Positions 1 through 64,000 of a stretch of DNA of 64,000 bases are shown here, in pieces. Under the pieces are notes generated by a model. The model saw only the letters and a list, made by a program, of their open reading frames with translations, did no database searches and was not told the origin of the DNA. This DNA is from a virus (lineage: Duplodnaviria; Caudoviricetes). How positions within the stretch are numbered: position 1 is the first letter of the stretch; each line of letters starts with the position of its first letter. The DNA lies in the IMG/VR virus record IMGVR_UViG_3300044656_000123, positions 1 through 64,000 of that record. One strand, given 5' to 3'. The translations under genes were made by a program, and so were the position numbers.

Positions 1-10
1 GAGCGCTGAC

Positions 11-511
11 GTGAATGCTAACTTTCAACAAGTATTGAATGCGGCAACGTATTCAGGAAGCATTCAGGCGACAAACAACACGACTACACTTATTGAGATT
101 GATGATATAGACATCACAATCAAAAACGGTAGTCATACTTGTCATAGCTCTAGACACAAGCACCATTCAGGCTCTAATGATCGGTGTCAGGTTTTTTCGG
201 TTAAGACCAACGGCGTTATAATTGACGCTTTAGTGATTGACGAAACCGGGCAGTGTCACCATAAACACGGTCATCACTGTGATGGATACGGTAATCACTA
301 CGTTTCAACAAGCTACTTTAGCGGCTCAGGTAGCGGCACATACTCTCATGGTCTCATTGGAGCAACGCCAAAGATGATCATGGTAACGCCACGCGGTTCC
401 ACGCCTGTTTCTTACGCTGTTACAAACATCAACTCTAGCACATGCCTGATAACATTATCGGCTAGTGTAGCGTTTGATGCAATAGCAGTGTATTACTCGG
501 ACGTAGACTAG
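11..511 (+). CDS. Tail fibre-like protein, probably the C-terminal part of a gene starting before the window
   Basis: Beta-rich sequence with His clusters (HKHH, HHKHGHH) and a YSHGL..TP motif like those at phage fibre tips; structural module context. Confidence 0.45.
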   Translation: MNANFQQVLNAATYSGSIQATNNTTTLIEIDDIDITIKNGSHTCHSSRHKHHSGSNDRCQVFSVKTNGVIIDALVIDETGQCHHKHGHHCDGYGNHYVSTSYFSGSGSGTYSHGLIGATPKMIMVTPRGSTPVSYAVTNINSSTCLITLSASVAFDAIAVYYSDVD

Positions 512-518
512 GAGAACA

Positions 519-905
519 GTGAAAACAATACAACTCAAGCCTGAACACAAGGACACGATAGGGCTACACGCCTTGCATATACAACGGCATCAAGACTTGC
601 TAGATCAGGCGTTGGAGAGCTTTGAACAGTCTAAGCAATGCATGGAACTCCTTGCAGTAGCATGGGGGTACATACCGAAAAGTGAAGCTGGTAAGTTAGA
701 TCCTTTGGTAGTGCGCAACGCAGAGTTCATGGCATATTTCCTGAACGATGCAAGAGAGAATGATAAAACTGCCGCGCTTCACTCCGGCATTGTTCAAGCG
801 CTAAAAGAGGCTTTGGCGTGCTTTCTAGCAGAGCATTATGGTCTAGACATAGAAAAAGACTGGCAACTTGATTTTGACAAATACATAGTAATTTGCCAGG
901 AGTAA
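519..905 (+). CDS. Hypothetical phage protein (possible fibre chaperone)
   Basis: 128-aa ORF with AGGAG RBS, directly after the fibre-like gene. Confidence 0.6.
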   Translation: MKTIQLKPEHKDTIGLHALHIQRHQDLLDQALESFEQSKQCMELLAVAWGYIPKSEAGKLDPLVVRNAEFMAYFLNDARENDKTAALHSGIVQALKEALACFLAEHYGLDIEKDWQLDFDKYIVICQE

Positions 906-937
906 GATATGCCTGCTTTGAAAGTGATTAGGACGAC

Positions 938-1423
938 ATGATGAGAGGAGAGTTTAGCGAGCTTGCTACATTCATACAGACAACCCTAAGCCCGGTCACG
1001 AACAAACTTCAGACGCTTGAGAGTAAAGTTGATGCGCTGAACATGGATCGTGTAACTCGCTCAGACATCGAAAAATTACGTTCAGAAATGTCAACGGCTT
1101 ACGTGCCTAGAGACGCCTATGAACCAAGACATGCAGCTTTAATAGAGCGAGACGCGCAAATAGAAAATCTTGTTCGTGAAGTGCGCAGAGATATTGAAGT
1201 TCAGATGAAGCAATTGCGAGACGATACTAAGAAAGAATCGCAAAAGATCCATGAGCGTCTAGAAAGCGGCAAACAGCAAATTGAGGACCGCTTTAAAGAA
1301 CAGCAAGAAATACAGCTTTCCGCCCGTGATCGTACATGGGTGCGATGGTCGCAAGTGGTCGGATATATAGGCATGGCATTAGCCATACTTGGCTTTATCG
1401 TTGATCACATTAATTTTCATTAA
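938..1423 (+). CDS. Coiled-coil protein with C-terminal transmembrane helix (holin-like/membrane accessory)
   Basis: Heptad-rich body; hydrophobic end VVGYIGMALAILGFIV. Confidence 0.55.
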   Translation: MMRGEFSELATFIQTTLSPVTNKLQTLESKVDALNMDRVTRSDIEKLRSEMSTAYVPRDAYEPRHAALIERDAQIENLVREVRRDIEVQMKQLRDDTKKESQKIHERLESGKQQIEDRFKEQQEIQLSARDRTWVRWSQVVGYIGMALAILGFIVDHINFH

Positions 1424-1487
1424 ATTATTATCTTGTAAAACAACATGTACGGTCAACCGAACATTAAGTTGTTGAGAGGAAAAATCA

Positions 1488-2288
1488 ATGGCAAGAGAGC
1501 TTTTCGTAACGCTCCCTGAGTACCACAAAAACACACAGGTTAAACCGCAAAACTTCATGGAATTTTGCGACATGTACGAAGCGCACGCGGGGCCGCTCGG
1601 CCTTTGGTGTCTCAAGACAAGCGATAAGTACACTGGCGAAGTTATCAAGGAAGTATGGACAAAGAACATTGTTACCGACAATGGAGCAACGGCAATGTTG
1701 AAGAACACATGGAACAATGCAGGTAGCGCTGTTTCCATCTTCAACCAGATTGCCATTGCAGCGCAGGCGGGATCAACAACGCTACAGACTGCTCTTACTA
1801 ACGGTCAGACTGGCGTTACATCGTTAACTGTTGCCGCGCTCCCGGCTGCTATCCCTTCCGGTACTACGCTAACGCTCGGTTATGGCACTGGCACAACGCA
1901 AAATGTGACGACTAGCGCTCTTGCCAACGCTGGCGCAACATCTATCACTGTTACCAGCTTTACCGCTAATGCAGCTTACGCAGTAGGTTCTAACGTCGTC
2001 CCTGTTCCTACCACTTCTGACAACCCTTCTTCTGTGTCCGGCGCTCAGTACTCCGGTGGTCTAGCCTCTGGTGCGTTCACCTTCTCCGGCACTGGTGCAG
2101 GCAACCGTCAGGTTGTAATTACTTACACCTTTAACGGTGGTACGTTCACGGCAGGCAACTACACTGAAGCGTATACTTGCAACGCAAACCCCATTGTTGC
2201 GGGCGCTACCGCATCTCACCTCATTACAACGCCTATGGCGTTAAATAGCACCACAAACTTAACTGTGACCATCACCGAGAAGGTGTAA
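1488..2288 (+). CDS. Virion structural protein (tail collar/fibre-like)
   Basis: NIVTDNG motif near the N-terminus, Thr/Gly/Ala-rich beta composition, GAGG RBS. Confidence 0.6.
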   Translation: MARELFVTLPEYHKNTQVKPQNFMEFCDMYEAHAGPLGLWCLKTSDKYTGEVIKEVWTKNIVTDNGATAMLKNTWNNAGSAVSIFNQIAIAAQAGSTTLQTALTNGQTGVTSLTVAALPAAIPSGTTLTLGYGTGTTQNVTTSALANAGATSITVTSFTANAAYAVGSNVVPVPTTSDNPSSVSGAQYSGGLASGAFTFSGTGAGNRQVVITYTFNGGTFTAGNYTEAYTCNANPIVAGATASHLITTPMALNSTTNLTVTITEKV

Positions 2289-2375
2289 GTTAAGTTCGTA
2301 ACAGACAACGGCGCTACACAATTTAATGAGCGGTAGACCATAATCTACCGCTCATCTTAGCATAAGGGCAGAGTT

Positions 2376-5300
2376 TTGAGCACACAGCTAGCACTTGACA
2401 CATACAATAGAGCAAATCAAAGCGGTTGGGGTACTGCCTCTGATGGTACGGACACGTGGACAGCGCGTGACGCTACAGCTACGTACTCAATTGCCAGCAA
2501 TCAAGGAAAGGTGCTACAAAACTCTACCAATGCTGATGAAATTAATACCTTATTTTCTCCTGCAACCAACACCGCATATGAGATATACGGACAATGCACT
2601 ACGTCTAACGCTACTTCTCACCCCGGATTATGCGTTAACTATCAATCTAGCGGTAACTTTGTTAAGTGCGAGATATCCCCGACTGCCGTGAACGTTGTCA
2701 AGTTTGTAGGCGGATCACAGACAACACTTAAATCTGACACCAGCACAAAGGTCACAACGTCTAATGCAACGTACAATTTTCGTTTTAGGTGGGAAGTTGG
2801 CGGCGCTTATTATTTTAAAGCTTGGATTGGTACGGCTGCTGAGCCTGCCGCATGGAACTGCAACGGAGTTACCGATACAACTTACAATAGCGGCGCTGTA
2901 GGTGTATACGTAGCGGCTCGTGGCGCTACAACTGACACTGTTCTCTGGAATCAGTTTTATGTTTCATACTCAGATTTAAATGAGGACACAACTGCTGATG
3001 GTCTGACTCTAAGCGATGCAAGTAGCACGTTTACTATTGCGGAGAATGCACCAACAGATTCGCTTTCAGCGCCAACAGATAGCCAAGCATGGGTAGTCAA
3101 CCCGGCACCAACGGATAGTTTAACATCAGATGACTCGGCTACTACCTTTGCTCTGTCTGATACCTTCCCGGTAGATAATCTGACGCAAGTTGACGCAAGC
3201 GGCGCTACAATCATACAAAATCAAAGCGATGTTTTAGCCGCGCCAACGGATAGCGAAGCGTGGATTGTTGGTTTTAAGCCCACAGAAACCTTAACAGAGG
3301 TTGAGACACAACTTTTTGCCTTGTCTGACACCTTTGCAGCCGATAGCGCTAGTGCTTCGGACGTTATTACGCCAAATTCCGGGCCTTCGCTGTCTGATAC
3401 ACTGACTGAAGCTGAGTCTGCCGCGTACGCCATATCGGAAACGGCACCTATAGACTCGGTAAGCAACGCAGAAAGCCCCGTGTACACGATCACAAAGTCA
3501 AATACTGACTCGGTAAGCAATGCAGAAAGCTCCGCATACGCCCTTGCACAGAATAATGCAGCCATAACACTCGCCGTTACAGAAATTGACGCTAGCGCTG
3601 AGTATTTCAGCGTTGAAGAGGACCTTATAACCTCAGATACACAGCTAGAAGCTATCGTTGAAACACCTGCAAGCGACATTGTAACGCTTACTGAGTCAAA
3701 ATCGTTCGTTATTGCTGATAAATTCCCATCTGATAGCATTGCAAACGCGGAAACCAACCTTACCGCAGTCACACAGACTGACATAACAACTCTCGGCACT
3801 GCCAGCGATAGCATTGTATTTGGTCAACCCGGCGTTATTTTCCCTGATCAATTAACAATAACAGATAGTATTCAGCAGGCAGAGGTCCCGTCCCAACTTA
3901 CCGATGTGCCTTTGCTGCCTTCTGACCTTCTTCAATGGGATACCAACTTTACTGATCACGTCGAGATTGATGAAAGTGTTCAGCTTAGCTACAGTAGTTC
4001 ACTTCTTGATTCAAGGAGCGTGCTATACAGCAACACTATCAGCGACGGGCCAGCCGCTTACTACCAGCTAAACGAAGATTCGTTCGGCGGCATCTATCAG
4101 CGTGACGGTTCTGACCAACCGAACAATGCCAGTATTCCTATCTTGTATGGTTCAATGCTCGAATATACATGGGCGCAGATTGAGCCACAGGAAGGAAACC
4201 GACTTTTTAGCACTATCGACGCTGATATACTCCCTTGGAAGAATCAGGATAAGAAGGTTATTCTGCGTGTATTTGTGTCAAGTACGCCGTTTTACAATAA
4301 CGCGCACAACAATAACACCGCAGGGCAAGCTACGCCTACGTGGGTATTCTCCGCAGGAGCACCGTCAGTCACCGGGCTTGATGGCGCGGTCTACCCGGTA
4401 TATTGGGATAGCACCTTTCTTGCCAAGTACACGAACTTTGTGAACGCCTTTGCAAACTACTACGACGAAAACTCTACCGTCGCTGGCGTCATCATCTCTT
4501 GCGGTGTAAACGGCACAACTGCGTTAGAAGCGTCAGGAGATACACAAAGCAATACTACCGCGCTCTGGACACCGAGAGGCTATACCCCGACGCAATGGAT
4601 GGAAGGCATTGTAAATATCATTGACATTTATCAGGCTGCTTTCCAGCATACGCCATTGATTCTCTCAGTTAATGATGCCGTGATAGCGCCTGATAACGTC
4701 TACAACATTCACCAGTGTATTAGCATAGCGGTTGCTGAAGCTGCATGGTTGATGGATGAGAACGTTTACATCAATGAGCAGCACAATGACCCGAACTGGA
4801 ACATTGTCCCTTTAATTACTGTGCCTAGAGTGAGCATTGCAAGCGGTAACACTCCTGACACGCTAGACGGTGAATTAACGCTTGCCATTAACTATCAAGC
4901 TGACTACGCGGCTGTATGGGCAGATGATATTACACTGGACAATGAGACAACGCTGACCAAATATTTTAGCCTTGCACAAAGCAAGGGGTTGAATGACAGT
5001 GCATCATCAAACTTTAAAATGGCGATATTTGGAGGCGTTTACCCGACATCGCACATTAGCACTGGTGACTACCTGAATGGCGCTCAGCAGTTTGACGGAT
5101 TAACAGGCTTTGGCTACATCGGTAAGCTGGCACAAACAAACACAGATAAATGGACGCTAAAATGCACTGTATTCCCCCAGGTGCTTCCAATGTCAGAGGC
5201 TATAGCTTTTAGCGTCGGTAACGATGGATCTACCGGGTATGGCGGCTATGCCATTGGCATATCAGGAGGCGCAAACGGCGGCGCAGGGGCAAAGTTCTGT

Positions 5301-8300
5301 GCGCACTTGCCGGGTCTCGGCTGGTATGACTCCGGCTATTCTTTCCCTGAAGTTGGGCAATGGTATCAGCTATTCGTCACATTCGACGGTGTAACACTCA
5401 GATTCTACGCTAACGGCGTGCTTTGCCCAAACACCTATAACGTCACAGCGAATGCGCCAAGTTTAGCAATGACCATCGGCGCTCAATGGGATGGCATGAC
5501 AAGAACGGCAAAGCGCTTCTTTATCGGAAGCGTTGACGAATGCGCCGTATATCCCTTCGCGCTTGCTCCTAGCCGCGTTCTTGCACTGTCTGACATTGAA
5601 TATGGCATGAACGAGCTTCTTACTGGCTCCGGTAACTTGTTCTCAGCAACAGAACAGCTAGCTATTGACGACGCTTCAAGCCTTACCAATGTCATAGAAA
5701 TAGCTTCTGACACACTAAGCGTTACTGAAGGATTTGCTTACAGCATTGCAAGCAGCAACACAGCCGCCTACGAGGTTCTTGCTGAGGATATGTTTAATCG
5801 TCTGGTGTCTAGCGGCCTCGGCAACGCTACAGATGGTAACGCATGGCAGATTAAAGCAGGAGCTTCATCTTACCTTGTTGATGGCGCTGAAGGTCAGGCC
5901 ACAGGCAGCACAAGCGCGAACGTCCTGTTTCTCGGTGACAATGACGATGATCTACAGGACGTACAGGTTACATTTCAGATTAGCGATACCTCATCAACGT
6001 TTGGCCTTATCGCCTTTGGCACTGACGCAAGCAACTACTACAGTCTACGTGCAGGCGCAAATTTACAGCTTTATAAAACCGTAGCAGGCACCAGCACAAC
6101 GCTTGGTACTGGCGCGGCCTTTACGCTGAGCGCTAACACGTGGTATCACTTGCATCTTAAGGTCAGTAAAGGCATCTTGTACGGGAATGTTTGGGCTAAT
6201 GGCAGCGCTGAGCCTGTAGGATGGATGGTTACGGCTTCTGACACGGCGTTCTCTTCAGGATCGAGCGGCCTGTACATTGTAGGTGCAAGTAATGGCACTA
6301 CGTTTAAATTTACTAACTTCTTTGCTATAGACAATGTTCTCTCTGATTTTGTATATCTGCAAGAGATATATACTTTTACGTCAATTTTGCCGCCGCTTGT
6401 TGACACTATACCAACAATTATCGACGCATCAATTACCGCGCCTGATCTAGAATTTATAGATACCGGGCTTAGCATTGCAGAGGTCCCTGCCCCGGTAGAC
6501 GAAGCAACTGGCATAGATTTCTTACTGTTTGGGGTCAGTACGCAGGCATGGGCCATGTCTTACAGCCCGACAGAGCAGTTAACGGAGCAAGAGGGCATTG
6601 CTACGCCTGTCATTGTTGACTTCCCGGCTGATGCCGCGCCAACGTTAAGCGATGCCATTACGCCATATGTTACGCCTGTCCCGGTAGATCAGATTGCTCC
6701 TTCTGAGACTGTTGCAGAAGTTTATACTGCTAACCTTGTTGATCAAATGACGTTGGTTGACGCATCGACAGTGACGCAGATTCGCAATATTGTTGATGCT
6801 GACCCGTCAAAACGATACATCATGCGTGCCTTTGGCGCTCCAATCATCGTCAAAAAGAGCGCTCCGCTTATTGCTGGCGATAAGATTGTACCGACTGACA
6901 ACCCGACAGACACATCGAGCCTTACGCTGTCTGATAGCGTTGCTCACGGGCCTGCCTTCTTGCTCAGTGACACATTGACGATCACTGAGTCAGTTTTATA
7001 TGTCATAAATGAGACAATACCGACTGACGCAACCGCAGGGCCAACAGATAACATAGTACCGACGATCATACCTTCACCTATCGACTTGGTGACTGAGCAA
7101 GAAATTATCATCTTTGCAGTAGGGCCAATTTTGCCGCCTGATCTTACCGGGTCTGTGATCGAGGAAGATGTAACATTCTTAGAAAGTGACACTTTTGACC
7201 CGGATCTTGCAACAGTTGATGATAGTACCTCGCAAGAAACTGTTGCATTTGCACCAATCGAAATTGTTGCAATTCCTGACGATGCTACATTCTCAGTTGC
7301 TACTTTTGCAACAGTTGAAAGTGTAACAATTTCTGAGAATGCTACATTTGTGGTTGCAACATTTGCAACAGACAGTGCAACAGTTAGCGATGCTGCAACT
7401 CAATACACTGTTGCACCAGTGCCAACTGAAATTGTTGCAAACTCTGAACTTGTTGCATATTTAGAAGTTGCAACACTGCTACCTGATACACCGATTGAAG
7501 CAGAGTCAATTCTGTCTACTGAAGCAAGGGCATTTACAACAGAGAATGTTGCAACAACTGATGCCGTACAGTCTGTTACAAATAATTTTGAAGAGACTGA
7601 CTTTGCAACAATCGAAATTGCAACAACGATGGTGCAGGATCTTGCTACAGACAACCTTACTGTAGCAGAAACTACGCTAGATACTGACGCGCAGGCGGCG
7701 CTCGACAACCTGACATTCGCTGATGAACAAGATAATTTCGTAGTATTCAATAGTGAACAAGATGTAGTACTGATTGATAGCGATTTTATCTTTACATTAG
7801 AGGCTGTAGCTGGCACTGATCTTGTCTCGGAGAGTGAAAGCCTGATACAGATAGAGACGTTTATATACTCTCTGCCTGATATTGCGCTTCCTAACCCTGT
7901 TGAGTTAGGAGCATTCACTGTTATACCAGTCCCGATAGACACGGTAATATCTGCGGAAGGCATAGCCGAATCCTTGTCACTTGCCTTTGATGCCGATTCT
8001 GCACCTGCTAGCGATGCATTGTTAGAGACAATATCTACAAGCTTCACTGGTTGGTTAGATCTGCTCTTCCTTGCATCGCTGGTGCAATACGCTGTAACTT
8101 TGGCGGCAGTTGAAACTGAGAACGAGCTAGAAAGCTTTGTGTTCTCTAGCGCAAGCACCTATCAAGATAACAGCACACCTAACACGGAAGAGAACGCCGT
8201 AATTGTTACACAGTTGGAAGCAGAGCAAAGTAGCATTGTTGAAAGTAGCAATGCTACAGTGCAGATTTTTGCAACAGAGCAGAGTGTTGCAACAGAAAGT

Positions 8301-9032
8301 AACACAGTTGTTGTTGTGCTACTCGGAGATGTAGCATTGCAACTTTCTGAAAATGCGACATTTGCAAGCCAAATTGTTGCAACAGAAAATGCAACAATTT
8401 TTGATGCAACAATGTTCACTGTTGCAAATGATACACTTCCCGACGATGCAACAATTTTAGACAATGCAACAATTACGAATATTGCAACAGTGAGCGATGC
8501 AACAATTCTGGAAGATGTAACAATGTTCACTGTTGCAGATGCGACACCTTTTGATGTTGCAACAATTTTAGACCTTGCAACATTTGCAACAATTATGGCC
8601 CCGATGGATGATGCAACAATTTTAGATTTTGCTACTCTGTCTTACGTAGTAGCAGAAGTTGATACATCATCAATCGCTGATGTATCAAAGACAACAAATG
8701 TGACTCTTAGCAGTGATGGGTTACAAGCAGGCGAAAATGTTTTATACTCTACCATAATGGCACCAGTAGAAAATCAGACGTTGCAAGAAGTTCTGACAAC
8801 TACGTTGATACACGCTGAAACAGACAGCGATGCGATAGAAGAACTTTTGTCAGGCGTTGGCTACGGCTTACTGGATGACTCGTTAAATATTGTAGAGGTT
8901 AGTAACATTAGTAGTGCAAGCTATATCAAGACATTTGGCATAGTAAGAACCGGGCAGGTGGACGGGATTATTAGAACTGGTAACAGCACCGGAGTTATAA
9001 GAACCGGGCTTGTAGATGGAGTTATATCATGA
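2376..9032 (+). CDS. Giant acidic multidomain tail/adhesion protein (duplicated beta-sandwich domains, LamG/ConA-like domain, inserted glycoside hydrolase-like barrel, long acidic repeats)
   Basis: 2218-aa ORF; PAAYYQLNE...FDG...GSVDECAVY (LamG-like); YTWAQIEPQEG (GH42/GH35-like); duplicated D.YNR...GWG.A.DG domain; D-x-L-x3-E/D repeats. Confidence 0.7.
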   Translation: MSTQLALDTYNRANQSGWGTASDGTDTWTARDATATYSIASNQGKVLQNSTNADEINTLFSPATNTAYEIYGQCTTSNATSHPGLCVNYQSSGNFVKCEISPTAVNVVKFVGGSQTTLKSDTSTKVTTSNATYNFRFRWEVGGAYYFKAWIGTAAEPAAWNCNGVTDTTYNSGAVGVYVAARGATTDTVLWNQFYVSYSDLNEDTTADGLTLSDASSTFTIAENAPTDSLSAPTDSQAWVVNPAPTDSLTSDDSATTFALSDTFPVDNLTQVDASGATIIQNQSDVLAAPTDSEAWIVGFKPTETLTEVETQLFALSDTFAADSASASDVITPNSGPSLSDTLTEAESAAYAISETAPIDSVSNAESPVYTITKSNTDSVSNAESSAYALAQNNAAITLAVTEIDASAEYFSVEEDLITSDTQLEAIVETPASDIVTLTESKSFVIADKFPSDSIANAETNLTAVTQTDITTLGTASDSIVFGQPGVIFPDQLTITDSIQQAEVPSQLTDVPLLPSDLLQWDTNFTDHVEIDESVQLSYSSSLLDSRSVLYSNTISDGPAAYYQLNEDSFGGIYQRDGSDQPNNASIPILYGSMLEYTWAQIEPQEGNRLFSTIDADILPWKNQDKKVILRVFVSSTPFYNNAHNNNTAGQATPTWVFSAGAPSVTGLDGAVYPVYWDSTFLAKYTNFVNAFANYYDENSTVAGVIISCGVNGTTALEASGDTQSNTTALWTPRGYTPTQWMEGIVNIIDIYQAAFQHTPLILSVNDAVIAPDNVYNIHQCISIAVAEAAWLMDENVYINEQHNDPNWNIVPLITVPRVSIASGNTPDTLDGELTLAINYQADYAAVWADDITLDNETTLTKYFSLAQSKGLNDSASSNFKMAIFGGVYPTSHISTGDYLNGAQQFDGLTGFGYIGKLAQTNTDKWTLKCTVFPQVLPMSEAIAFSVGNDGSTGYGGYAIGISGGANGGAGAKFCAHLPGLGWYDSGYSFPEVGQWYQLFVTFDGVTLRFYANGVLCPNTYNVTANAPSLAMTIGAQWDGMTRTAKRFFIGSVDECAVYPFALAPSRVLALSDIEYGMNELLTGSGNLFSATEQLAIDDASSLTNVIEIASDTLSVTEGFAYSIASSNTAAYEVLAEDMFNRLVSSGLGNATDGNAWQIKAGASSYLVDGAEGQATGSTSANVLFLGDNDDDLQDVQVTFQISDTSSTFGLIAFGTDASNYYSLRAGANLQLYKTVAGTSTTLGTGAAFTLSANTWYHLHLKVSKGILYGNVWANGSAEPVGWMVTASDTAFSSGSSGLYIVGASNGTTFKFTNFFAIDNVLSDFVYLQEIYTFTSILPPLVDTIPTIIDASITAPDLEFIDTGLSIAEVPAPVDEATGIDFLLFGVSTQAWAMSYSPTEQLTEQEGIATPVIVDFPADAAPTLSDAITPYVTPVPVDQIAPSETVAEVYTANLVDQMTLVDASTVTQIRNIVDADPSKRYIMRAFGAPIIVKKSAPLIAGDKIVPTDNPTDTSSLTLSDSVAHGPAFLLSDTLTITESVLYVINETIPTDATAGPTDNIVPTIIPSPIDLVTEQEIIIFAVGPILPPDLTGSVIEEDVTFLESDTFDPDLATVDDSTSQETVAFAPIEIVAIPDDATFSVATFATVESVTISENATFVVATFATDSATVSDAATQYTVAPVPTEIVANSELVAYLEVATLLPDTPIEAESILSTEARAFTTENVATTDAVQSVTNNFEETDFATIEIATTMVQDLATDNLTVAETTLDTDAQAALDNLTFADEQDNFVVFNSEQDVVLIDSDFIFTLEAVAGTDLVSESESLIQIETFIYSLPDIALPNPVELGAFTVIPVPIDTVISAEGIAESLSLAFDADSAPASDALLETISTSFTGWLDLLFLASLVQYAVTLAAVETENELESFVFSSASTYQDNSTPNTEENAVIVTQLEAEQSSIVESSNATVQIFATEQSVATESNTVVVVLLGDVALQLSENATFASQIVATENATIFDATMFTVANDTLPDDATILDNATITNIATVSDATILEDVTMFTVADATPFDVATILDLATFATIMAPMDDATILDFATLSYVVAEVDTSSIADVSKTTNVTLSSDGLQAGENVLYSTIMAPVENQTLQEVLTTTLIHAETDSDAIEELLSGVGYGLLDDSLNIVEVSNISSASYIKTFGIVRTGQVDGIIRTGNSTGVIRTGLVDGVIS

Positions 9033-9337
9033 GCATAGACCCTATAGCGCAAGCCATTGAGGTTATAAAACAGTGCTGGAAAGAGCCGGAGGCCCAAACG
9101 TCTGACATTGAATATGCCATTGCTACAGCTATGTATGCTCAGCAAGATAATGACTGGCTAGTGGCTTCAGTATATACAAATCAATCCAAGGATAGTCCAA
9201 AGGTCTTTACAGTTATACTATGGAGGTCTTTGAACTCTCCTGAGAGTACGTCAAAAATTCAAATTAAACCTGTTCTAGTCCATTGGGATGTAGAACTAGA
9301 AAAATTTGTAGTAGTTACTATGTCGAGGTTGCAGTGA
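9029..9337 (+). CDS. Hypothetical protein
   Basis: ATGA overlap with the upstream stop and GTGA overlap with the downstream start. Confidence 0.6.
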   Translation: MSIDPIAQAIEVIKQCWKEPEAQTSDIEYAIATAMYAQQDNDWLVASVYTNQSKDSPKVFTVILWRSLNSPESTSKIQIKPVLVHWDVELEKFVVVTMSRLQ

Positions 9338-9666
9338 ATGATATAAGTCCGGTACGTCAAGGTCAAACAACCCCGTCTTGTCATTGGACATTTCGTGACG
9401 CATTAGGCAACGTTGTACCTATGGATAGCGGCGCAACGTTCACAATGTACATTTATAATGTAGGATCAGGGCAGACGGTTCAAGGTCAAGGTACATTCAC
9501 CAACTTTGTCCCGTCAGCAGGCACTATTGATTACAATTGGCACGCAAACGACAGCGCGACACCGGGCCAGTATCAGGTATTTGCTGGATACGTAACATCT
9601 TCCGGCGCACAAGGTTATACTGACCCCGTAGACTGGCGTGTAGATCCGATCACAGTACAAACATAG
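9334..9666 (+). CDS. BppU N-terminal-like baseplate/Ig-like virion protein
   Basis: Pattern RQGQT.P....FRD..G......GATF.M...GTIDYNW...D...PGQY; GTG start overlaps the upstream TGA. Confidence 0.6.
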   Translation: MNDISPVRQGQTTPSCHWTFRDALGNVVPMDSGATFTMYIYNVGSGQTVQGQGTFTNFVPSAGTIDYNWHANDSATPGQYQVFAGYVTSSGAQGYTDPVDWRVDPITVQT

Positions 9667-9673
9667 GTGTAAA

Positions 9674-9853
9674 ATGGGTAAAGTTTACGAAACCAAGTTT
9701 TATAAAGGCACTCGCATACTTCGCGTACAGCACGTAGACCGTGTGAATGGCCCGGTTGTCGAGAAAGTATACGTTGACGAAGTTGCGGAAGGTCCTGATC
9801 AGGAAATTGTTAACAGGATAAAGAACCGTAAGAAGAATTTTCTTACCAAGTAA
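9674..9853 (+). CDS. Small hypothetical protein (59 aa, MGKVYETKFYKG...), not in the ORF track
   Basis: Read from sequence: AGGTG RBS, ATG at 9674, TAA at 9851-9853; fills the gap between genes. Confidence 0.55.
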   Translation: MGKVYETKFYKGTRILRVQHVDRVNGPVVEKVYVDEVAEGPDQEIVNRIKNRKKNFLTK

Positions 9854-9868
9854 GATAAGGATGTACGC

Positions 9869-10954
9869 ATGTTAGGTATTGCTGATCTTTCTAAGAAGGT
9901 CGGACAGAAAATGCTGTTCGTGGGCCTTGAGAGCTTTGGTTGGAGCGTAGCCGACTATACAAAAGCCGCGCAAAATGCTCGTGCACTCGGCTTCGACACG
10001 CTGATTTTTAAGGCCGCTGACGGTACTAATCGCTGGTATAACGGCATTGGCGACCTTGTTGCTAAGCGTCAAGCCTGCTTAGTTCAAGGCATGGGGTGTA
10101 TGTTCTATACCTACATGTACGGACCACGTTTCGGTTCTCAGCAAGTACAGATTGAAGCTTCAATAGCGAAAGAGATTTGCGACAACTGCGGGGGCCTTGT
10201 TGTTTTAGACATGGAAGTAGAGTGGAATGGTCAAGAGGGTGCGGCTGGCCTTCTTGCATCGTATCTTAAGAACTTCAACGGTGACATCCTTGTTACTACA
10301 TGGGCTGACCCGGTAGAACAAAACTGGATCGGTGTTTTAAAGCAGCTTGCGCCGTACGTTAGCGCTTGGTTGCCGCAGGTGTACAGCAACTTCTTAGACA
10401 CTGCTGAGCAAGAGTATCAGAAGGACGCTAGCATTGATCTTACAAAGGTGTTCCCGGTGCTCGACATTGCTGACCTTTTTGCAAACAGCAACCCGATTAG
10501 CATTCTTGCCGATGCGGTAAAGCGTGGTCAAGAGTCCTTTGCGGTATGGGAATACGGCGCGATGCTCAGCAACGTCAACTTAGTCAAGACATTGCTCGGC
10601 CTCTTGCCTAAAAGTGTCCTTAATTTGTCCGGCCCTGCCTCAACACCTCCGAGTAGCAGTCCGGTTGTGACGGTGCAGCCTCATCCGACAGCCACAAACC
10701 CGACTACCGCGCCTGCCACGCTGCCAAACCAAGGAACTTCGCCAATTCGCTATGCGAGGTACACCATTGTTGACGGGGATACGTTGGGCAAAATTGCTGA
10801 CAAGCTTCATATCAGCAATTGGTATCAAGATCTTTACCTTCCGAATAAGGTTGAACTTGACGCCGTTGCAAGAGCGCATGGACAGGCTAACAGTCAAGGG
10901 GGAAACCTCATTTATGCGGGGACCGTTCTTAGCTATCCTGTCATACTGGCATAG
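9869..10954 (+). CDS. Endolysin: N-terminal glycoside hydrolase-like TIM barrel, Pro/Thr linker, C-terminal LysM
   Basis: IFKAADG, YTYMY, VLDME and WLPQVY motifs (GH25-like); YTIVDGDTLGKIA...NLIYAGTVL (LysM). Confidence 0.8.
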   Translation: MLGIADLSKKVGQKMLFVGLESFGWSVADYTKAAQNARALGFDTLIFKAADGTNRWYNGIGDLVAKRQACLVQGMGCMFYTYMYGPRFGSQQVQIEASIAKEICDNCGGLVVLDMEVEWNGQEGAAGLLASYLKNFNGDILVTTWADPVEQNWIGVLKQLAPYVSAWLPQVYSNFLDTAEQEYQKDASIDLTKVFPVLDIADLFANSNPISILADAVKRGQESFAVWEYGAMLSNVNLVKTLLGLLPKSVLNLSGPASTPPSSSPVVTVQPHPTATNPTTAPATLPNQGTSPIRYARYTIVDGDTLGKIADKLHISNWYQDLYLPNKVELDAVARAHGQANSQGGNLIYAGTVLSYPVILA

Positions 10955-10964
10955 GATTACAACC

Positions 10965-11429
10965 GTGAAATACATTGCTGACTTAATACACCGCGTTAGC
11001 ACCAACAGAGGTATAACAACGCGGGAAGCGGCGGCTATTCGAGCGTTGCAAGGGGCCTTAATCGGATTCCTTGCTCCGCTTATTCCGTACTTTGTCCCGG
11101 TTTTAACAGGGCAAGAGCACATCGTATGGAGTTCTGAAGTAGCTTCATCGCTCATCGGGGCTTTTATCGCCTTTGTACTGCGTCTTTACTTTGCGCAAAA
11201 CGACCCTGAAATCGCCTCATTGCTCGAAGCGTACTATCAGGCGAAGCAAAGGAGCTTCCTTGATCAGTCCATTGCGCCGGGGCCGGGCGCTATTCAGTTT
11301 ACAGTGCCAGTCACAAAGCCTGTAGCGCAGCCTGCACCAAGCATTCACGATCAGAATACCGCGCCGCAAGCAGCCATAATGCCAACTGTGCCAGTACCAG
11401 TTGTAAACAACACGCAGATTAAACAGTAA
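10965..11429 (+). CDS. Holin candidate
   Basis: Two hydrophobic helices directly after the endolysin; probable GTG start at 10965. Confidence 0.55.
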   Translation: MKYIADLIHRVSTNRGITTREAAAIRALQGALIGFLAPLIPYFVPVLTGQEHIVWSSEVASSLIGAFIAFVLRLYFAQNDPEIASLLEAYYQAKQRSFLDQSIAPGPGAIQFTVPVTKPVAQPAPSIHDQNTAPQAAIMPTVPVPVVNNTQIKQ

Positions 11430-11441
11430 GGAAGTGTATTC

Positions 11442-12512
11442 ATGGCCTTTGGCACAACACCAACAGACAATCAGGAGAATCCGGTAGGAAGTGTCTATGT
11501 AAAAGACACTGTTAACGGTAACTTTACGGCGCTACAAGGGGGTCCGGCCTCTACTGACACCGAGAATAATTCATCGGCTCCGGCTTCCTTGTATGTCTAT
11601 GACGGGAACGATGAAACGCAGGGCGCTAAAGCTGATACTGCGTGGGGTTTGTCCGGGGCTTCAAGTGTTATTGCAGCGCTTAAGAAGATTGCTTTGCTCT
11701 TAAGTGGCTTCGGTCTAGACAACACAAACATACTCAAGACATCGCTTTACGCTAAGTTTAGCGCACCGGGCGATACAGCGCTTTCTACTGATGCTAACGG
11801 CTATCTCATTAATCGTGGTGGATGGTCTGAACAATCAGGGCTTTCCGCAGCCGGGGGAAATGCTGACCTTGTTCCGGCGACAGATGTAACAGGGTACAAA
11901 TCGTTCAGCATTCAAATTGGTGGTACATACTCTGGCACACTGACCTTTCAAGGAAGCAACGACGGTGTAGTTTTTCGGTCTATTGCCGTGAATCAGATGG
12001 ACGCGCCGGGAACGATAGTAACAACAACAACGAGCACCAATGTTACGTATTATTGTTCTTTCCTGACCTACCGTTATCTGCGTATCCGTATGACTTCGTA
12101 CGCCTCTGGTACAGCAACCGGAGTGCTAGAGTTATACACCTATCCCATTGCCTCTAACGGCGTATCAGCCGCGCAGTCAGGGACGTGGACAATGCAGCCC
12201 GGAAACACGGTTAATACGTCTCCTTGGCTTACAACAACAGCAAACAACAACAAAAACATTGCTGCAAATACCACGACAGATACCGTTATAAAAGGATCTA
12301 ACGGCTACTTGGTATGCGCAGTAGTTATCTCAACTGGCACTGCTGGTTTAACGTTTTATGATAACGCAACTGTTGGCAGTGGAACACCGTTACTTGCTAT
12401 CCCGGCGAATGCGCCAGTAGGCTCAATTTACACGATACCGGGCAGAGCGCTTAACGGCATTACAGCAGGCGGCGCAGCAAATTGCCCTAGCGTTACTTGC
12501 TACTTTAACTAG
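11442..12512 (+). CDS. Virion structural/decoration protein, beta-rich
   Basis: GTLTFQGSNDG...RYLRIRMT jelly-roll-like motif; Thr/Gly-rich. Confidence 0.55.
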   Translation: MAFGTTPTDNQENPVGSVYVKDTVNGNFTALQGGPASTDTENNSSAPASLYVYDGNDETQGAKADTAWGLSGASSVIAALKKIALLLSGFGLDNTNILKTSLYAKFSAPGDTALSTDANGYLINRGGWSEQSGLSAAGGNADLVPATDVTGYKSFSIQIGGTYSGTLTFQGSNDGVVFRSIAVNQMDAPGTIVTTTTSTNVTYYCSFLTYRYLRIRMTSYASGTATGVLELYTYPIASNGVSAAQSGTWTMQPGNTVNTSPWLTTTANNNKNIAANTTTDTVIKGSNGYLVCAVVISTGTAGLTFYDNATVGSGTPLLAIPANAPVGSIYTIPGRALNGITAGGAANCPSVTCYFN

Positions 12513-12526
12513 GAAGGTAGGTTCTC

Positions 12527-12850
12527 ATGGCAACTGATCATTCTATCCTTGTGAAATCGTCAGGCGGAAACCCTATACCGATTGGTGTTTCTGCTGACCC
12601 TAACCAGCCTTGCCCGACTATGGATAATCCATTGATTTGTCAGTACCCTTGCACCATGCCGGGGCATAACGATACGGTATGGATGTACGCTTACGCTGAT
12701 GGCCGGGTGATTTATTGGAGCGTTACAGACGGTACTACATGGCCTGATGCGGGGCCTAACAGTACACCCATTACAACACCTGACGAAGCAGACGACATTA
12801 ACTATGGCGCGGTCTATATCCATTACGATCCACCTATTGACGGGATGTAA
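12527..12850 (+). CDS. Hypothetical protein
   Basis: 107-aa ORF with RBS, last gene of the structural operon. Confidence 0.55.
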   Translation: MATDHSILVKSSGGNPIPIGVSADPNQPCPTMDNPLICQYPCTMPGHNDTVWMYAYADGRVIYWSVTDGTTWPDAGPNSTPITTPDEADDINYGAVYIHYDPPIDGM

Positions 12851-12974
12851 TACCTGTGCTATACTGAGCGTACGAAATATGTTTTCAAGTAAAGCTAGAA
12901 GCTTGAGAAGATAAGTCGGGGTAAATGGTATGCGCCAGATAAAGGCAGGCTAAATAGTGGCCTGCCTTTATCTG
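12837..12974 (+). ncRNA. Candidate ~100-nt sRNA cassette (promoter, ORF-less transcript, terminator)
   Basis: TTGACG-17-TATACT at 12837-12865; 15-bp hairpin CAGATAAAGGCAGGC/GCCTGCCTTTATCTG. Confidence 0.35.
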
Positions 12975-13540
12975 TTGTGAAAATTGTACGTTCTTGCCGT
13001 ATCGTATGCTTTCATCAATCTAGGTGTGCGATCAGCGTGCGCGGTAAGCTGATTACACATTTTGCATGACCAATACACATTGTCGTATTTGTAACCTGTA
13101 GTTATATACTCACACATACTACACTCTATCCACCTGTAAAGCTTACTTTCAAAGCACGCTAACTTCATGCCAGTTGTATCTACGCAAGGATTAAACATGT
13201 ATCTAGCAATGTATACATCAAAACAGTGTATAGAGTATACTGCCCTGGCTATTAGCATTTCTATGTCTGTAGGCTCAGGCCCTTTTGCCTCGATGATCAT
13301 ACGGTCATACCCGCAATTAACAAGAAAGTCAGGCGTGTAATATTCTCTGCCTATTTCTTCCGTTAAGCCTGGGATTTTCTTAAGGTCAAACGTAAGCGGC
13401 TCATAGGTAAAATCAAATCTAAGTGCATCGTACAGTATCGCTAAGCGTGCTTCCAGCGTACTTTTAAAGTCTACTCCATTCCATGATACAGGGACCGGGC
13501 GAATCTTTTCATAGCGTTTGTCTAGCATAATCTTCTCCAT
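12968..13540 (-). CDS. PD-(D/E)XK endonuclease with C-terminal Zn ribbon
   Basis: FKSTLEAR...YEP...YTPDF...IIEAKG plus CxxC...CxxC. Confidence 0.8.
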   Translation of the reverse strand: MEKIMLDKRYEKIRPVPVSWNGVDFKSTLEARLAILYDALRFDFTYEPLTFDLKKIPGLTEEIGREYYTPDFLVNCGYDRMIIEAKGPEPTDIEMLIARAVYSIHCFDVYIARYMFNPCVDTTGMKLACFESKLYRWIECSMCEYITTGYKYDNVYWSCKMCNQLTAHADRTPRLMKAYDTARTYNFHNR

Positions 13541-13600
13541 ATTGCTGAGTATACAGGTATAGAACGATCAGAGCAAACAGCTAGTATTTTTGATTCATCC

Positions 13601-13781
13601 TTGACAAAGCCGGGAGCTTCGGGTATACTGCGTGCATAGTCCGAACAGGGAATTGCAACTAATAACAAGGACCGCAAAGAGTAGCCGCAGCTTATAGCCC
13701 GTTTGGGGTTGTCAGACAGAACCATTTCAATCTCCTTACTTAAAGAAAAGCGCCTAAGTGTCTCAGGGCGCTTTTCTTTTT
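13601..13781 (+). ncRNA. Candidate sRNA with anti-Shine-Dalgarno tail
   Basis: TTGACA-17-TATACT at 13601-13629; stem CCGAACAGGG/CCCGTTTGG; TCTCCTTACTT at 13731-13741; terminator 13742-13781. Confidence 0.5.
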
Positions 13782-13791
13782 GCATCATTCG

Positions 13792-13820
13792 TTGACAATT
13801 TGTAATGGATCTGTTATAAT
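13792..13820 (+). promoter_or_regulatory. Sigma70-type promoter, class 2 (TGTAATG spacer)
   Basis: TTGACA ATTTGTAATGGATCTGT TATAAT. Confidence 0.8.
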
Positions 13821-13835
13821 TTTCAACGAAAGGAG

Positions 13836-14090
13836 TTGAGCATGATTCAAAATCAGCGCGGTTATTACGCATACAAAGCTAGGACAGCAAGGCCGAAGTC
13901 AGGAAATACAAAGGCGGCGCACCTTATTGCCGATAAAATAATCTTAGCAGCAATGCAAGAGGGTGTCCTTTTAGACAATCTCGTAGCGCAATATCGTGAA
14001 GTGTTCACTGATGCTACCTCAGATGGTATTAAAGGAGCTTTGAAAAAGATTGCAGACCACCACAGAAGGCAGGTGCCAGATGAATCCTAG
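13836..14090 (+). CDS. Hypothetical protein
   Basis: AGGAG RBS downstream of a consensus promoter. Confidence 0.6.
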   Translation: MSMIQNQRGYYAYKARTARPKSGNTKAAHLIADKIILAAMQEGVLLDNLVAQYREVFTDATSDGIKGALKKIADHHRRQVPDES

Positions 14091-14721
14091 TGGCTTGCTT
14101 ATCAGTATTGAAGGCTTGCCTATTAGCGGCAAAACAAAGCAGGTATTAAATCTGTTCAACTGGCTTTGTGACAACGAACTTGAATGTATCGCGTGTAAAA
14201 CTCCGGGCGGCACAACGTTAGGACGGGAAGTTAAGCATTTGCTTTACGGGAGGCCAGATTTACGCAAAGGTCTCAACCCATTCTCAGAGACGTTTTTGAT
14301 GCTGGCTGACATCGCTCAGCTATACGAAGAAACAGTATTGCCTTGCCTGAACCACAATAAATTCATTGTTGTGCAAGAAGGCGGCATTAGCACGCTTCTT
14401 GCCTTGCAGAGCGTTAACCCTGATGGAGACATGTTTATCGCTCCGAACAGTGTTTTAGCTGTGCAGGGGAGGAAGCCGGACCTGACCATTTTCTTAGACT
14501 GCACTGTGCCGACAGCGCAAAAACGCGCTCAGCACTACGCTTACCCTTACCACTACACCGGGACCGAACTACAGATAATGCGTGATTCGTTCTTTGTTCA
14601 GGTTCAAGAAAACCCGCAAACCATGCGCTATGTTAACGGGGAAAACGAACCTGAAGCAGTGATTGAAGATATATTGTTCATCATCAAACCATTGCTGAGA
14701 GAGAGGCAATACATTGACTGA
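14080..14721 (+). CDS. tmk: Thymidylate kinase-like protein (divergent)
   Basis: ISIEGLPISGKT P-loop, TPGGT, KPDLTIFLD. Confidence 0.8.
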   Translation: MNPSGLLISIEGLPISGKTKQVLNLFNWLCDNELECIACKTPGGTTLGREVKHLLYGRPDLRKGLNPFSETFLMLADIAQLYEETVLPCLNHNKFIVVQEGGISTLLALQSVNPDGDMFIAPNSVLAVQGRKPDLTIFLDCTVPTAQKRAQHYAYPYHYTGTELQIMRDSFFVQVQENPQTMRYVNGENEPEAVIEDILFIIKPLLRERQYID

Positions 14722-15091
14722 AATACCAGAGCACTTAGATAGAAACCTTGTGCCGATAGAAGTGGGCAGCGTTATTGCTCACGGCGGCGAAGGCGGCATT
14801 AACATAGGTGTCGTTACACGTTTAACTGAGCACAAAATTGAGATCAAGCGCTTTTGCGTTGACATGGAGCATATACCGGGCGAAGATTGGAGCCGGGAAA
14901 ACTACATGGTCACGGGCTACTATTGGGGTAAGACCATGCTCAATAGCGCTGACAGGTGCATGGTCTTACCTATGACCGAACAGGATATAGTAATGCATTT
15001 TTTGATGGCGCATCGCATAGGTGAAGTTTTGCCGCCACATGAGCGCACACGAAACATCACCGAGATACCGAGCGATGGTACTATAGGCTAG
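14714..15091 (+). CDS. Hypothetical protein (SH3/KOW-like N-terminus)
   Basis: LDRN..PIEVGS.I...G.VT pattern; overlaps the tmk stop. Confidence 0.55.
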   Translation: MTEIPEHLDRNLVPIEVGSVIAHGGEGGINIGVVTRLTEHKIEIKRFCVDMEHIPGEDWSRENYMVTGYYWGKTMLNSADRCMVLPMTEQDIVMHFLMAHRIGEVLPPHERTRNITEIPSDGTIG

Positions 15092-15117
15092 CTAAACTCA
15101 TGCAATGAGAGTATAGT

Positions 15118-15147
15118 GACTGTGCAAGGAGCGCTCCTTGCACAGTC
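15118..15147. terminator. Perfect 30-bp palindrome followed by T-run
   Basis: GACTGTGCAAGGAGC|GCTCCTTGCACAGTC then TTTTT. Confidence 0.7.
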
Positions 15148-15171
15148 TTTTTAATTCAGGAGAACATAGCT

Positions 15172-15444
15172 ATGAACGACGCAACTCAAGTACAGGTTGT
15201 TGTTGCATGGATGATGAATCGTCTTGGCAACATGTCTGCCGCAAAACAACAAAGTTTTATCTCTTACATGGTCGGGTTAGCGCTGACAAGCACCCCGCCT
15301 GTTAACGCTCAAACCGTGATCAGTAACGTAGTTAGCGCTTTGCCTGCTAACACTTTCGGAGCTTTTTACGAAATTGCCAGCGATATTGAGCCGCTTTCAA
15401 CACCAGCACCGACAACAACGACTACTACAACGCCAACTGCCTAA
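15172..15444 (+). CDS. Hypothetical protein with Thr-rich tail
   Basis: AGGAG RBS, 90 aa. Confidence 0.6.
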   Translation: MNDATQVQVVVAWMMNRLGNMSAAKQQSFISYMVGLALTSTPPVNAQTVISNVVSALPANTFGAFYEIASDIEPLSTPAPTTTTTTTPTA

Positions 15445-15457
15445 AAGTACCGAGTAG

Positions 15458-15572
15458 TAGACTCAGCAATACGGATCGGCTATACTGTTTGTATTACGAA
15501 ACACACGCGCCTCTTCTCCTTATTGCATTTTAAAGATACCTGCCTAAAACCCCCTTTAGGCAGGTATCTTTT
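15458..15572 (+). ncRNA. Candidate short sRNA with anti-Shine-Dalgarno motif
   Basis: TAGACT-17-TATACT at 15458-15486; TCTCCTTATT at 15515-15524; 17-bp terminator stem 15532-15571. Confidence 0.4.
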
Positions 15573-15719
15573 GTTATAATTATTAACGCTGCCATATAGA
15601 CATAGTTTATCAGTCGCCTTATGTTAATGTGCTTCTTTTATGGCATTTTCCGCTTTCATATGTTATAATTATACTGCAAGTAGGGCGCTATATTGCTGAT
15701 TTAACAAGGGGGTGCAATT

Positions 15720-16064
15720 ATGTGTCAATGTATGTTTTGTGGTCATAATATGCGTTATAGTCGTGCTGTAAATTACGCCGGGAGATTGTTCATTTGTTGC
15801 GAGTGGTGCGAAACACTTCTGCTATACTATGGACTATGCGCGGCCTTAGCGCAATGTATGGATTGCGGCGTAATACTGAGTCAGTCACCGTTCAAGGGGC
15901 GTGTGTTTCTTGACAGGGAAGGTAAGCCAAACCTGAGCGTAGGACACTCACACGGTATCTGTGAACCGTGTGCTAAAGCCAAGTATGATAGATGGATCGA
16001 ACAAAAAGCATTAAGGAAAGCTGAGCAAGAGGCTCTTGCAGCCAGTATCTTGCAGGCAGTATAA
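15720..16064 (+). CDS. Cys-rich zinc-binding protein
   Basis: Multiple CxxC motifs and SHGICEPC. Confidence 0.6.
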   Translation: MCQCMFCGHNMRYSRAVNYAGRLFICCEWCETLLLYYGLCAALAQCMDCGVILSQSPFKGRVFLDREGKPNLSVGHSHGICEPCAKAKYDRWIEQKALRKAEQEALAASILQAV

Positions 16065-16614
16065 TAACAAAACAAGCCTACTCTTTCTCCCGTTATACTG
16101 TCTGCCAGCAGTATAACGGGTCTTTTATTTGGACGCAAATTTTTACGGAGCGCTTCAAGATGAAGTGCAGCGCCTTAACAAAGCAATACACAACGGCCTA
16201 TCTCCTACGATCTACCGCGCCGGGACCACGTATATCATCGAATATGCTGAGATAGAGGCGAATAGAATATGGTTTAGTGTTATCCGCTTAGAGTGGAATT
16301 ACATCAACAAGCATTTTTATATACCTTACGTTGAAGAGAGAGAATTTTATTGCTTGGGTCAATGGGAATGGGCACATATTTTATGTCAATCAGGAATCAA
16401 ACGCAACCCGTACTTTACACTGCGGCAGAGATAGAGTATACTTCCGAGGTCTACAATATAGCCTAGACAAAAACGCTGTAGAAAATAGCGACCTACAGCG
16501 TTTTATTTTTGCAACTGCTGTGCTATAATTCGGTGGGGTAACTTGCTTAGGTCAACAAAAGTGCTCGGACGCTGGTATGCCGGGCGCTTTTGCGTTTATA
16601 GGTTAATAGTACTC

Positions 16615-16643
16615 TTGACAAGCTATGCAATACATGCTAATAT
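16615..16643 (+). promoter_or_regulatory. Sigma70-type promoter of the non-coding RNA unit
   Basis: TTGACA AGCTATGCAATACATGC TAATAT. Confidence 0.7.
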
Positions 16644-16774
16644 TTCTTTACACACAGTTATGTAGCAACTAATAAGGGCTGTTGTCTGACTTGTGATTGT
16701 GCGGAGAACTATCTGCAAGGATGATCCGGGTTTGCCGCCTCAAGGCATAGGCTGACCGTCCGAATACGGTTTTT

Positions 16775-16843
16775 GCGCCTAGTCGCTGAGAACACATTGT
16801 TTGAATAACAATGCAGGAAGGGCCGACACCTTCAGGGCGCACC
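16775..16843 (+). tRNA. Aberrant tRNA-like element (GAA in the anticodon-like loop, reduced D-arm, non-canonical T loop)
   Basis: Acceptor GCGCCT/GGGCGC then ACC; ATTGT-TTGAATA-ACAAT arm; GAAGG-GCCGACA-CCTTC arm. Confidence 0.35.
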
Positions 16844-17333
16844 GGGGCTTAGCCCCTACCCACGTGATGTAAGAGTACGGGTCAGCGTTCAGGAGAGCGT
16901 AAACAACGCTTAACCTACAGTGCTTCAGTTACAATTTCCTTGCCGTGAATGGCTTTATTAGAAGGATCTTACTTGCTGAGCCAGCATCGCTCACCCGAAA
17001 ATTCTAGCGTGAAAATGTGTAAGTAGCCATACCCGGTATTTGTGTTCCGGTGACACGTGATAGTGTTTTATGTGGTGAAAGCACAAAAGCAAGGCACTGC
17101 GATCAGATTGGTTGGGCCAAATTTTGCCGACATAGGCAAGAGAAAAGCCGCTCACTACTTTGGAAACAAAGACAGCAATGACCGAAGCACTGTCCTAGCG
17201 GGGATGGCAGCAGGTAACATTGCTGGTGATGCCAGAAAGCTCGACTTGAAATTCAGTGCCTTACTTTTTACCTGAAGCATTTTATTGTGTCTCTCTCCCA
17301 AAGGTATCAATTCTTCGCTTCAGGTAAAATTTT

Positions 17334-17497
17334 GTCGAGATGGTGTAACGGACATAGCACAACTTAGTAGTCCTCTTCTTCATAGTCACAGTAAATGTTA
17401 ACCTCTTTACGGTGAGTGTCGAAGAGACGAAAGGTAGGTAAGCGGGAGCAAGGTTAACGCGTTAACCAGCTTTAGAGTTCGATTCTTCCGCCTCGGC
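17334..17497 (+). tRNA. tRNA-Leu-like ends interrupted by a long structured insertion
   Basis: 5' GTCGAGATGGTGTAACGGACATAGCAC; 3' GAGTTCGATTCTTCCGCCTCGGC; palindromic variable arm GGTTAACGCGTTAACC. Confidence 0.4.
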
Positions 17498-17500
17498 TTT

Positions 17501-17540
17501 AAAAATCCTAGCATTGCTTGCAAGCAATGCTAGGATTTTT
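17501..17540. terminator. Perfect 40-bp palindrome/terminator
   Basis: AAAAATCCTAGCATTGCTTG|CAAGCAATGCTAGGATTTTT. Confidence 0.75.
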
Positions 17541-17551
17541 TATTGCACATG

Positions 17552-17721
17552 TTGACACTGATGAGCTTATCAGGTATAATAAATGCAGGTATTGTTAGTG
17601 ACAGTCAGGAAAAACACGAAGATACCTTGCTCAGCAAAGAGCGAATAGGCTTCCAATAGGGTACAAAATTTGTGGAGCCAGCCGTTAAGAAAATAAACGC
17701 TGCAATTGCAGCGTTTATTTT
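17552..17721 (+). ncRNA. Candidate ~135-nt sRNA cassette
   Basis: Perfect TTGACA-17-TATAAT at 17552-17580; three short hairpins; 32-bp palindrome terminator 17690-17721. Confidence 0.5.
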
Positions 17722-17927
17722 TGTTCAACTACATAGCATTTATACTTTGTGTCATCCTGCTTAACTGCACCGAGATAGTGTACCGTCTGCTTTGATTCAT
17801 CTACCGTATGAATCTTGATAAACGTGCGGGGCCTTCGGCGCATCAAAAGCAGGTACAAAAATGGCGACATTGCCAGAGAAAGCACTGCCGCCACGATGTA
17901 AGGATACATGTTCACCTCAACTTGCAA
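17715..17927 (-). CDS. Small membrane protein
   Basis: N-terminal hydrophobic helix followed by RRRPR. Confidence 0.5.
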   Translation of the reverse strand: MQVEVNMYPYIVAAVLSLAMSPFLYLLLMRRRPRTFIKIHTVDESKQTVHYLGAVKQDDTKYKCYVVEQK

Positions 17928-18198
17928 TCAATGCATACTCGCTCGCTTTTTCTTTTGCTATGCTAGGCCCTGCTACCGGGCAAGCGGTATAGCTCAGTAT
18001 GCCCTTTTGTTTACGCGTTAACAAGAACTGCGTCTGATCTTCACGCAAATGCCAGTCATCCACGTAAAACACGATGGTTTTCTTGTTTTTGCTTACTGAT
18101 CTGATTTTATCTCCGAAATGCAAAGGAAAGCCGTTAATCACCATATAATAGTGAGTCACGTGGTTAACTTCAACCTTTACAATGTATTTTATGTTCAT
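17917..18198 (-). CDS. Hypothetical protein
   Basis: GGAGG RBS and an upstream TTGACA promoter at 18249-18254. Confidence 0.55.
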   Translation of the reverse strand: MNIKYIVKVEVNHVTHYYMVINGFPLHFGDKIRSVSKNKKTIVFYVDDWHLREDQTQFLLTRKQKGILSYTACPVAGPSIAKEKASEYALIAS

Positions 18199-18250
18199 AG
18201 GCGTCTTTCCTCCCCCTCATATCAAGAATATGCAACATGTATCATGTTTG

Positions 18251-18748
18251 TCAACTGCTTTTCACTAGCTTTGGATAAAACCTTACATCTTCAAACTGCG
18301 CAAGGGGATACCAGTATGTTTTGTACTTCCCTATTTCTCCGTAGGCGGCAAAGTCAATGTCACCGCGCCGCAAGCGCTGTCTGATCGAAGCAATAGCGTA
18401 TTCCTTGCCAAATCGTTGCATGAGCAGGCTTACTATGCCTTCCTCATTGATCAGTTCTCCGTATTTGGCTTCAACGGCTGAAAGTTCATCGAGCGTCGTA
18501 ATCTTTACGTGTTCGTAGCGTGGCTTGTTTGCATTGGCACAGTGAAAACGCAACTCTCTTAATTCTTCTTCCCTGAAACGATAACGCTTGGCTTTCCCTA
18601 CCTCTTGTTTCTTGTATTCCTTTCCACTACGTAAGACAGCGTGATAAAATTTGTCTTTGGTTATCTTCACGCCACGCGGCCCCCATATTTTCTGCAAAAA
18701 GGCAACTGCCTCAGACGTGCTATATAAATGAAATGTAGTTTCCTGCAT
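18251..18748 (-). CDS. Putative DNA-binding regulator (MerR/excisionase-like winged HTH, possibly tandem)
   Basis: LYSTSEAVAFL...RYRFREEEL pattern; divergent from a bidirectional promoter. Confidence 0.55.
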   Translation of the reverse strand: MQETTFHLYSTSEAVAFLQKIWGPRGVKITKDKFYHAVLRSGKEYKKQEVGKAKRYRFREEELRELRFHCANANKPRYEHVKITTLDELSAVEAKYGELINEEGIVSLLMQRFGKEYAIASIRQRLRRGDIDFAAYGEIGKYKTYWYPLAQFEDVRFYPKLVKSS

Positions 18749-18777
18749 TTTTCTCTCCGTCCATGAATATTAAAACC

Positions 18778-18813
18778 TTGACAAATTATAACAAATCCTC
18801 TATAATATGTCAA
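18778..18813. promoter_or_regulatory. Overlapping divergent perfect sigma70 promoters
   Basis: Plus TTGACA(18778)-17-TATAAT(18801); minus TTGACA(18813)-17-TATAAT(18790). Confidence 0.85.
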
Positions 18814-18888
18814 GGTCGGTTGTACGTACAACTAGTAGTAATGACCTATTATCAACGTCACTGAAAATGGATAAGGTATTATGGCGCT

Positions 18889-19341
18889 ATGCGAAAACCA
18901 CAACTATACATTGCAATAACAGGTGTGGCTTTGCTGGCCCTACTCTACTTAGCAAAGAGGATACCCATGATACTTGATCCATTGAGTAACAGCGATTTAA
19001 GCGATGATGAAAGGCTTGTGTTCAGGTATCTTCTTACCGTCTATGAATTGTCTCAGGTGCCGCTTTACGACATTCCGAAAGACGCTGAATCAGTCAGGAT
19101 ATTTTGTACTATCAGCCGGGTCGGATACTGTAAAGAGTGCGCGGCAATTTACATAGATCTTGACGGGATCTGTCCTCAGCATCACCTTCTTGCAAAGGTA
19201 GACAGGGAAACCTTCAAGGACAGGGTATTGCAATGGGAAGAGCTAAGGAAAGCATATTGTAAACACATCAAAATGCAGACCATGACCCGAATACAGGCTA
19301 TTAAAATGTACAGGATGTTAAAACATCCGTTGGAGAGATAG
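18889..19341 (+). CDS. Hypothetical protein with Zn-ribbon-like Cys motif
   Basis: CKEC...CPQH; the true start may be the internal Met (MILDPL). Confidence 0.55.
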   Translation: MRKPQLYIAITGVALLALLYLAKRIPMILDPLSNSDLSDDERLVFRYLLTVYELSQVPLYDIPKDAESVRIFCTISRVGYCKECAAIYIDLDGICPQHHLLAKVDRETFKDRVLQWEELRKAYCKHIKMQTMTRIQAIKMYRMLKHPLER

Positions 19342-19343
19342 AC

Positions 19344-19907
19344 ATGGGAAACGGCATGGTTATATTAGCGGCGCTTCTACCAGTACCACCTAGCGCAAAC
19401 AGCGCAAATAAGCGCAACCGCTACGGAGGCGTATTCAAAGATCAAAGCGTTGTCCAATTTCGGGCCGATGTACACAATGTTCTCAACAACTACGAGCGTG
19501 CGATGGATAAGCGCTTGTTTGGTATACATCGCCTTGACTACATCAATTGGGCGGCGATTAAAAACAATGAGCAGGCGTACAAACTGCGCACAAAAACAGC
19601 GCTTTCCATGCGTCGGCGCTGGCGCATCATTGTCCACGTCTTTGTAAATGAGGATAGGCGTGACGCTGACAATTGCATCAAAGAGTTTCAAGATGCAATC
19701 TGCAAAGCGATAGGTGTTAACGACAAATGCATCTCTGATGTATCGCTGGCGCTCATTGTTAACAAAGATTGTGAACCACATGCAGAAGTGGTTATCAGAG
19801 AAGCTACTGATGTATGGCAGCCGGGTAGCCTGCTGGAATACGTAAAGCTAGAACTACACTTAGGGGAATGTTATGAAGGTGATCGAAGCTTGGACAGAGC
19901 AGGGTAA
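19344..19907 (+). CDS. rusA: RusA-family Holliday junction resolvase
   Basis: LPVPPSAN N-terminus; RRDADNCIK...D....GVND catalytic motif. Confidence 0.8.
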   Translation: MGNGMVILAALLPVPPSANSANKRNRYGGVFKDQSVVQFRADVHNVLNNYERAMDKRLFGIHRLDYINWAAIKNNEQAYKLRTKTALSMRRRWRIIVHVFVNEDRRDADNCIKEFQDAICKAIGVNDKCISDVSLALIVNKDCEPHAEVVIREATDVWQPGSLLEYVKLELHLGECYEGDRSLDRAG

Positions 19908-20214
19908 CTATCTGGTTTGTGATGGGCGATGTTACGAGCCGAGAGAAGATAAACCAGTAATTTGTAGATGCCTCTGTCAAGGCTTTAATCATGCGGCTGG
20001 CTGGCGCAATGCTGTATGGCGTACTCGCGCTAACGTAGCCAAGTGGATCAATGAGCACGATGCCAAGCAACCGGAAGGCGATAAAATAGTACGCTGGACG
20101 GTTGCTTTTGCCGTGTCAGGGCGCTTGAAGCGTGAATACATGTGGAAAGATGAGCGCTTTGAACCTCATTTAAAGCCAAAGAACAAGGTATATGGGAAGC
20201 ATGCTAAACAATGA
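19873..20214 (+). CDS. Cys/His metal-binding phage protein
   Basis: CDGRC...CRCLCQGFNH. Confidence 0.55.
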   Translation: MKVIEAWTEQGNYLVCDGRCYEPREDKPVICRCLCQGFNHAAGWRNAVWRTRANVAKWINEHDAKQPEGDKIVRWTVAFAVSGRLKREYMWKDERFEPHLKPKNKVYGKHAKQ

Positions 20215-20545
20215 AGAGTACGACTATACATTTTATACGGACACCGAGCCTGATACACAAAAGTTTATGCTTGAAGCCATATCAGATTTTTGTGACAAAT
20301 GCATCGGCTACCCGGACGCTGTATATATCAACTGTTGGCGTAGAATTACAACGCTCGCGCCTGACAAATGGCTTAGTATTAAAAGCGGCGTCGTACCCGT
20401 CTTGGTAAAATCTCCGCAAGATAATGACATACCAGTATTCTTAGATAATATACCGTTACCTGCGCATGTTGCCTTATGTATCCGCAAGAAAGCTACCCCA
20501 CCAACTAACGTTGTACCACCTGTACCAATTGTAGGAGAGTCATAA
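20192..20545 (+). CDS. Hypothetical protein
   Basis: ORF within a tightly packed operon. Confidence 0.5.
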   Translation: MGSMLNNEEYDYTFYTDTEPDTQKFMLEAISDFCDKCIGYPDAVYINCWRRITTLAPDKWLSIKSGVVPVLVKSPQDNDIPVFLDNIPLPAHVALCIRKKATPPTNVVPPVPIVGES

Positions 20546-20548
20546 GCA

Positions 20549-20938
20549 ATGAACATGCTTCCCATCATTTACTGCGTACACTGCGGGGCAAAAGCCGCGC
20601 CATGTCTTTTCCTTTGCGCACAATGCGCCCGTGACGGTCAAAAACTACCAAACAACTATGATCCTGAGCACCAATTTCATTGCTCTTTCTGCGGAGAAGG
20701 CTTAAAAGACTGGTGGGATTTTGACGCAAACGGCTTCTTAAAAAGCAAAGACTATCTTTGCATTGGTTGTGACTTTGCCGAGCAACGCAATAGAGCCATT
20801 GCAGACGACAATGTTGAGTACTTACCGCGTGCCATCGAGTATATTGAAGAGTGCTTGAGAAATCCGGCATTGCCAGAGCATATCAGACATAATTTCATTG
20901 AGCACAAAAAACACTTTGAACGCAGAATTAAACATTAA
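20549..20938 (+). CDS. Double zinc-ribbon protein
   Basis: Four CxxC pairs; GGAG RBS. Confidence 0.6.
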   Translation: MNMLPIIYCVHCGAKAAPCLFLCAQCARDGQKLPNNYDPEHQFHCSFCGEGLKDWWDFDANGFLKSKDYLCIGCDFAEQRNRAIADDNVEYLPRAIEYIEECLRNPALPEHIRHNFIEHKKHFERRIKH

Positions 20939-20943
20939 ACCTA

Positions 20944-20972
20944 TTGACATTGTGTAATGAAAATGTTACAAT
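20944..20972 (+). promoter_or_regulatory. Class 2 promoter
   Basis: TTGACA TTGTGTAATGAAAATGT TACAAT. Confidence 0.75.
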
Positions 20973-21046
20973 CTTAAACAAGAAGGAGAGTGCATAACAA
21001 CCCTTTATAATTTTCTAAGACATATTGCATTGAGGAGAACGCTTTT

Positions 21047-22039
21047 ATGAATATGCGGAGCAAAATACCTGGCACAAACTTAAAACCTGCCCCACAACTT
21101 GACCCCAAACAAATTGAGTTACGCCTTAAACGTGGTGCTGCATTACTCCGTTGCGAAAATGACGAAGAATACAAAGAACTCCTAGACACGTATCAGCTTA
21201 ACTCAGGAGCGCCATCTGACTACCAGAATGCAGCGCGTATGTATTGGATGACTGACCGTTTTGACAAGAAACTTGTCACGCTCTTGCCCTGGTCTGTCAT
21301 GCTCGAATTATCGCGCCCGACAAAGCCGCTTGACGTGCGCGAGATGTTGTCTGACCTCTGTATATGGTGGACCGAAGCCCGTAGCATGGAGAATGTACCC
21401 TCACAATACTACTTCCCGACTGAGAAGAGCCTTGTGCTTGCCGTTGTTGATCATCCTGACATCTACCGAGGCGACTTAGCTATCTTGCACGCTAAGGCAA
21501 AGATAGAGCGCGGTCTACCGTACACTGAAGAAGAGTACTCACTGAGTGAAAGCCCGACGCCTGACCTGATTAGCCGCGTGCGCAACGACAGAAACATCGT
21601 TGTTAGCAAAGCAGTTGACAAGGCCATTGCCGAGATTGCAGCCGCTACCAACAACGGATTTGTCAAGCTGAACGGCGCTATACAAATCGAGGAAAGTCAA
21701 AAAGTTCAAGCGGCGCTGACTGAGATTCAGGCGTTGATTTCTGACTTTAAAAATGACGACAATCAGGTTATCATCACCTCGCTTCGCAACCACGCCAACG
21801 GCTTAGAGCGCCAGCTAACCAACGCTTTGCAGGTAAACGAAGATCTACAAAACGAAAACGAAGCCTTGCGTGGTGAACTGGCAAGGCGTGACGACGTTGA
21901 CGCAGAGAACCGGGCGCTTCGTGATCAACTTGAAGATCTTCGAGCAGGCATTATGATGCTCGTTGAACGATTTGGCGGAACGAGCCAGCAAGTAATGGTG
22001 ATCGACAAAGAAAAGATTGTCGAAGCCGCGAACGCTTAA
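21047..22039 (+). CDS. Hypothetical protein with C-terminal coiled coil
   Basis: 330 aa, GAGGAG RBS. Confidence 0.7.
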   Translation: MNMRSKIPGTNLKPAPQLDPKQIELRLKRGAALLRCENDEEYKELLDTYQLNSGAPSDYQNAARMYWMTDRFDKKLVTLLPWSVMLELSRPTKPLDVREMLSDLCIWWTEARSMENVPSQYYFPTEKSLVLAVVDHPDIYRGDLAILHAKAKIERGLPYTEEEYSLSESPTPDLISRVRNDRNIVVSKAVDKAIAEIAAATNNGFVKLNGAIQIEESQKVQAALTEIQALISDFKNDDNQVIITSLRNHANGLERQLTNALQVNEDLQNENEALRGELARRDDVDAENRALRDQLEDLRAGIMMLVERFGGTSQQVMVIDKEKIVEAANA

Positions 22040-22108
22040 AACTTAACACAACAAACGCATCACAAAGGGGGTCTGAACAAGGCTCCCTTTCCTTGTAGGA
22101 GAACAAGC

Positions 22109-22471
22109 ATGAACAGATGGACTAATGTTTACCCCTGGCATGGTGACGACGCAAAGACGGAGCCGTTGATTGCGCCTGAGCCTTACAATCCTATACCAGT
22201 GCCAATACCTAAGCCTCTTGCTGAGGTTCTAATCAACGGCGTAACATGGGCCAGTAATGGCTATTTTACGGCGCATTTGACCGATTTAGGCACAATACAC
22301 GTCTTAACATTTGGAAGCATGGAATACTGTGCTAACGACATAGATGATCTACAGAACTACTTACAAGATCTATACAACGAACGCTTGCGGGATGACTTTG
22401 AAACATACATCAATATAGCAAAGTTTTACAGCGTAAAAGATCCAGTATGGACAGAAACGGAGGCTATTTAA
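22109..22471 (+). CDS. Hypothetical protein
   Basis: AGGAG RBS. Confidence 0.6.
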   Translation: MNRWTNVYPWHGDDAKTEPLIAPEPYNPIPVPIPKPLAEVLINGVTWASNGYFTAHLTDLGTIHVLTFGSMEYCANDIDDLQNYLQDLYNERLRDDFETYINIAKFYSVKDPVWTETEAI

Positions 22472-22902
22472 TGGAAGAGAAAAGGCCGAGAGGCAGGCCG
22501 CGTAAAACGGACGCAATGAGACAAGCCGAACAAAAGGCGGAAAGACAGAAGTTTCTCAGCAGCAACCCGGACATCAAATTAGTTGATGTAAAAGAAGCCG
22601 CATGGCTACTGCGTTGGGACAAAACAACGGTACGGCGCTACATCTTGGAAGGCCAGATACCAGCAACGATGAATCCGCGCAATCCACTCGATCTAGCTGA
22701 GGCAAATGGGCTAAAAAACAATCACCGATCTAGCAAAGTTCGTTACCGTATCCAGAAGAGCTTTCTTGCTCACATGATCTATGGCAAGTACATCAATCAA
22801 GAGTTACAGCCAATGTCAGAGCAGGAGCTAACCGAAGCCATTAATAAGCTCAACGCCTCGCTCAGAGAGTACGAGGCCGAGCTAGAACAGCAGGAAGCCT
22901 AA
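22471..22902 (+). CDS. AT-hook plus excisionase-like HTH DNA-binding protein
   Basis: KRPRGRPRK; VDVKEAAWLLRWDKTTVRRYILEGQIPA. Confidence 0.75.
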   Translation: MEEKRPRGRPRKTDAMRQAEQKAERQKFLSSNPDIKLVDVKEAAWLLRWDKTTVRRYILEGQIPATMNPRNPLDLAEANGLKNNHRSSKVRYRIQKSFLAHMIYGKYINQELQPMSEQELTEAINKLNASLREYEAELEQQEA

Positions 22903-22905
22903 ACA

Positions 22906-23490
22906 TTGCCTTACGACATGAGCAACACGCACGATCTACGGGGGAATATCGTGCTTTTTCAAAGTTACGGCATGACACTTGCCGAAGAAGAGGCCGCAAG
23001 CATCGTTAAAGCTGTTACGTATGGCCCATACGTACATGCGGCAATCATTGTAGACGATAAGTTAAACCTTATTGAAGCAAGATTGGATGGTATACACCGT
23101 GGCGTACTACTTACGAAAAATAATGGAACTCCTAGCGCCGATTATCAAATCTGCACTATCTACAGCAGTAACCACGATTCTAACGGACGTGTTACACCAA
23201 TTGATAGTAAAGCTGTTGACCGAGCTATATTATGGTTGGAAAAGCAAGCAGACGCCGACACACCGTATGGATGGTGCGATATAGCAACGCAGGGGCTAGA
23301 CTGGCTTCTCATGGGACGTAAGCTCATTGTTGAGCAGCCCGGTAGGTATGATTGCAGTAACCTTGCTGCAATGTTTCTGGCAATGTGCGGTGTAAACCTG
23401 CCTTTTCCCCGGCCTTTCGATGTATCCCCTAACGATCTTGCTGAGTTCTTTGGTCTACTCCCAAACAGACACAGGGTATACCCGAAATAA
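22906..23490 (+). CDS. Permuted papain-like NlpC/P60 (YiiX/YebB-like) amidase
   Basis: YVHAAI...IEA...PY...YDCSNL...VSPNDL. Confidence 0.75.
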   Translation: MPYDMSNTHDLRGNIVLFQSYGMTLAEEEAASIVKAVTYGPYVHAAIIVDDKLNLIEARLDGIHRGVLLTKNNGTPSADYQICTIYSSNHDSNGRVTPIDSKAVDRAILWLEKQADADTPYGWCDIATQGLDWLLMGRKLIVEQPGRYDCSNLAAMFLAMCGVNLPFPRPFDVSPNDLAEFFGLLPNRHRVYPK

Positions 23491-23560
23491 CTTTTTACAT
23501 GTATAATAAAAGAGACGGTCATTTAACTGATCGTCTCTTTTTACTTGCAGGAGAGAGAGC

Positions 23561-23968
23561 ATGATTGAACTTACCGAAGAACAGATAGCACTAAAGAATA
23601 CAATTCTTGATGAATTAGGGCTACTCAAGTTTAAACCGGGGAACTTAAACGGGGATAAAGTTAGGAAAGCAGCCGCAGCAAACTTTGCAAGAATGCTGGC
23701 AAAACACACGCTAAACTTTGAGCCTATTGCTTATTGTCTGTTTGCGAATGACATTTTTCTCTTTATCATGGAAGTTGCTGATTTTGGCGATATTGGCATT
23801 GATGACATTGAGAGCACAAAAAGCGCTATAGAGTACGTCATTGATGCGATGTTTGAAATATACCCTAATAAAAATGACGATTATCGCAAGATCATCCTTG
23901 CCAAGAAACTAAAATACCTTATCGCTACGCACCCATTGTTTAGGCCGGAGCTTGACATGGTTGACTAG
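23561..23968 (+). CDS. Hypothetical protein
   Basis: AGGAG RBS, 135 aa. Confidence 0.6.
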   Translation: MIELTEEQIALKNTILDELGLLKFKPGNLNGDKVRKAAAANFARMLAKHTLNFEPIAYCLFANDIFLFIMEVADFGDIGIDDIESTKSAIEYVIDAMFEIYPNKNDDYRKIILAKKLKYLIATHPLFRPELDMVD

Positions 23969-24240
23969 AGCGAGTACAATATGTGTGACGTAGGTACGAA
24001 CACGACGGGACCAAGAGGCCCTTGCAACAACAAGGCAGGTTGCAAGGGCCTCTTGACATCTATGATACAATAGGAGTACAAAACATTAAACCATTCCGGT
24101 TAATGAACATGCTCTGCAAACAAGGCAAGAAGTAATATGCTTCTTGCCTTGTTTGCTTCTCTATGCTATGCTCTGTTCGTGACCCATCACTATCCTGCCA
24201 CACTATACCAGTGACAAAATAGGCTGTGCGAGTATCGACC

Positions 24241-26325
24241 CTACTTGTACAGCCTATTTTGTACGTTCGCCCATAGTTCAGGGTATTGACGACGCATCGG
24301 GTCAAAGACGTACGCCACGTTAAACATGTCCATTGTCGCTGCGTACTCAAGCCATTCTTCAGGGCCTTCAATGACGTACCCGGTGGTTTCCCACTTTTGC
24401 CATCCCCTTTCTTTGGCTAGCTCTAGCAGGTTTACAGCGAGCAAACAATGAGCGCAAAAATTGTACGTAACGCCTTCAACCTCAACACCTTTACCGTAAT
24501 ACGCCGGGTATCTATACCGACCATCCCACCGGGTACTATTGTCGTGACGGTGAGGCTCCGTAGTATCGTGCATGCAGCCTGTTCTGATGCAAGGATATTT
24601 CACTTTCTGCACTACGCGGTATGGCTTGTGTGGCGCAAAACCCTGCAAGGCTTGATGTACTTCCGTTGCTGCGCACCAAAGATCACCCGGTGTTGCTTCA
24701 AGACAAAACTGTAGCCAGTTCTCCCGGCCTGCCTTAATGTAGTACACATCGCTACATGGCGCTTCCTGCATTGACCATGATCCATCTTCAAACACAGGCA
24801 TACTTACGCTGTCCCGGCGCTTCCAGTACATGTCACCGAAGCGATACCCAACAAGTCTTTCTGTGTTTGTCTCTTGGTCTACGATAGTACGCGCAATACC
24901 GCCATCCTGCATGATTCTGTAGGCTGCTACGTGAGGGCCGCACCACCAGTTTTTGTAACGATCCCGATACTTGGCAGGCTTACCGCATCTCAGACATGCA
25001 TTTATTGCGTCTGTAGAGGCCGTGGAAGGGCTTTGTTTTTCTTCCTGGGGCAATGACACTGCCTCATCTGGTAAAGCCTCTTCTTGCGTTCGGGGAATAC
25101 GAGAAATGGCATCGCTGTAGTCCATGCTTGCTGCGTCTACTACAACAGGCTCAACTTTAACCCATGTGTTTTTGATCGCCCATCGCTTTTCAAAGTTCTT
25201 GACGCCGTTTTCAATCAGCGCTTTGACGTTACCGCCTTTGAGATAGTATTCATCCATGTCCCATTCATTAGGGGGATGAGCGATGATGCTGCGCTCAATA
25301 GCTTCGTGCCAGAATTTTGCAGATTTGCGGCCTGCTTCGTCTGATTCCTGGCAAAGCACCCATACGCTGACGCCAGCTAAGAATGACGCGGTTGTCAAGA
25401 GATTGTCCTGAGCGCCATCTGCTGACTGCGTAGCCGCAGCGCCATAGCCTGACTCCTGCCAAGCGATTGCAGCGTTAATTTGTCCCTCATGTAGTGACGC
25501 GGGTTTGCCAGATTCTAAGCCAATGGTGTACAGGCTTCTTGCCTTGAGGACACGAATAACATGGTACTTCGGCAACTCTTTACCGTGTTCAGCAAGGTAC
25601 TCTTCAATCTCTGACGGGCTACGACGTATTGAAATGCTATAAATTTGCTTTCTACCCGCTTCCGGCCCGGTACGCGGTATGTGAATCTCAGGTATAACTA
25701 TGCCACGTGGCACAAGAATATCCTGTGTATCGACAATGCCCCATAGCGCCGGGTCATCAAAGCGTGTCTCAGGGTTATAGCCGATGCAAAGAGCGCGTAT
25801 TGTGGTTTCTCTTAGACCTCGCTCTATTAGGTATTCCAGTGCAAGAGCGCCTTCCTCGGTTTCCCATAGATTGTACATACACTCTTCGACAAAGGACCAT
25901 GCAATATCCATAACTGAAGTGTCAGGTAGCATAACGCCAGTAACGCTAGGATCTGTCTTTACCGTGGCTCCGGTGCTTGCGCTGGTGTACTCAGTGATAT
26001 CAAAGCGCATCAGAGCTTCATAAAAGCTGATTTCGTACACCTTGCGCATGACGCCAATGAGGTCGCCAGTACGTTTGCAGATGCGACAGCGAAAAATGGG
26101 GTGCTCGTTTGAGCCAGCGCCAAAGATAGGGCGCTCATGAGGCCACCAGACGCACCGATCTTCACCGCCTGAATTACCGTCTAACTTACAAAGGGGGCAG
26201 GGAGAAAAATACTCCCCACCATTGGTACGTGTCTTTTTATCCTGCAAGGTTTGTAAGTGCAGGTGCATCAACACTTTGTCAATTTCTGGTATTGCAATGT
26301 TTGCATCAATGAACGGCGCTTGCAT
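24241..26325 (-). CDS. DnaG-like primase (CHC2-like Zn finger plus divergent TOPRIM) with Cys-rich C-terminal extension
   Basis: CPLC...GEDR...CRIC..TGDLI; ALEYLIERGL...IGYNP; HEGQIN; QESDEAG. Confidence 0.7.
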   Translation of the reverse strand: MQAPFIDANIAIPEIDKVLMHLHLQTLQDKKTRTNGGEYFSPCPLCKLDGNSGGEDRCVWWPHERPIFGAGSNEHPIFRCRICKRTGDLIGVMRKVYEISFYEALMRFDITEYTSASTGATVKTDPSVTGVMLPDTSVMDIAWSFVEECMYNLWETEEGALALEYLIERGLRETTIRALCIGYNPETRFDDPALWGIVDTQDILVPRGIVIPEIHIPRTGPEAGRKQIYSISIRRSPSEIEEYLAEHGKELPKYHVIRVLKARSLYTIGLESGKPASLHEGQINAAIAWQESGYGAAATQSADGAQDNLLTTASFLAGVSVWVLCQESDEAGRKSAKFWHEAIERSIIAHPPNEWDMDEYYLKGGNVKALIENGVKNFEKRWAIKNTWVKVEPVVVDAASMDYSDAISRIPRTQEEALPDEAVSLPQEEKQSPSTASTDAINACLRCGKPAKYRDRYKNWWCGPHVAAYRIMQDGGIARTIVDQETNTERLVGYRFGDMYWKRRDSVSMPVFEDGSWSMQEAPCSDVYYIKAGRENWLQFCLEATPGDLWCAATEVHQALQGFAPHKPYRVVQKVKYPCIRTGCMHDTTEPHRHDNSTRWDGRYRYPAYYGKGVEVEGVTYNFCAHCLLAVNLLELAKERGWQKWETTGYVIEGPEEWLEYAATMDMFNVAYVFDPMRRQYPELWANVQNRLYK

Positions 26326-26535
26326 TTACAACTCCTTCAAATTTGATTCCGGCACATTGGATATCCAGTGAATACCGCTTCTGTTATGAGGGCTAGTTAT
26401 AACATTGTAGTAGGCAAAACCGGAACTGGTAACGATCCTGTTGACTACCTTGACCTTCCAATACCGTGTACGCCGCTTACCTTTATCGCTAATCTTTAGC
26501 TTGTGCGTTGCCTTGAATTGCTCCATCTTCTTCAT
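26326..26535 (-). CDS. Hypothetical protein
   Basis: Abuts the primase start. Confidence 0.5.
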   Translation of the reverse strand: MKKMEQFKATHKLKISDKGKRRTRYWKVKVVNRIVTSSGFAYYNVITSPHNRSGIHWISNVPESNLKEL

Positions 26536-26732
26536 CCCTGTTTCTTAGTACTGTGCATATTTCAGCCGGAAGCTCGATGTTGCGCCAATCTGCGTAGTTT
26601 CTAAGCGCCTGCACTGCCAATACTGTTGCATCTAGCGCGGTATCAACATCGTGCATGCTCAGCACTGCTACAGCAAGGTTTACAATATCTTGCGCGGCAA
26701 CGAAGATATCATCGTCACACTGTGCAAGGCGC

Positions 26733-26996
26733 TCACTCGCTATCGGATAGTTCTTCTGCATCTTCTTCCTCTTTGCTATCCCACGCTTCAGGTCTACCGT
26801 CAACCGGGGCGGCTGAGCGCCACACCGTTTTACCTTTGTTCTTGCCTCCCGTAATTTCAGTTGAAGTAAACCCGGCAGCAAGCATTTCGTCTGTGCTCAT
26901 GCAATGACGTGTGCGTAGCTGGTGATCACCAACGCGATGCGCAAAGAACGTACCTTTGTGACTAAAAAATTTGTCGCAACCACTACACTGATACAT
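26733..26996 (-). CDS. FDXHR-like zinc-binding protein
   Basis: CSGC..FF....TFFAHRVG...RHC. Confidence 0.6.
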   Translation of the reverse strand: MYQCSGCDKFFSHKGTFFAHRVGDHQLRTRHCMSTDEMLAAGFTSTEITGGKNKGKTVWRSAAPVDGRPEAWDSKEEEDAEELSDSE

Positions 26997-27152
26997 ATAA
27001 TCCCGACCTTTCAGAATTTGTTTATTACAATCGCCTGAAATCAAGAAGGCCCTTTAATAAAATGACTGGCATAATTTACCGTCCAGCAATCAATGGGCCT
27101 AAAATCGCGTCAGGCGATTCAAGAAATGGCATTCGTCATTTGACGTAGTTGT

Positions 27153-27181
27153 ATTGTAACAGAAACATTACAAATTGTCAA
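27153..27181 (-). promoter_or_regulatory. Class 2 promoter for the primase operon
   Basis: TTGACA ATTTGTAATGTTTCTGT TACAAT on the minus strand. Confidence 0.75.
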
Positions 27182-27195
27182 CATCGCCGGAAGCA

Positions 27196-27812
27196 AAAAT
27201 GTGGATCTTCCACAAAACCGTATCCTTTTCCACAAAAATGCAAGGCCGCTCTACAGGCGGCGCGAAGGCACTGGTATATACCAATTTTCCACAAATTTGT
27301 CCAACGCACTCAGGGCAGGTGGGGAGCGGCGCGAGGCATATTTTTTGACAAAATTGTGGAAAAAACTGGGGGAAGAAATATTGAAACAAAAAAATCGGCA
27401 AAATTATCAATCAAAAAATATAACAATGCAAGGAAGCCTACTTGTACGTACAAATATCCCTATATTATACTATATCTATATATATTATATTATATATATA
27501 ATAAATACTATTTGGTTTTATTTTAAAACGTCACTTTTTTGATAGAATATTATAGTAATAATGTTATATATATAAATGTCTACTTGTATGTACATGTCGG
27601 CCTCTTTGCATTGATATTTTTGTTTGTGTGTTCTTTCCCCCATTTTCTTCCACAATTTTGCTAAAATATGCCTTCGCGCCGCTCTACAGGCAGGCTGAGT
27701 GCCTTGGACAAATTTGTGGAAGTTTGGTATATACCAGTGCTGTGAATTGGCTCTGCAAGCGGCGCTATCATTTTTGTGGAAAAAAATGCAGATTTGTGGA
27801 GAATCCACAAAA
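27196..27812. other. Putative replication origin: ~200-bp imperfect inverted arms around an AT-rich core
   Basis: TTTTCCACA (matches the DnaA-box consensus) at 27226, 27285, 27355(rc) and 27775(rc); TA-rich core ~27460-27580; lies between replication genes. Confidence 0.7.
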
Positions 27813-27849
27813 AGGGACCGCGCCGTAAGATCTTACGGCGCGGTCCCTT
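27812..27849. terminator. Perfect 38-bp palindrome (terminator of the minus-strand operon)
   Basis: AAGGGACCGCGCCGTAAGA|TCTTACGGCGCGGTCCCTT. Confidence 0.7.
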
Positions 27850-27862
27850 AGCGTTGTTGAAG

Positions 27863-29623
27863 CTATTGCACAAGCCCGGAAGGGACTTTAAGCGTAGGCA
27901 GGGCATACTTTACGATAGCGGAGCCATTCTTGCGCGAAGGGGGCTTCTTTGCACTCTGTATCGCATCTTCGTCAAGCATGTACTTCAGGCTTTTCTGCAC
28001 AGCCTCTTTGTCGATCTTTGTGTCCCGGCTAATGTCAGAAAGTGTAACCCATCTTCCTGCTTTGCTCTGGCGCTGAATATAGGTGTATACACGGTCCTCA
28101 GAGATTTTCTTGAGTGTTGGAGGCGGCGCAAAACAAAACTGATAGAAACTATGCATACTCGGACGCCATAGCGTCTCTGCAATCTCTACAGCCGCGTGGA
28201 CGTGGCAAAGCTGGATCTTGTTGCACGCGTCGTAGTGAGCCAGCATAGCGGCGCAACGCAGTATCTTGACCGTCAGACGGTTGTAGTTTGGCGCAATCTC
28301 AGGCGGCACAAGGCTTACCTTGCGGCTCAGCCTGATTATTTCCGCGCTGTATGCGTCAAGATAGTCTGAAGCTTCCTCAGTCAGTTCAATGGCCTTTTCA
28401 GGATAAGGCTCAGGAGCAAGCTTGTATTTCTTGCTGCCTTTTGTCTCAGTCTCTTTCGCCTTGTCTTTCTTGACGATGTTGACACGCGGTATGTTCAGGC
28501 GTTCGTGATAGCTCTTTAACCCGTCGTAGAGGTCGCTAGGTATAAAGATGTTGCCTTTGATACGAACTATCTCTTCATCCTCTGGTGGAGCAGGCGCAAC
28601 ACAAAGCACCATTCTGGCAAAAAAGCCATTGTCGAAGCCATCTAACACGCTTTGCATCTTTTTGACACTGCTAAACGTCAGACAGCCAAGCCAGCTAAGG
28701 TAAGGGTTTTCAATGGTAAAGCTGCCATTGGTGATGCTGCTGTGTCCATCGGTGAGGCGGCTATCTTCCCATTCCAGTAAAATTTTAGGCCATTGACCCA
28801 TCACAGACGTAGGATTAAACCACGTCTTGAATAACTGGCCTATTTCGTCAATGTACATACCAACTTTGCCGGACCATGCTAGCTTGAAGAGCTTCTTGCT
28901 CTGCTCTTCATACTCCATATCATCCCATTCGTCAGGGATATAGCCAGCCGCTTCGCGCTTAAACCATTCCGGTGTGCCTTCGTGCATCAAGAGATGTTTT
29001 AAGCCAAGCTTTTCCAGCACATAGAGCGCCTTCTTTGCACTGGCAGACTTACCGACTGACGACGGGCCAGCAAAGAGGAAGTACAGAGCCGTGTACTCCG
29101 GCTCACCAATGTTCGTGATCACCAAGCGCCTAGCCGTAATTACAGACAATAAAAAAAGCGCGGCGTTGACGTGGTAAACGCGTGGCGCAAACGGACACCA
29201 GCGCTCACTGAAAGGCACGTAGGACAGTAAGTAACTCATACCTTCTGTCGCAAGGTCATGATTAGGGCGTACTCTCTCCGGTATGGCAGGCATTTCATCA
29301 GGTTTTATCTCAATAGGCGGAAGATCGTCTAGGCTTCCGTAGTCCATCAGGATCTTAAAAGCCTCATCTTGGCCTCTGACAAAGGCTATCATGTCCTCTA
29401 CGCCTGCTTGCGCCGAAGGGATAGAGCCGCCTTCACAGAACGCCGCATCGCAATACACTTCGCCTATTTTGTAGGCTGTGTCTGCCCATTGCCCTAATTC
29501 TTCTTTGTCAGGGAATATTACGGAATCTGTAAATTCCCCGGCGCGGAGCTTATCAATAAAGCTCCGCGCCACCTGCGCCTGCGGTGTGATGATAGTGCTG
29601 ATTGAATCTGATGCGATACTCAT
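27863..29623 (-). CDS. DUF3987/YfjI-like P-loop ATPase (replication helicase-like) with C-terminal winged helix
   Basis: AGPSSVGKS Walker A; YIDE Walker B; NGFFARM; VTLSDISR. Confidence 0.75.
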   Translation of the reverse strand: MSIASDSISTIITPQAQVARSFIDKLRAGEFTDSVIFPDKEELGQWADTAYKIGEVYCDAAFCEGGSIPSAQAGVEDMIAFVRGQDEAFKILMDYGSLDDLPPIEIKPDEMPAIPERVRPNHDLATEGMSYLLSYVPFSERWCPFAPRVYHVNAALFLLSVITARRLVITNIGEPEYTALYFLFAGPSSVGKSASAKKALYVLEKLGLKHLLMHEGTPEWFKREAAGYIPDEWDDMEYEEQSKKLFKLAWSGKVGMYIDEIGQLFKTWFNPTSVMGQWPKILLEWEDSRLTDGHSSITNGSFTIENPYLSWLGCLTFSSVKKMQSVLDGFDNGFFARMVLCVAPAPPEDEEIVRIKGNIFIPSDLYDGLKSYHERLNIPRVNIVKKDKAKETETKGSKKYKLAPEPYPEKAIELTEEASDYLDAYSAEIIRLSRKVSLVPPEIAPNYNRLTVKILRCAAMLAHYDACNKIQLCHVHAAVEIAETLWRPSMHSFYQFCFAPPPTLKKISEDRVYTYIQRQSKAGRWVTLSDISRDTKIDKEAVQKSLKYMLDEDAIQSAKKPPSRKNGSAIVKYALPTLKVPSGLVQ

Positions 29624-32013
29624 GCTTTAACTGCCTTTCGAGAGCGTGTTTTCTTTGTTTCTAGCAAGCTGCGCATAGCCTTGATTGCCAACTCTTCTAA
29701 GCCCTTATCGCTTGTAAACTCTATCCCTTCAACCCGCTCACCATACTGCAACTGTGCTATATTGATTAGTTTTTGTTCTATAAGTGCATCTATTTTTATG
29801 TCAATATCACTGATTGACTCCGGCAATTGAGGCCAGTAAATAACGCACTCGTTTTTACTGCCTATCCTGTGTATGCGATCTTCCGCCTGATCATTGTCCC
29901 CAGGCGTCCAGAATCTATCGTTCAGGATCAAGTATGAGGCCGCAGTCAGTGTAATGGCCTCTTTTGCCGCAGCCATCCCAATGATGACCTTAAGTTTTCC
30001 GTTTTCTGACTGAAAATCATCTACGGCGCTGTCCCGATCTTCCTGCGCCACATCACCGTTAATAATGAAGCAAATGCCTTGTTCGCCGCGCTCTTTTTCA
30101 ATGTTTTCTTTCAGCCAGTCAGCCGTATCTTTAAAATTGGTAAACAAAACTATCTTTTCGCCATTATCTAGCAGTTGCAACGACTGAGCAAGTGTTTGCT
30201 CTGCTTTGGCTATTGCTGCCGCATGACGAAAACGCATGTATGCATTTAAAGCTTCTGCACTGCGCATACGCTCTTCAGCGTCGTACAGTTCAGCATCTAT
30301 AGAGCGCGGTGTTTTACTCTTAGCATCGAAGTATTGCTTGATGTTGCTAGGTACTTCAATGTTTTTCTCGCCCCGGTTACGCGCTTCAATAGCTTCTCTG
30401 AGTGCCTTAAGCTTTGCTTGTACATTTGCTTCAAAGCGTTGGCGCAATTCTTCGATTTTAGCATGAAACAGCTTTTCAGCTTCCGGTGAAATCTCAGCTT
30501 CAACCATGATTCTGCGCTTCTCAGGCAGATCGAGGCAGTCTTTTTTACGTCGGGTGATGATACAGGACCATGCATGATTGCGCTCACGATCCGGTTTGTA
30601 CTGCGTCATGAGGTTCAAGGCTTCTAAGTTGGTCGCCCCGTCCGTTTTCCAGACGCGCTTAGCGCGTGCGCCCCGGCCATAGACCTCTTCGTGCGCACCG
30701 CAGTAATTACGCTGAAACTCGAAGCTCTTACGGTGTATCGCTTCAGGTAAAAGCATGCCTTCTTCAGCACTCTTTTTCTTCCAGATCAAAGGATAGTCCG
30801 GCGTCCAGTCCTCGCCTAACGGGAACACAAGCGGGTGCTTGACAGCCAACAACAACGGATACAAGTTAATCGGGCGTCCGTTCTTTGCTATGGTGCCAGT
30901 CATGGCAAAGAGGGCCTTGCAGTTAGGGTGCCATGACAGAGAGATGAAATTCTTGCTCTGCTGACTCGACATGTACCCGGCGTAATGTGCTTCATCTCCG
31001 ATTAAGACAAACGGTGAATACGGGTGTTCATTCGTTGCAATCGGCATGCCGCGCCATGTTGTACATTCAATGCTACAGCCGAGCATGGCCGCAGCCCGGT
31101 TAAACCCGGTCATATTGCTCTTCGTGGTGATAACAATAATGTTCCAGCCGTAGTAATCTTGCAGCTTTTTCGCTGCAATAAGAGCCTCAAAAGTTTTACC
31201 GAGGCCCATTTGATCGCCGCATATAACACGGCGTTTTTCGACAAAGTACCGTATTGCAATCTTTTGATGCGCAAACAAGGTCATGCCGTTTGGTAATGGC
31301 GCATCTAAGTCACCGACAATCTGAGCAAGAGACTGCTCCTTGCGTTGTTGCGCGGCCTGCTCCTGCATCTGCTGTTCGTGCTCTAACTCTAAAACCTCAC
31401 GGTAGTACTCTGAGGCGGCAGGCGTCATTTGTAGTTGAGGTAAGTACTCCATGATCAACTGGAATGTTTTGACAGACTTGGGGAATGTCCACCAGCATTT
31501 TAAGCCGTAACGCACCTCTTCTTTGGTGTACGTGGCCCAGGCAAGGTTAGAGGTGCGTGCAAAAGGCCCGGTGTACTCTTTGTAGCGTGCTGAGTTTGTC
31601 TTTTCTCGGTACGCCTCTTTAAGTTGTTTCATACGCAGTGGTGCGTCAGTCTTTGGATCGTAGATGAAGTGGAACTTAATATGCCCTAGTTCAATATCAA
31701 TGATGTTCTTGTCTGGTACTACGTTGGAGCTATTTTTAATTTCTTCGCGTGTCGGCAAGGTAAAGCCGTTGGGTCCTAACTGTGTATCCTTGTAAAAGTT
31801 CAGGATATTAAGCAGCGCATTCATTTGCGGGACGGTCATGGCTCTGCTGTAGGCGTATTTTTCACGCATATCATTCAAGAAGCCCATATTTGCATGGCCC
31901 CCTTTAAAGCCTACACCGTCTCGGCTAACTGCGCCATCACAGTGACCGGACAAAAACATCAGTGCATCTACCAATTTTCTTTGTGCCTCACAGATTGTTG
32001 CTGCATTGACCAT
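29620..32013 (-). CDS. SNF2-family helicase
   Basis: DQMGLGKT, DEAH, MTGT, WTPG..DQAEDRIHRIG; start at MVNAA with GGAG RBS. Confidence 0.9.
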   Translation of the reverse strand: MVNAATICEAQRKLVDALMFLSGHCDGAVSRDGVGFKGGHANMGFLNDMREKYAYSRAMTVPQMNALLNILNFYKDTQLGPNGFTLPTREEIKNSSNVVPDKNIIDIELGHIKFHFIYDPKTDAPLRMKQLKEAYREKTNSARYKEYTGPFARTSNLAWATYTKEEVRYGLKCWWTFPKSVKTFQLIMEYLPQLQMTPAASEYYREVLELEHEQQMQEQAAQQRKEQSLAQIVGDLDAPLPNGMTLFAHQKIAIRYFVEKRRVICGDQMGLGKTFEALIAAKKLQDYYGWNIIVITTKSNMTGFNRAAAMLGCSIECTTWRGMPIATNEHPYSPFVLIGDEAHYAGYMSSQQSKNFISLSWHPNCKALFAMTGTIAKNGRPINLYPLLLAVKHPLVFPLGEDWTPDYPLIWKKKSAEEGMLLPEAIHRKSFEFQRNYCGAHEEVYGRGARAKRVWKTDGATNLEALNLMTQYKPDRERNHAWSCIITRRKKDCLDLPEKRRIMVEAEISPEAEKLFHAKIEELRQRFEANVQAKLKALREAIEARNRGEKNIEVPSNIKQYFDAKSKTPRSIDAELYDAEERMRSAEALNAYMRFRHAAAIAKAEQTLAQSLQLLDNGEKIVLFTNFKDTADWLKENIEKERGEQGICFIINGDVAQEDRDSAVDDFQSENGKLKVIIGMAAAKEAITLTAASYLILNDRFWTPGDNDQAEDRIHRIGSKNECVIYWPQLPESISDIDIKIDALIEQKLINIAQLQYGERVEGIEFTSDKGLEELAIKAMRSLLETKKTRSRKAVKA

Positions 32014-32056
32014 TTTGTATTCTCCTACTCTTATTGCAACAGAAAATCCTAATAAG

Positions 32057-32085
32057 AGTGTAACAGAAACATTACAAAATGTCAA
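32057..32085 (-). promoter_or_regulatory. Class 2 promoter for the helicase operon
   Basis: TTGACA TTTTGTAATGTTTCTGT TACACT. Confidence 0.75.
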
Positions 32086-32105
32086 TAAGTTGGAGCGCGA
32101 ATTTA

Positions 32106-32534
32106 TTACAATTCGTCAAGAGCCAGGAAAATTTGTTTAACATCGTGGTAGTAATAGCGGCTATATTCCTGTAGTGTTTCGATCAGAAAGAATTTGACCC
32201 GTGATACAATGTTATCCTTAACAACGTCGGGCCAGTACTTTTGCACCCGTTTATAAGTAAAAAATCTGCATTTATTTAAGTCAGAGGCGTCGGCTGTCAA
32301 GGCCCATTGCATATAATCCTGATAAGCTTCTTCGTCAAGTTCATGAACTACGACGTAGCGGCTTAGTATCGCTTCTCTTAGTGCAGTATTGCGCATATTT
32401 TTAATATATTCATCAAGAGCAAGGATAGTGCCTCTTTGCTTGATATCAGCCATAAACTCTTGACCACTGTGATAATAGTCTCTCAATTGTTGCTCTCCAA
32501 GCCGGAAGAATGTATTTATTGTAACGAGCGGCAA
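32106..32534 (-). CDS. Hypothetical protein
   Basis: 142-aa ORF; start uncertain. Confidence 0.5.
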   Translation of the reverse strand: MPLVTINTFFRLGEQQLRDYYHSGQEFMADIKQRGTILALDEYIKNMRNTALREAILSRYVVVHELDEEAYQDYMQWALTADASDLNKCRFFTYKRVQKYWPDVVKDNIVSRVKFFLIETLQEYSRYYYHDVKQIFLALDEL

Positions 32535-32573
32535 CGAATTTTGATGTGTTTTTAAAAATTCATCCTAAAAGTG

Positions 32574-32602
32574 TTGACAACTGTAATGTTTTCGTGTAAG
32601 AT
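32574..32602 (+). promoter_or_regulatory. Class 2 promoter
   Basis: TTGACA ACTGTAATGTTTTCGTG TAAGAT. Confidence 0.7.
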
Positions 32603-32628
32603 TGTCAATGTAATCACGAAGCAAGGAG

Positions 32629-33075
32629 ATGGCGCGAATGTTCTTCGATAAAAGCGATTTAGAGATGACCGCTCTGGACATCTATCAGCTTGAAGGCAAG
32701 GACCGCAAAATCGCTGAGCTACCTTGCGTCGAAATTAGTGACGACACCGTTGAGGTGGGATCACAGCAAAACATCATGCAGAGGTACAAAGTTTTGCATG
32801 ATGGCACAAAGCCGATTATGTGTGAATGTACATGGTCCAGTTATCACCCGAAAGAATACATTACCCCTGAAGGCACAAAAATCATGGGTAACGAGTGCAA
32901 GAGTCATTTCAAGCGGGTGCAATGGGCTATCGACAAACGCACAGCGCGGCTAGCTGCCGAGAAGCAAAGTAAGGTAGCGGTAAGCGTTGAAGTAAAGGCC
33001 AGTGTAGAAGTAAAACCTGCTGAGCGTAAGCGTGAACATTCACCGCTTCACGTAAAGCCATTTAGTTTGACCTAA
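32629..33075 (+). CDS. SWIM-type zinc finger protein
   Basis: YKV...CECT...CKSH. Confidence 0.55.
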   Translation: MARMFFDKSDLEMTALDIYQLEGKDRKIAELPCVEISDDTVEVGSQQNIMQRYKVLHDGTKPIMCECTWSSYHPKEYITPEGTKIMGNECKSHFKRVQWAIDKRTARLAAEKQSKVAVSVEVKASVEVKPAERKREHSPLHVKPFSLT

Positions 33076-33120
33076 TTTGACACATTTTGACACAACAAGA
33101 CACAAAAGGAGTTTAAAACT

Positions 33121-34605
33121 ATGTTATTCGATGATTCAACCCTTGACATGCTTGGTATCCCTGAACTTGACGATGCTGCTACTGAGGAATCATCAGACTT
33201 CCTTACAGGCGGCATGGAGATACAGTATCCGCAACTTGTTTGGTTCTCTGGCTTAGCTGGCAAAAATCCCATTGTAGAGAAGGCCGGGGCTAATGAGTGG
33301 GCCGAGACTGATCAACAGGCTATCGGTGCATGGATCGAAGTTTCTAAAACACCGGAGAAGCTTCAGGAAATCGCCGCTAAGCTTGCCGAGAAAGGCGTTG
33401 TGAAGTTCGCGCATATCCAGCATGACGACGGGAAAGTCAAAGAATATTGGGCCATTAATGACCCGAAGTACCTTGTGTTGGCGCATGGCATACCTAGCCA
33501 GTGGCAGGTTATGCACTTCGACAAGACCGAAGCCAAATGGGTGCATAACACCGAGAAGGAATTAGGCATCGCACGCGGCACCATGACCATCGAGCACAAA
33601 GACATCAACAAGCAGTCAACGTACAACTTCATCTCTTGCCTTGTGATTGTCAAGCAACTCGCTGACTTGTACGTTGACGAAGATGGCAACCCGTTGCCTC
33701 TGTTGATGAGCTTCAAGAGCTTGAACGTGCGCGTCGTCCACGATGCCTTGACTGCGCATTACGGCTTCATTGCCGATCAACGCAAATGGTATGCTGGCGA
33801 ACTGTTGGAAAACAAGGCTTTCAAGGCCCGCTACAAAGGCAAGAAGGAAGAGGAGCTTAAGCGTATCGCTTCCGCTATAGCGAATCGTCACTGTCAATTC
33901 TGGTCTTACTACCTGCCTCTGGACAGAAGCAAGGTCCGTAAGGAGCACAAGGCTGGCGCGAACAATCAGAATGGCGGAAGCCAGAAAGTGTATGAGCCGG
34001 AAAACAAGGCGGCTGCTACGCTTCTCTACAACAACCGTCCTAGCGCTGAAGAGGCTTTGTACTGCGGTGATGCGCTCTATGTCAAGGTCCGAAACTATGT
34101 GCTTGACACAAGCGTACAACCACCAGCACCGGGCGGCATGGCTATTGATTATTGCCGGGAACGCGTTGCACGCGCCGTTGAAAATCAGAATACTCTGAAC
34201 AAATACGGCAACAACGAGTTCGGCTCTAAGAAAACCCGTCCTGATTGGATGGCTCAGCAATCTTCAAGAGCTTCGCATGGCATTGTTGAGGACGAAACTG
34301 GTATACCGGAGTCACTTCGCTCTAACCCGACGCCTGCCGCACCTAACGCCCAGGCCCGGACACAGCTAAAACTACGCATGGGGAAGATCGAGCACCTACA
34401 CAAGATCTTTGAGGCGAACGCCTGTGAGGAAGGCTTTATCATCCTGCCTGAGCTTAACGAAGCTCTTGAGGAAGTTGGTCTTTCTGACACCCGTAAGGCT
34501 GAGATGGCACAGAACGCGCTTAACGCAGGTAACGCTGTGCTAGCAAGGCTGAAAGAAGAATTACAGGACGCATTTGTTGATGTAGAAGCACCGCGCCGCT
34601 TCTAG
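33121..34605 (+). CDS. Large hypothetical protein (possible ssDNA-binding/recombination protein, by context only)
   Basis: 494 aa, AGGAG RBS, adjacent to the replication module; no recognised motif. Confidence 0.6.
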   Translation: MLFDDSTLDMLGIPELDDAATEESSDFLTGGMEIQYPQLVWFSGLAGKNPIVEKAGANEWAETDQQAIGAWIEVSKTPEKLQEIAAKLAEKGVVKFAHIQHDDGKVKEYWAINDPKYLVLAHGIPSQWQVMHFDKTEAKWVHNTEKELGIARGTMTIEHKDINKQSTYNFISCLVIVKQLADLYVDEDGNPLPLLMSFKSLNVRVVHDALTAHYGFIADQRKWYAGELLENKAFKARYKGKKEEELKRIASAIANRHCQFWSYYLPLDRSKVRKEHKAGANNQNGGSQKVYEPENKAAATLLYNNRPSAEEALYCGDALYVKVRNYVLDTSVQPPAPGGMAIDYCRERVARAVENQNTLNKYGNNEFGSKKTRPDWMAQQSSRASHGIVEDETGIPESLRSNPTPAAPNAQARTQLKLRMGKIEHLHKIFEANACEEGFIILPELNEALEEVGLSDTRKAEMAQNALNAGNAVLARLKEELQDAFVDVEAPRRF

Positions 34606-34616
34606 TTCAGCACAGT

Positions 34617-34650
34617 CAACATGGCGTAACAAATTTGTTACGCCATGTTG
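34617..34650. terminator. Perfect 34-bp palindrome
   Basis: CAACATGGCGTAACAAA|TTTGTTACGCCATGTTG. Confidence 0.65.
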
Positions 34651-34665
34651 TTGCATTAAGGAGAG

Positions 34666-35226
34666 ATGCACATGAGAGGCCCGAACGAACTTGACAACCC
34701 TGATTTTGACGAAGAATTGCGCAAAGGGGATGAGGTATACTTTGCAAGAGAGGATGAAGAGGACCCGAAAGGTACAATAATAGGCAGTATACCATATGAA
34801 GTATTCAACATAGGTTCAAGCAAAACCGATTTTGACTATATATTACGTTCACCGTCCGGCGAAATGCTCCGCGTCAAGACTGCCTATGTACGCGATATTG
34901 ACGGTAAAACTTGCCTGATCAATGCAGAGATTTTGACTAAGGACACTACAGAGCTTTCCTTGCCGGAAATGTACGAGGACTATGAATTGCTAGGTACTGA
35001 AGAATCCCGGCAAGGTCAGTACGTTGTCATCAATCTTCCAGACGGTGAAGGCACCCGCATGAAAAAGCTGCCTATCGCTTTGTGGGGGCATTATATGGTC
35101 AAGTCTTACACTGATTTGCGCGTTGTGTCAACGCGAACTACCGTCTTGCCTATGGTCTGCTTGTCGAAGCAGCTAGAGCCGCAACGTGTAACGCCTGAAA
35201 TGTTTGTAGATTGGGCAATGATATAA
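34666..35226 (+). CDS. Hypothetical protein
   Basis: AAGGAG RBS. Confidence 0.6.
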   Translation: MHMRGPNELDNPDFDEELRKGDEVYFAREDEEDPKGTIIGSIPYEVFNIGSSKTDFDYILRSPSGEMLRVKTAYVRDIDGKTCLINAEILTKDTTELSLPEMYEDYELLGTEESRQGQYVVINLPDGEGTRMKKLPIALWGHYMVKSYTDLRVVSTRTTVLPMVCLSKQLEPQRVTPEMFVDWAMI

Positions 35227-35494
35227 CAAAGTAGCCGGGAGATTCCCGGCTACGTTCTTTTAGGGTAGTAAATCGGTGTCATTTTGCCGCGAACACCTTT
35301 TGCCATTTTAAACAGTTTGCGCTCTAGTTGTTTCTGTCGTTGCAGATAAGGTATAAGGTGAAATTCATCCATCTCTACATCCTCATGCGCTATCTGCATT
35401 AAGCCTGTATAGTCTCTCACATCGGGTTCTAGCTCTGCCCGTTTAAGCAAATTGCCTTCGCTGTCAACAATGTCAACGTAGGCAATTTGTGTTG

Positions 35495-36022
35495 TTATGA
35501 CTGGCTTTTCTTTGTTCGCGGCCTTCCTACGGGATTTTTTGGCCCGATTTGGCGTGTTCGTGGCCTGCCTACGGGTCTTTTCTCCTGCGCCTTCTTTCTT
35601 TTGTCGTAGTCCCATCGCAGCAACTTCACTTTCAAGACATCAGATAACCATATATAGCTCGTTCGCTTCACAGTATACCCTAGTATATCGTGCATGGTAT
35701 CCTCTGGTATCCAGTCAAATTTACCGAGGCCCTTTTGCAATCGCACCGTTTTGTCAGTGTAGTTCGGTATAAATCCGTTTGCTGACGGCGGTGTGCATTC
35801 ATACCTTAATCGAAGGTTATGTATTCGGGCTGCTTGGTCGGTAGTAACATAGCCATACTTGTCGCTTACGCTGCCATATGGTACGATCTGCCTAAACTCA
35901 TCTATAAATTCGCTGTCGCTCATCGGGTTTTCTGCGTTCTGTCGAAAACCGTTGTGCGTGTGCATGATAGTCAAAATTTGCTCATCGCTTAACCGATGAT
36001 TCTCTACGGTAGCTGTAGTCAT
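35495..36022 (-). CDS. DNA-binding protein with two C-terminal AT-hooks
   Basis: VGRPRT twice; YVTTDQAARI HTH-like segment. Confidence 0.65.
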   Translation of the reverse strand: MTTATVENHRLSDEQILTIMHTHNGFRQNAENPMSDSEFIDEFRQIVPYGSVSDKYGYVTTDQAARIHNLRLRYECTPPSANGFIPNYTDKTVRLQKGLGKFDWIPEDTMHDILGYTVKRTSYIWLSDVLKVKLLRWDYDKRKKAQEKRPVGRPRTRQIGPKNPVGRPRTKKSQS

Positions 36023-36105
36023 GGTTTTGCACTCCTTTCAGGGGTATGTTTTACTATAACATATCTTTAAGCTTATGTCAAACCAATTTTTGATGAATTT
36101 CATGC

Positions 36106-36381
36106 ATGCAACGAGCGAGAAAGGACAAAAACATATACAACTTACTCTTGTGCCTCCAACTTCACCCCGGCATCATACTTATACATTACTTGCAAGAAGG
36201 TATCTTCTACCAGCTAGGCCGCTTCAGCGAAAAACAAGCAGACGATCTACTAGCCCACTACGAAAAATATGGTGAACTTACGCTGTGCCAGGGTGATCTG
36301 TACTCAGGATTCTACTTTTACGATCACCGTATCGAGAAATTGACTGAGCAAAAAGCTATTAAGCGCATCAAGACCCTGTAA
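36106..36381 (+). CDS. Hypothetical protein
   Basis: 91-aa ORF. Confidence 0.45.
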   Translation: MQRARKDKNIYNLLLCLQLHPGIILIHYLQEGIFYQLGRFSEKQADDLLAHYEKYGELTLCQGDLYSGFYFYDHRIEKLTEQKAIKRIKTL

Positions 36382-36422
36382 TTGACAAATACTATTACAA
36401 ATGTTAAACTAGGAGCAATATT

Positions 36423-36824
36423 GTGGACAATACTAATTGGCGTCCAGCCCCGAACACGCGAGAAAACATCAAGACTCTTGCCGACGAACTAAATAAGGTC
36501 TACAACGGATTTGACGGGAGCATAGGCAGGATCTTAGATCGAAAATACCATGACCGTGACGCCTACGCCGCAATACGTAACTATAGGCGTCAAATGCTCG
36601 ACTTGATTGAACGCATTGACTTCATGATGATGATACAACAAGGTCTAGAGCACAAGGATTTTACTGAACTTGTATTATCAGGGATGCTCAGAGCAGGCGA
36701 CGTACTGACATCATTGGATTTTTTGTCAGAAATAGAGCATAGCGATGCAATAAGGCAAATCGAAAGAAAGGCGAGTAACCATGAGTCTAGGCGACGTAAT
36801 GACAGTGGGCAACCTCTTAATTGA
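36423..36824 (+). CDS. Hypothetical protein
   Basis: Promoter TTGACA-17-TAAACT at 36382-36410; GGAG RBS. Confidence 0.6.
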   Translation: MDNTNWRPAPNTRENIKTLADELNKVYNGFDGSIGRILDRKYHDRDAYAAIRNYRRQMLDLIERIDFMMMIQQGLEHKDFTELVLSGMLRAGDVLTSLDFLSEIEHSDAIRQIERKASNHESRRRNDSGQPLN

Positions 36825-37236
36825 GTTTGGCTTAGCAGTACTAGCTGTAAGGGGCATCAATACACAGCAAAATCACGGTGAGCGCATCAGAATTTTTGAA
36901 ATCATGCAGGAGCGCGGCGCATTGATGACAACTGAGCAAATCATGTCTCTGCCTCCGCATGTACAAGAGCAGTTGGCTATTGAAATCGAAGAGAGGATCG
37001 AAGTAGCCTACAGAGACGCACAGCGCTACAACCAGCAAAAAGCTCTGCCTGCCCCGAAGCAAGCAGCAAAGAAACGCAATGTTTCATACGCCCCGCGTGG
37101 TCATGTAGCAACAGTAAAAAGTGCTACAAACAGCTATAACCCGGAAGATGAGGCGTATGATGATGAAGATGGAGCCGTGACCATACGGCGTAGTAATAGC
37201 CCTAAAAGGCGAATGAGCCGGGAAGAAGAATGGTAA
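36781..37236 (+). CDS. Hypothetical protein with N-terminal hydrophobic segment
   Basis: ORF in operon. Confidence 0.55.
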   Translation: MSLGDVMTVGNLLIEFGLAVLAVRGINTQQNHGERIRIFEIMQERGALMTTEQIMSLPPHVQEQLAIEIEERIEVAYRDAQRYNQQKALPAPKQAAKKRNVSYAPRGHVATVKSATNSYNPEDEAYDDEDGAVTIRRSNSPKRRMSREEEW

Positions 37237-37237
37237 C

Positions 37238-37675
37238 ATGCACGATTTTTCTAAGCGAAAGCTTCTAGCTTTCATAGTTCTTGCGATGAGCGTGTACACG
37301 CTCATCCTTTTTATTACTGTAAAGTATTTAGAGTATCAAACGGCGCACCCTGAAACGTTGATAGTTACAGTAGTCGTCACGCCAACAACGCCCACGCCAC
37401 GATACTACGAGCCGACACCTACACCTTCTAGCAATCCGCCTGTACCGCATCACAACAAGCCACAACAAGGCGGCTACACTGGTACTGTGACAGAGCCTTA
37501 CGTTGCTCCTGTTGTGCCTGTACATTACGTTGTCAGGACTACAGTAAAGCCGACGATTGCATTAAAGCCACATCACTACGTTCATCGTAGTAGGCACCAT
37601 CACAGGCGTCACTACGAGCATCGTAGCAGGCACCATCACAGAAAACATCACAAAATTAGGCTTGACAAATGCTAA
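37238..37675 (+). CDS. Membrane-anchored Pro/Thr-rich protein with His/Arg-rich tail
   Basis: N-terminal TM; HRSRHHHR repeated twice. Confidence 0.6.
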   Translation: MHDFSKRKLLAFIVLAMSVYTLILFITVKYLEYQTAHPETLIVTVVVTPTTPTPRYYEPTPTPSSNPPVPHHNKPQQGGYTGTVTEPYVAPVVPVHYVVRTTVKPTIALKPHHYVHRSRHHHRRHYEHRSRHHHRKHHKIRLDKC

Positions 37676-37758
37676 TTAGCATATTATAATAGATCCTAGT
37701 AAGAGCGTTGACGGTCCCCAACGATTCCATAGCCGGACGCTTTTACTAGGATCTTTTT
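37662..37758 (+). promoter_or_regulatory. Perfect promoter followed immediately by an 18-bp hairpin and T-run (leader/attenuator or tiny sRNA)
   Basis: TTGACA-17-TATAAT at 37662-37690; AGATCCTAGTAAGAGCGT/ACGCTTTTACTAGGATCT. Confidence 0.6.
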
Positions 37759-37775
37759 AGTAAGGAGAACAAACC

Positions 37776-38000
37776 ATGAAACCATACATTATTACTTTTT
37801 CCTTAATCGTTATTGTTGCCGCGCTGATGGCATGTTCCGGCTCTGGCTACACATCGTCTTATCATAGTAGCTACAGCTACCCGGTGAACTACGGCTATAG
37901 CTGTGTACACAGCAAGAAAGTAAAAATTAGCACAAAGTATCACCCGGTCTACGGTCTACAGACAAAGAAAACCGTAAAACACCAAACTACCTGCTACTAG
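37776..38000 (+). CDS. Small lipoprotein
   Basis: Signal peptide with lipobox LMAC. Confidence 0.65.
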   Translation: MKPYIITFSLIVIVAALMACSGSGYTSSYHSSYSYPVNYGYSCVHSKKVKISTKYHPVYGLQTKKTVKHQTTCY

Positions 38001-38007
38001 GAGAGCC

Positions 38008-38649
38008 ATGAATAGCATCAACGTTCAAAACTATATAGAACAGTGCAAGAAGCATGTTAGCCCACGTGCAGACACCCCTATGAAGAAAGAGCTAATGTTT
38101 GCGCTTGGCACTGCCGACGAAGCTGGCGAGGTCGCTGGCGTCATTAAAAAGATCCATTTTCATGAAATGGACGAAGAAGAAGGCCGCGTACGCCTGCTTA
38201 GTGAGGCTGGTGACGTATTCTGGTACTTGTTGCAATTGCTAGACATGTACGGCATTGACTTTTACGAGTGCCTTGAACACAACCTTGAAAAGCTCAACAA
38301 GAGGCATGGTGAAGAATTTAGGCCGGGTTACACTTCTGACACAGTTCAACCCCCTAAACGAAAACTAGTACTTTTGATGGGTTTTTCTGACGACGTTGAC
38401 GCCTACATTGCGGATCGTCTTAAAAACAAAAAGCATGATCGTGAAATATTCCTTGCCCTGGCCTTTAACTACCTTGAGATTCTACGCGGCTTTAACAACG
38501 GCTATGAAACAGTGATCACTGACATTACGCGGGGCGACTCTGTTAGCAACGCTTTTACTGAGCTACAGGCGCGGCAACACTTTGAACACCTCGGAGTGTC
38601 CATTGAAGTAGTCAGACTTGAAAACTCTTCAGCGAATCAGGTAAAATAG
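38008..38649 (+). CDS. MazG-like nucleotide pyrophosphohydrolase with extra C-terminal domain
   Basis: LGTADEAGEVAGVIKK...EAGDVFWY...NLEKLNKRH. Confidence 0.85.
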   Translation: MNSINVQNYIEQCKKHVSPRADTPMKKELMFALGTADEAGEVAGVIKKIHFHEMDEEEGRVRLLSEAGDVFWYLLQLLDMYGIDFYECLEHNLEKLNKRHGEEFRPGYTSDTVQPPKRKLVLLMGFSDDVDAYIADRLKNKKHDREIFLALAFNYLEILRGFNNGYETVITDITRGDSVSNAFTELQARQHFEHLGVSIEVVRLENSSANQVK

Positions 38650-38752
38650 CCTGACCGAAGCCCATTTAAACAGCACCGTAGCGCTACGGTGCTGTTTTTA
38701 GTATCTTGAGTTTTCATTGTTGGCGTAGTAACATGTCATATTACGATATTTT

Positions 38753-39340
38753 ATGGAGGAACGATCAATGATTGTCACAACTGACAATGAAGTTTGGTAC
38801 AATACCCTAGTTATGGAGCATGAACGCAACGCAAACTTTGCACCTGAGAACTCAGGCACTAGGAAAGCTGAAAGCGTCATCGTTGACGAACTAAAGCAAA
38901 TGCAATATGATCGTTCTTTGCGTTTTACCGAGAAACAAGCGTTAACGCTACTGTGCGCAAGGCTTGCGGCGCGTCTGCACACACTACGGGAATCTACATC
39001 ATTTCAGAGTGAAAAACGAACGGTGTACTATCGCTTCCTTGCCACGCACGCAAAGATCAAGCGCGAAACACCTACGTCAATTTTTCACGCGGTACAAGAA
39101 TATGTGTATAATGGGCATCAAGTAACGCCAATGCAGTGCTTTTGCTTTGGCATGTTTGTTGAGTACTGTGCAAACGGCTACGACTACCGGGAAATACAAG
39201 CGTTTGTCACGCAGACGACTATGCGCGAGTGGATTATCAGACACATTGATTATTACGAAACAATAGGCAATAGGATTACGTATCAAAATCGTCAAGAGGC
39301 TATAGATGCCTTTATTTACATTTTAGGGCTATTTCATTGA
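38753..39340 (+). CDS. Hypothetical protein
   Basis: 195-aa ORF. Confidence 0.55.
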   Translation: MEERSMIVTTDNEVWYNTLVMEHERNANFAPENSGTRKAESVIVDELKQMQYDRSLRFTEKQALTLLCARLAARLHTLRESTSFQSEKRTVYYRFLATHAKIKRETPTSIFHAVQEYVYNGHQVTPMQCFCFGMFVEYCANGYDYREIQAFVTQTTMREWIIRHIDYYETIGNRITYQNRQEAIDAFIYILGLFH

Positions 39341-39885
39341 TTTTACTTCCTGAAAATGACCCGGCTAACGGGCATTGGCTGAACCTGTATAACTCTGCGG
39401 TGTTTCTCACAAAAAGTCTGCCAAGAGAAAATGGCATGACGTATGCGATGCAGCATCTTTTAGATGAGGTGCGCGAGATACACAATGATGAGATAGTGTT
39501 TCAACTGCGTGAAATACGTCCGTACTTTGCTGCTATCGTAGTGAAAGCATTGCAAGAGACCAAAGGGGACAGCGTATATTTTCAGGGGATACAACACGGT
39601 TACTTTCTTTTACACATCGGTTTGCGTTACCACCAGCAAGATTCTTTGCTTGCGGTCTTAAGGCTGGTAACGCAAGCCCATAGTCACCAGCTTGGTGCAA
39701 CCGTGTATCGTGATGTGCTCGGATATATCAGAGATGATATCAGAAAACAGCGTCATGCCTCTCTAGACGCTCTACGAAACGATATCTTGCATTATTTTGA
39801 CCGTATACGCCGATCCTCGTTAAAAACAAAAGAAAAGCAGCAGACGTTACTCGCCTGCTGCCATGTACTTCACTGTTTCCACTAG
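39337..39885 (+). CDS. Hypothetical protein
   Basis: TTGA overlap with the upstream stop. Confidence 0.55.
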   Translation: MILLPENDPANGHWLNLYNSAVFLTKSLPRENGMTYAMQHLLDEVREIHNDEIVFQLREIRPYFAAIVVKALQETKGDSVYFQGIQHGYFLLHIGLRYHQQDSLLAVLRLVTQAHSHQLGATVYRDVLGYIRDDIRKQRHASLDALRNDILHYFDRIRRSSLKTKEKQQTLLACCHVLHCFH

Positions 39886-40829
39886 ACCGTTTTGACTACC
39901 TGTGCTGGCTCATCATCATCAAAACCATCAACAACGGTGTATCCTAGCTCTGTAATCTGAGCCTTGACAGTGTTGGCGGCTCCCCATAACTCCTGATAGC
40001 GCAGATTGTTGTAAACGTTCACCAAGTTATGCGCGGCTGTTTCCGGGTCGCCTTCGTTGCTAAACTCCTTTGCCTTGTTAAGAAGCTCTTGCGCCGGATC
40101 TGCGGCCTGCTTTAATTCTTCCTGCATTTCGAGTGCGCGGCCTGCTGAGATGCTAAGACTGCTCATAGCCATTGCAGGGCTATCATCATGCGTGTAGGTA
40201 CGTCTTAGGTGCTCTGCGGCACGCTTAGCCTGATACATGGCGTGCTCAGCAAAGCTTGTATGTAAAACGTCCGAAGCCTGTACACAAGCTTTGCTCCAAT
40301 CAGATTTAGCCCACGCCTCTTGTAGCTCCTGCAAAGCCGTTGCGCTGATTCTGTCATTTACGCCAAGCTGTTCGTACTTTTCAGCGATTAAGCGGTCTGT
40401 CTGCGTGTCAAGGTTTGTGTCAAAGATCTGAGACAGGTTTTTTGGCCTGTAGCCACGATCCATGACCATCTCATTGAGAATGCGAAAATGATGCATCAAC
40501 TTATTGTACCGATCAGAGCCGATGTCAAAACAATTCATGATTGCCCACACGTGGCCGCGCATGGTCTCAAGCGCCTCTACTTGCTCTTTCGTAGTAGGCA
40601 AAATGTTGATGTAGCTGGTGCGTTTCATGAAGCCGACAGAGCTAAGCGGGTTAACCAGATGAACGCCCAAATTAATGACTGGGATAGCGCTGGTGATCCA
40701 TGTAATATCATCGCTAAGTGCCGGGTTGACTTCAAACCAATAGCCCCCGATATGCCTAACCGCGTACTGCCCTTTTAGCGTGTTTACTAGCTCTTCATCG
40801 TCAATCCAGTATGTTTTACCTTGTATCAT
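39882..40829 (-). CDS. Hypothetical protein
   Basis: Start MIQGK with AGGAG RBS; class 2 promoter at 40867-40895 on the minus strand. Confidence 0.65.
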   Translation of the reverse strand: MIQGKTYWIDDEELVNTLKGQYAVRHIGGYWFEVNPALSDDITWITSAIPVINLGVHLVNPLSSVGFMKRTSYINILPTTKEQVEALETMRGHVWAIMNCFDIGSDRYNKLMHHFRILNEMVMDRGYRPKNLSQIFDTNLDTQTDRLIAEKYEQLGVNDRISATALQELQEAWAKSDWSKACVQASDVLHTSFAEHAMYQAKRAAEHLRRTYTHDDSPAMAMSSLSISAGRALEMQEELKQAADPAQELLNKAKEFSNEGDPETAAHNLVNVYNNLRYQELWGAANTVKAQITELGYTVVDGFDDDEPAQVVKTV

Positions 40830-40866
40830 TAACAAGCTCCTTTTGTTGTGGTTATTGTATAGGACA

Positions 40867-40928
40867 TTTGTAACATAAAAATTACATGGTGTCAAGGTAT
40901 TGACATGCGAGTAAGCATGTGTTAAAAT
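40867..40928. promoter_or_regulatory. Back-to-back promoters: class 2 (minus) and class 1-like (plus)
   Basis: Minus TTGACA CCATGTAATTTTTATGT TACAAA; plus TTGACA TGCGAGTAAGCATGTGT TAAAAT. Confidence 0.7.
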
Positions 40929-40960
40929 GATTTTACCACAAACAAGTAAGGAGTCAAGCG

Positions 40961-41377
40961 ATGGCAACAGGGTTTAATATTGATAATCCGGTCAAAATCG
41001 TTGAAGATGGCGACAAATTTGACGGGCTGCAAGGCACTGTCAAAGGCCACGATACTAACGGTGATTATTGGGTGCAGGTGCAGGGCTATGAGGGCTGTTA
41101 CCGCTTTCCGCAAGAGAGCCTAAAACTAAACATTGTCAGCAATGTGCTTGAGATTGTCATTGAAAAGTACTACGACCTTCCTAGAAACCTAGACTGTGTA
41201 CTTAAAGAAACAAAAGCGCTGAACCACGTCATGACAGATCACTTTACGATATTAAAATTTGACCTACAGCAAAAACTCTGGAAAGAGCTAGACAATGAGC
41301 TAGCCGCCTCTAAGAGAGACGGTGACATCATTGACTACAAGGTTACGTACTGGTCTATTAGCCCTGATGTGTCATGA
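40961..41377 (+). CDS. Hypothetical protein with KOW-like N-terminus
   Basis: FNIDNPVKIV...GLQGTVKG. Confidence 0.6.
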   Translation: MATGFNIDNPVKIVEDGDKFDGLQGTVKGHDTNGDYWVQVQGYEGCYRFPQESLKLNIVSNVLEIVIEKYYDLPRNLDCVLKETKALNHVMTDHFTILKFDLQQKLWKELDNELAASKRDGDIIDYKVTYWSISPDVS

Positions 41378-41387
41378 GGAAGCGTTA

Positions 41388-43511
41388 ATGAATATTGTTA
41401 TAACGCCGCTCCGAGACGCAAAGCAAGAGGCATTTGCTGCCATGAATACGGCATGTCGTGGACATTTAAGAGCCAGGGCGATAGCCGGGGAATTGCTTAG
41501 TAATGCCTTCTTTGGCCGCGCCGCAAGCGACGTAGCCGAGGTGGTAAAGGCAGAGGCAGACAAGTACGGGGCGCTATGGTTTTGCCAGCATGTACACGGC
41601 GTTGAACTAGGTGAACTTATAGAAACAGGGGTCATAGGTTATTGTCTCTACATGGCCTATGATGCTATTGTAGAGGTGCAACATGATCTTGACAAAGCAG
41701 GAAGCGGCTAGATTGCCATTGCCTTTTCTCTCAGGCGGCATGCTCTTCATGGCAGGATTGCTATTCTGGACAGAATATACGTTCAGAACGGACTACATGT
41801 TTTTTATGTTGGGCGCATTCTGCCTGTATGGGTCACAATTCCCGATTCGATCAGGTTTAATTATATTGGAGGCGTATGAATCCAAATACAGTACTTATGC
41901 TCTTTGGGACTTACTTAAGCATCAATAAGTTCCTTGACGATTTTAGCAACTGGACAATGTACCAGACCGACCACTACAACGGTGACTACAAAAACGTCTT
42001 TGCACATGGAGAACATCAAATCATCTCCTTTTGCGTTGTTTTGCGTGATACGAAGTTCATGCGCATAGACGAAGCAGCTACCAGACATGGCGTTGCTTAT
42101 TGCGGCCTTGACGGTACGCTAGGGCATGTGGCACCTTCCAACACAATGCGTATGACAACGCAAAAGGCTGTAACAGACGCATTGATTAAGCTAGGTGCGT
42201 TGTGATCGAAATATTGTGCTCAGGCTATCCCGGTCTTATTGATGAAGAGTTTTGTAAGTTCATGACCATGCAGCTTAACGATGGTCAGACGCATCGTATG
42301 GTACGGTGGTTAGACACTGGCAATAGTAACCATTTAGTGTACTATCTGCTGAACGAGGACATAGCCGCCAACATCGAAGCTATAAAGCGCTGGTGTGGCA
42401 ATAATATGCGACACATCGAGCGAGTACAAATAGGATACGGGCATAGTGGGCGACTTACTACGTGACATTAATCAAGCCGTAAAAGACGCCTTTGCATTGA
42501 TACCCCGCGCTATGATGGCAGTCTTAGACATAGCTGTTGAGTGGTGGGGTATCATCGTATTTCTTGGCTTTATTTTCGGCGTAGTCTTATGGGTTGCGTT
42601 CAAATGACAGAGTTTACAGGTCATGATTGGCCTTATGAGCCGTTAGAGCAGCAGAGAAAGGCGCTAAAGGATGGAGAGTACCATATCTTGCTTGCAGGCG
42701 AAATCTACGACGTTGACGCGATACACGCGATTATCACAACACTATCATTCTTGCAACGATACGGAAGGCCATTTCACCGTCTCTATAAATTGGTCAGGCA
42801 TCGGCCTAGCTCAGTTAGTAGTGTCATCAGGTGCGAGATCCCGTTTAAGCATCAATCATTTACAGTCTCATCGCATCGAATTGCGATGCTCCGCATGCTG
42901 TTGGAGCACTGTAGCGATAGCACCTTATATGAGATAACACACTGTAAAAATGGTGAGTTGATCAGTGAAAAGAACTTTCCTGAGTACGAGCCAGGGGCCT
43001 TAAATGCTACGCTGGAAGCCGCGCTAAAAGAACGAGGTTGGGTAGAGCCAACAGGCAAGCCGTTTTACGACACAATAGAACAATGGCAGGAGCGTAAGAA
43101 GCTAGGCAAGAAAGCCCCGGTGTTGTCGATACACCGATTTTACGATGAACTAGCACACCTATGGAGGAAGAAGCGATGAATGAATACCGCAAACAGGACC
43201 TAGAAGAAAGGCATCGGCTAGGCAGAGCAGAGTACAAGCGTCGGCTTGAAGCGTTAAAGATTGTTACTGACGATATACAAGAAACGAGAGTAGCCCTAGC
43301 GCGTGTATGGCTGGCTGAGCACTATCCTGACGAAGATGTTACCGTAACAGCATCACCGTCGTCTCTGGAAAACATTGCGCTAGGCTTCCACATAGATCAC
43401 AAAGTATACGCATACCGTGTCGGGGGTCCTGAGACTGCACAGATAGCGCGTGAGCTAGTTGATTACTTCAACACCATCGGCGGATTTAACTTTATGTTTT
43501 CCCGTATCTAA
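41388..43511 (+). other. Run of six small co-oriented hypothetical ORFs (41388-41711, 41683-41928, 41876-42205, 42202-42465, 42604-43179, 43161-43511)
   Basis: Tightly packed or overlapping ORFs typical of phage early regions. Confidence 0.55.
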
Positions 43512-43563
43512 GCAAAGCCCGGTAGAAAACTCATACCGGGCTAATATTTTGCCTAAAACCCTA

Positions 43564-43592
43564 TTGACATATGCGTATTAGCATGGTATATT
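43564..43592 (+). promoter_or_regulatory. Class 1 promoter
   Basis: TTGACA TATGCGTATTAGCATGG TATATT. Confidence 0.8.
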
Positions 43593-44568
43593 TAATCCAT
43601 CAAGGCGAAGGGAGAAAGAACGATGAACGAAATGCAAGCGATGCTTGAACACTTGGCAGGGCTAAGAGGCAGGCCGCGCAATCAACACACTGAGGCCGCG
43701 TTAAAGGAGCTTGAAGAGTCTATGCATGCATGGCCTGAGCCGTACAGTGACAAAGAGATTGAACATATTCTTGCTGACCGACGTATAGCCGCGCTGCTAG
43801 TGCTGTTATGTCCACCTGAGTACAAAGACCGCGTTACAAAGATTGCTCAGGCGTACAGTGACGGTAATCACTGGCAATACTACTAGGGGAGAACAGCGAT
43901 GAACGAAGTTACCACAACGCTGTTTCTCATCCCGGCGACGATCTTTACAGTATGTATAGCGGCTGTCCTGTTTCTTGCTCCGAGAAAATGACAGTCAATC
44001 TATGGATTGTGGCGATAAGCATAGTTATTGCATTGTTGATGTGCTGGTTACTAGAAAGGTCTTAGTTATGAATCCGCAAGAAATAGCCGCGCAAGCGGTA
44101 CGCTATTGCAATGCTATGGACGCTTACGAGGCCCGTGAAGCCTATCTACGCAAGTTAGCGTTTTCGACGCTCCGGGGCATGGTGGTACGCATTGCGCAAG
44201 GCGATGAGGACTATGTACAAAGCGTCACAACGCAGCCGAAAAGTGGCCTTGTTGCTACGCTGGTAGAGTTTGAGTGTGGCGGCGCGGTGCAAGAGGCTGA
44301 AGAACTGCTAAAAACAATGGGTGTAGACGTAGAACAGCTTGAAGAAATAAGGAGAGCAGGTAAAAATGAGAGAGATTGAACAATATTACAGTTACCTTGT
44401 GATGCCAGAGGACCGGGACCCTAGTGAGGACCTTAAAAAGGCAAATATGATAGCTGTCATTGGACTACGCTGCTATCAGAGCTAGCGCGGCGCGGCGTCG
44501 TACCGGAAGGTGAGTATATTGTAGAAGTTTGTTGGTAGTCTAGTCGCAAAGTAAGGAGAATAAGGCAC

Positions 44569-45306
44569 ATGGCTGAGCAAATTAAAGAGACGCACGATCA
44601 GAAACTTGAACGTTACAAGAAGAAGATTAAGGCCCTGCTAGAACTAGCTAAAAGTTCTAATCAGGAAGAGGCCGCAAGTGCTAGCGCTAAAGCGATGCAG
44701 CTATGTATGCAATTTAACATAGACGTAGCAGAGGCCGGGGAATGGACAGCAGACAGCTACGATACCCTAGACATCAAGATAGGGCGCGATAAATGGAAGC
44801 GCTTGCTGCTTGATGGGCTATGCAAGTACAACTTTTGTCGCCGCTTCTACCAAGCACGCTACGCACGTGCCTACATTGTAGGCGAGAAAGACAACCGTGA
44901 ATTAGTAGAGCTTATGGTGTACAGCCTGATCAAGAGCCTAGAGGAGATGGCTAAAGAGGCGTACAAAAACTATGGCGTGGGCCATGCGCGTCACTGGAAA
45001 GATGAGTATTATACAGGTGCAACAGCAGCAATATGGGACCGCTTAGAGAAGGAAAGGGGAGCAGTTGAGCATGCCGCGCAAATTGAAGCCGCTTCGCCAG
45101 CAGGGACCGGGCTAGCTACGCAAACGATGGCTCTAATTGTTGTAAAAAATGACGCGCTAGAAGAGGCGTGCAATCGCATTGTCAAGAACGTTAGAAAAGA
45201 GCCAAAGAAGCGCTACAAGTTTGATACTGGTGCGTTTCACCGTGGTTATGAGGACGGTAAAAATGTAGCGATGACAAACCGCAAACAGATCGGAGCAGCA
45301 AGCTAA
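44569..45306 (+). CDS. DUF2786-like N-terminal domain protein
   Basis: KIKALLELAKSSNQEEAASASAKAMQL...NI; ends GYEDG. Confidence 0.75.
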   Translation: MAEQIKETHDQKLERYKKKIKALLELAKSSNQEEAASASAKAMQLCMQFNIDVAEAGEWTADSYDTLDIKIGRDKWKRLLLDGLCKYNFCRRFYQARYARAYIVGEKDNRELVELMVYSLIKSLEEMAKEAYKNYGVGHARHWKDEYYTGATAAIWDRLEKERGAVEHAAQIEAASPAGTGLATQTMALIVVKNDALEEACNRIVKNVRKEPKKRYKFDTGAFHRGYEDGKNVAMTNRKQIGAAS

Positions 45307-45677
45307 TGCAAATGCTAATATTAACGGACGATGAAGCGACAGAGCTACGCCTTTCACTTAGAAGCTCTATGCTCAACACGGAAAGCTCAATAAACTTGCT
45401 AGGTGAACTTATGTCGCCCGGTGTCATGGAAGTGTGGAAACACAGTCAAGAGCTACGCCAAACGATACTAGACAAGCTAGACGGGAAAGTACCAACGGTC
45501 CCCATGACACCGCAAGTAGCCGCGTACCTGAAAGACAGGCTACGCAAGCTTCGAGACTTGCGCGGAATTGACTTTGAGACAGCAAAGCTAAATTTCAGGC
45601 AGGAGCTTTCTGCGTTCGGTCTTGATGTGCTGTCCGACGAAAACGAGGATTATTACGGCGTAGGGCTAGGAGAGTAA
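45306..45677 (+). CDS. Hypothetical protein
   Basis: TAATG coupling to the upstream gene. Confidence 0.55.
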   Translation: MQMLILTDDEATELRLSLRSSMLNTESSINLLGELMSPGVMEVWKHSQELRQTILDKLDGKVPTVPMTPQVAAYLKDRLRKLRDLRGIDFETAKLNFRQELSAFGLDVLSDENEDYYGVGLGE

Positions 45678-45745
45678 CCCGGCGCGGTCTTTGGCAAAAC
45701 CTGTACAAAATTTTGTACAGGTTTTTTATTGTCAAAAATTAGGTA

Positions 45746-45774
45746 TTGACATATGCGTAAAGACATGTTATATT
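45746..45774 (+). promoter_or_regulatory. Class 1 promoter
   Basis: TTGACA TATGCGTAAAGACATGT TATATT. Confidence 0.8.
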
Positions 45775-45809
45775 GTTCACAGATCAAACAACGCAAGGAG
45801 TTATGAGAA

Positions 45810-46442
45810 ATGGACACAGTAAGAATCTACGGGACAGACCGGGAAGTAAACGCGGTCAACGCTATCTTGAAAAGAGCGCCGCTTGACGCTGATTGGTACT
45901 TTCAATGTAGCGGTAAAGACATCTGGTATCACGTTTTCCCGGCTTCCGACCTTATAAACGATGTAAACCTAGTTGCCGCGCTTTCTCATCTTTACCCGCT
46001 TATGCTGTATCGCTTCTATGATGGTGACAACCTGATGCAAGGCAGGCGGGCCGGGATAAACAGCGACGACTACACCAACTACAACAATAGCCGTAACTGG
46101 AATCTGCACGACATTTTGCGCCGTAATTACTCGCTAGGCTATAACCTATATCCGATGGACATGCGGTGTAACCTTACGGCGGCTTACCACAACCTAGCAG
46201 CAACGATCTATAAAGCGATGGCAAATGAAGCCCTGATCGTTGAAGAGGCCATAGTACGCGAATCCTCGCTTGCACCTTCTGAAGAGGAATACCCTATTAT
46301 TAACGCACGTCAATGGCTTGCGGCGCGGCGTCACGACTTCATCAAGGCTCAGAACAAGACCGACGATCTACGCCAACGCGTGACCTTGATTAGCGCGGTT
46401 ATTACAATGATTGACGAACACATAAAGGGCAACAGAGCATGA
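45810..46442 (+). CDS. Hypothetical protein
   Basis: AAGGAG RBS. Confidence 0.6.
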   Translation: MDTVRIYGTDREVNAVNAILKRAPLDADWYFQCSGKDIWYHVFPASDLINDVNLVAALSHLYPLMLYRFYDGDNLMQGRRAGINSDDYTNYNNSRNWNLHDILRRNYSLGYNLYPMDMRCNLTAAYHNLAATIYKAMANEALIVEEAIVRESSLAPSEEEYPIINARQWLAARRHDFIKAQNKTDDLRQRVTLISAVITMIDEHIKGNRA

Positions 46443-46852
46443 TAAACGAGGAAAGTTTAAAGACCCGCGTGCTAGAAAGACGCATAGAAGCACACTGTAA
46501 ATTGCCCCTTGCCCCGGAATTAGCTCAGCAATTTAAAGATGCGTACGAGCACATCAACAGAGCAACGTACTGGCAAGAGGATTCTCACCCCTGGCAAGAG
46601 ACCGGGCGCTATGTACGATCTTTGTCAAACGGTGCTTTAAAATCGTTTCTTGTCATGCAGATACGCGAAATACAGCGCATGATACCAGATGATTTCATTG
46701 ACTTTCTTGAAGCTGATAACACGACACTCAGAAACGAGATACTAAACCGCGTTGGCGCTGAAATGCAGCAATACAACTACATCGGCCTTTTGCTTGAAGA
46801 AATTGAGTTGTTAAGATCGACAGTTAGAAAATTTGAGGGAGAACAATCATGA
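46439..46852 (+). CDS. Hypothetical protein, paralog of the N-terminus of the next gene
   Basis: WQEDSHPWQ...LEADNTTLRNE versus WDESAKPWQ...IEVENDRLRKE. Confidence 0.6.
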   Translation: MINEESLKTRVLERRIEAHCKLPLAPELAQQFKDAYEHINRATYWQEDSHPWQETGRYVRSLSNGALKSFLVMQIREIQRMIPDDFIDFLEADNTTLRNEILNRVGAEMQQYNYIGLLLEEIELLRSTVRKFEGEQS

Positions 46853-47583
46853 CAATTTCACGCATCGAGCATTACAGAGTCTTGCTTCTGATCACAGAGA
46901 TAACAAAGTTTAAAGATGGTTTTTATGGGAGCGATACAACACCAGCAACCAAAGAGCTAGACACGTTTCTCACCTACCTTGAGTTGCTTACGATGTGGGA
47001 TGAATCCGCTAAGCCCTGGCAACAAGCCGTGTTACTGGCAAACAGCAAAACAGACGGTAAAACGTACACCTACCTCATGAACACTTTACGCCGGGTTGAA
47101 GAGGCCGATGAAGCCACGATCTTTACGGTGATTGAAGTAGAAAACGACAGGCTACGCAAGGAAGTGCAGAAGGCCGCTATCATAGACAGGGACCGCATTG
47201 AACGCATTAAGGAGCTTCTTGACGAAAACAAGGAGTTAAACAGGCAGATCGAAGGTCTACGCGCCACAAACGATGATTTGATTGCAGAGGCAAGCGACAA
47301 CGAAGAAAGTCTAGCAGATGCCAGTGAAGAAGTTACGTCACTTGAAAACAAGGTAAATGACCTAGAGGACCGAATACAGGACCTAGAGGATGATTTGACG
47401 CAAGCAAAGAACGATCTAGAGGACATGGCTGCTGAACGCGATGAGTACAGGCGTGAATTGCGGCTTGCCAATGACGAACTAGACGAAGTTAAGGCCGAAT
47501 TAAGCCAAGCAAAAGATGATTATAGAAACGCGCTAGACGACGCTGAAGATCTTAGAGACAAGCTAGAACAGCACCAAATGTAA
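46849..47583 (+). CDS. Long acidic coiled-coil protein
   Basis: Continuous heptads over the C-terminal ~130 aa. Confidence 0.7.
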   Translation: MTISRIEHYRVLLLITEITKFKDGFYGSDTTPATKELDTFLTYLELLTMWDESAKPWQQAVLLANSKTDGKTYTYLMNTLRRVEEADEATIFTVIEVENDRLRKEVQKAAIIDRDRIERIKELLDENKELNRQIEGLRATNDDLIAEASDNEESLADASEEVTSLENKVNDLEDRIQDLEDDLTQAKNDLEDMAAERDEYRRELRLANDELDEVKAELSQAKDDYRNALDDAEDLRDKLEQHQM

Positions 47584-47613
47584 AACGGGTTTTAAAATTG
47601 TCATAAATACCCC

Positions 47614-47642
47614 TTGACATATGCGTAAAAGCATGGTAAATT
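47614..47642 (+). promoter_or_regulatory. Class 1 promoter
   Basis: TTGACA TATGCGTAAAAGCATGG TAAATT. Confidence 0.75.
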
Positions 47643-47696
47643 ATTGACAACGAAGCGATACAAAAAAACGAACGCAGAAAGTAAGGAGTAAGAAAC

Positions 47697-48722
47697 ATGG
47701 TTCAGTTTATTAAAAAGACAAAGACAAGCAGTGCTCAGGTGATTTTTGACAAAGAGACACTAGATAGCTTGCGAGCTACGTTTAGCGAAAAATACTTCGA
47801 TCTTAAGCTTGAACATAAAATATGGTCTCTGCCAGTGGCTTTCGGCTCTTGTCTCACCTGTCGCATGAATAGCCGCGTTATAAAGTTCGTCTACCACGAC
47901 ACGGCTATCGTGACATGGAACGAGGACAAAACGATCACACTCAACACCGGGGGCTTTATCAGCAATGCCACAAAAGAAAAATTAAACTTTGCACTTTCCG
48001 GTCACGGCTTCGTACAAACTGCGTGGGATGGCTCAGGACAATGGACGTTGCACCTTGTTGATACGTGGAAGCCATTGCAGGAGAACGGGCGACCTCACTA
48101 CCTGCCTTCGATCAAGCTCTATGATGGCCTGACATTTGAAGAGGATAATCATACAATCATCAGCACAGAGCCGCGCATTGACAAAGACACCTATGTAGAC
48201 CTCTTTGCACTGTACAAGGAGCTAGGTGGTAGGGGCCGCGCCGCCAACGCTCATGATGGTGTTAGCCTTGCTGAGTATGACAAGCTTATAGATCGTCTTG
48301 TCAAGCAGTACTGTGAGCTTGTCATAACCTGGGAGAACTTAGACCGCTACAACAATAACCACGCTGATTGTCATGTCTGTGATGAGTGGGAAGAAATTAT
48401 TGATCGTGGTCTAGATGAGGGTGTTATTAAACCTGCTGGACGATCAGGGACCATTAAAGAGCAGTGCTTAGGTTTACTGCGTACGCACGATGCACGTCAA
48501 GACGATGAGGACCGTGACCACCTGTTACAACACGTCAAACAAGGCAAGTTTAACAGCAGCATCGTATGGATAGCCTTGAAGATAGCACAGTTAAACCCTG
48601 TCTATTACATGCATCACAGCACATCGGAATACTACGCAGAAAGAAACCTTAAAACTATGCGACACTACACCGGGCGCATGTTACGCCGCATGCTGCATAA
48701 AGGCGTTGTCAACGTAGCATAG
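47697..48722 (+). CDS. Hypothetical phage protein
   Basis: YHDTAIV....ITLNTGG...TKEKLN pattern resembles a common phage early-protein family. Confidence 0.65.
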   Translation: MVQFIKKTKTSSAQVIFDKETLDSLRATFSEKYFDLKLEHKIWSLPVAFGSCLTCRMNSRVIKFVYHDTAIVTWNEDKTITLNTGGFISNATKEKLNFALSGHGFVQTAWDGSGQWTLHLVDTWKPLQENGRPHYLPSIKLYDGLTFEEDNHTIISTEPRIDKDTYVDLFALYKELGGRGRAANAHDGVSLAEYDKLIDRLVKQYCELVITWENLDRYNNNHADCHVCDEWEEIIDRGLDEGVIKPAGRSGTIKEQCLGLLRTHDARQDDEDRDHLLQHVKQGKFNSSIVWIALKIAQLNPVYYMHHSTSEYYAERNLKTMRHYTGRMLRRMLHKGVVNVA

Positions 48723-48786
48723 CTCTATCATCTAACGTCAATTCGGCGCGGCTTTAACACCGCGCCTCACAAGGAGAATACACAAT

Positions 48787-49134
48787 ATGGCATATCAGAC
48801 CGTGTTAAATACACAGCAGATCGAAGATACAAAACGTCTAATAGGTGAGCACACTGATATTATCACCGGATTTTTCACCAACGACAACAACGCTTTTAGC
48901 GCGGCTTTACGCATACTAGACCGCGCCGCGCCAACAAAAGACCCTGATATAGCAATAACCGCGCTGAAAGCCTACGTTTCTGATCGCATCGGCCTTGCAA
49001 TCAATCAGAACCATGATAAAACGCTAGCGTGCAACTTCACGCAGACCGGGTTAAACCTCGTAGATTGGTACGCAGTGCTCAGCATTTTGCAGGAGATAAA
49101 AGACGCTAAAGACTTAGATCAACAACCGTTTTAA
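48787..49134 (+). CDS. Hypothetical protein
   Basis: AAGGAG RBS. Confidence 0.6.
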   Translation: MAYQTVLNTQQIEDTKRLIGEHTDIITGFFTNDNNAFSAALRILDRAAPTKDPDIAITALKAYVSDRIGLAINQNHDKTLACNFTQTGLNLVDWYAVLSILQEIKDAKDLDQQPF

Positions 49135-49323
49135 GCCGCGCCGTTAACCTTAAATCACTTCTGTAAATGGTTATTTACGGAAGTGATTTTTTATTTGGTT
49201 GTAATTAAACCGCCATTTAATTAACCATTTATTACCGTTAATGCCCGTAATATAGGGTAATTAAATAGAAATTTTCTTACCCTATTCAATTTTACCAGTT
49301 TTTAAATTATCATAAATTAGGTA

Positions 49324-49352
49324 TTGACATATGTGTAAAAGCATGCTAATAT
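49324..49352 (+). promoter_or_regulatory. Class 1 promoter
   Basis: TTGACA TATGTGTAAAAGCATGC TAATAT. Confidence 0.75.
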
Positions 49353-49386
49353 TGTTCACAGATCAAACACAGCAAGGAGCAAACCG

Positions 49387-49491
49387 ATGAAGCTAAGCCA
49401 TGAATACGTCATTATCTGCGTTGCCATTATGATCATTGTCCCACTTGTGTTTATAGGTCTGTACTATGGCCTGGTTACGCTTATCCCATAA
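49387..49491 (+). CDS. 34-aa single-TM peptide, not in the ORF track
   Basis: AAGGAG RBS; MKLSHEYVIICVAIMIIVPLVFIGLYYGLVTLIP. Confidence 0.55.
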   Translation: MKLSHEYVIICVAIMIIVPLVFIGLYYGLVTLIP

Positions 49492-49502
49492 GGAGCAACA
49501 AC

Positions 49503-50096
49503 ATGATCACACATAAAGAAATACGCACGTCAACCGGGCTTACGTGGGACATGCTAAAAGATCAAGTGCTAGCACTTGGCAGACTTTTTTGCTCAGGTGT
49601 CGATGTATATGACAAGGCTATTGACTTCTGTGAGTACATCATGACACTGATGCAATGCATGGAAAACCATGACTACGAGGTAGAAGCAGACAAGGCTTTT
49701 ATGTGGTTGTACGTGGCCTCACATCAATACTACGTTCGTCACAGTCTTTGCATTGTCGGATACAAGAAATTTATTGATCTACTAGTACACCGTGATTATA
49801 GTCCTTACCCCGGCGCGATAGTTCGAGATAATTTGTATTGGCTCTTTACGCAGAAATGTTTTGTCACTCCTACACACGGCGCGGTGTTGTGGAATCTGTA
49901 CTTGACGACAGGTACAGAGCAAGAAGCTAAGCCGAATCTTAGCGCTTACATGACGTTTGCATTTCTCTATAAGCATATGCCTGTATGGTATCGCAAAGAC
50001 TTGCCCCCTACTGAGACATGGAAAAGAGAAGCGATATTCATGGCCTTACCTGCCATACTTGGCACTGATTTTTGTGAGATTCAAAAATTGCCATAA
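49503..50096 (+). CDS. Hypothetical protein
   Basis: AAGGAG RBS. Confidence 0.6.
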   Translation: MITHKEIRTSTGLTWDMLKDQVLALGRLFCSGVDVYDKAIDFCEYIMTLMQCMENHDYEVEADKAFMWLYVASHQYYVRHSLCIVGYKKFIDLLVHRDYSPYPGAIVRDNLYWLFTQKCFVTPTHGAVLWNLYLTTGTEQEAKPNLSAYMTFAFLYKHMPVWYRKDLPPTETWKREAIFMALPAILGTDFCEIQKLP

Positions 50097-50103
50097 ATAC
50101 CAC

Positions 50104-50132
50104 TTGACACATGCGTAAAGAAATGTTATATT
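50104..50132 (+). promoter_or_regulatory. Class 1 promoter
   Basis: TTGACA CATGCGTAAAGAAATGT TATATT. Confidence 0.75.
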
Positions 50133-50174
50133 GAGACCACGACAACGAACACACAAAGTAAGGAGTTGAGACAC

Positions 50175-50834
50175 ATGGAGAACTGGACAAACATCAATGA
50201 TATTATTGCCAAGTACAAGACAAAGTACGCGCTAGAGCCAAAGACAGAAGAAAAATGGCGTGAGGCTACTACGATCTACGCGGGTCACTTCTTCATCTTT
50301 CAAGACGCCGCAAAATTAGGTGAGGGAGGCGGTAAATGGCACCTCTTACACGCAGACAAGCACGCTAACACTACCTATGTGTATGGAAGCTATAGCAAAG
50401 AAAAGGTTGAAGAAGTTGCCGCGTGGCTCACTGAGACCGGGCCATTTACACGTATCAGTGAAATTACTGAGAAGTGCAGGAAAGCAAACAATAATTACTT
50501 TGAGTCTAGAGGCGGATTTAAGCGCTATTCCGGTTTCCCGAACGAAGTTGTGTACGCTGGACGTTTCTTCATCGAGCGACTACGCCAAAATTTTCCGCTC
50601 AGTCATAGCCGTTCAGAGACCACGTATCGTATTCTCTGCGTTGACGACAACGGAAGCGAGGTCACGAAGCTCAGCGAACATTATAACCTTGACTCTTGCA
50701 AGCGTCACATTGCAAAAATCACACAGTACGCCGCGCCGCGTACGAAGCCAACTGAGTACGAAGAATATTGCAACCGCGTCAACGCTGCGCATGGCTTGCG
50801 TTTCGGTGTCATTGACATTGAAGTACAGGAGTAA
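50175..50834 (+). CDS. Hypothetical protein with internal duplication
   Basis: IYAGHFFIF and VYAGRFFIE repeated domain. Confidence 0.6.
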   Translation: MENWTNINDIIAKYKTKYALEPKTEEKWREATTIYAGHFFIFQDAAKLGEGGGKWHLLHADKHANTTYVYGSYSKEKVEEVAAWLTETGPFTRISEITEKCRKANNNYFESRGGFKRYSGFPNEVVYAGRFFIERLRQNFPLSHSRSETTYRILCVDDNGSEVTKLSEHYNLDSCKRHIAKITQYAAPRTKPTEYEEYCNRVNAAHGLRFGVIDIEVQE

Positions 50835-50837
50835 AAC

Positions 50838-51149
50838 ATGCAACTGACTGAAGAAGAAGCGCTTGCTATGTTCCTGATCTTAAAAGCGTGCATAGTAGAA
50901 AATAACGTAGAAGGTGCAAGGCATTACATGCGCCAATATAAAGGTAGCTTAAAAAATGTCATAACGTTCGCTTCCAAGCTGTATGATACGATGCCATACA
51001 ACTATAGCAAGCCGGAATTAATCGGCAAGGTCATAGCGACTATTCAAGTCATAGACCCGGAAACAGGTGAACCGCGTGAAAGCTGTGAATGCAGCATGTG
51101 TACAAACAACACGGAATTAAAAGTAAACGAAGCGCATACAGGAGAATAA
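50838..51149 (+). CDS. Hypothetical protein
   Basis: AGGAG RBS. Confidence 0.55.
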   Translation: MQLTEEEALAMFLILKACIVENNVEGARHYMRQYKGSLKNVITFASKLYDTMPYNYSKPELIGKVIATIQVIDPETGEPRESCECSMCTNNTELKVNEAHTGE

Positions 51150-51154
51150 AAATC

Positions 51155-51874
51155 ATGGGTTTCACTGAGCAACTTTGCGAAAATCTTAAAATTACAGAGA
51201 AAGAACGCGAAAAACGCGCAGAATTATCCGCGCTATTTCAAAACGCGGTCTCTGCACTGGACGTTGACACGAAATTTTACCATACTGACAAACAAGGCCC
51301 GATGAGTATAGACCTTGCACGCCGGGACAAATGGGCAACTGTGTACCGTATGACACTACACATGATCTGCGAAGGTGAATATGATGTCATCATAGGTATG
51401 CAGCAGGAAGAAGGTAAAACATACCTGATCGACCACACTGAGCCGCTTACAGTAGAGGCATGGGTATACATTTCTAAGTTCTTTACCATCGTTTACAACA
51501 CATGGCTAGCTGAGCAAGAAGCGGCGCGGGTTGTGCCTGTAGCCAAGTACCTAGCCAAGATTGCTGTACCAGAAACGCCGTACTATCATAATTGGATAGT
51601 ATCAGAATACGAAACTAAGGCATGGAGTAAAGCGCTTCCCGGCGTGACTAGCCTTGTCTCTACACTGGATGAAACAAGTTTTATGACTCTCTGTTTTGCC
51701 GCGCAAAACGATGCGTTTCTAGCCGATAAAACTGGCAGAGTACCGCAAGAAGGTAAGGCATTTCAGTACATGACCAAATTGTACTTGCAGTTTCACCGCA
51801 TACGCCTAGCTGAGAAGCACGCCGGGTTTAATGAAGCGTCAAAAATTTTTGACGCGATGATAACACTAGAGTAA
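51155..51874 (+). CDS. Hypothetical protein
   Basis: Start MGFTEQ with AGGAG RBS. Confidence 0.6.
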   Translation: MGFTEQLCENLKITEKEREKRAELSALFQNAVSALDVDTKFYHTDKQGPMSIDLARRDKWATVYRMTLHMICEGEYDVIIGMQQEEGKTYLIDHTEPLTVEAWVYISKFFTIVYNTWLAEQEAARVVPVAKYLAKIAVPETPYYHNWIVSEYETKAWSKALPGVTSLVSTLDETSFMTLCFAAQNDAFLADKTGRVPQEGKAFQYMTKLYLQFHRIRLAEKHAGFNEASKIFDAMITLE

Positions 51875-51958
51875 CAACCTTGCTCCTTACTGAAAACCCG
51901 TAACTTTAAAGTTACGGGTTTAATTTTTGCCAATTTTTAAAATTGCTATAAAACCCTA

Positions 51959-51987
51959 TTGACATATGCGTTATGGCATGTTATATT
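51959..51987 (+). promoter_or_regulatory. Class 1 promoter
   Basis: TTGACA TATGCGTTATGGCATGT TATATT. Confidence 0.8.
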
Positions 51988-52046
51988 TAGCACATCGAAG
52001 CGAACACAAAGAACTGAACGAAGTGACAAGTAAGGAGCATAAAACT

Positions 52047-52676
52047 ATGAACGGTTGGCCTGTAGCTTACGCGTACGAAGCAGACACGTGGTGCCCCAAC
52101 TGTCTGCCTGTCGAGGACAACGAGGAAAACAGTGACGTAATTGGTGCAATTTTTGAGCACGAAAGCAGTGAGTACGAACGTGGCTTGTACTGTAATGCCT
52201 GTCATGAAGAGATTTTCCCTGATCGTTGCCGTGTCACGCTAATTGACGATGATAGCAACTCTCTAGCCATGACGGTAGAGGTAGAGCGGCTTAGCAGTGA
52301 GCTAGACAATACTGAAGTGTGGACAGGCAAGGCGTACAGCGCAACTATCACCCTGATTGACTTTGGTGAATCAGAAACGTTTACATTCTATACCATGAGT
52401 AACTACGAACCTAGCTCAGAACGTGCATTAAACGATATTCGTGAAATGATGGCATACAGTGAGGACTACGCAACCGCGCTAGACCTGTACAAAGACTATT
52501 CCACGCAGACACGAAGCCCGAAAAGAGCGGTTAGTGAGGCTCTTGCCTTGTCTGCACGCTGGTATGAATCTGTCATGCTGCGTAATGCAATACGCGATTT
52601 CTTCAGCGACAACAACGGTAACAAGTGGTACAAGCATTTTGTAAACGGCGACTATAGCGGTGAAGAAGGTTATTAA
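52047..52676 (+). CDS. Hypothetical Zn-ribbon protein
   Basis: AYAYEADTWCPNC...CNAC; AGTAAGGAG RBS. Confidence 0.6.
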   Translation: MNGWPVAYAYEADTWCPNCLPVEDNEENSDVIGAIFEHESSEYERGLYCNACHEEIFPDRCRVTLIDDDSNSLAMTVEVERLSSELDNTEVWTGKAYSATITLIDFGESETFTFYTMSNYEPSSERALNDIREMMAYSEDYATALDLYKDYSTQTRSPKRAVSEALALSARWYESVMLRNAIRDFFSDNNGNKWYKHFVNGDYSGEEGY

Positions 52677-52979
52677 ATGCAATTGCTTAGATGGTTCTAC
52701 ATTGATGTGAACCGCGCTTCTTTCGGTAGTGAGCACACTGTCTTACTACCGAAAGACGGGCAAGTAGTATGCATCATGCAAGCTGAGAGACCGTATAGGA
52801 TAGCACTGCGTATCTTGTACGAAGAAAACGCAGAGATGCAAGAACGAACATTCTTTATGCTTGAAACTTTTCCGCAATACCACACAGGAAGCCCGGTAGA
52901 GCTTAAAGGCTTTACACACCTTGCAACCGTTCAACGCGGCGAACGCTCAGCATTTGACATCTTTGAAGTAATAAAGTAA
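52677..52979 (+). CDS. Conserved small phage protein (DUF7352-like)
   Basis: LPKDG.VV.I.Q...ERTF...TG...HLATVQ.....IFE pattern. Confidence 0.5.
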   Translation: MQLLRWFYIDVNRASFGSEHTVLLPKDGQVVCIMQAERPYRIALRILYEENAEMQERTFFMLETFPQYHTGSPVELKGFTHLATVQRGERSAFDIFEVIK

Positions 52980-53007
52980 AAGCATGCTTTTCATGCGATA
53001 AAGGGGG

Positions 53008-53616
53008 ATGAACATGGTAACAAGCAGAGTGCAGAAACTAAACCCATTACAGCAAGCGGTACTAAGTGATCTAGGGGTTTCATACCTTAGCAATCGCGGT
53101 ACAAGCGGCCTTACAGTATGGGGATTCATTCAGCGTAAAACGGTTATGATTCGTCTTGGCGTTATGACGTTTGAGGGTTGCGTTAAGGTACTACGAGAGT
53201 ACCGCGCCACCTACGAGACCAAAGTAAAAGAGCTAGCCGCGTACACGGATGAAGATGCTAAGATCGAGCGTGAACAGTATCAGCGTATCGTCAACGCGCT
53301 AGACATTGCAGTGGGTGACATCTTGATGGTTAAAACCATCGGGGCAACTGAGCAAGAAGCTATGTACACCGTATATATCCAGTATGCAACCGTAGACCAT
53401 GAACGGATTTTAATGGCAATCAAGGCACTCATACCAGATTATGACAGGATAGAGGCGTCACACTTCAGCGATGAATCTGGTATGAGTAGCGCAACATTCA
53501 ACGTGAAAGACCGCGCTATCTACGATGAAATAGAACTACTCTACGCACAAGGCGCTATAACATACGCTCAGCTATCAATGGGCCGCGCTAAGTACATGCA
53601 GGATGGAAGTTGTTAA
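53008..53616 (+). CDS. Hypothetical protein; C-terminal domain paralogous to 54299-54562
   Basis: YTVYIQYATVD...LLYA versus MTVTVQFKTID...LLYA. Confidence 0.6.
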   Translation: MNMVTSRVQKLNPLQQAVLSDLGVSYLSNRGTSGLTVWGFIQRKTVMIRLGVMTFEGCVKVLREYRATYETKVKELAAYTDEDAKIEREQYQRIVNALDIAVGDILMVKTIGATEQEAMYTVYIQYATVDHERILMAIKALIPDYDRIEASHFSDESGMSSATFNVKDRAIYDEIELLYAQGAITYAQLSMGRAKYMQDGSC

Positions 53617-53667
53617 CGTAAAGTAAAAGCATGCTTTTCATGCAGAAAGAATAGGAGAGCAAACGAT

Positions 53668-54258
53668 ATGGCAAAGATTGATTTTACATGGACAGATGGA
53701 CACAAGGACACTGTAGCCACCGGGACCGCTATGCTAGGGCAATTGCGCATAACAGCTCAGATTGTGTTTGATTATAACCATGACTGGCTTTGGCGCGGTA
53801 CTTTCACCGATCAGTACCAGAACGGCGCGGTAAAAAATCCACGTGCAAAACACGAACGCAACGTGTTTAAATACTTTGTGCCTACCAACACGGTACGCGA
53901 ACACTTGAAGAGCATGCTAGAGCAAGGTGTAGAGCTACGCGAAGCCCGTACTAAGGCTCTTGAATACGTCCGAGAGGATATGCGTATCACTGCGAGTCCA
54001 GAAGATAGCGGCTACTACGCCGTAGCCGTGATTGTAACCGTGTCTATCCTGGTTAAGCACGCGCAGGACGCTAACCAATGGGTAGACCTGGCAACCGATA
54101 GCCTCTATGGTATCGAAGGAAAGTATGCATACGTCAAGCCGCAGGATGACGAGTACATCAAAGAGGTTGTGCAGGAGTGTACAGACAACGCGCTCGTTAT
54201 GGCACATAGTACGGTAAAACAGATTAAAGAGGCGGACAACGGCATTTTCGAGAACTAG
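53668..54258 (+). CDS. Hypothetical protein, paralog of 54643-55335
   Basis: Shared KNP...YF.P.NTV...AR.KA...EDM...GY...GIE. Confidence 0.65.
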   Translation: MAKIDFTWTDGHKDTVATGTAMLGQLRITAQIVFDYNHDWLWRGTFTDQYQNGAVKNPRAKHERNVFKYFVPTNTVREHLKSMLEQGVELREARTKALEYVREDMRITASPEDSGYYAVAVIVTVSILVKHAQDANQWVDLATDSLYGIEGKYAYVKPQDDEYIKEVVQECTDNALVMAHSTVKQIKEADNGIFEN

Positions 54259-54298
54259 ACCATAAAAGCATGCTTTTCATGCAGTAAGGAGCAAGAAA

Positions 54299-54562
54299 AT
54301 GGTAAGTGTAGAAGAAAAAGATTTCATGACGGTCACGGTACAGTTTAAGACCATTGACTATCATCAAGTCATAGAGGATTTAACGAAGATTTTCCCCGGT
54401 TTTAGTGAGGTCGGAAGCGTTGGGTACACTGGTAACGGGATAAGTACCGCTACAGTAAAAACGGATTCTTGCACAGTCTTTAGCCGCTTGACACTGCTCT
54501 ATGCTCGTTCATGGTTAACTTTTGCCTCTATCTCTGTAGGTGAGTACAAAGAAGTACGCTAA
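54299..54562 (+). CDS. Hypothetical protein (paralogous domain)
   Basis: AGTAAGGAG RBS. Confidence 0.6.
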   Translation: MVSVEEKDFMTVTVQFKTIDYHQVIEDLTKIFPGFSEVGSVGYTGNGISTATVKTDSCTVFSRLTLLYARSWLTFASISVGEYKEVR

Positions 54563-54642
54563 CAACTAAAAGCATGCTTTTCCTATCAATAAGCATGCTT
54601 TTCTTAGCGCTTAGCGCTACTAGCACAGTAAGGAGTTACAAA

Positions 54643-55335
54643 ATGATCGTAGATTCTGCCAAGTGGCAAGAGACTAACAAGCATGATGTATACCTGTACC
54701 AGCAAGCACAGTTAGGGCCATTTATTATTGACATTAACGTAGGTCCTGATTTTACACACAATTGGATAGAGCTAAAAGGCACTGTACTCACTGAGCCGGA
54801 ACCGCATGCACTAAAAAACCCCTACTATACCGGGTGCCTGGGTGAGTATCCTTACTTCCTACCAGATAATACCGTAGCAAAATTGACAAAGTATTATATA
54901 GAGCAACGCGGCTATACGCCACAACGAGCACGCAACAAGGCATACAGTGACGTGGTAGAGGACATGGCTATTGCTCTAGCACCTGACCATGCAGGATATG
55001 AAGCTTTTTACATCCTGGCAACTGTACACATGCGCATAGAGGCCGGGGATAGTTCGGACCTCATTACACTAGCATCACGGTCTAGTATGGGCATTGAAAT
55101 CAAGACAAGTGCAACTGCATGGCGGGCGGAACGGGAAAGAAAGGTAAGAACTGCATCATACTCAGAACCGGAAAGGCACGTAGAAGAGACAAGACAAGCA
55201 TTAGCTGTGAAAGCAGAAAGAACTGCAAAGAGGGCAATACATGCGTCACTAGGAATAATCAGGCATATAAAGCGTGATGTGCCAACAAGTGCATTTACGG
55301 ATGTTGTGCGAGAAATCCAAGAAAACAAGAAATAG
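54643..55335 (+). CDS. Hypothetical protein, paralog of 53668-54258
   Basis: Start MIVDS with AGTAAGGAG RBS. Confidence 0.65.
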   Translation: MIVDSAKWQETNKHDVYLYQQAQLGPFIIDINVGPDFTHNWIELKGTVLTEPEPHALKNPYYTGCLGEYPYFLPDNTVAKLTKYYIEQRGYTPQRARNKAYSDVVEDMAIALAPDHAGYEAFYILATVHMRIEAGDSSDLITLASRSSMGIEIKTSATAWRAERERKVRTASYSEPERHVEETRQALAVKAERTAKRAIHASLGIIRHIKRDVPTSAFTDVVREIQENKK

Positions 55336-55423
55336 ATGCAACATGTGTCATAGTGTTAGAAAACGCATAACATGCAACGTGTGTCATAGTTCAGAATAGC
55401 GGTGAAAGATGCAACGTGTATCA
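55336..55423. repeat. Three copies of ATGCAACRTGTRTCA at 36-37 bp period
   Basis: Copies at 55336, 55372 and 55409. Confidence 0.8.
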
Positions 55424-55509
55424 CGCTCCTGATCTCACCAGAAAACCCGGCTCTAGTCACCAGCTAGAGCCGGGTTTTCTTTTACCATATAAAGAACATA
55501 AAACCATGC

Positions 55510-55538
55510 TTGACATATGCTATTTCATATGCGATACT
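55510..55538 (+). promoter_or_regulatory. Class 1-like promoter
   Basis: TTGACA TATGCTATTTCATATGC GATACT. Confidence 0.65.
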
Positions 55539-55588
55539 TGACAATACAACTTAATAAATTTTGACCGCTAAGTAAGGAGTAACAAAAC

Positions 55589-56569
55589 ATGGCTAACATC
55601 ATTGGTGCAACGTTCTATTTCGCCTCTACTCAAATTTGTTGTGATTGTGCAGAAAAGAGGCTATCTGATTATGGTCTAGCTTGTGATGAGATTAAAGAGG
55701 TACTAGGCTATCAATCGCGTAGCGTGTTTAGTCGTTTGTGGGATGAATGGCCTATCCGCTATGAACACGGTAAAGAGTACGGTGTCTATTTCTTAGAAGT
55801 TGACAACTATGTAGAGTACACCAGCTATAGAGGTAATGTGCAGTATTGGCTAGACATGTCTGCTTTTACTGAGCAAGATAATGATAGCCTTATCTATATC
55901 TCTACTGTTAACGGTGTGCCTACTGCGTCTAAAATCAACAATGGGGATAGCTACGTATTAACAGAACGCAGTCACTATGTAGAGAACAAAGACCGTGAAA
56001 CTATAACCCGCGTGCTTGCAAAGACTACTGCATTAACTGATCTAAGGGATATAGAGCAAATTACTGATGAGTACGATACTAGAGGCGAAATGTTGACGTG
56101 TGAATCATGTGATGCAATGATGATAGAGGAATACACGATTGATTGTTACAACTGTGATAAGACTATAGCGCATGGTCACACGGCTTATGATATTGAGTAC
56201 GGTAATTCACTGGACGATTACAACGGTATGCCGCGTGTAATGCGCTTGTGCCTACGCTGTGAGCTTAATAGGCGTCAAGCAATCGACAATGCTATCATGT
56301 CTGCATTGATGCAACAACACAAAGAAACCGGGTCTAGATGGTACGCTCTTTATACTGGTGACATTGCAAACAGGGGATTTTATGAAGTCTATGAAGAGGT
56401 AAAGCATAGTGAATCCCTGATCTTTGCTAAGCTGAATCAGAAAGTTAAGGCTATCATCGAAAAAGCGTACTACGATGAAACTACAGAGTCACTTGCTAAG
56501 TTTAAAGAAACCTGCACAAGCGCTATAGTTCGCTTAGACCGTAAATATGATTATGATTCTAGCTTTTAA
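55589..56569 (+). CDS. Hypothetical Cys-rich protein
   Basis: Several CxxC motifs; AGTAAGGAG RBS. Confidence 0.65.
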   Translation: MANIIGATFYFASTQICCDCAEKRLSDYGLACDEIKEVLGYQSRSVFSRLWDEWPIRYEHGKEYGVYFLEVDNYVEYTSYRGNVQYWLDMSAFTEQDNDSLIYISTVNGVPTASKINNGDSYVLTERSHYVENKDRETITRVLAKTTALTDLRDIEQITDEYDTRGEMLTCESCDAMMIEEYTIDCYNCDKTIAHGHTAYDIEYGNSLDDYNGMPRVMRLCLRCELNRRQAIDNAIMSALMQQHKETGSRWYALYTGDIANRGFYEVYEEVKHSESLIFAKLNQKVKAIIEKAYYDETTESLAKFKETCTSAIVRLDRKYDYDSSF

Positions 56570-56750
56570 CTCCTGATCAGTCACTAGGCACCCGGCTCTA
56601 GCTAGAGCCGGGTTTTTTTGTTCTCTGCACACCAGCTATGTCTGCACTCTATCAACTGATCAGGAGCAAACACACCAGCTATACCTGCACACCAGAAAAC
56701 CCGGCTCTAGCTGGTGACATAGTACCTAGTCATGGTATAGACCACTTGCT

Positions 56751-56994
56751 TGTAATTTTTCCCTTAGTTCTATAACTTCCCTATGGAAAGTGACTCATAA
56801 TCGCGTTTAAATGCGTTTCTGAGGGTGCAAAAGTCTAGCCATAGAATCACCCGTCTAAAGTCTGCAAGGGGCTTTCTCGTTAATCGGCTTTCTCGTTAAT
56901 CGTAGGCCCAAAGAGAGGCATTTCAGAAACGCTGGTGTATCTACACAGGGACCTCTAAAAACCCTCAGATTTCTATTTAAATGCGATTAAATAG
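56751..56994. repeat. 244-bp element, copy 1
   Basis: Matches 60105-60348; self-complementary ends. Confidence 0.9.
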
Positions 56995-57175
56995 CATTGT
57001 CGCATGTCTACTAGAATATGATAACCTGCACTCAAGACATTAGGCATTACAAGCATAACGGGTTTTATGGGTTTTCAAAAATTGCTGTAAAATCCGCTTG
57101 ACACATGCTAGTAGATATGCAATACTTGACAAAGATTCAACACACTAAACAACGTAAGGAGATGAGACAAGCGCT

Positions 57176-57571
57176 ATGCAACACAGAGAGAGGTATCCTA
57201 AAAACTGGGCAAAATTAGCGCTTGATTGCAAGGAAAAAGCGAACTGGACGTGTCAACATTGCGGCTTATACATCCCTAGAGAGGGTGTACAGATGGTTTC
57301 ACGTAAGGGGAAACCGTGGACTATGTATCTGTGTGCCGCACACATAGACCATGACACTGAAAATGAGAACCCGCGTCTACTTGCTCTATGTCTGATATGT
57401 CACGCTAAATACGACTATTCACAGGAGCAAATTAAGAGGCGTATCGAAGCTGAACAAAGACGACATGCTATTTTAATTGCACAAGCGGGTTACACACCAG
57501 CAAAGACACGTCTAGTCAACATTGAACGGTATAGGGCACATAAAAGAAGTAAGGAGTTGCAAACAGCATGA
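57176..57571 (+). CDS. HNH endonuclease-like protein
   Basis: YPKNW...CQHCG...AAHIDHD..N...LLALCLICHAKYD. Confidence 0.8.
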   Translation: MQHRERYPKNWAKLALDCKEKANWTCQHCGLYIPREGVQMVSRKGKPWTMYLCAAHIDHDTENENPRLLALCLICHAKYDYSQEQIKRRIEAEQRRHAILIAQAGYTPAKTRLVNIERYRAHKRSKELQTA

Positions 57572-58317
57572 ATTATGATGAGACGATTGCACATTATGAA
57601 GCAAGCATAAACCGTGTTCAGCGTGCATGTAACACTATTGCGTGTATGCTAGAACAAAGACACGGCTATATCAATGCTTGTCAAGATGATTGCTACTTAT
57701 CTTTGTTGAGACCGGATGAAAGTGTCATATACGTTGACACTGGTGTTTATATCTGGTTGGAAGATAAGCAGGAACAAAACATACAGCAAATTAAAAGTGA
57801 CCTTGCACAATGGAATAAAGTACTAAGCGTGTTAAAAGCGGAATTACGCGCTATCCATAGGAAAAATAAGGAGCAAGAAGCCAAGAAAAATGTACGTTGT
57901 TATACTTGCCTCAAAATGTACAGAACTGAGCAAGAAGGGGATAGTACAGACATCTATGTAGGCATGGATGTAAATATCTGCTTGCATCCTTGCTCAGATG
58001 GCAAGGAACATTATATCTGTTTTTCCTGCTATTGTGAGCTAGGCACAACTGAAGATTTTACGGTTATTCTACCTGTCTACTGTATAGCTATGCTGCACAA
58101 TTATCATAGCTATAAGTACCTTAAACCTATCTGGTGTGTTATCTACACAAGCACAAACATGCATGAAATAGAGAGGATACACCGTAAATTAGAGGATAAA
58201 GCCTATAGAGGCTTATGCGGTACTAGCTACGCGGATAGCCGCTTAAGGTCATACCGCCTATTAACGACAAACACCGTCAAGGCTAGCAAAGCCGGGTTAT
58301 GCATGACAGGAGTATAG
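57568..58317 (+). CDS. Hypothetical protein with Cys/His module
   Basis: CYTC...PCSDGKEHYICFSC. Confidence 0.6.
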   Translation: MNYDETIAHYEASINRVQRACNTIACMLEQRHGYINACQDDCYLSLLRPDESVIYVDTGVYIWLEDKQEQNIQQIKSDLAQWNKVLSVLKAELRAIHRKNKEQEAKKNVRCYTCLKMYRTEQEGDSTDIYVGMDVNICLHPCSDGKEHYICFSCYCELGTTEDFTVILPVYCIAMLHNYHSYKYLKPIWCVIYTSTNMHEIERIHRKLEDKAYRGLCGTSYADSRLRSYRLLTTNTVKASKAGLCMTGV

Positions 58318-58469
58318 AGCCGTGAAAATCTATGATGAATCTCTGTATTGTGCAGAGTGCGATACAGAGATCAGTACTGAGCAAGCGCTATTTTGTGACG
58401 GTCTTTGTGATGATTGCTATGAAGAGTGCGAAAAACTAAACACCAGCAAACAATAAGGAGAATAAGAGC

Positions 58470-59210
58470 ATGATTACCGATACACTTTATCAATCCGTTA
58501 ACACCGTTGTTTATGATGGCATGCCTACAGACGGCTATGACGGTCACTACAAAGAAATCGTCATAGCTGAACAATGGGGTTTTAGAGTTGTCTGGTGTAT
58601 GGAAGTTGCAAGCGATGGTACGCAGTATACACATCTCTACAGACTTGAAAAACTACGCAAGCTTACACCAGAACAAAAGGCTATGCTAGGTCCCTACGTT
58701 GCGTACGGTCTTTATGATGTTGAGTCTCGTTTGTGGCTAGGCATCACTGGCATTTACTATTCTAAGCAAGAAGCGCTAGACGCATTTAAGGAGAAAGTGT
58801 TTATAACTAACCATAATCGCGGCTTTACTGATCTTGCGTACGCGCTAGAGCAAGCGCTTGACGGTATACAGTTTTTTAGACAGGATACCTATTGTTACTG
58901 TCATGATTGCGCGTTGAAAGTGCTCTTTAATGGCTCTAGAGCACGTATGCTCTACAGTCTTAAGCATAATATATTCAAGGATATAGAGGGTTTTAGCTAT
59001 GGCCTCTATCATGAGTATAGCGCCTCACTTGCCGATACTCCAACCTATGAGAACGGTGTCAATTGCTCAGAATGTGGCAATAGCTTGCTAGAGCCTCTAG
59101 ACACTGATTATGATGAAGATATAGCCGTTACTGGCATAGACCCTGATCAGGACATGACAGGGAATTATGATGGCTCTATACCGTGTGACTTCGACGCGCA
59201 ATCAATGTAA
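58470..59210 (+). CDS. Hypothetical Zn-ribbon protein
   Basis: CHDC...CSECG; AAGGAG RBS. Confidence 0.6.
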   Translation: MITDTLYQSVNTVVYDGMPTDGYDGHYKEIVIAEQWGFRVVWCMEVASDGTQYTHLYRLEKLRKLTPEQKAMLGPYVAYGLYDVESRLWLGITGIYYSKQEALDAFKEKVFITNHNRGFTDLAYALEQALDGIQFFRQDTYCYCHDCALKVLFNGSRARMLYSLKHNIFKDIEGFSYGLYHEYSASLADTPTYENGVNCSECGNSLLEPLDTDYDEDIAVTGIDPDQDMTGNYDGSIPCDFDAQSM

Positions 59211-59269
59211 GTAGCTTGTCACCAGCTAGGCACCCGGCTCTAGCTGGTGACACATAAGGAGAATACAAC

Positions 59270-59620
59270 GTGAATAGAAATTACTGCACTAAGGAGCATA
59301 CACCAGAAAATCAGGAGCAAGCTAGACAAAAACTGCTAGAGCTATGCCCACGTGGAACTACTGTGTATTGTTTCGTGACTGCACTCAATAGCCATAGCAC
59401 ACCACGTTATGAGATGGCAGTGATACACATGTATGGCGGCGTACCTGATCTTAAGAACATAACCGCGTGGATACACATTTTTACCGGATGGCGCTATTAT
59501 GATCGCGCATGGACTACTAACGGGATTCAGTGTCAAGGTAACTACTATGATAGCATTGTCGCTAATTTGTCCGATAGACTGTACAATGATAGAGCCGCGT
59601 TAATTGCGGTAAAAAAGTAA
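59270..59620 (+). CDS. Hypothetical phage protein, paralog of 59624-60001
   Basis: GTTVYC...NIT.....TGWRYY...V..LS versus GDTIYC...NIT...TGTRFY...V..LS. Confidence 0.65.
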   Translation: MNRNYCTKEHTPENQEQARQKLLELCPRGTTVYCFVTALNSHSTPRYEMAVIHMYGGVPDLKNITAWIHIFTGWRYYDRAWTTNGIQCQGNYYDSIVANLSDRLYNDRAALIAVKK

Positions 59621-59623
59621 GGA

Positions 59624-60001
59624 GTGTCAACAATGGCTAGAGGCGTTTATATTACACTGTCAACGCAAGAAGAGACAAACGAGCTAAGAAGCGGTACAAT
59701 GAAGTATCTACGGTCTTTTATACAAGCTGGTGATACCATCTATTGCAAGCTGGTGTACAAAACGTCCAGCAATTTACCGGGTGCTACGCGTGGTTATGCA
59801 TTGATGGCATATTGCAGTGAAACGGGCAAAATTGCCAACATTACGCATGACGTTGCACTAGTCACAGGAACACGGTTCTATAGTGGTGAACCGCAATGTA
59901 TGATGGTTAGGGGAGAAGATGTAAAATCCGTTGTTAAAACACTTTCTTTTCTCCTGTTCAATGAAGATAATAGTAAGCTTAACTGTGATATCTGGTGTTA
60001 A
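59624..60001 (+). CDS. Hypothetical phage protein (paralog of the previous gene)
   Basis: Shares the motifs listed for 59270-59620; AGTAAGGAG RBS. Confidence 0.65.
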   Translation: MSTMARGVYITLSTQEETNELRSGTMKYLRSFIQAGDTIYCKLVYKTSSNLPGATRGYALMAYCSETGKIANITHDVALVTGTRFYSGEPQCMMVRGEDVKSVVKTLSFLLFNEDNSKLNCDIWC

Positions 60002-60104
60002 CGCTCAATACTGAGTATACGGGTTTTAGAGGCAAGTTTTAAACTTGCCTCTTTTTTGTTCTCTGCACACCAGCTAGAGCCGGGTCTCTCTGCATTGTTC
60101 ATCC

Positions 60105-60348
60105 TGTAATTTTTCCCTTAGTTCTATAACTTCCCTATGGAAAGTGACTCATAATCGCGTTTAAATGCGTTTCTGAGGGTGCAAAAGTCTAGCCATAGAA
60201 TCACCCTACTCATCTTTGCAAGGACCTCTCTTGACAATCGGCCTTGTTGCCAATTGTGGCGCGATTAAATGGCATTTTAGAAACGCTGGTGTATCTATAC
60301 AGGGACCTCTAAAAACCCTCAGATTTCTATTTAAATGCGATTAAATAG
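60105..60348. repeat. 244-bp element, copy 2
   Basis: Matches 56751-56994. Confidence 0.9.
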
Positions 60349-60435
60349 GTATTGACAAATGTCTGTAGGCATGCGATACTTGACATACAACTTAATAATT
60401 TCTAAGACCTGAACACAGGTAGAAAGTAAGGAGCA

Positions 60436-60684
60436 TTGAACATGCATACAGGATTTTACACGGGCTATCAATCATTACGCGTCAAGGTTATACGCTTTTC
60501 TGCTAAGCAGTGTATTGTAGCTACTCAACTTATCATCTTTGGTGATAAGGGACAATGGAAGTTAAAACTAGTCGATATGTCCAAAGATGACTACGCTAAA
60601 AAACTGATGGCTACAGATAACAAACGTTGGATGTACACAGGCAAGGATAGAAGTCAATATTTTTTCTGGTGTGATATCCGTTAA
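60436..60684 (+). CDS. Hypothetical protein
   Basis: Promoter at 60352-60380 and AGTAAGGAG RBS. Confidence 0.55.
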   Translation: MNMHTGFYTGYQSLRVKVIRFSAKQCIVATQLIIFGDKGQWKLKLVDMSKDDYAKKLMATDNKRWMYTGKDRSQYFFWCDIR

Positions 60685-60759
60685 TCTAGCTTGCTGGTGT
60701 GCAATCTAGCACACCAGCATTAAAGCCTGAACGTAGGTAGAAAGTAAGGAGCAACAACA

Positions 60760-62607
60760 ATGGCAAGTACTAAATGTTTCAATTGCAAAAATCATCATAG
60801 TGGGACACTAGAGGCCGGGTGCAATGATGGTCATAGACACCGTATATGTCCCGATTGCACAACACGTTGCACCGTTGACGGTATTGTACAGCTTGAAAAC
60901 GTCAAAAGTACAATGTCAAACGAAAAAGCACGCGTAGCTATGACAAGCGTTAAATGTTTCGTTTGTGGTAACGCTGGTGAGCACGTTCTAGTGCCTTGCT
61001 CAGATGGCAAAAAACACCGTGTTTGTGAAACCTGCACAAAACATTGTGAGGTACTAGGCACTGTCGATCTCAATGGCGAAAAAGCGTACTTGCTTAAGCA
61101 GAATAAGCGCAACGTGCAATTTCAGGCTATCAATCCCGTCAATCATAGCGTAGTCTATCAATTTGACCTTCCTGTCGCCAAAGATGAAAATTTTGACAAG
61201 AATATTGCAGACATGACAACACACCTTATAGAAAAAGCACACGGTGATAAATACGGTGTTATCAGGAGCAAAGAAGATTTAAACAATATCAGGATAGAGG
61301 TCTCTGTATCATTAGGTGACACCGTTGAATCATCGTTTTTTAGTTTCTCACTACTAAACGCAGTAGAGGACCATGAGGAAAAAGCTAGAGCCTACGCACA
61401 AGATTTTTTTGCAACTGCACAAAAAAATTACAGAATCTCGGATGTGTACTTACTGCGTGCTAGCCTTGAGTACTTCAAAAATACAAGTTTTGTCAGCGTC
61501 AAGTACTTAAGAAAGTTCTTTCATGATGCATTTAAAGCAGAATACAAGCGGCTTTATGATGAGTACAAGACACCAGCTAAGCAGGAAGTGATAACCGTCT
61601 CTTTGCCTACTCCTGATCAGGATGAAATTACACCAGAAGATGAAACACCAGCAAAAACACCGTTTACACAGTTCTTAGCGCAAGCACGCGGTACAATGAA
61701 AACGTGTGATTTTTGCGGTAAAGAGGATTATATGCTTAACATGGATATTGTGCAGACTAGCAAGGGTGACGCAAAACCGTTTTGCAATGATTGCATAATA
61801 GCTCACATGCAAGGGGGTATCTTTGTGTATCCTACTCCTGTTATGTTCCCTGATGATGTACAGGAGCAAGCAGAGATTAACGCGCAAGCTTTTTACGCTA
61901 GACACAACGATGCATCTTTGCGTGAAATCAATGAAGAAATGGACAATCATACACGCGGGTTTTCTCTGCACATGCTACAAGAGTATGAAACCGCGTTTAA
62001 GACTGCGTACTATGGCCTCTTTACTAAAGACAATCCGGTAAAGATTGATCTTAGACAGTCACCAGCTATAGAGCCGTGTTCTATCCCTGATCAGGAGAAT
62101 ATAACCATCTCACCAGTAACTTTTAAGTCTGCAAAGTCAAGCGCAATAGCCGCAAAGATCAGGAAGAATGCACTCAAGTATACAGCACGCGGTATATCAC
62201 TGCTAATCATTGCAATCATGGCTTGCTCAGTCTTTGGCCTAGCTCATAGCTTGACAACACATGCTCAGACAAGCGGTACATGTAAAGCGTACGTTCATCA
62301 TGCCGGGTGGTATGTTCGCGGCTATGGCAGTGATACCACGTACGGATATCATAGCGCCTCACCTAATAGCGTTTATGGGGGTGACGTTCCGCCTAGCTCG
62401 TTACATTGTCCTAATAACCCTTACAATGGGACTACAATGAATAATAGCGCCTCTAGCACACCAGCAAGTACTAGCACACCAGCAAGTACACACAAGCACG
62501 CTAAGAAGCATCACAGGAGCAAGAAACATCATTCTAGCAAACACACGACTAGCACCAATACACCAGCAAGCACCCCTACCTATAGCTGTATATTGGTGCA
62601 AAAGTAA
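60760..62607 (+). CDS. Mosaic membrane protein: Zn-binding repeats, duplicated helical domain, TM helix, His/Lys-rich exported tail
   Basis: Two KCF.C...C.DG..HR.C..C modules; GISLLIIAIMACSVFGLA; TPAS repeats. Confidence 0.65.
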   Translation: MASTKCFNCKNHHSGTLEAGCNDGHRHRICPDCTTRCTVDGIVQLENVKSTMSNEKARVAMTSVKCFVCGNAGEHVLVPCSDGKKHRVCETCTKHCEVLGTVDLNGEKAYLLKQNKRNVQFQAINPVNHSVVYQFDLPVAKDENFDKNIADMTTHLIEKAHGDKYGVIRSKEDLNNIRIEVSVSLGDTVESSFFSFSLLNAVEDHEEKARAYAQDFFATAQKNYRISDVYLLRASLEYFKNTSFVSVKYLRKFFHDAFKAEYKRLYDEYKTPAKQEVITVSLPTPDQDEITPEDETPAKTPFTQFLAQARGTMKTCDFCGKEDYMLNMDIVQTSKGDAKPFCNDCIIAHMQGGIFVYPTPVMFPDDVQEQAEINAQAFYARHNDASLREINEEMDNHTRGFSLHMLQEYETAFKTAYYGLFTKDNPVKIDLRQSPAIEPCSIPDQENITISPVTFKSAKSSAIAAKIRKNALKYTARGISLLIIAIMACSVFGLAHSLTTHAQTSGTCKAYVHHAGWYVRGYGSDTTYGYHSASPNSVYGGDVPPSSLHCPNNPYNGTTMNNSASSTPASTSTPASTHKHAKKHHRSKKHHSSKHTTSTNTPASTPTYSCILVQK

Positions 62608-62608
62608 C

Positions 62609-62663
62609 TTGACATATGCGTCAAGGCATGCGACAATAAAAATAAAAACATGCCTTGACGCAT
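62609..62663 (+). promoter_or_regulatory. Class 1 promoter whose spacer is repeated in inverted orientation just downstream
   Basis: TTGACA TATGCGTCAAGGCATGC GACAAT ... CATGCCTTGACGCAT. Confidence 0.7.
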
Positions 62664-62779
62664 GGATAAGGAGTGTCAACAATGGCTCTAGTGATGTTTG
62701 CGATACTGAGCATAGGCGCAAGTATCCATTTTCGTATCATGGTAAAGTTAGACAGTACACCAGATAGTGAGGTAGTGAC

Positions 62780-63289
62780 ATGGAAGTAATTATCATAGCC
62801 GGGTGTATCCTGATAGTGTGTTGTATTCTCTGTTTTGACTTGCTAGAGATTGCAGTAAGGCGTTTATTGCTGGTGTCTATCCTGATCTTTGCGGCTATGC
62901 TTCTTGCTCCTGTCTACTTTTGCATAGGGCTTTATCAGGGATTCACACAGGACAAACAGCAAGCTAGAGACAATGCAGAGAAAATCAATCAAGCGTGCTC
63001 TAGTCTTTGGCGTATCTACTGTAAAGCGTGGTCTATCCCTGTCAAGGTCTTTATGATAGAGCCTCACATCAATAAAGCCGTGAAATCTGGTATTAAAGAC
63101 GGTCTAGCTTTTAGACGTTGGAGCAAGCGTACACAATTGAACCCTAATCACCCCTACACAGTATTACATCCTGCTAGGTCATTTGTTAAAGCTATGCCTT
63201 ATATCATGCACAAGTACTCACAAAAGGCACAAGGCAAGAAGCCGTTAGACCCGGAAAGAATAGAAACGTTGTGGGATATCTTGCCATAA
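62780..63289 (+). CDS. Membrane protein
   Basis: Two N-terminal hydrophobic helices; GAGG RBS. Confidence 0.55.
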   Translation: MEVIIIAGCILIVCCILCFDLLEIAVRRLLLVSILIFAAMLLAPVYFCIGLYQGFTQDKQQARDNAEKINQACSSLWRIYCKAWSIPVKVFMIEPHINKAVKSGIKDGLAFRRWSKRTQLNPNHPYTVLHPARSFVKAMPYIMHKYSQKAQGKKPLDPERIETLWDILP

Positions 63290-63590
63290 GGAGAATAAAG
63301 AGCATGTCAAGGTTATACGGTTCTAAGACTGCGTACTTATCTAGTACTGATCAATGGTCACAAAACATGTGTGAAAATGCTCAGAACGTACAAGTACATA
63401 TCTATGATTGTATGTACGAACATGAGAAAGCAGAGAAACCTATACACGATAAAGCCGCTATGTCCTTACGTGGCAAGTGGGCATTAATTCACATCGGTTT
63501 CTCTCTGCAATCGCTTATCTTTGGCAGTGTAGACAAAGATCTTATTTTTTAGCTGGTGACATTGACAACTATCATAGGAGTAATACAAAC

Positions 63591-64000
63591 ATGCAATTTA
63601 ACTTGAATCACGCGTTTATAGCTGATGCTATAGAGCAAGGGGACAATGTACCTGTCAATACGGCTATGGACGTGTCACAAGACAGGATTAATTTAGAGGC
63701 TATACCAGATATAGAGCCTGTTTATGTCATTCCTTACTTGGCTTGTAAGGGGAATGTTACCATGCTTGCTGGTGACAAGGGGATAGGAAAAACGTTTCTT
63801 ACTACAAAGATAGCTAGTGATGTTTCTAACGGTGCAATGTGGTATACGGGCAAAAAACTAGACAAAGAAGCGGTACTGTTTATTAATGTGGAAGATGATA
63901 AACGTACAATACGTGTACGTGTACGTGACCATAGCGGATTATGGTCTAATATCCATTACTTCAATGAAATAACCATCAATAACCCGCAATCAAGTCAAAA
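63591..64000 (+). CDS. AAA_25/RecA-like ATPase (RepA-type helicase-like), truncated by the window end; not in the ORF track
   Basis: Translated by eye: VTMLAGDKGIGKT Walker A and VLFINVED; AGGAG RBS. Confidence 0.75.
   Translation, partial: MQFNLNHAFIADAIEQGDNVPVNTAMDVSQDRINLEAIPDIEPVYVIPYLACKGNVTMLAGDKGIGKTFLTTKIASDVSNGAMWYTGKKLDKEAVLFINVEDDKRTIRVRVRDHSGLWSNIHYFNEITINNPQSSQ

Follow-up and report, generated by a model that had tools for sequence, protein, structure and literature searches.

We found that positions 13601-13783 of the window, the 64,000-nt stretch of DNA analysed here (the first 64 kb of a 96,118-bp IMG/VR viral contig, whose whole genome is referred to as G000), most probably form a conserved non-coding plus-strand promoter-to-terminator unit whose anti-SD tail is constrained, rather than a gene for a 67-aa protein. 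The unit would be a self-contained gene for a non-coding RNA of ~148 nt, with its start at a host-type promoter and its end at a strong intrinsic terminator. The features of the unit and of its surroundings are as follows.

12968 to 13540, minus strand: gene for a PD-(D/E)xK-type endonuclease of 186 or 190 aa (phrog_945 endonuclease), divergent from P1; context.
13522 to 13725, minus strand: 67-aa ORF with the motif 6 nt before its ATG; judged spurious.
13548 to 13553, minus strand: invariant TATACT, putative -10 box of a promoter (P3) of the endonuclease gene, inside the 3' end of the 67-aa ORF.
13601 to 13629, plus strand: promoter P1, TTGACA-17-TATACT, with 11 of 12 consensus matches.
13636 to 13783, plus strand: predicted non-coding transcript of ~148 nt, its start placed 7 nt past the -10 box.
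13636 to 13659, plus strand: 5' box ATAGTCCG...GGAATTGCAAC with SD-like AGGGA/AGGA, recognized by sequence conservation.
13696 to 13709, plus strand: small central hairpin GCCC-GTTT-GGGG, an RNAalifold consensus helix.
13732 to 13741, plus strand: anti-SD CTCCTTACTT, complement of AAGTAAGGAG, with 9 of 10 positions invariant.
13742 to 13781, both strands: bidirectional intrinsic terminator with the invariant loop TAAGTGTCTCAG and a T-run, supported by scan, folding and alignment.
13792 to 13820, plus strand: promoter P2, TTGACA-17-TATAAT with TG, 12 of 12 matches; context, outside the RNA.

The initial annotation had described a consensus promoter, a transcript of ~145 nt and a terminator, preceded immediately by an anti-RBS stretch. 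All of these were present in the sequence (P1, the predicted transcript of ~148 nt, a hairpin with T-run and CTCCTTACTT at 13732-13741), the 10-mer lying one base to the right of the position that had been implied. The context of the anti-SD (13721-13741) reads ACCATTTCAATCTCCTTACTT. The terminator stem consists of GAAAAGCGCC and GGCGCTTTTC at 13745-13776, followed by the T-run, and the hairpin can be written as GAAAAGCGCC, an 11-nt loop and GGGCGCTTTTC. The plus strand of 13636-13783 contains no ATG and no SD-led ORF. P2, which is kept in relatives, leads an operon with a gene for an 82-aa protein at 13842 and a dTMP kinase gene at 14050-14721 (Thymidylate_kin Pfam match). Past a further gene (14714-15091), the terminator at 15118-15147 is a loopless palindrome in which AAGGAG is paired with CTCCTT (GACTGTGCAAGGAGCGCTCCTTGCACAGTC).

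In DNA and protein searches of cultured phage genomes, no close relative was detected, the best helicase showing ~25% identity. Scans of IMG/VR with the endonuclease, the dTMP kinase and two hairpin-loop DNA patterns did not yield any homologue, a tail-protein alignment against IMG/VR gave 33 distant loci of which none carried the RNA unit, and a scan of one metagenome added no contig to those already recovered. Related syntenic contigs were reached via homologues of the endonuclease, which share 46-50% identity in these loci. The comparison set comprises five sequences in four lineages, namely, the window, L008 (flanks 99.3% identical to the window) and L003, L006 and L002 (~67-73% DNA identity to the window). 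A distant relative, L010 (102 kb, 53% GC), carries the endonuclease, a homologous unit and an operon with a homologue of the 82-aa protein as one block at a different genome position.

L008, L003, L006 and L002 have units that are homologous to that of the window and 113-148 nt long. The P1 hexamers are kept in the five sequences of the four lineages, with an A-to-G change in the -10 box of L002 as the sole substitution; the spacer is 17-18 nt long throughout and free in sequence. Indeed, a comparison of the window with L008 (~99% identical) revealed three or four substitutions in the P1 spacer and none in the hexamers. At the other end of the unit, nine of the ten anti-SD positions are invariant, compared to ~10% of columns in the adjacent RNA body, and the terminator, loop included, is invariant or nearly so in all lineages. 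The 5' box is kept in the window, L008 and L003, partly kept in L006 and missing from L002, and hairpins of the CCC-N4-GGG type equivalent to the central one are found in L003, L006 and L010. In the proposed RNA, the body would be free to drift, with the first ~20 nt, the small central hairpin and the last 10 nt before the terminator (CUCCUUACUU) held constant. Such a pattern of conservation is the signature of a plus-strand transcription unit with an RNA product and a constrained 3' tail. The combination of invariant promoter hexamers, anti-SD and terminator with a drifting body and a failed ORF (see below) thus gives good support to a conserved plus-strand non-coding unit, and the non-coding cassette proposed initially is borne out by the conservation of promoter, anti-SD and terminator in four lineages.

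No match to Rfam was obtained for the whole window at the gathering score, the C4 antisense RNA family included, and a permissive search (E up to 10) returned sub-threshold terminator-like matches only. A tRNA scan found none at the 13601-13783 unit. Moreover, a covariance model built from the homologues matched the homologous units and the L010 unit only and found no extra copy in ~420 kb of related and unrelated phage loci. The unit represents a novel family of RNAs, although of a functional type that is already known.

The initial annotation had offered as an alternative that the motif is simply the RBS of the minus-strand ORF. This ORF does exist: it runs from 13725 down to 13522 with the motif 6 nt ahead of its ATG, a spacing as at real genes, and it ends in an ATGCTAG overlap with the endonuclease start. 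Some start codon lies 6-13 nt from the motif in all relatives. On such an account, AAGTAAGGAG would be a working RBS for a small protein or a ribosome-loading or stabilizer site on a transcript feeding the endonuclease. However, the comparative data, which provide the strongest argument against a 67-aa gene, show that the frame is not maintained. In L008 the ORF is cut to 52 codons and carries L-to-S and PG-to-FC changes, and the ORF following the motif has 14 or 34 codons in L003, 28 in L006 and 4 in L002; indel lengths are not divisible by three, and there is no common frame. The codon score of the 67-aa ORF (-0.018) corresponds to the 2nd percentile of real coding windows (0.189 ± 0.096) and resembles that of spurious ORFs (-0.036 ± 0.11). 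The ORF has no homologue and no Pfam or PHROG family match and is absent from the gene calls of the source collection; its exact sequence is missing from a collection of 15 billion proteins in which the adjacent 82-aa protein of the same contig is present. On the minus strand upstream of the motif we observed no promoter with at least 9 of 12 matches, and the terminator hairpin stands directly in front. Most of the ORF lies upstream of the putative, invariant -10 box that the endonuclease gene has for itself, and HNH and EndoVII insertions cut the tail of the ORF harmlessly. The 67-aa gene was rejected on its missing homologues, its spurious-like codons, its truncation in L008 and the lack of a frame in L003, L006 and L002; comparative, codon-usage and database evidence thus counters this alternative, which we regard as very improbable.

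The endonuclease, which also shows weak TnsA-like and endonuclease I Pfam matches, is accompanied by an octamer, TATACTCA (13553-13546, minus strand), that is invariant in the five sequences. Its TATACT lies exactly 7 nt before the first endonuclease ATG (13540), so that a leaderless mRNA could yield the 190-aa form; the 186-aa form found in the database starts at the second ATG (13528), behind GGAG. The region beside the RNA unit (12968-13576) is a homing-endonuclease hot spot, with a PD-(D/E)xK endonuclease in all relatives. L008 has an extra HNH gene of 288 aa (L008:1371-2291) between the endonuclease -10 box and the endonuclease gene, L006 has an Endonuclease_7 gene in the same slot (L006:448-975), and in L010 an Endonuclease_7 gene (L010:3136-3441) flanks the homologous unit at its different genome position.

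Conservation is unbroken from the RBS behind P2 back to the anti-SD motif (13732-13836, ~105 nt). Part of the anti-SD conservation could therefore be at the DNA level, since the motif lies at the edge of a block that also holds the terminator palindrome and P2. In its full form, this explanation takes 13732-13836 as the control region of P2, the palindrome being a protein operator and insulating terminator of which the SD-like motif is a part, and P1 as the divergent partner of the endonuclease promoter, giving an RNA without a function of its own. The continuity of the block is consistent with such an arrangement, as is the hairpin loop, whose invariance is typical of sites bound by proteins but unusual in simple terminators. 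Both palindrome arms are almost constant, and covariation at the RNA level is weak for this reason. However, P1 is separately kept ~100 nt away across a variable body, which is hard to explain if its product is irrelevant, and the layout of an anti-SD before a terminator is repeated at two unrelated places with different hairpins. A DNA-level role, or a by-product RNA without function, seems quite improbable.

We then considered what the conserved tail of the RNA might recognize. The sequence AGTAAGGAG occurs 15 times in the window, compared to 0.36 expected copies (40-fold), and none of 100 shuffles reached 15. For 14 of the 15 copies, an ATG that opens an ORF of at least 67 codons follows at a distance of 6-11 nt. 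The tagged starts listed in the initial annotation (44569, 47697, 50175, 52047, 55589, 57568 and 60760) were all verified, as was the ATGGTTC with which gene 47697 begins. Genome-wide, the tagged genes are grouped in a single plus-strand block at 37.7-65 kb. They are ORFans, and a common promoter of the TTGACAtATGCg type precedes about half of them as first cistrons. Early RBSs of relatives were taken from the contigs of two 40%-identical proteins found with the 615-aa product of a tagged gene. These contigs cover the early region and stem from the sequencing runs that also gave the L003-type and L002-type relatives. The homologous genes on them bear (A/C)GTAAGGAG, the same tag being used by related phages.

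In front of the tagged genes, a promoter context recurs (..cataaatacc.cTTGACAtATGCgtaa.., with -10 boxes resembling TAtAtT), and the leaders are similar in part, as seen at 47590-47680, 50070-50157, 51940-52029, 55480-55571 and 60330-60425; 60425 and 60743 have CCTGAAC..AGGTAGAAAGTAAGGAGCA in common. Duplicated expression cassettes are suggested by this shared context and by the similar leaders. On both strands of G000 we counted AAGGAG 65 times, AAGGAGG 0 times and GGAGG 33 times, long SDs of the (T)AAGGAG type always stopping short of the further G with which the canonical CCUCC anti-SD would pair.

The tail is predicted to be largely unpaired in the folded RNA, and opening the anti-SD would cost 1.3-2.6 kcal/mol, compared to about -13.5 kcal/mol for the 10-bp duplex. 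No other segment of the RNA has more than one complementary site in the genome; for the anti-SD, sites of at least 10 nt number 13-14, and all of them are RBSs. In the mechanism that we consider the most likely, the tail, as the exact complement of the extended SD tag (A)AGUAAGGAG on 14 promoter-proximal ORFan genes at 37.7-65 kb, would pair with translation-initiation regions, compete with the 30S subunit and lower translation; it also matches the SD core ahead of the adjacent operon's first gene. The anatomy of the unit, its conservation, the failure of a coding alternative and the complementarity are shown here, and from these we infer that the RNA is made, that it would pair with the tagged sites and that this pairing would repress translation. 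A tail that pairs with the ribosome-binding regions of phage mRNAs and reduces their translation has a probability that falls a little short of even, and opinion on its main target, the tagged early set or the adjacent operon, is split about equally.

The extent of the pairing bears on its specificity. Complementarity ends at the core of 9-10 nt, and target flanks did not add pairing compared to shuffled flanks (mean of -22.7 versus -22.2 kcal/mol for 14 targets). The only nominal outlier, in one of 14 tests, was gene 47697 with its ATGGT match. Specificity over any strong SD is thus thin, since the flanks add nothing beyond the core. Seed and tag did not covary in the phages compared, because both are static; they are unchanged in L003-type and L002-type phages, and the sole change in the seed (last base T to C in L002) is unmatched in the L002-type RBSs seen. 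The L010 unit has no anti-SD, and the tag was absent from the 13 kb of L010 examined, the early region lying outside those 13 kb. P1 is a host-type consensus promoter, as are the early promoters of the proposed targets, and this membership in the early class is a misfit with delayed shut-off unless further assumptions are made. Of the repressor-RNA reading, the conserved plus-strand unit and the constrained anti-SD were retained, and neither covariation nor flank pairing was found to support it.

A second role has to be weighed for the same sequence elements, namely, that of a cis-acting leader or attenuator. P1, a leader of 110-145 nt and the terminator would then provide regulated entry into the downstream operon, with the short RNA mostly a by-product, and in read-through transcripts the anti-SD would pair back with the first cistron's SD, silencing that cistron. 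A leader role is made possible by L010, since its unit lacks the anti-SD and reads straight into the operon: only ~25 nt separate it from the opening gene of the homologous operon, and no second promoter intervenes. Moreover, when hypothetical read-through transcripts were folded, the anti-SD was paired with the downstream SD in four of four lineages (summed pair probability of 5.3-5.7), and cognate duplexes of arm and translation-initiation region (TIR) ranked first among 24 permutations. A -10-like element (CATAGT/TACAGT) is also found at about +6 in the window, L003 and L010, but it is absent in L006 and L002. The margin in the permutations was only 0.8 kcal/mol, and complementarity of the flanks past the core was not significant (P = 0.26, 0.07, 0.95 and 0.11). 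Likewise, tail and downstream TIR were tried as a covarying inverted repeat; as the flank shuffle test was not significant, this counts only as a weak point in favour of the leader explanation. The downstream SD, GAAAGGAG, accounts for CTCCTT only and not for the invariant ACTT. Finally, read-through is unneeded in the window clade, since the perfect P2 (12 of 12) lies between terminator and operon. We thus consider a leader with a by-product RNA unlikely.

The tail could also be read as imitating the 3' end of the host 16S or pre-16S rRNA (..AUCUCCUUACUUAAAGAA..) and acting as a decoy for a host or phage factor. CUCCUUA is indeed the canonical 16S 3' terminus, and the following bases of the tail have what we take to be a resemblance to the enterobacterial 16S-spacer junction. 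The phage's use of AAGGAG (65 times), and never of AAGGAGG, fits the same idea. However, the resemblance past CUCCUUA varies among the relatives; such mimicry appears extremely improbable.

Returning to a tail that targets phage mRNAs, we found further anti-SD elements of similar layout on the plus strand.

15458 to 15572, plus strand: second cassette, with TAGACT-17-TATACT, CTCTTCTCCTTATT (CTCCTTA at 15516-15522) and a terminator.
51883 to 51891, plus strand: third anti-SD, CTCCTTACT, located in the 3' UTR that follows gene 51089-51874; a terminator hairpin comes 2-4 nt further on.

L003 and L002 retain the second cassette, and so does the distant L010, whose version reads CCTCCT plus CTTTCTCCTTAT; the terminator stems of the cassette show compensatory changes. 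The minus-strand ORF that follows the SD of this cassette has 8 codons, and 2 in L010. At the third element, the only minus-strand start codon past the motif opens an ORF of 3 codons. Three of the four plus-strand CTCCTTA heptamers lack a credible start on the opposite strand, and all three lie at most 12 nt from a terminator hairpin, a proximity that is far from chance by our own estimate that terminator-proximal windows make up ~3% of intergenic space. The phage group might use a set of anti-SD RNAs (at least one of them stand-alone, at 13.6 kb, a short cassette at 15.5 kb and a 3' UTR at 51.9 kb), each with a CUCCUUA-type seed that would lie directly before the terminator hairpin. By titrating tagged RBS classes (AAGUAAGGAG, AAUAAGGAGAA), these would exert an RNA-based, regulon-wide control of early translation. 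We offer this as a tentative and, on balance, doubtful proposal.

Short promoter-to-terminator units were also seen elsewhere. Beyond the window, the minus strand of G000 at 68500-69400 carries an array of them; in one unit, CCTTACTT is found close to the 5' end and CATTCTCCTTTAA ~14 nt ahead of the terminator, and its opposite strand holds only a TTG-initiated ORF of 71 codons. In L010, the 2 kb past the tail genes (L010:7346-9428) have no called genes and contain tRNA genes (Leu-AAG, Leu-TAG and Asn-GTT) together with several units of ~110 nt, each with a TTGACA-17-TATACT promoter and a terminator and without an ORF. This region looks like an RNA-gene island.

Trans-acting small RNAs with pyrimidine-rich anti-SD seeds are known from RsaE/RoxS in Firmicutes and DicF of the Qin prophage. 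The unit shares with these an independent promoter, a Rho-independent terminator, the lack of an ORF and a short, unpaired C/U-rich seed suited to several SDs; no homology in sequence or structure was observed. In RNAs of the RsaE/RoxS and DicF type, loops or the 5' end usually hold the seed, and the targets are host regulons. In contrast, the proposed targets here are the phage's own early genes, marked by one common extended SD tag. In phage lambda, the strong constitutive promoter PR', the 6S RNA of ~150-200 nt and the strong terminator tR' stand directly before the late genes, and the L010 homologue has exactly that layout. The window clade differs in having a second consensus promoter past the terminator, so that a terminator followed by an operon with no intervening promoter is a feature of L010 only; the downstream operon, moreover, serves nucleotide metabolism and encodes small proteins instead of late functions.

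[quoted passage not shown] The lytic phage PAK_P3 likewise has two abundant RNAs of ~100 nt, sRNA1 and sRNA2, of unknown function, in intergenic or tRNA regions (PMC4933390). The equivalent region of L010, with its tRNA genes and promoter-terminator units, is similar to the settings of these RNAs; for sRNA1 and sRNA2, unlike for the unit described here, no anti-SD seed or common RBS target is reported (PMC4933390). As summarised in PMC12197685, the c4 antisense RNA of phages P1 and P7 (immI operon) covers RBSs through short complementary stretches and blocks translation. Like c4 as portrayed there, the present RNA is a small phage RNA upstream of, and codirectional with, genes under its putative control. 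It differs in having its own promoter and terminator, c4 being described there as processed from the target transcript and as using loop sequences (PMC12197685). Also unlike c4, it has a linear seed tail beside the terminator, many candidate targets and no Rfam match.

The nearest likeness to the tag itself is given by the SAS/ESAS elements of Cluster K mycobacteriophages, conserved motifs that are longer than the core of an SD and end at a distance of 3-8 nt from the start codon (Pope et al. 2011, PMC3203893). They occupy the nonstructural half of the genome in one orientation, bar a single opposite-strand site in several genomes, and the authors left it open whether an RNA or a protein binds them (PMC3203893). 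The tag resembles them in being longer than the SD core and close before start codons, but the motif (GGGATAGGAGCCC) and the host group differ and no partner RNA is described in PMC3203893. Here, in contrast, a conserved promoter-terminator unit encloses the one copy in reverse orientation.

A function is known for very few of the small RNAs that lytic phages encode. Proteins, such as RegA and RegB of T4, mediate the known post-transcriptional shut-off of early phage genes. If the unit is only a leader or an insulator, it is an ordinary one. If, on the other hand, one short RNA does occlude a common tag on a dozen early genes, it would be a timing device made of RNA only and could be used, as a portable tool, for multiplex control of translation. 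It would also hint at the partner of the "start-associated sequences" in other phages.

Follow-up and report, generated by a model that had tools for sequence, protein, structure and literature searches.

The 64-kb stretch of DNA analysed here (the window) is the first part of a 96-kb IMG/VR contig of a soil phage. A preliminary description read a region of ~870 nt in it as a densely paired, ornate RNA unit, either new, distantly related to the GOLLD and ROOL RNAs, or processed into several RNAs. GOLLD and ROOL are among the most striking RNAs of unknown function, and few RNA classes of tRNA islands are known. The question here is what the locus makes: is this unit one large RNA, a precursor from which smaller RNAs are released, the remnant of a tRNA island, or not an RNA gene at all?

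Relatives, boundaries and coding potential

The unit is present as a single copy in the source genome. Its neighbourhood is early-looking and rich in short promoter/terminator cassettes, and its region is flanked by a thymidylate kinase gene and a divergent regulator/RusA block. Searches among 50,697 GenBank phages, by blastn with positions 16500-17700 or by tblastn with a neighbouring 694-aa protein, returned no match, and the thymidylate kinase and the 694-aa protein used as queries found no relatives in IMG/VR. Relatives were reached through homologues of the neighbouring 165-aa regulator in Logan/ENA assemblies, and homologous gene-free units were identified in five related phage lineages, designated L014, L007, L021, L022 and L025. 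The lineage set thus comprises six members including the window, three of which are mutually close. The flanking regulator protein shows only 36-66% identity across the lineages (44% in L021 and L022, and 36% in L025, a 75-kb ENA contig). The homologous gaps measure 1.4-2.1 kb, and BLAST reveals conserved islands in them amid diverged sequence. Contig L005 is 99% identical to the window and has a syntenic gene-free gap, while L009 has the same sequence as L007 over the RNA-unit region. The phage also occurs in the soil data sets SRR23978791, JGI 3300045049 and JGI 3300044684.

Upstream of the thymidylate kinase gene, the near-identical contigs L005 (884-1750) and L006 (3126-3992) carry a 288-aa HNH-endonuclease-like gene. 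It is not called in L004, which equals the window over the compared stretch 15000-17530, and it is a candidate for a mobile homing-endonuclease insertion polymorphism.

Both ends proposed for the unit in the preliminary description were recovered. The promoter at 16615 is of the sigma-70 type (16615..16643, + strand, as are all parts of the unit described below) and consists of TTGACA, a 17-nt spacer and TGcTAATAT, i.e., an extended -10 element. In the alignment, the -35 and extended -10 elements are kept in L014 and L007, and the spacer has diverged. Transcription presumably starts near 16650. The intrinsic terminator at 17501 (17501..17546, stem to 17540) has an 18-bp stem, a 4-nt loop and a T-run; it was not listed by our pattern scan, which takes loops of 3-8 nt and at most 20 pairs. 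In every relative, the unit terminates at the same place in a terminator of its own, the sequence of which is unrelated to that of the window.

Just upstream of the RNA-unit promoter, L014 (5956-5840, - strand) and L007 (10673-10560, - strand) contain an extra tiny unit composed of a promoter (TTGACAGC.ATGCTA.A.T), a GUACCGUG...CACGGUAC hairpin and a U-run. Its counterpart in the window is just a terminator-like hairpin (16555-16595).

Does the bracketed region encode a protein? The ~895 nt between promoter and terminator contain no conserved ORF, in agreement with the earlier statement that no credible ORF is present. The longest ORF (17057-17275; 72 aa) has a GTG start, no RBS and no family match; at the protein level it shows no resemblance to the ORF that occupies its position in L007, its frame is broken in L014, and it was rejected as a gene. 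Gene callers placed no gene in the homologous gaps of L007, L014 and L021. In L022, a 170-aa gene call (2699-3211) lies antisense to the RNA unit, over the first tRNA-like element and the middle of the unit, and is probably spurious. A small-ORF coding region would at least account for the presence of the 72-aa ORF, and the locus could otherwise be read as a cis-regulatory leader of neighbouring genes. Given the state of that ORF, we find the former scarcely credible, and the latter equally so: a strong terminator ends the unit, the unit that follows is provided with a separate consensus promoter, and the closest downstream genes lie on the other strand. The bracketed region is a genuine non-coding unit that is conserved among the relatives.

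The central domain

Compared with shuffled controls, the minimum free energy (MFE) of the whole unit has a z-score of -4.36 on the + strand versus -3.0 on the - strand. This folding signal is local rather than uniform and is concentrated in a central domain of 184 nt (17085..17268), for which z = -4.34 and the MFE and centroid structures coincide. The 5' part (200 nt, z = -1.1) and the middle part (243 nt, z = -1.6) are not significant. The dense pairing originally reported for the entire region thus holds for the central domain, whereas the 5' and middle parts are at the level of shuffles; the ATGGCT/AGCCAT pairing falls in a segment that is not alignable with the relatives.

The central domain consists of a 14-bp closing helix, a multi-helix junction and a hairpin with a GAAA tetraloop. 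Its RNAalifold consensus comprises 51 pairs, and the unpaired runs CAGAUUG, CAAAUU, GAGxAAxGC...CUCA, GAYGCCARAAA and UUGAAA are invariant. A covariance model, R1, was built from three lineages, which it scores at 196-233 bits (196 bits for the window). It finds all six lineages with E-values from 1e-62 to 3e-5, the matches outside the training set being L022 (E = 1e-6), L025 (E = 8e-6) and L021 (E = 3e-5). In the six-sequence alignment A6, pairing extends to 95.5% of the consensus cells; shuffles reach 72% and slid controls 35-47%. Compensatory changes on both sides occur in 35 of the 51 pairs; A6 was fitted to the model, so that the pair counts are inflated and these numbers are generous. 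The three independent R1 matches together with the slid controls make the central-domain fold convincing. The stems AAGGCACTG/CAGTGCCTT, TTGCC/GGCAA, CTTTG-GAAA-CAAAG and CAGCA/TGCTG, all noticed in the preliminary description, belong to the covariation-supported consensus. The GACAG/CTGTC stem proposed alongside them competes with that consensus and was left unsupported.

No Rfam family, including GOLLD and ROOL, matched the central domain in the window, L007, L014, L021 or L025. This domain is the solid part of the unit and, judging from comparative sequence data, represents a putative new RNA family that is characterized by the closing helix, the junction motifs and a location in a tRNA or tRNA-like unit, all of which were found in the window. 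The invariant unpaired runs and the GAAA tetraloop suggest that the domain adopts a tertiary fold or contains a binding site. Its combination of a multi-helix junction with invariant unpaired nucleotides makes binding to some partner, be it a protein, a ligand or another RNA, most likely.

How widespread is this family? Scans with GCAAGAGNAAAGCCGCTCAYT gave no match in viral contigs and four matches in JGI metagenomes, all of them coding and unrelated. Scans with GAYGCCARAAARCNNNNNTTGAAA gave 6 matches in IMG/VR and 116 in bacterial genomes (185,579 species genomes covered), many of the latter in Paenibacillus. Of the 116 bacterial matches, 80 loci were listed; none of the loci checked fits R1, and we regard these motif matches as due to chance. 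No host or prophage copy of the RNA unit was found in the IMG/VR and bacterial-genome motif scans. The central-domain family is either rare or limited to a group of soil phages that has been little sampled. A 24-nt degenerate motif has matches in at least 11 Paenibacillus/Cohnella genomes, none fitting the RNA model; there it is probably part of a genus-conserved coding sequence.

The tRNA-like elements and their flanking hairpins

The two distorted tRNA-like folds mentioned in the preliminary description proved to be real and are conserved across the relatives. The first is preceded by a poorly conserved 5' leader (16650..16754; z = -1.1) and by a hairpin, ACCGU-CCGAAU-ACGGU with a U-run (16755..16774), which ends directly 5' of it. 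Across the window, L014, L007 and L021 this hairpin hardly varies, and in each case the 5' end of a tRNA or tRNA-like element follows it directly. tRNA-like #1 itself (16775 to 16841 or 16843) is a minihelix with a 6-bp acceptor stem and a 5-bp T stem, which are the only canonical tRNA features found in it: it has no D stem, its T loop (GCCGACA) is non-canonical, and its 'anticodon' hairpin is long (7-9-bp stem, 5-10-nt loop) and lacks U33. The acceptor strands are GCGCCUA/AGGGCGC in the window, GCGUCCG/AGGACGC in L014 and GCAUCCU/AGGAUGC in L021, and the T stem is GAAGG/CCUUC in the window and CAUGG/CCAUG in L021. These differences indicate that pairing in tRNA-like #1 is kept by compensatory changes. 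Directly after the discriminator (A in the window), the window and L021 have CC, and L014 has CCA. In L007, the slot is occupied by a true tRNA-Met(CAU) scoring 47 bits.

In the loop of tRNA-like #1, L005 (~5021) has 7 nt (ACCCACG) more than the window (16798), and this insertion creates the palindrome CACGUG; L004, from another sample, has the shorter form, as in the window. CACGUG also occurs at 16861 and 17054 of the window, and the MFE fold pairs these two copies with each other.

Between tRNA-like #1 and the central domain lie the variable middle (16844..17032; ~190 nt, z = -1.6), which in L014 and L007 is ~430 nt long and largely different in sequence, and a small conserved hairpin, CCGG-UAUUUGUGUU-CCGG (17033..17050), with an invariant loop and one compensatory pair (C-G versus U-A). 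On the 3' side, the central domain is followed by an 11-bp hairpin, UUACCUGAAGC/GCUUCAGGUAA (17269..17327), the loop of which carries UCUCUCCCAA. In L014 this hairpin has a covarying stem and the conserved loop motif; it is absent from L007. The pyrimidine run UCUCUCCCAA, found in the hairpin loop in the window (17279-17316) and in L014 (~4895-4835, - strand), is complementary to GGGAGA-type Shine-Dalgarno-like sequences.

tRNA-like #2 (17334..17498) is considerably closer to a tRNA in its body. Acceptor/T-arm stacking, the T loop, U8, A14 and G18G19 are all present; the D arm is GUGU/GCAC with a GG loop, and the T arm carries UUCGAUU. The acceptor stem has 6 bp plus an invariant A7.C66 mismatch, and one extra nucleotide precedes its 3' strand. 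A long variable-arm hairpin differs in sequence in each lineage, and a rod-like arm of ~75 nt (70-90 nt across lineages) replaces the anticodon loop. Neither tRNA-like #1 nor tRNA-like #2 has a 7-nt anticodon loop with U33 and an anticodon. By nhmmer and alignment, tRNA-like #2 was detected in five lineages and was undetected in L025; because MAFFT misaligns its insert, its helices were parsed by hand and an nhmmer profile was used for the element. Pairing in the core stems reaches 92%, as against 37-57% in slid controls. Just three core pairs are compensatory, and shuffles are often as good; covariation is weak here since the core stems are mostly invariant. CCA is encoded after tRNA-like #2 in L021 and L022. 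More generally, a U stands at -1 before most tRNA-like elements, and in several lineages the discriminator has CC or CCA after it.

Neither element is called by ARAGORN or by the Rfam tRNA model (E <= 10), although these programs do call the tRNAs of L007, L021 and L025. Relaxed ARAGORN thresholds produced 183 genome-wide calls, none at the tRNA-like elements, and were discarded as noise. The possibility that tRNA-like #2 is a tRNA containing a group I intron was also rejected: the candidate insert is 70-90 nt long, there is no Intron_gpI match, and the flanks yield no anticodon.

The end of the long arm deserves separate consideration. Its terminal loop of 10 nt (17396..17405) is UGUUAACCUC in the window as well as in L021 and L022, and L014 and L007 share UACUAGUCAC; the version of the window contains the palindrome GUUAAC (17397-17402). 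Loop positions 2-7 form a perfect palindrome in both versions, which differ by two double changes (G-C to A-U and U-A to C-G) that keep self-complementarity, and the closing stems covary. The chance of palindrome retention is ~1 in 10-16. The loop resembles a kissing-loop homodimer, a likeness that is suggestive only. An anti-Shine-Dalgarno reading of the loop (...AACCUCU...) was dropped, as L014 and L007 have ...AGUCACU... instead.

Module order, known RNAs and competing readings

Homology and structure are conserved among the lineages, and the modules are rearranged between them. The central domain lies 5' of tRNA-like #2 in the window, and in L007 it ends 2-3 nt before the 5' end of that element, whereas in L021 and L022 it lies 3' of tRNA-like #2. 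In L021, it also comes after a true tRNA-Asn that directly follows tRNA-like #2, and the preceding unit contains two tRNA-Leu genes. In L025, the central-domain homologue stands right after tRNA-Ser and tRNA-Tyr in an island of at least 8 tRNAs. The number of tRNAs in the syntenic region is 1 in L007, 3 in L021 and at least 8 in L025; related phages have a tRNA island here, which is also the setting of GOLLD and ROOL. The 96-kb contig itself (CheckV completeness 83%) contains no canonical tRNA or tmRNA according to ARAGORN with introns allowed. Since the window phage keeps the tRNA-like elements and has lost every true tRNA, a role in translation supply is unlikely.

The permuted module order and the true tRNAs between modules favour a processed multi-RNA operon rather than one GOLLD-like RNA: permutation would be incompatible with a fixed three-dimensional architecture, and independently folding RNAs with tRNA-shaped separators fit better. 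We consider it moderately probable, on the basis of the comparative sequence data, that the unit is a tRNA-operon-like precursor in which tRNA look-alikes serve as processing signals and an RNA of ~185 nt is the cargo. Such an early-type unit, extending from the 16615 promoter to the 17540 terminator, would have descended from a phage tRNA operon and would still work like one, yielding a precursor of ~895 nt that encodes no protein. The two non-decoding look-alikes would keep the acceptor/T-arm shape recognised by host processing enzymes (RNase P, 3' trimming enzymes and the CCA-adding enzyme) and would act as punctuation; recognition by RNase P is predicted from shape alone. Cuts at the ends of the look-alikes would release a stable RNA of ~185 nt (17085-17268), the putative conserved functional cargo, together with tRNA-like RNAs. 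tRNA-like #2 is probably functional itself, as a tRNA-shaped body with a long rod, and the self-complementary loop of the rod could pair two copies head to head. We infer that the unit is transcribed and processed at the tRNA-like elements, with dimerisation and a cellular role for its products. Of the possibilities raised in the preliminary description, the processed operon thus agrees better with the comparative data than a single RNA, the processing step itself being a prediction.

The closest parallel to this logic is the tRNA operon of phage T4, in which tRNAs are co-transcribed with two small stable RNAs of unknown function (species 1 and 2) that are released by host tRNA-processing enzymes; the difference is that the tRNAs of the present unit are non-decoding look-alikes. 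In MALAT1 mascRNA and in mitochondrial tRNA punctuation, a tRNA-shaped element directs cleavage by RNase P/RNase Z and sets the ends of neighbouring RNAs. Those systems are eukaryotic or organellar, and cleavage in the phage unit is predicted. tRNA-like #2 resembles tmRNA and YrlA in joining a tRNA-like acceptor/T/D module to a large extension that replaces the anticodon arm. However, no tmRNA was detected by ARAGORN (window and genome) or Rfam (E <= 10), and there is no tag reading frame; YrlA had no Rfam match in the window region and differs in that the strand ends of the phage element lie at the acceptor stem.

The main competitor of the operon reading is one unprocessed ornate RNA of ~0.9 kb akin to GOLLD and ROOL, self-assembling into an oligomer, with the tRNA-like elements as integral domains or linker cargo. 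The context is indeed the same (a phage, a tRNA island and an upstream Met-tRNA slot): one studied GOLLD lies downstream of a Met-tRNA, and in GOLLD tRNAs sometimes sit in an internal linker, yet the whole is treated as one RNA (PMC12286853), so that embedded tRNAs are no proof of processing. Like GOLLD (RF01998), the unit is a non-coding phage/prophage element in or by tRNA arrays (its relatives carry tRNA-Met, -Asn, -Leu and -Ser/Tyr), has a conserved and a variable part and is of similar overall length, ~0.9 kb; like ROOL (RF03087), it is phage-associated and, as is often the case for that RNA, near tRNAs. The z-score of the whole unit (-4.4) and the self-complementary loop kept by double changes would also suit such an assembly, as chains in the ROOL nanocage are joined by same-sequence palindromic pairings. 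Nevertheless, cmscan with the GOLLD and ROOL models gave no match in the window at the gathering score or in 16300-17900 at E <= 10, nor in L007, L014, L021 or L025, and with the whole of Rfam there was nothing on the unit at the gathering score (window) and nothing relevant at E <= 10 (16300-17900); the suggested distant membership in these classes was not detectable. Size and architecture differ from those of ROOL. In contrast to GOLLD, the conserved core is only ~185 nt, and the modules change order between lineages, as in L021 and L022. GOLLD is a homo-oligomeric nanocage, while the sole hint of oligomerisation here is one palindromic loop. The middle, of 190-430 nt, is unconserved and folds like shuffles, as does the 5' part, and L025 has the central domain without a detectable tRNA-like #2. 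The picture of ~870 nt as one ornate fold was not supported: only ~185 nt and the two tRNA-like elements are conserved, and what is left is exchanged or altered in length from lineage to lineage. A single GOLLD/ROOL-like RNA seems to us unlikely, though still a serious candidate.

Could tRNA-like #2 instead be the main product, a CCA-ended, anticodon-less tRNA mimic to which the rest of the unit is accessory? It might be charged by an anticodon-independent synthetase, or act as a decoy or sponge that captures tRNA-binding proteins or the nucleases with which host defences target tRNAs. Its canonical D/T elbow, class-II-like variable arm and acceptor stem, the CCA encoded in L021 and L022, its conservation across five lineages and its retention by the window phage despite the loss of every true tRNA speak for this. 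We nevertheless hold it to be improbable: all copies have the A7.C66 mismatch and the extra nucleotide, the element is absent from L025, which retains the central domain, and this reading gives no reason why the central domain is more strongly conserved. In addition, the discriminator is U or A, and to our knowledge no class-II identity set fits it. A decaying tRNA island, i.e., pseudo-tRNAs and spacer, transcribed or not, with no present function, would account for a genome without a canonical tRNA whose relatives have from 1 to at least 8 in the region, for a tRNA-like #1 lacking the D arm and the T-loop consensus, and for the 7-nt indel between the window and the 99%-identical L005. Decay is very improbable, however, because compensatory substitutions keep the helices of the central domain and of both tRNA-like elements, and do so across lineages in which the regulator is only 36-66% identical; the promoter and the terminator are retained as well.

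With this locus, the phage tRNA-island niche gains an RNA family that is compact and strongly covarying, and the conserved non-decoding look-alikes may show how such RNAs leave tRNA operons. What tRNA-island RNAs do for the phage is now testable on a small construct. A bolder proposal, which we put forward only tentatively and think rather unlikely, is that the unit contains two new RNA classes: a tRNA-island junction RNA and a dimerising, CCA-ended, anticodon-less tRNA mimic. The former would be a ~185-nt junction RNA in which unpaired nucleotides are conserved to a ribozyme or riboswitch grade. In the latter, the anticodon arm would be a rod of ~20-25 bp with a self-complementary kissing loop, forming tail-to-tail dimers, and phages would thereby possess an RNA-only assembly or a tRNA decoy of a novel kind.

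One additional observation concerns the next cassette downstream (17552-17721), which consists of a perfect TTGACA-17-TATAAT promoter, an RNA of ~135 nt and a terminator. Conservation in L014 and L007 (73-77% identity) extends to its promoter, and the cassette is recognisable also in L021 and L022 (GUAGUGUUCAGGAAAACGCAC...). Its conservation along with the promoter indicates that it is likely a real sRNA gene.

Follow-up and report, generated by a model that had tools for sequence, protein, structure and literature searches.

The non-coding RNAs of phages are mostly unannotated. Here we consider a 244-bp element that occurs twice in the genome of a soil siphophage and shares a part of its architecture with each of several described systems. 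6S RNA (RF00013) resembles it as a rod of about 190 nt with a closing stem, internal loops and alternative conformations, and sometimes has two paralogues. Protein-sponge RNAs of the CsrB/RsmZ type carry repeated short motifs in the unpaired regions of a stable RNA, an arrangement that is predicted for the element as well, and HEARO/OMEGA and bridge RNAs place a constant scaffold with a variable segment beside a nuclease gene, much as is seen at one of the two copies. The Frpo/ssi sites of conjugative plasmids are long imperfect fold-backs with a promoter-like box pair in one arm, and like the element they come in two nearly identical versions that precede early genes and are separated by a few kb; for the F plasmid, the available text places Frpo1 and Frpo2 ~5 kb apart (PMC9849209). 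The PeSLs of T4-type phages and EGeRS1 of the pLS20 plasmids are repeated, inverted-repeat non-coding blocks of a variable early region that adjoin terminators and promoters and are a substrate for recombination. In the portions of the literature available, a PeSL couples a promoter to a stem-loop in one recombining cassette (PMC2839356; PMC4122927), and the EGeRS1 regions, repeated and rich in inverted repeats, precede early operons on plasmids and lack a strong promoter (PMC8708921). Within the same portions, nothing was found on the present element.

The element belongs to the 96-kb, siphophage-type genome (126 ORFs) of an uncultured soil phage, of which the first 64,000 nucleotides of the record form the stretch analysed here (the window). 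There is a hint that the host is a member of the Ktedonobacteria; the soil Chloroflexota are a group with almost no studied viruses. Both copies follow the order terminator, element, sigma-70 promoter and lie in a variable early region rich in repeated promoters and short palindromes (Table 1). The original prediction placed each of them just upstream of an early promoter. This is correct for copy 2, with the intact rightward promoter at 60352, but not for copy 1, which adjoins a decayed promoter that matches better in the leftward direction, the intact rightward promoter being that at 57098. The HNH gene announced after copy 1 (57176) is real, and it is probably a neighbour of the element rather than a part of it. 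The shared 244 bp leaves out both the terminator and the promoter, and the sequence flanking it is homologous between the copies but diverged. Unlike the phage's other non-coding units, the element has no strong promoter or terminator of its own.

Table 1. Features of the two copies and their surroundings (window positions).
Feature	Position	Pairs with	Strand	Remark
Copy 1 of the 244-bp unit	56751..56994		+ slightly favoured	
Copy 2 of the 244-bp unit	60105..60348			
Intrinsic-terminator-like site, upstream of copy 1	56590..56620		+	
Intrinsic-terminator-like site, upstream of copy 2	60028..60058		+	
Constant 47-bp segment outside the rod	56751..56797		+	copy 2: 60105-60151
Closing stem P1, 5' arm	56798..56813	56974-56989		pair probability 0.96-0.97
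Closing stem P1, copy 2	60152-60167	60328-60343		
Stem P2, 5' arm	56818..56826	56961-56969		probability 0.99, both strands, both copies
Stem P2, copy 2	60172-60180	60315-60323		
Inner rod helices	56828..56851	56934-56957		
Alternative 10-bp helix, 5' side	56813..56822	56923-56932	+	excludes P2
Alternative 10-bp helix, copy 2	60167-60176	60277-60286	+	
Early-folding hairpin with internal loop	56823..56852		+	excludes inner rod; copy 2: 60177-60206
Weak promoter-like match inside the 5' arm	56819..56847		+	3/6, 17 bp, 5/6
Variable 64-bp core, copy 1	56853..56916			
Variable 64-bp core, copy 2	60207..60270			
Two tandem 16-bp core boxes	56870..56901			copy 2: 60224-60255, degenerate; skeleton kept in homolog
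Leftward promoter-like site, right end of copy 1	56996..57024		-	4/6, 17 bp, TG-extended 4/6
Sigma-70-type promoter of the HNH operon	57098..57126		+	
Small stand-alone HNH endonuclease gene, 131 aa	57176..57571		+	
Sigma-70-type promoter immediately after copy 2	60352..60380		+	

We number the element from 1 to 244, position 1 being 56751 in copy 1 and 60105 in copy 2. What had been claimed on the relation of the copies was borne out by their alignment: it is gap-free over 244 bp, with no differences in the first 102 bp, two in the last 78 bp (167-244; C>T at 174 and 194) and a diverged middle, claimed at ~60% identity, with 27 differences in 103-166 (37/64 = 58% identity). The concentration of 27 of the 29 differences inside the 64-bp core is beyond chance, since the maximum for the best 64-nt interval in 100,000 permutations was 20. 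The 16-bp tandem repeat in the core is indeed exact in copy 1 (16/16) and matches at 9/16 positions in copy 2, where one box contains a perfect TTGACA. There are no indels between the two cores and the spacing is strictly kept. Core folding is no better than chance (z-scores 0 to -1, both copies), and no helix of note common to the two cores was found (n=2 cores). Within the constant 47-bp segment lie a weak -35/17/-10 match, beginning exactly at the border of the duplication, and a short hairpin at element 25-41. A check of the rest of the 96-kb genome gave no further copy, leaving two in all.

The constant parts fold into a rod with arms of ~55 nt (z-scores -4.1 to -6.2, both strands) and 192 nt between the stem ends. 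The paired ends of the original prediction exist as helices 48-63/224-239 and 68-76/211-219, and so does the alternative helix, 63-72/173-182; a perfect 10-bp alternative helix arose by chance in 4/5000 shuffles. Inner rod helices are stable in copy 1 and give way to other pairings in copy 2 on the + strand. On that strand, prefixes of up to 185 nt adopt the alternative form in both copies (0.90-0.96), with a predicted switch to P2/P1 at nt 222-244, while in prefix folding of the - strand the alternative form never appears. Across 96 kb, only 11 genome positions in 6 places close 14/15 pairs at a distance of 150-230 nt, and two of the 6 places are the copies. The deviations from pairing had been described as G-U compatible on the plus strand. 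This applies to the two non-core changes, which both convert G-C to G-U in the + strand alternative form, and to two pairs of the closing stem, but several others are G-U only on the - strand (five in the rod register of copy 1 or four in that of copy 2, and one in the leader hairpin). The rod itself folds about equally on both strands, with more wobble pairs G-U on - than on +. Between the two full sequences, the constant helices contain no compensatory changes and the alternative fold contains two one-sided ones.

A homolog of element 41-119 was found on a 3573-bp contig of run X13, with 10 differing letters and 2 gaps over 79. Its contig has a depth of 37 in that run, in which an 8-kb stretch of the phage stands at 0-3.5, a short motif excepted. 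As observed, the homolog comprises a diverged 5' half plus the boxes on another soil virus-like replicon; it is ~85% identical, and the genes of that replicon do not reach 80%. The homolog's +1 and -1 indels leave the distance between the two boxes (-35/-10) unchanged, and its next 30 letters keep 14/19 of the core positions common to both copies (by eye, no gap assumed). The core of the 25-41 hairpin is also legible in its loose end. The same loose ends recur in X3 and X10, which places the homolog in 3/4 of the soil runs compared, a comparison that covered the contig sets of 4 runs out of 15 and in which X3 shares its sample with a possible source of the phage DNA. The strict spacing seen in the cores and in the homolog also suits the geometry of a DNA-protein contact.

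Wider searches returned chance matches or none. Exact patterns gave 0, 6 and 13 matches in viral contigs, all chance on inspection, and 0 in genome contigs; the patterns behind the 6 viral and the 0 genome-contig matches could probably not match the homolog, which is one base shorter. A metagenome scan with a 16-mer found at least 118 stretches, and among the matches listed none extends beyond ~30 nt. BLAST gave no match against phages and 99 records against plasmids, all 20-25-nt chance pieces. Related phage loci were reached through the major capsid protein (10) and an endolysin alignment (2), and none through the HNH, AAA protein or helicase or in genome contigs. The original prediction looked to relatives for further copies, and none occurs in 10 related virus records, only 2 of them near complete and both distant. 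There, DNA searches matched in 0/5 and 1/5 records (the single match being 28 nt inside an ORF), and model R1 gave only two 7-bit matches in the first 5 and 0/5 in the others. In the closest record (capsid 87%) the sequence starts with the gene that precedes the ORF 60760 homolog, and it stops short of the site.

What is observed is a non-coding unit in which a long interrupted stem can form between the 5' and 3' parts, around a poorly paired middle with two boxes. We put the odds of an RNA gene of any kind somewhat above even, and because another soil virus-like genome retains a part of the unit, it is probably a previously undescribed small RNA gene. Our best explanation, held tentatively and with a little less than even confidence, is that it is a duplicated stand-alone RNA that presents a single-stranded decoy loop of variable sequence on its stem, with gene conversion homogenising the arms. 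Accordingly worded, the mechanism would start from a phage gene with two paralogues for a non-coding RNA of ~190-210 nt, the + strand being the more likely to be transcribed, with candidate 5' ends at element 35, 55 and 103 on that strand and at 238 on the other. The RNA would first take a transient form and convert to the rod when synthesis has completed the 3' arm. As a rod it would be protected, with its single-stranded boxes exposed, and these may act as a decoy that binds a host protein, either a regulator or a defence factor, and so titrates it. Gene conversion would keep the arms of the copies nearly identical, while the loop would escape conversion and diversify by mutation and box shuffling, giving two specificities. 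The earlier proposal of a scaffold RNA with a variable targeting loop survives in its first half, a constant scaffold with a variable loop being the best reading; targeting is unsupported because pairing of the loop to 97 phage translation-start regions is no better than in shuffles and no loop match of more than 12 nt exists elsewhere in the phage genome. Antisense control of phage genes was rejected on the same comparison with start regions.

Should the decoy be directed at RNA polymerase or a defence protein, it would represent an RNA route to host takeover in soil Chloroflexota phages. The two copies, with a stem that stays constant, an early second fold and a loop that varies at fixed length, amount to a built-in experiment on the host protein or promoter class to which each loop relates. 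A more specific version is unlikely, namely that the units are bistable open-promoter mimics that engage host RNA polymerase, as 6S-like decoy or fold-back template, carry an exchangeable loop of 16-nt boxes resembling a -35, which diversifies as the paralogues shuffle the boxes, and thereby form a tunable phage RNA that re-allocates host sigma factors. In the accessible literature, no phage-encoded 6S-like RNA was found. A phage 6S-like RNA proper, whose open-promoter-mimicking rod would hold the host RNA polymerase holoenzyme and shift transcription to phage promoters, appears quite unlikely, even though the element has a rod of about 180-200 nt with a terminal stem, as 6S RNA does, would allow a 15 x 17-nt bubble if a weak 4-bp helix opened, and is present in two copies, as described for Bacillus 6S in the available part of PMC8414754. 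In its favour, the phage's promoters have perfect -35 boxes, and weak -35 promoters are reported, with many exceptions, to be the more 6S-sensitive (PMC2848244); against it, 19/28 of the phage promoters are of the extended -10 type, the other class that is reported as sensitive. RF00013 at E <= 10 gave 0 matches in the phage's own genome, in a search whose control matched 7/14 genomes, and in 241-nt scans of each copy, though a divergent 6S RNA may escape detection; it matched 0/5 related virus records. Similarity to E. coli 6S was not above shuffles. The element, unlike 6S RNA, lacks a shared apical helix (core z near 0) and a conserved bubble, which would be large only with the 4-bp helix open, and has a variable core with tandem boxes. 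The 6S product RNA is characterised, in the text available, by a start at ~nt 40-44, GG at 4/5 or 5/6 and an upstream A (PMC8414754, PMC9670815). By inspection, three placements each show some of these hallmarks and none all, and the start site compatible with the bubble lacks the GG. In contrast to the CsrB/RsmZ sponges, the element has no array of GGA motifs, its 16-nt boxes number only two, and no Rfam match covers it. Constant flanks, a variable middle and the HNH gene after copy 1 would also suit a guide or scaffold RNA for that nuclease or another RNA-guided enzyme, its core selecting targets, but we give this very little probability. The HNH protein is of a large family (560 clusters), its gene has its own promoter and follows one copy only, and in 5/6 homolog loci the upstream gene abuts it, leaving no room for an upstream RNA; none of the 6 matches the model. 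The suggested HNH link is therefore weak, and the guide would have no target within the phage genome. Unlike HEARO/OMEGA and bridge RNA loci, this one has no IscB, TnpB or IS110, and in the loci checked the HNH family shows no association with an RNA. The 126 ORFs include no Cas, integrase, transposase or reverse transcriptase family, and a retron msr-msd is unsupported, since the repeats are present but RVT_1 gave 0 matches at E <= 0.1. Extremely improbable is an mRNA for a short peptide, type I toxin-like or other, that is held shut by pairing of its 5' and 3' parts. It would account for the metastable early fold, the end-to-end pairing and a 42-codon frame open in both copies, but a shared open frame is expected by chance (1668/3000 shuffles), its codon changes are 3 synonymous against 14 non-synonymous, it starts with CTG/TTG and has a 16-nt period, and no ribosome-binding site or NCBIfam match was found for it. 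No credible protein is encoded by the element, and a peptide-coding reading was rejected.

Readings in which the DNA itself acts would leave the decoy RNA aside. The 5' arm could be a weak promoter starting at the first core base, either activator-dependent or a fold-back (Frpo/ssi-like) promoter or priming site on a single strand, with the loop free to vary. The match at element 69-97 predicts a start at 103/104, the beginning of the core and a purine in each copy; in the rod its -35 is fully paired and the last two -10 bases are mismatched, and the homolog's compensating indels agree with it. We nevertheless find this rather improbable: such a match occurs in 305/5000 shuffled arms, the -35 (3/6) is poor where the phage's own promoters are near consensus, each copy is followed by a strong ordinary promoter, DNA folding did not give the full rod in 3/4 cases, and the second, mutually exclusive fold and the conserved boxes stay unexplained. 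The element lies in a double-stranded DNA phage, and a siphophage has no known single-stranded entry stage. A repeated terminator-element-promoter cassette, PeSL- or EGeRS1-like, might insulate early operons and offer a stretch of homology through which the 3.35-kb block could be lost, doubled or exchanged, as the position of both copies in terminator-to-promoter gaps of the variable early region would allow; it would be a modest addition to known modular shuffling. This too is rather unlikely, with only two copies in a constant-variable-constant layout, terminator and strong promoter outside the repeat, and a bistable fold and 16-nt boxes that recombination does not need. Depth is flat across the interval between the copies and alike inside and outside it in X3 and X5, and deletion-type joints are absent from 4 contig sets, though contigs cannot show such a deletion. 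The suggestion of a MITE-like unit, here with 13-bp ends inside TA, fails on several points and is highly improbable: element 48-239 carries TA at both extremities and its inverted ends measure 13 bp, but there are two copies and no transposase, and 47 bp to the left and 5 bp to the right of the inverted repeat are common to both, the left part recurring in the homolog. Finally, the copies could stem from an old, neutral duplication of the inverted repeat. Gene conversion would then explain the identical arms, and the substitution types are near-equal (15 transitions and 14 transversions overall). We consider such an origin very unlikely in view of the identity kept in a replicon with more diverged genes, a core without indels, the kept box skeleton and two non-random folds.

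Rfam 15 gave 0 matches at gathering score in the 64-kb window, the models including CRISPR repeat, Y RNA, put and CsrB, and of its 11 weak matches in 56500-60600 none covers the element. The presumed resemblance of the element to a CRISPR repeat and to Y RNA was set aside for want of such a match, and tRNA/tmRNA and operator family readings were rejected. So was an origin of replication, for which there is no shared motif elsewhere and other AT-rich inverted blocks are more origin-like. Further non-coding units running from promoter to terminator are present in the same phage. Copy 1 has at its right end a promoter-like site facing left, which is without a counterpart at copy 2 and is identical over 11 nt with the phage promoter at 62609.

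The 244-bp unit is real and non-random, belongs to no family tested and is absent from the libraries searched. Gapless alignment of its two copies gives 29 differing positions, none in 1-102, 27 in the core and a C>T change at 174 and at 194, just as the original prediction had described (equal lengths, an identical first 102 bp, two differences in the last 78 and a diverged middle). This clustering is beyond chance, with at most 20 differences per 64-nt window in 100,000 permutations versus 27. The further copies that the prediction suggested seeking were found genome-wide neither by BLAST nor by a covariance model built from both copies, which leaves two. Assembly did not create the repeat, since metagenome run X3 (whose sample overlaps a possible source of this DNA) separates the two cores on 181-bp contigs and run X5, from another sample and study, has a contig carrying copy 1 with its right flank. 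Contigs in both runs start at element position 44, and contig borders suggest that the copies may differ around position 74 in these strains. Diverged homology persists outside the 244 bp, over 25 bp following the terminators and ~30 bp following the element, and the duplication is therefore older and wider than the unit. The likeness of the arms is due to conversion, selection or both.

Coordinates of the element, its predicted helices and other features (element position 1 = window 56751 in copy 1, 60105 in copy 2)
Feature	Position	Remark
Element, copy 1	window 56751-56994	
Element, copy 2	window 60105-60348	
Core	element 103-166	
Rod	element 48-239	inner helices as far as 101/184
P1	element 48-63/224-239	
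P2	element 68-76/211-219	
Second-fold helix	element 63-72/173-182	10 bp
Second-fold hairpin	element 73-102	
HNH gene	window 57176..57571 (+)	131 aa
Early promoters	window 55510, 57098, 60352, 62609, 43564-51959	pseudo-palindromic; 55510 and 57098 score leftward too
AAAAGCATGCTTTT	window 52972-54600	palindromic, intergenic
Short palindromic motif	54568-54611	depth 33-55 in X13
CACCAGCTA	window/genome 55449-65080	9 bp; 13 of 15 genome copies (55.4-65.1 kb)
GCAACTAATAA	window 13655, 16665; genome 65108	
AT-rich hairpin region	window 49135-49330	before promoter 49324
Strain-variable stretch	window 55144-55460	end of ORF 54574 and next gap
AT-rich blocks	window 27200-27850; genome 65600-66060	inverted
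MazG	window 38008-38646	
Tandem paralogues	window 59270-59620; 59633-60001	
373-aa protein	L002:125-1243	after major capsid gene
Acb2/Tad1 hairpin-domain protein	L002:16072-16287	anti-defence sponge; close to genome end

The constant arms are predicted to form a long rod, with z-scores of -4.5 and -6.2 on the plus strand and -4.1 and -5.1 on the minus strand. Structure in the core is within chance, with no convincing helix common to both copies. The alternative helix of the original prediction was borne out and is improbable by chance (4/5000 shuffles); together with its hairpin, this second fold lies above the rod by 2.7 kcal/mol in copy 1 and 9 in copy 2. In the computed plus-strand chain it dominates with 185 nt of the element made and yields once the 3' arm appears, and in the growing minus-strand chain it never forms.

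Both non-core changes turn G-C into G-U in the second fold. For these two, the expectation that deviations are G-U compatible on the plus strand stands, but other wobbles are G-U on the minus strand: in the rod register two pairs are G-U on plus and five (copy 1) or four (copy 2) on minus, as is one wobble pair of the leader hairpin. An intrinsic-terminator-like site precedes each copy and a promoter follows it; 3' of the rod, neither strand has a terminator. Plus-strand promoter matches are weak only; the first begins at the border of the duplication and the other lies within the 5' arm. At copy 1, but not at copy 2, a leftward promoter-like site would start transcription at the rod end. The minus-strand wobbles and this leftward site argue against a clean plus-strand assignment, and mixed wobbles, promoter-like matches both ways and no terminator allow either strand and more than one set of ends for the putative RNA. 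In three early promoters a second TTGACA overlaps the -10 box.

Run X13 contains a 3573-bp contig (depth 37) whose match to element 41-119 has two gaps and 10 differing letters, while the remaining 8-kb phage stretch has depth 0-3.5 there except at a short palindromic motif. Another replicon, which is probably a phage relative, retains this part at ~85%, and none of its genes aligned at the 80% threshold. Two further runs, X3 and X10, show identical loose ends, which are missing from X5. In the left one, the core of the leader hairpin is preserved. In the right one, judged by eye over 30 letters, 14 of the 19 copy-shared positions in 120-149 are kept in register, the period is 16 nt, and the first of the 16-nt core motifs (boxes) is similar to the second box of copy 2. 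The letters seen cover 41-119 and the loose ends, with the 3' arm beyond them; to judge from this alignment, the element is conserved outside the phage genome as a homolog of 41-119 plus boxes. The motif AAAAGCATGCTTTT, a candidate operator, differs in copy number among strains and is also present in the second replicon of X13.

No Rfam match, tRNA or credible peptide was found in the element. Reverse transcriptase, transposase, integrase, Cas and sigma families are absent from the 126 ORFs of at least 70 aa, although remote members could escape, most ORFs having no Pfam match. The original prediction of a scaffold RNA with a variable targeting loop survives in its first half, an RNA gene being favoured; targeting is not borne out, as the core pairs with 97 phage translation-start regions no better than shuffles (50/60 and 19/60 performed equally) and is matched nowhere else in the genome over more than 12 nt. 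The proposed tie to the neighbouring HNH protein likewise finds no support. This protein is one of the small stand-alone nucleases of a large family; six homolog loci were fetched out of 61 records, in five of them the gene upstream stops only a few bases away, and the covariance model matched none of the six.

We consider it rather probable that the element is a duplicated stand-alone RNA gene; that the RNA displays its boxes as a decoy for a host protein is a more tentative reading. The element would be transcribed, and the RNA is computed to take the early fold and then the rod, whose stem may protect it, as in end-paired RNAs generally. Two predicted single-stranded boxes, conserved in three sequences, would be displayed and bound by a host protein, and the difference pattern suggests that the arms evolve in concert while the loop diversifies. 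This anatomy is odd but testable. Other non-coding units and the Acb2/Tad1 gene in the same phage make a decoy role fit, which is not proof; those units have clear promoters and terminators, and the missing signals at the element count against it.

A DNA-level or fold-back promoter, likened to Frpo on the points touched in extracts of PMC11541004 and PMC9849209, is unlikely: the 5' arm holds a 3/6-17-5/6 match whose start would be the first base of the core, and both indels in the homolog preserve box spacing, but 305/5000 shuffles yield such a match. We give equally little credence to a recombination cassette resembling PeSL or EGeRS1 (excerpts of PMC4122927, PMC2839356, PMC8708921), which would excise 3354 bp; contigs cannot show such excision, and depth is flat across the interval. 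Less probable again is a 6S-like RNA, whose size and rod shape fit; against it, neither RF00013 nor E. coli 6S matches, and the bubble, apical helix and product-RNA hallmarks, compared with portions of PMC8414754, PMC8876501, PMC9670815 and PMC2848244, fail to line up. A guide RNA for HNH, a MITE, a peptide mRNA and neutral duplication jointly share what probability remains.

The virus record comprises 96,118 bp with a 317-bp terminal repeat, the window being its first 64,000 bases, and its predicted genes for terminase, portal, capsid, tape measure and tail make it siphophage-type. Runs containing the phage are soil and rhizosphere metagenomes. An endolysin relative (37% identity) named after a Ktedonobacterales genome bin only hints at such a host. 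Around the element lies a series of co-oriented genes of no known function with near-consensus sigma-70 promoters, and one nearby stretch shows dense differences between the window and the X3, X5 and X10 strains. The tandem paralogues, of an unnamed family, are distant (25% identity over 103 aa, pairwise E 1e-6). MazG is also encoded, and the 373-aa protein has an extremely high content of Arg, Lys and Ala and no Pfam match.

Copies of CACCAGCTA constitute a REP-like local repeat family, often forming arms of palindromes or terminator-like hairpins. GCAACTAATAA, absent from the element, occurs close to where two non-coding units begin, with one more occurrence in an intergenic region. The very AT-rich hairpin region, unrelated to the element, has a 17-bp hairpin and more besides (z -4.9). 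The two AT-rich intergenic blocks are homologous (~80% identity over 297 bp), contain CCACAAA-type repeats and adjoin replication genes; they are candidate origins.
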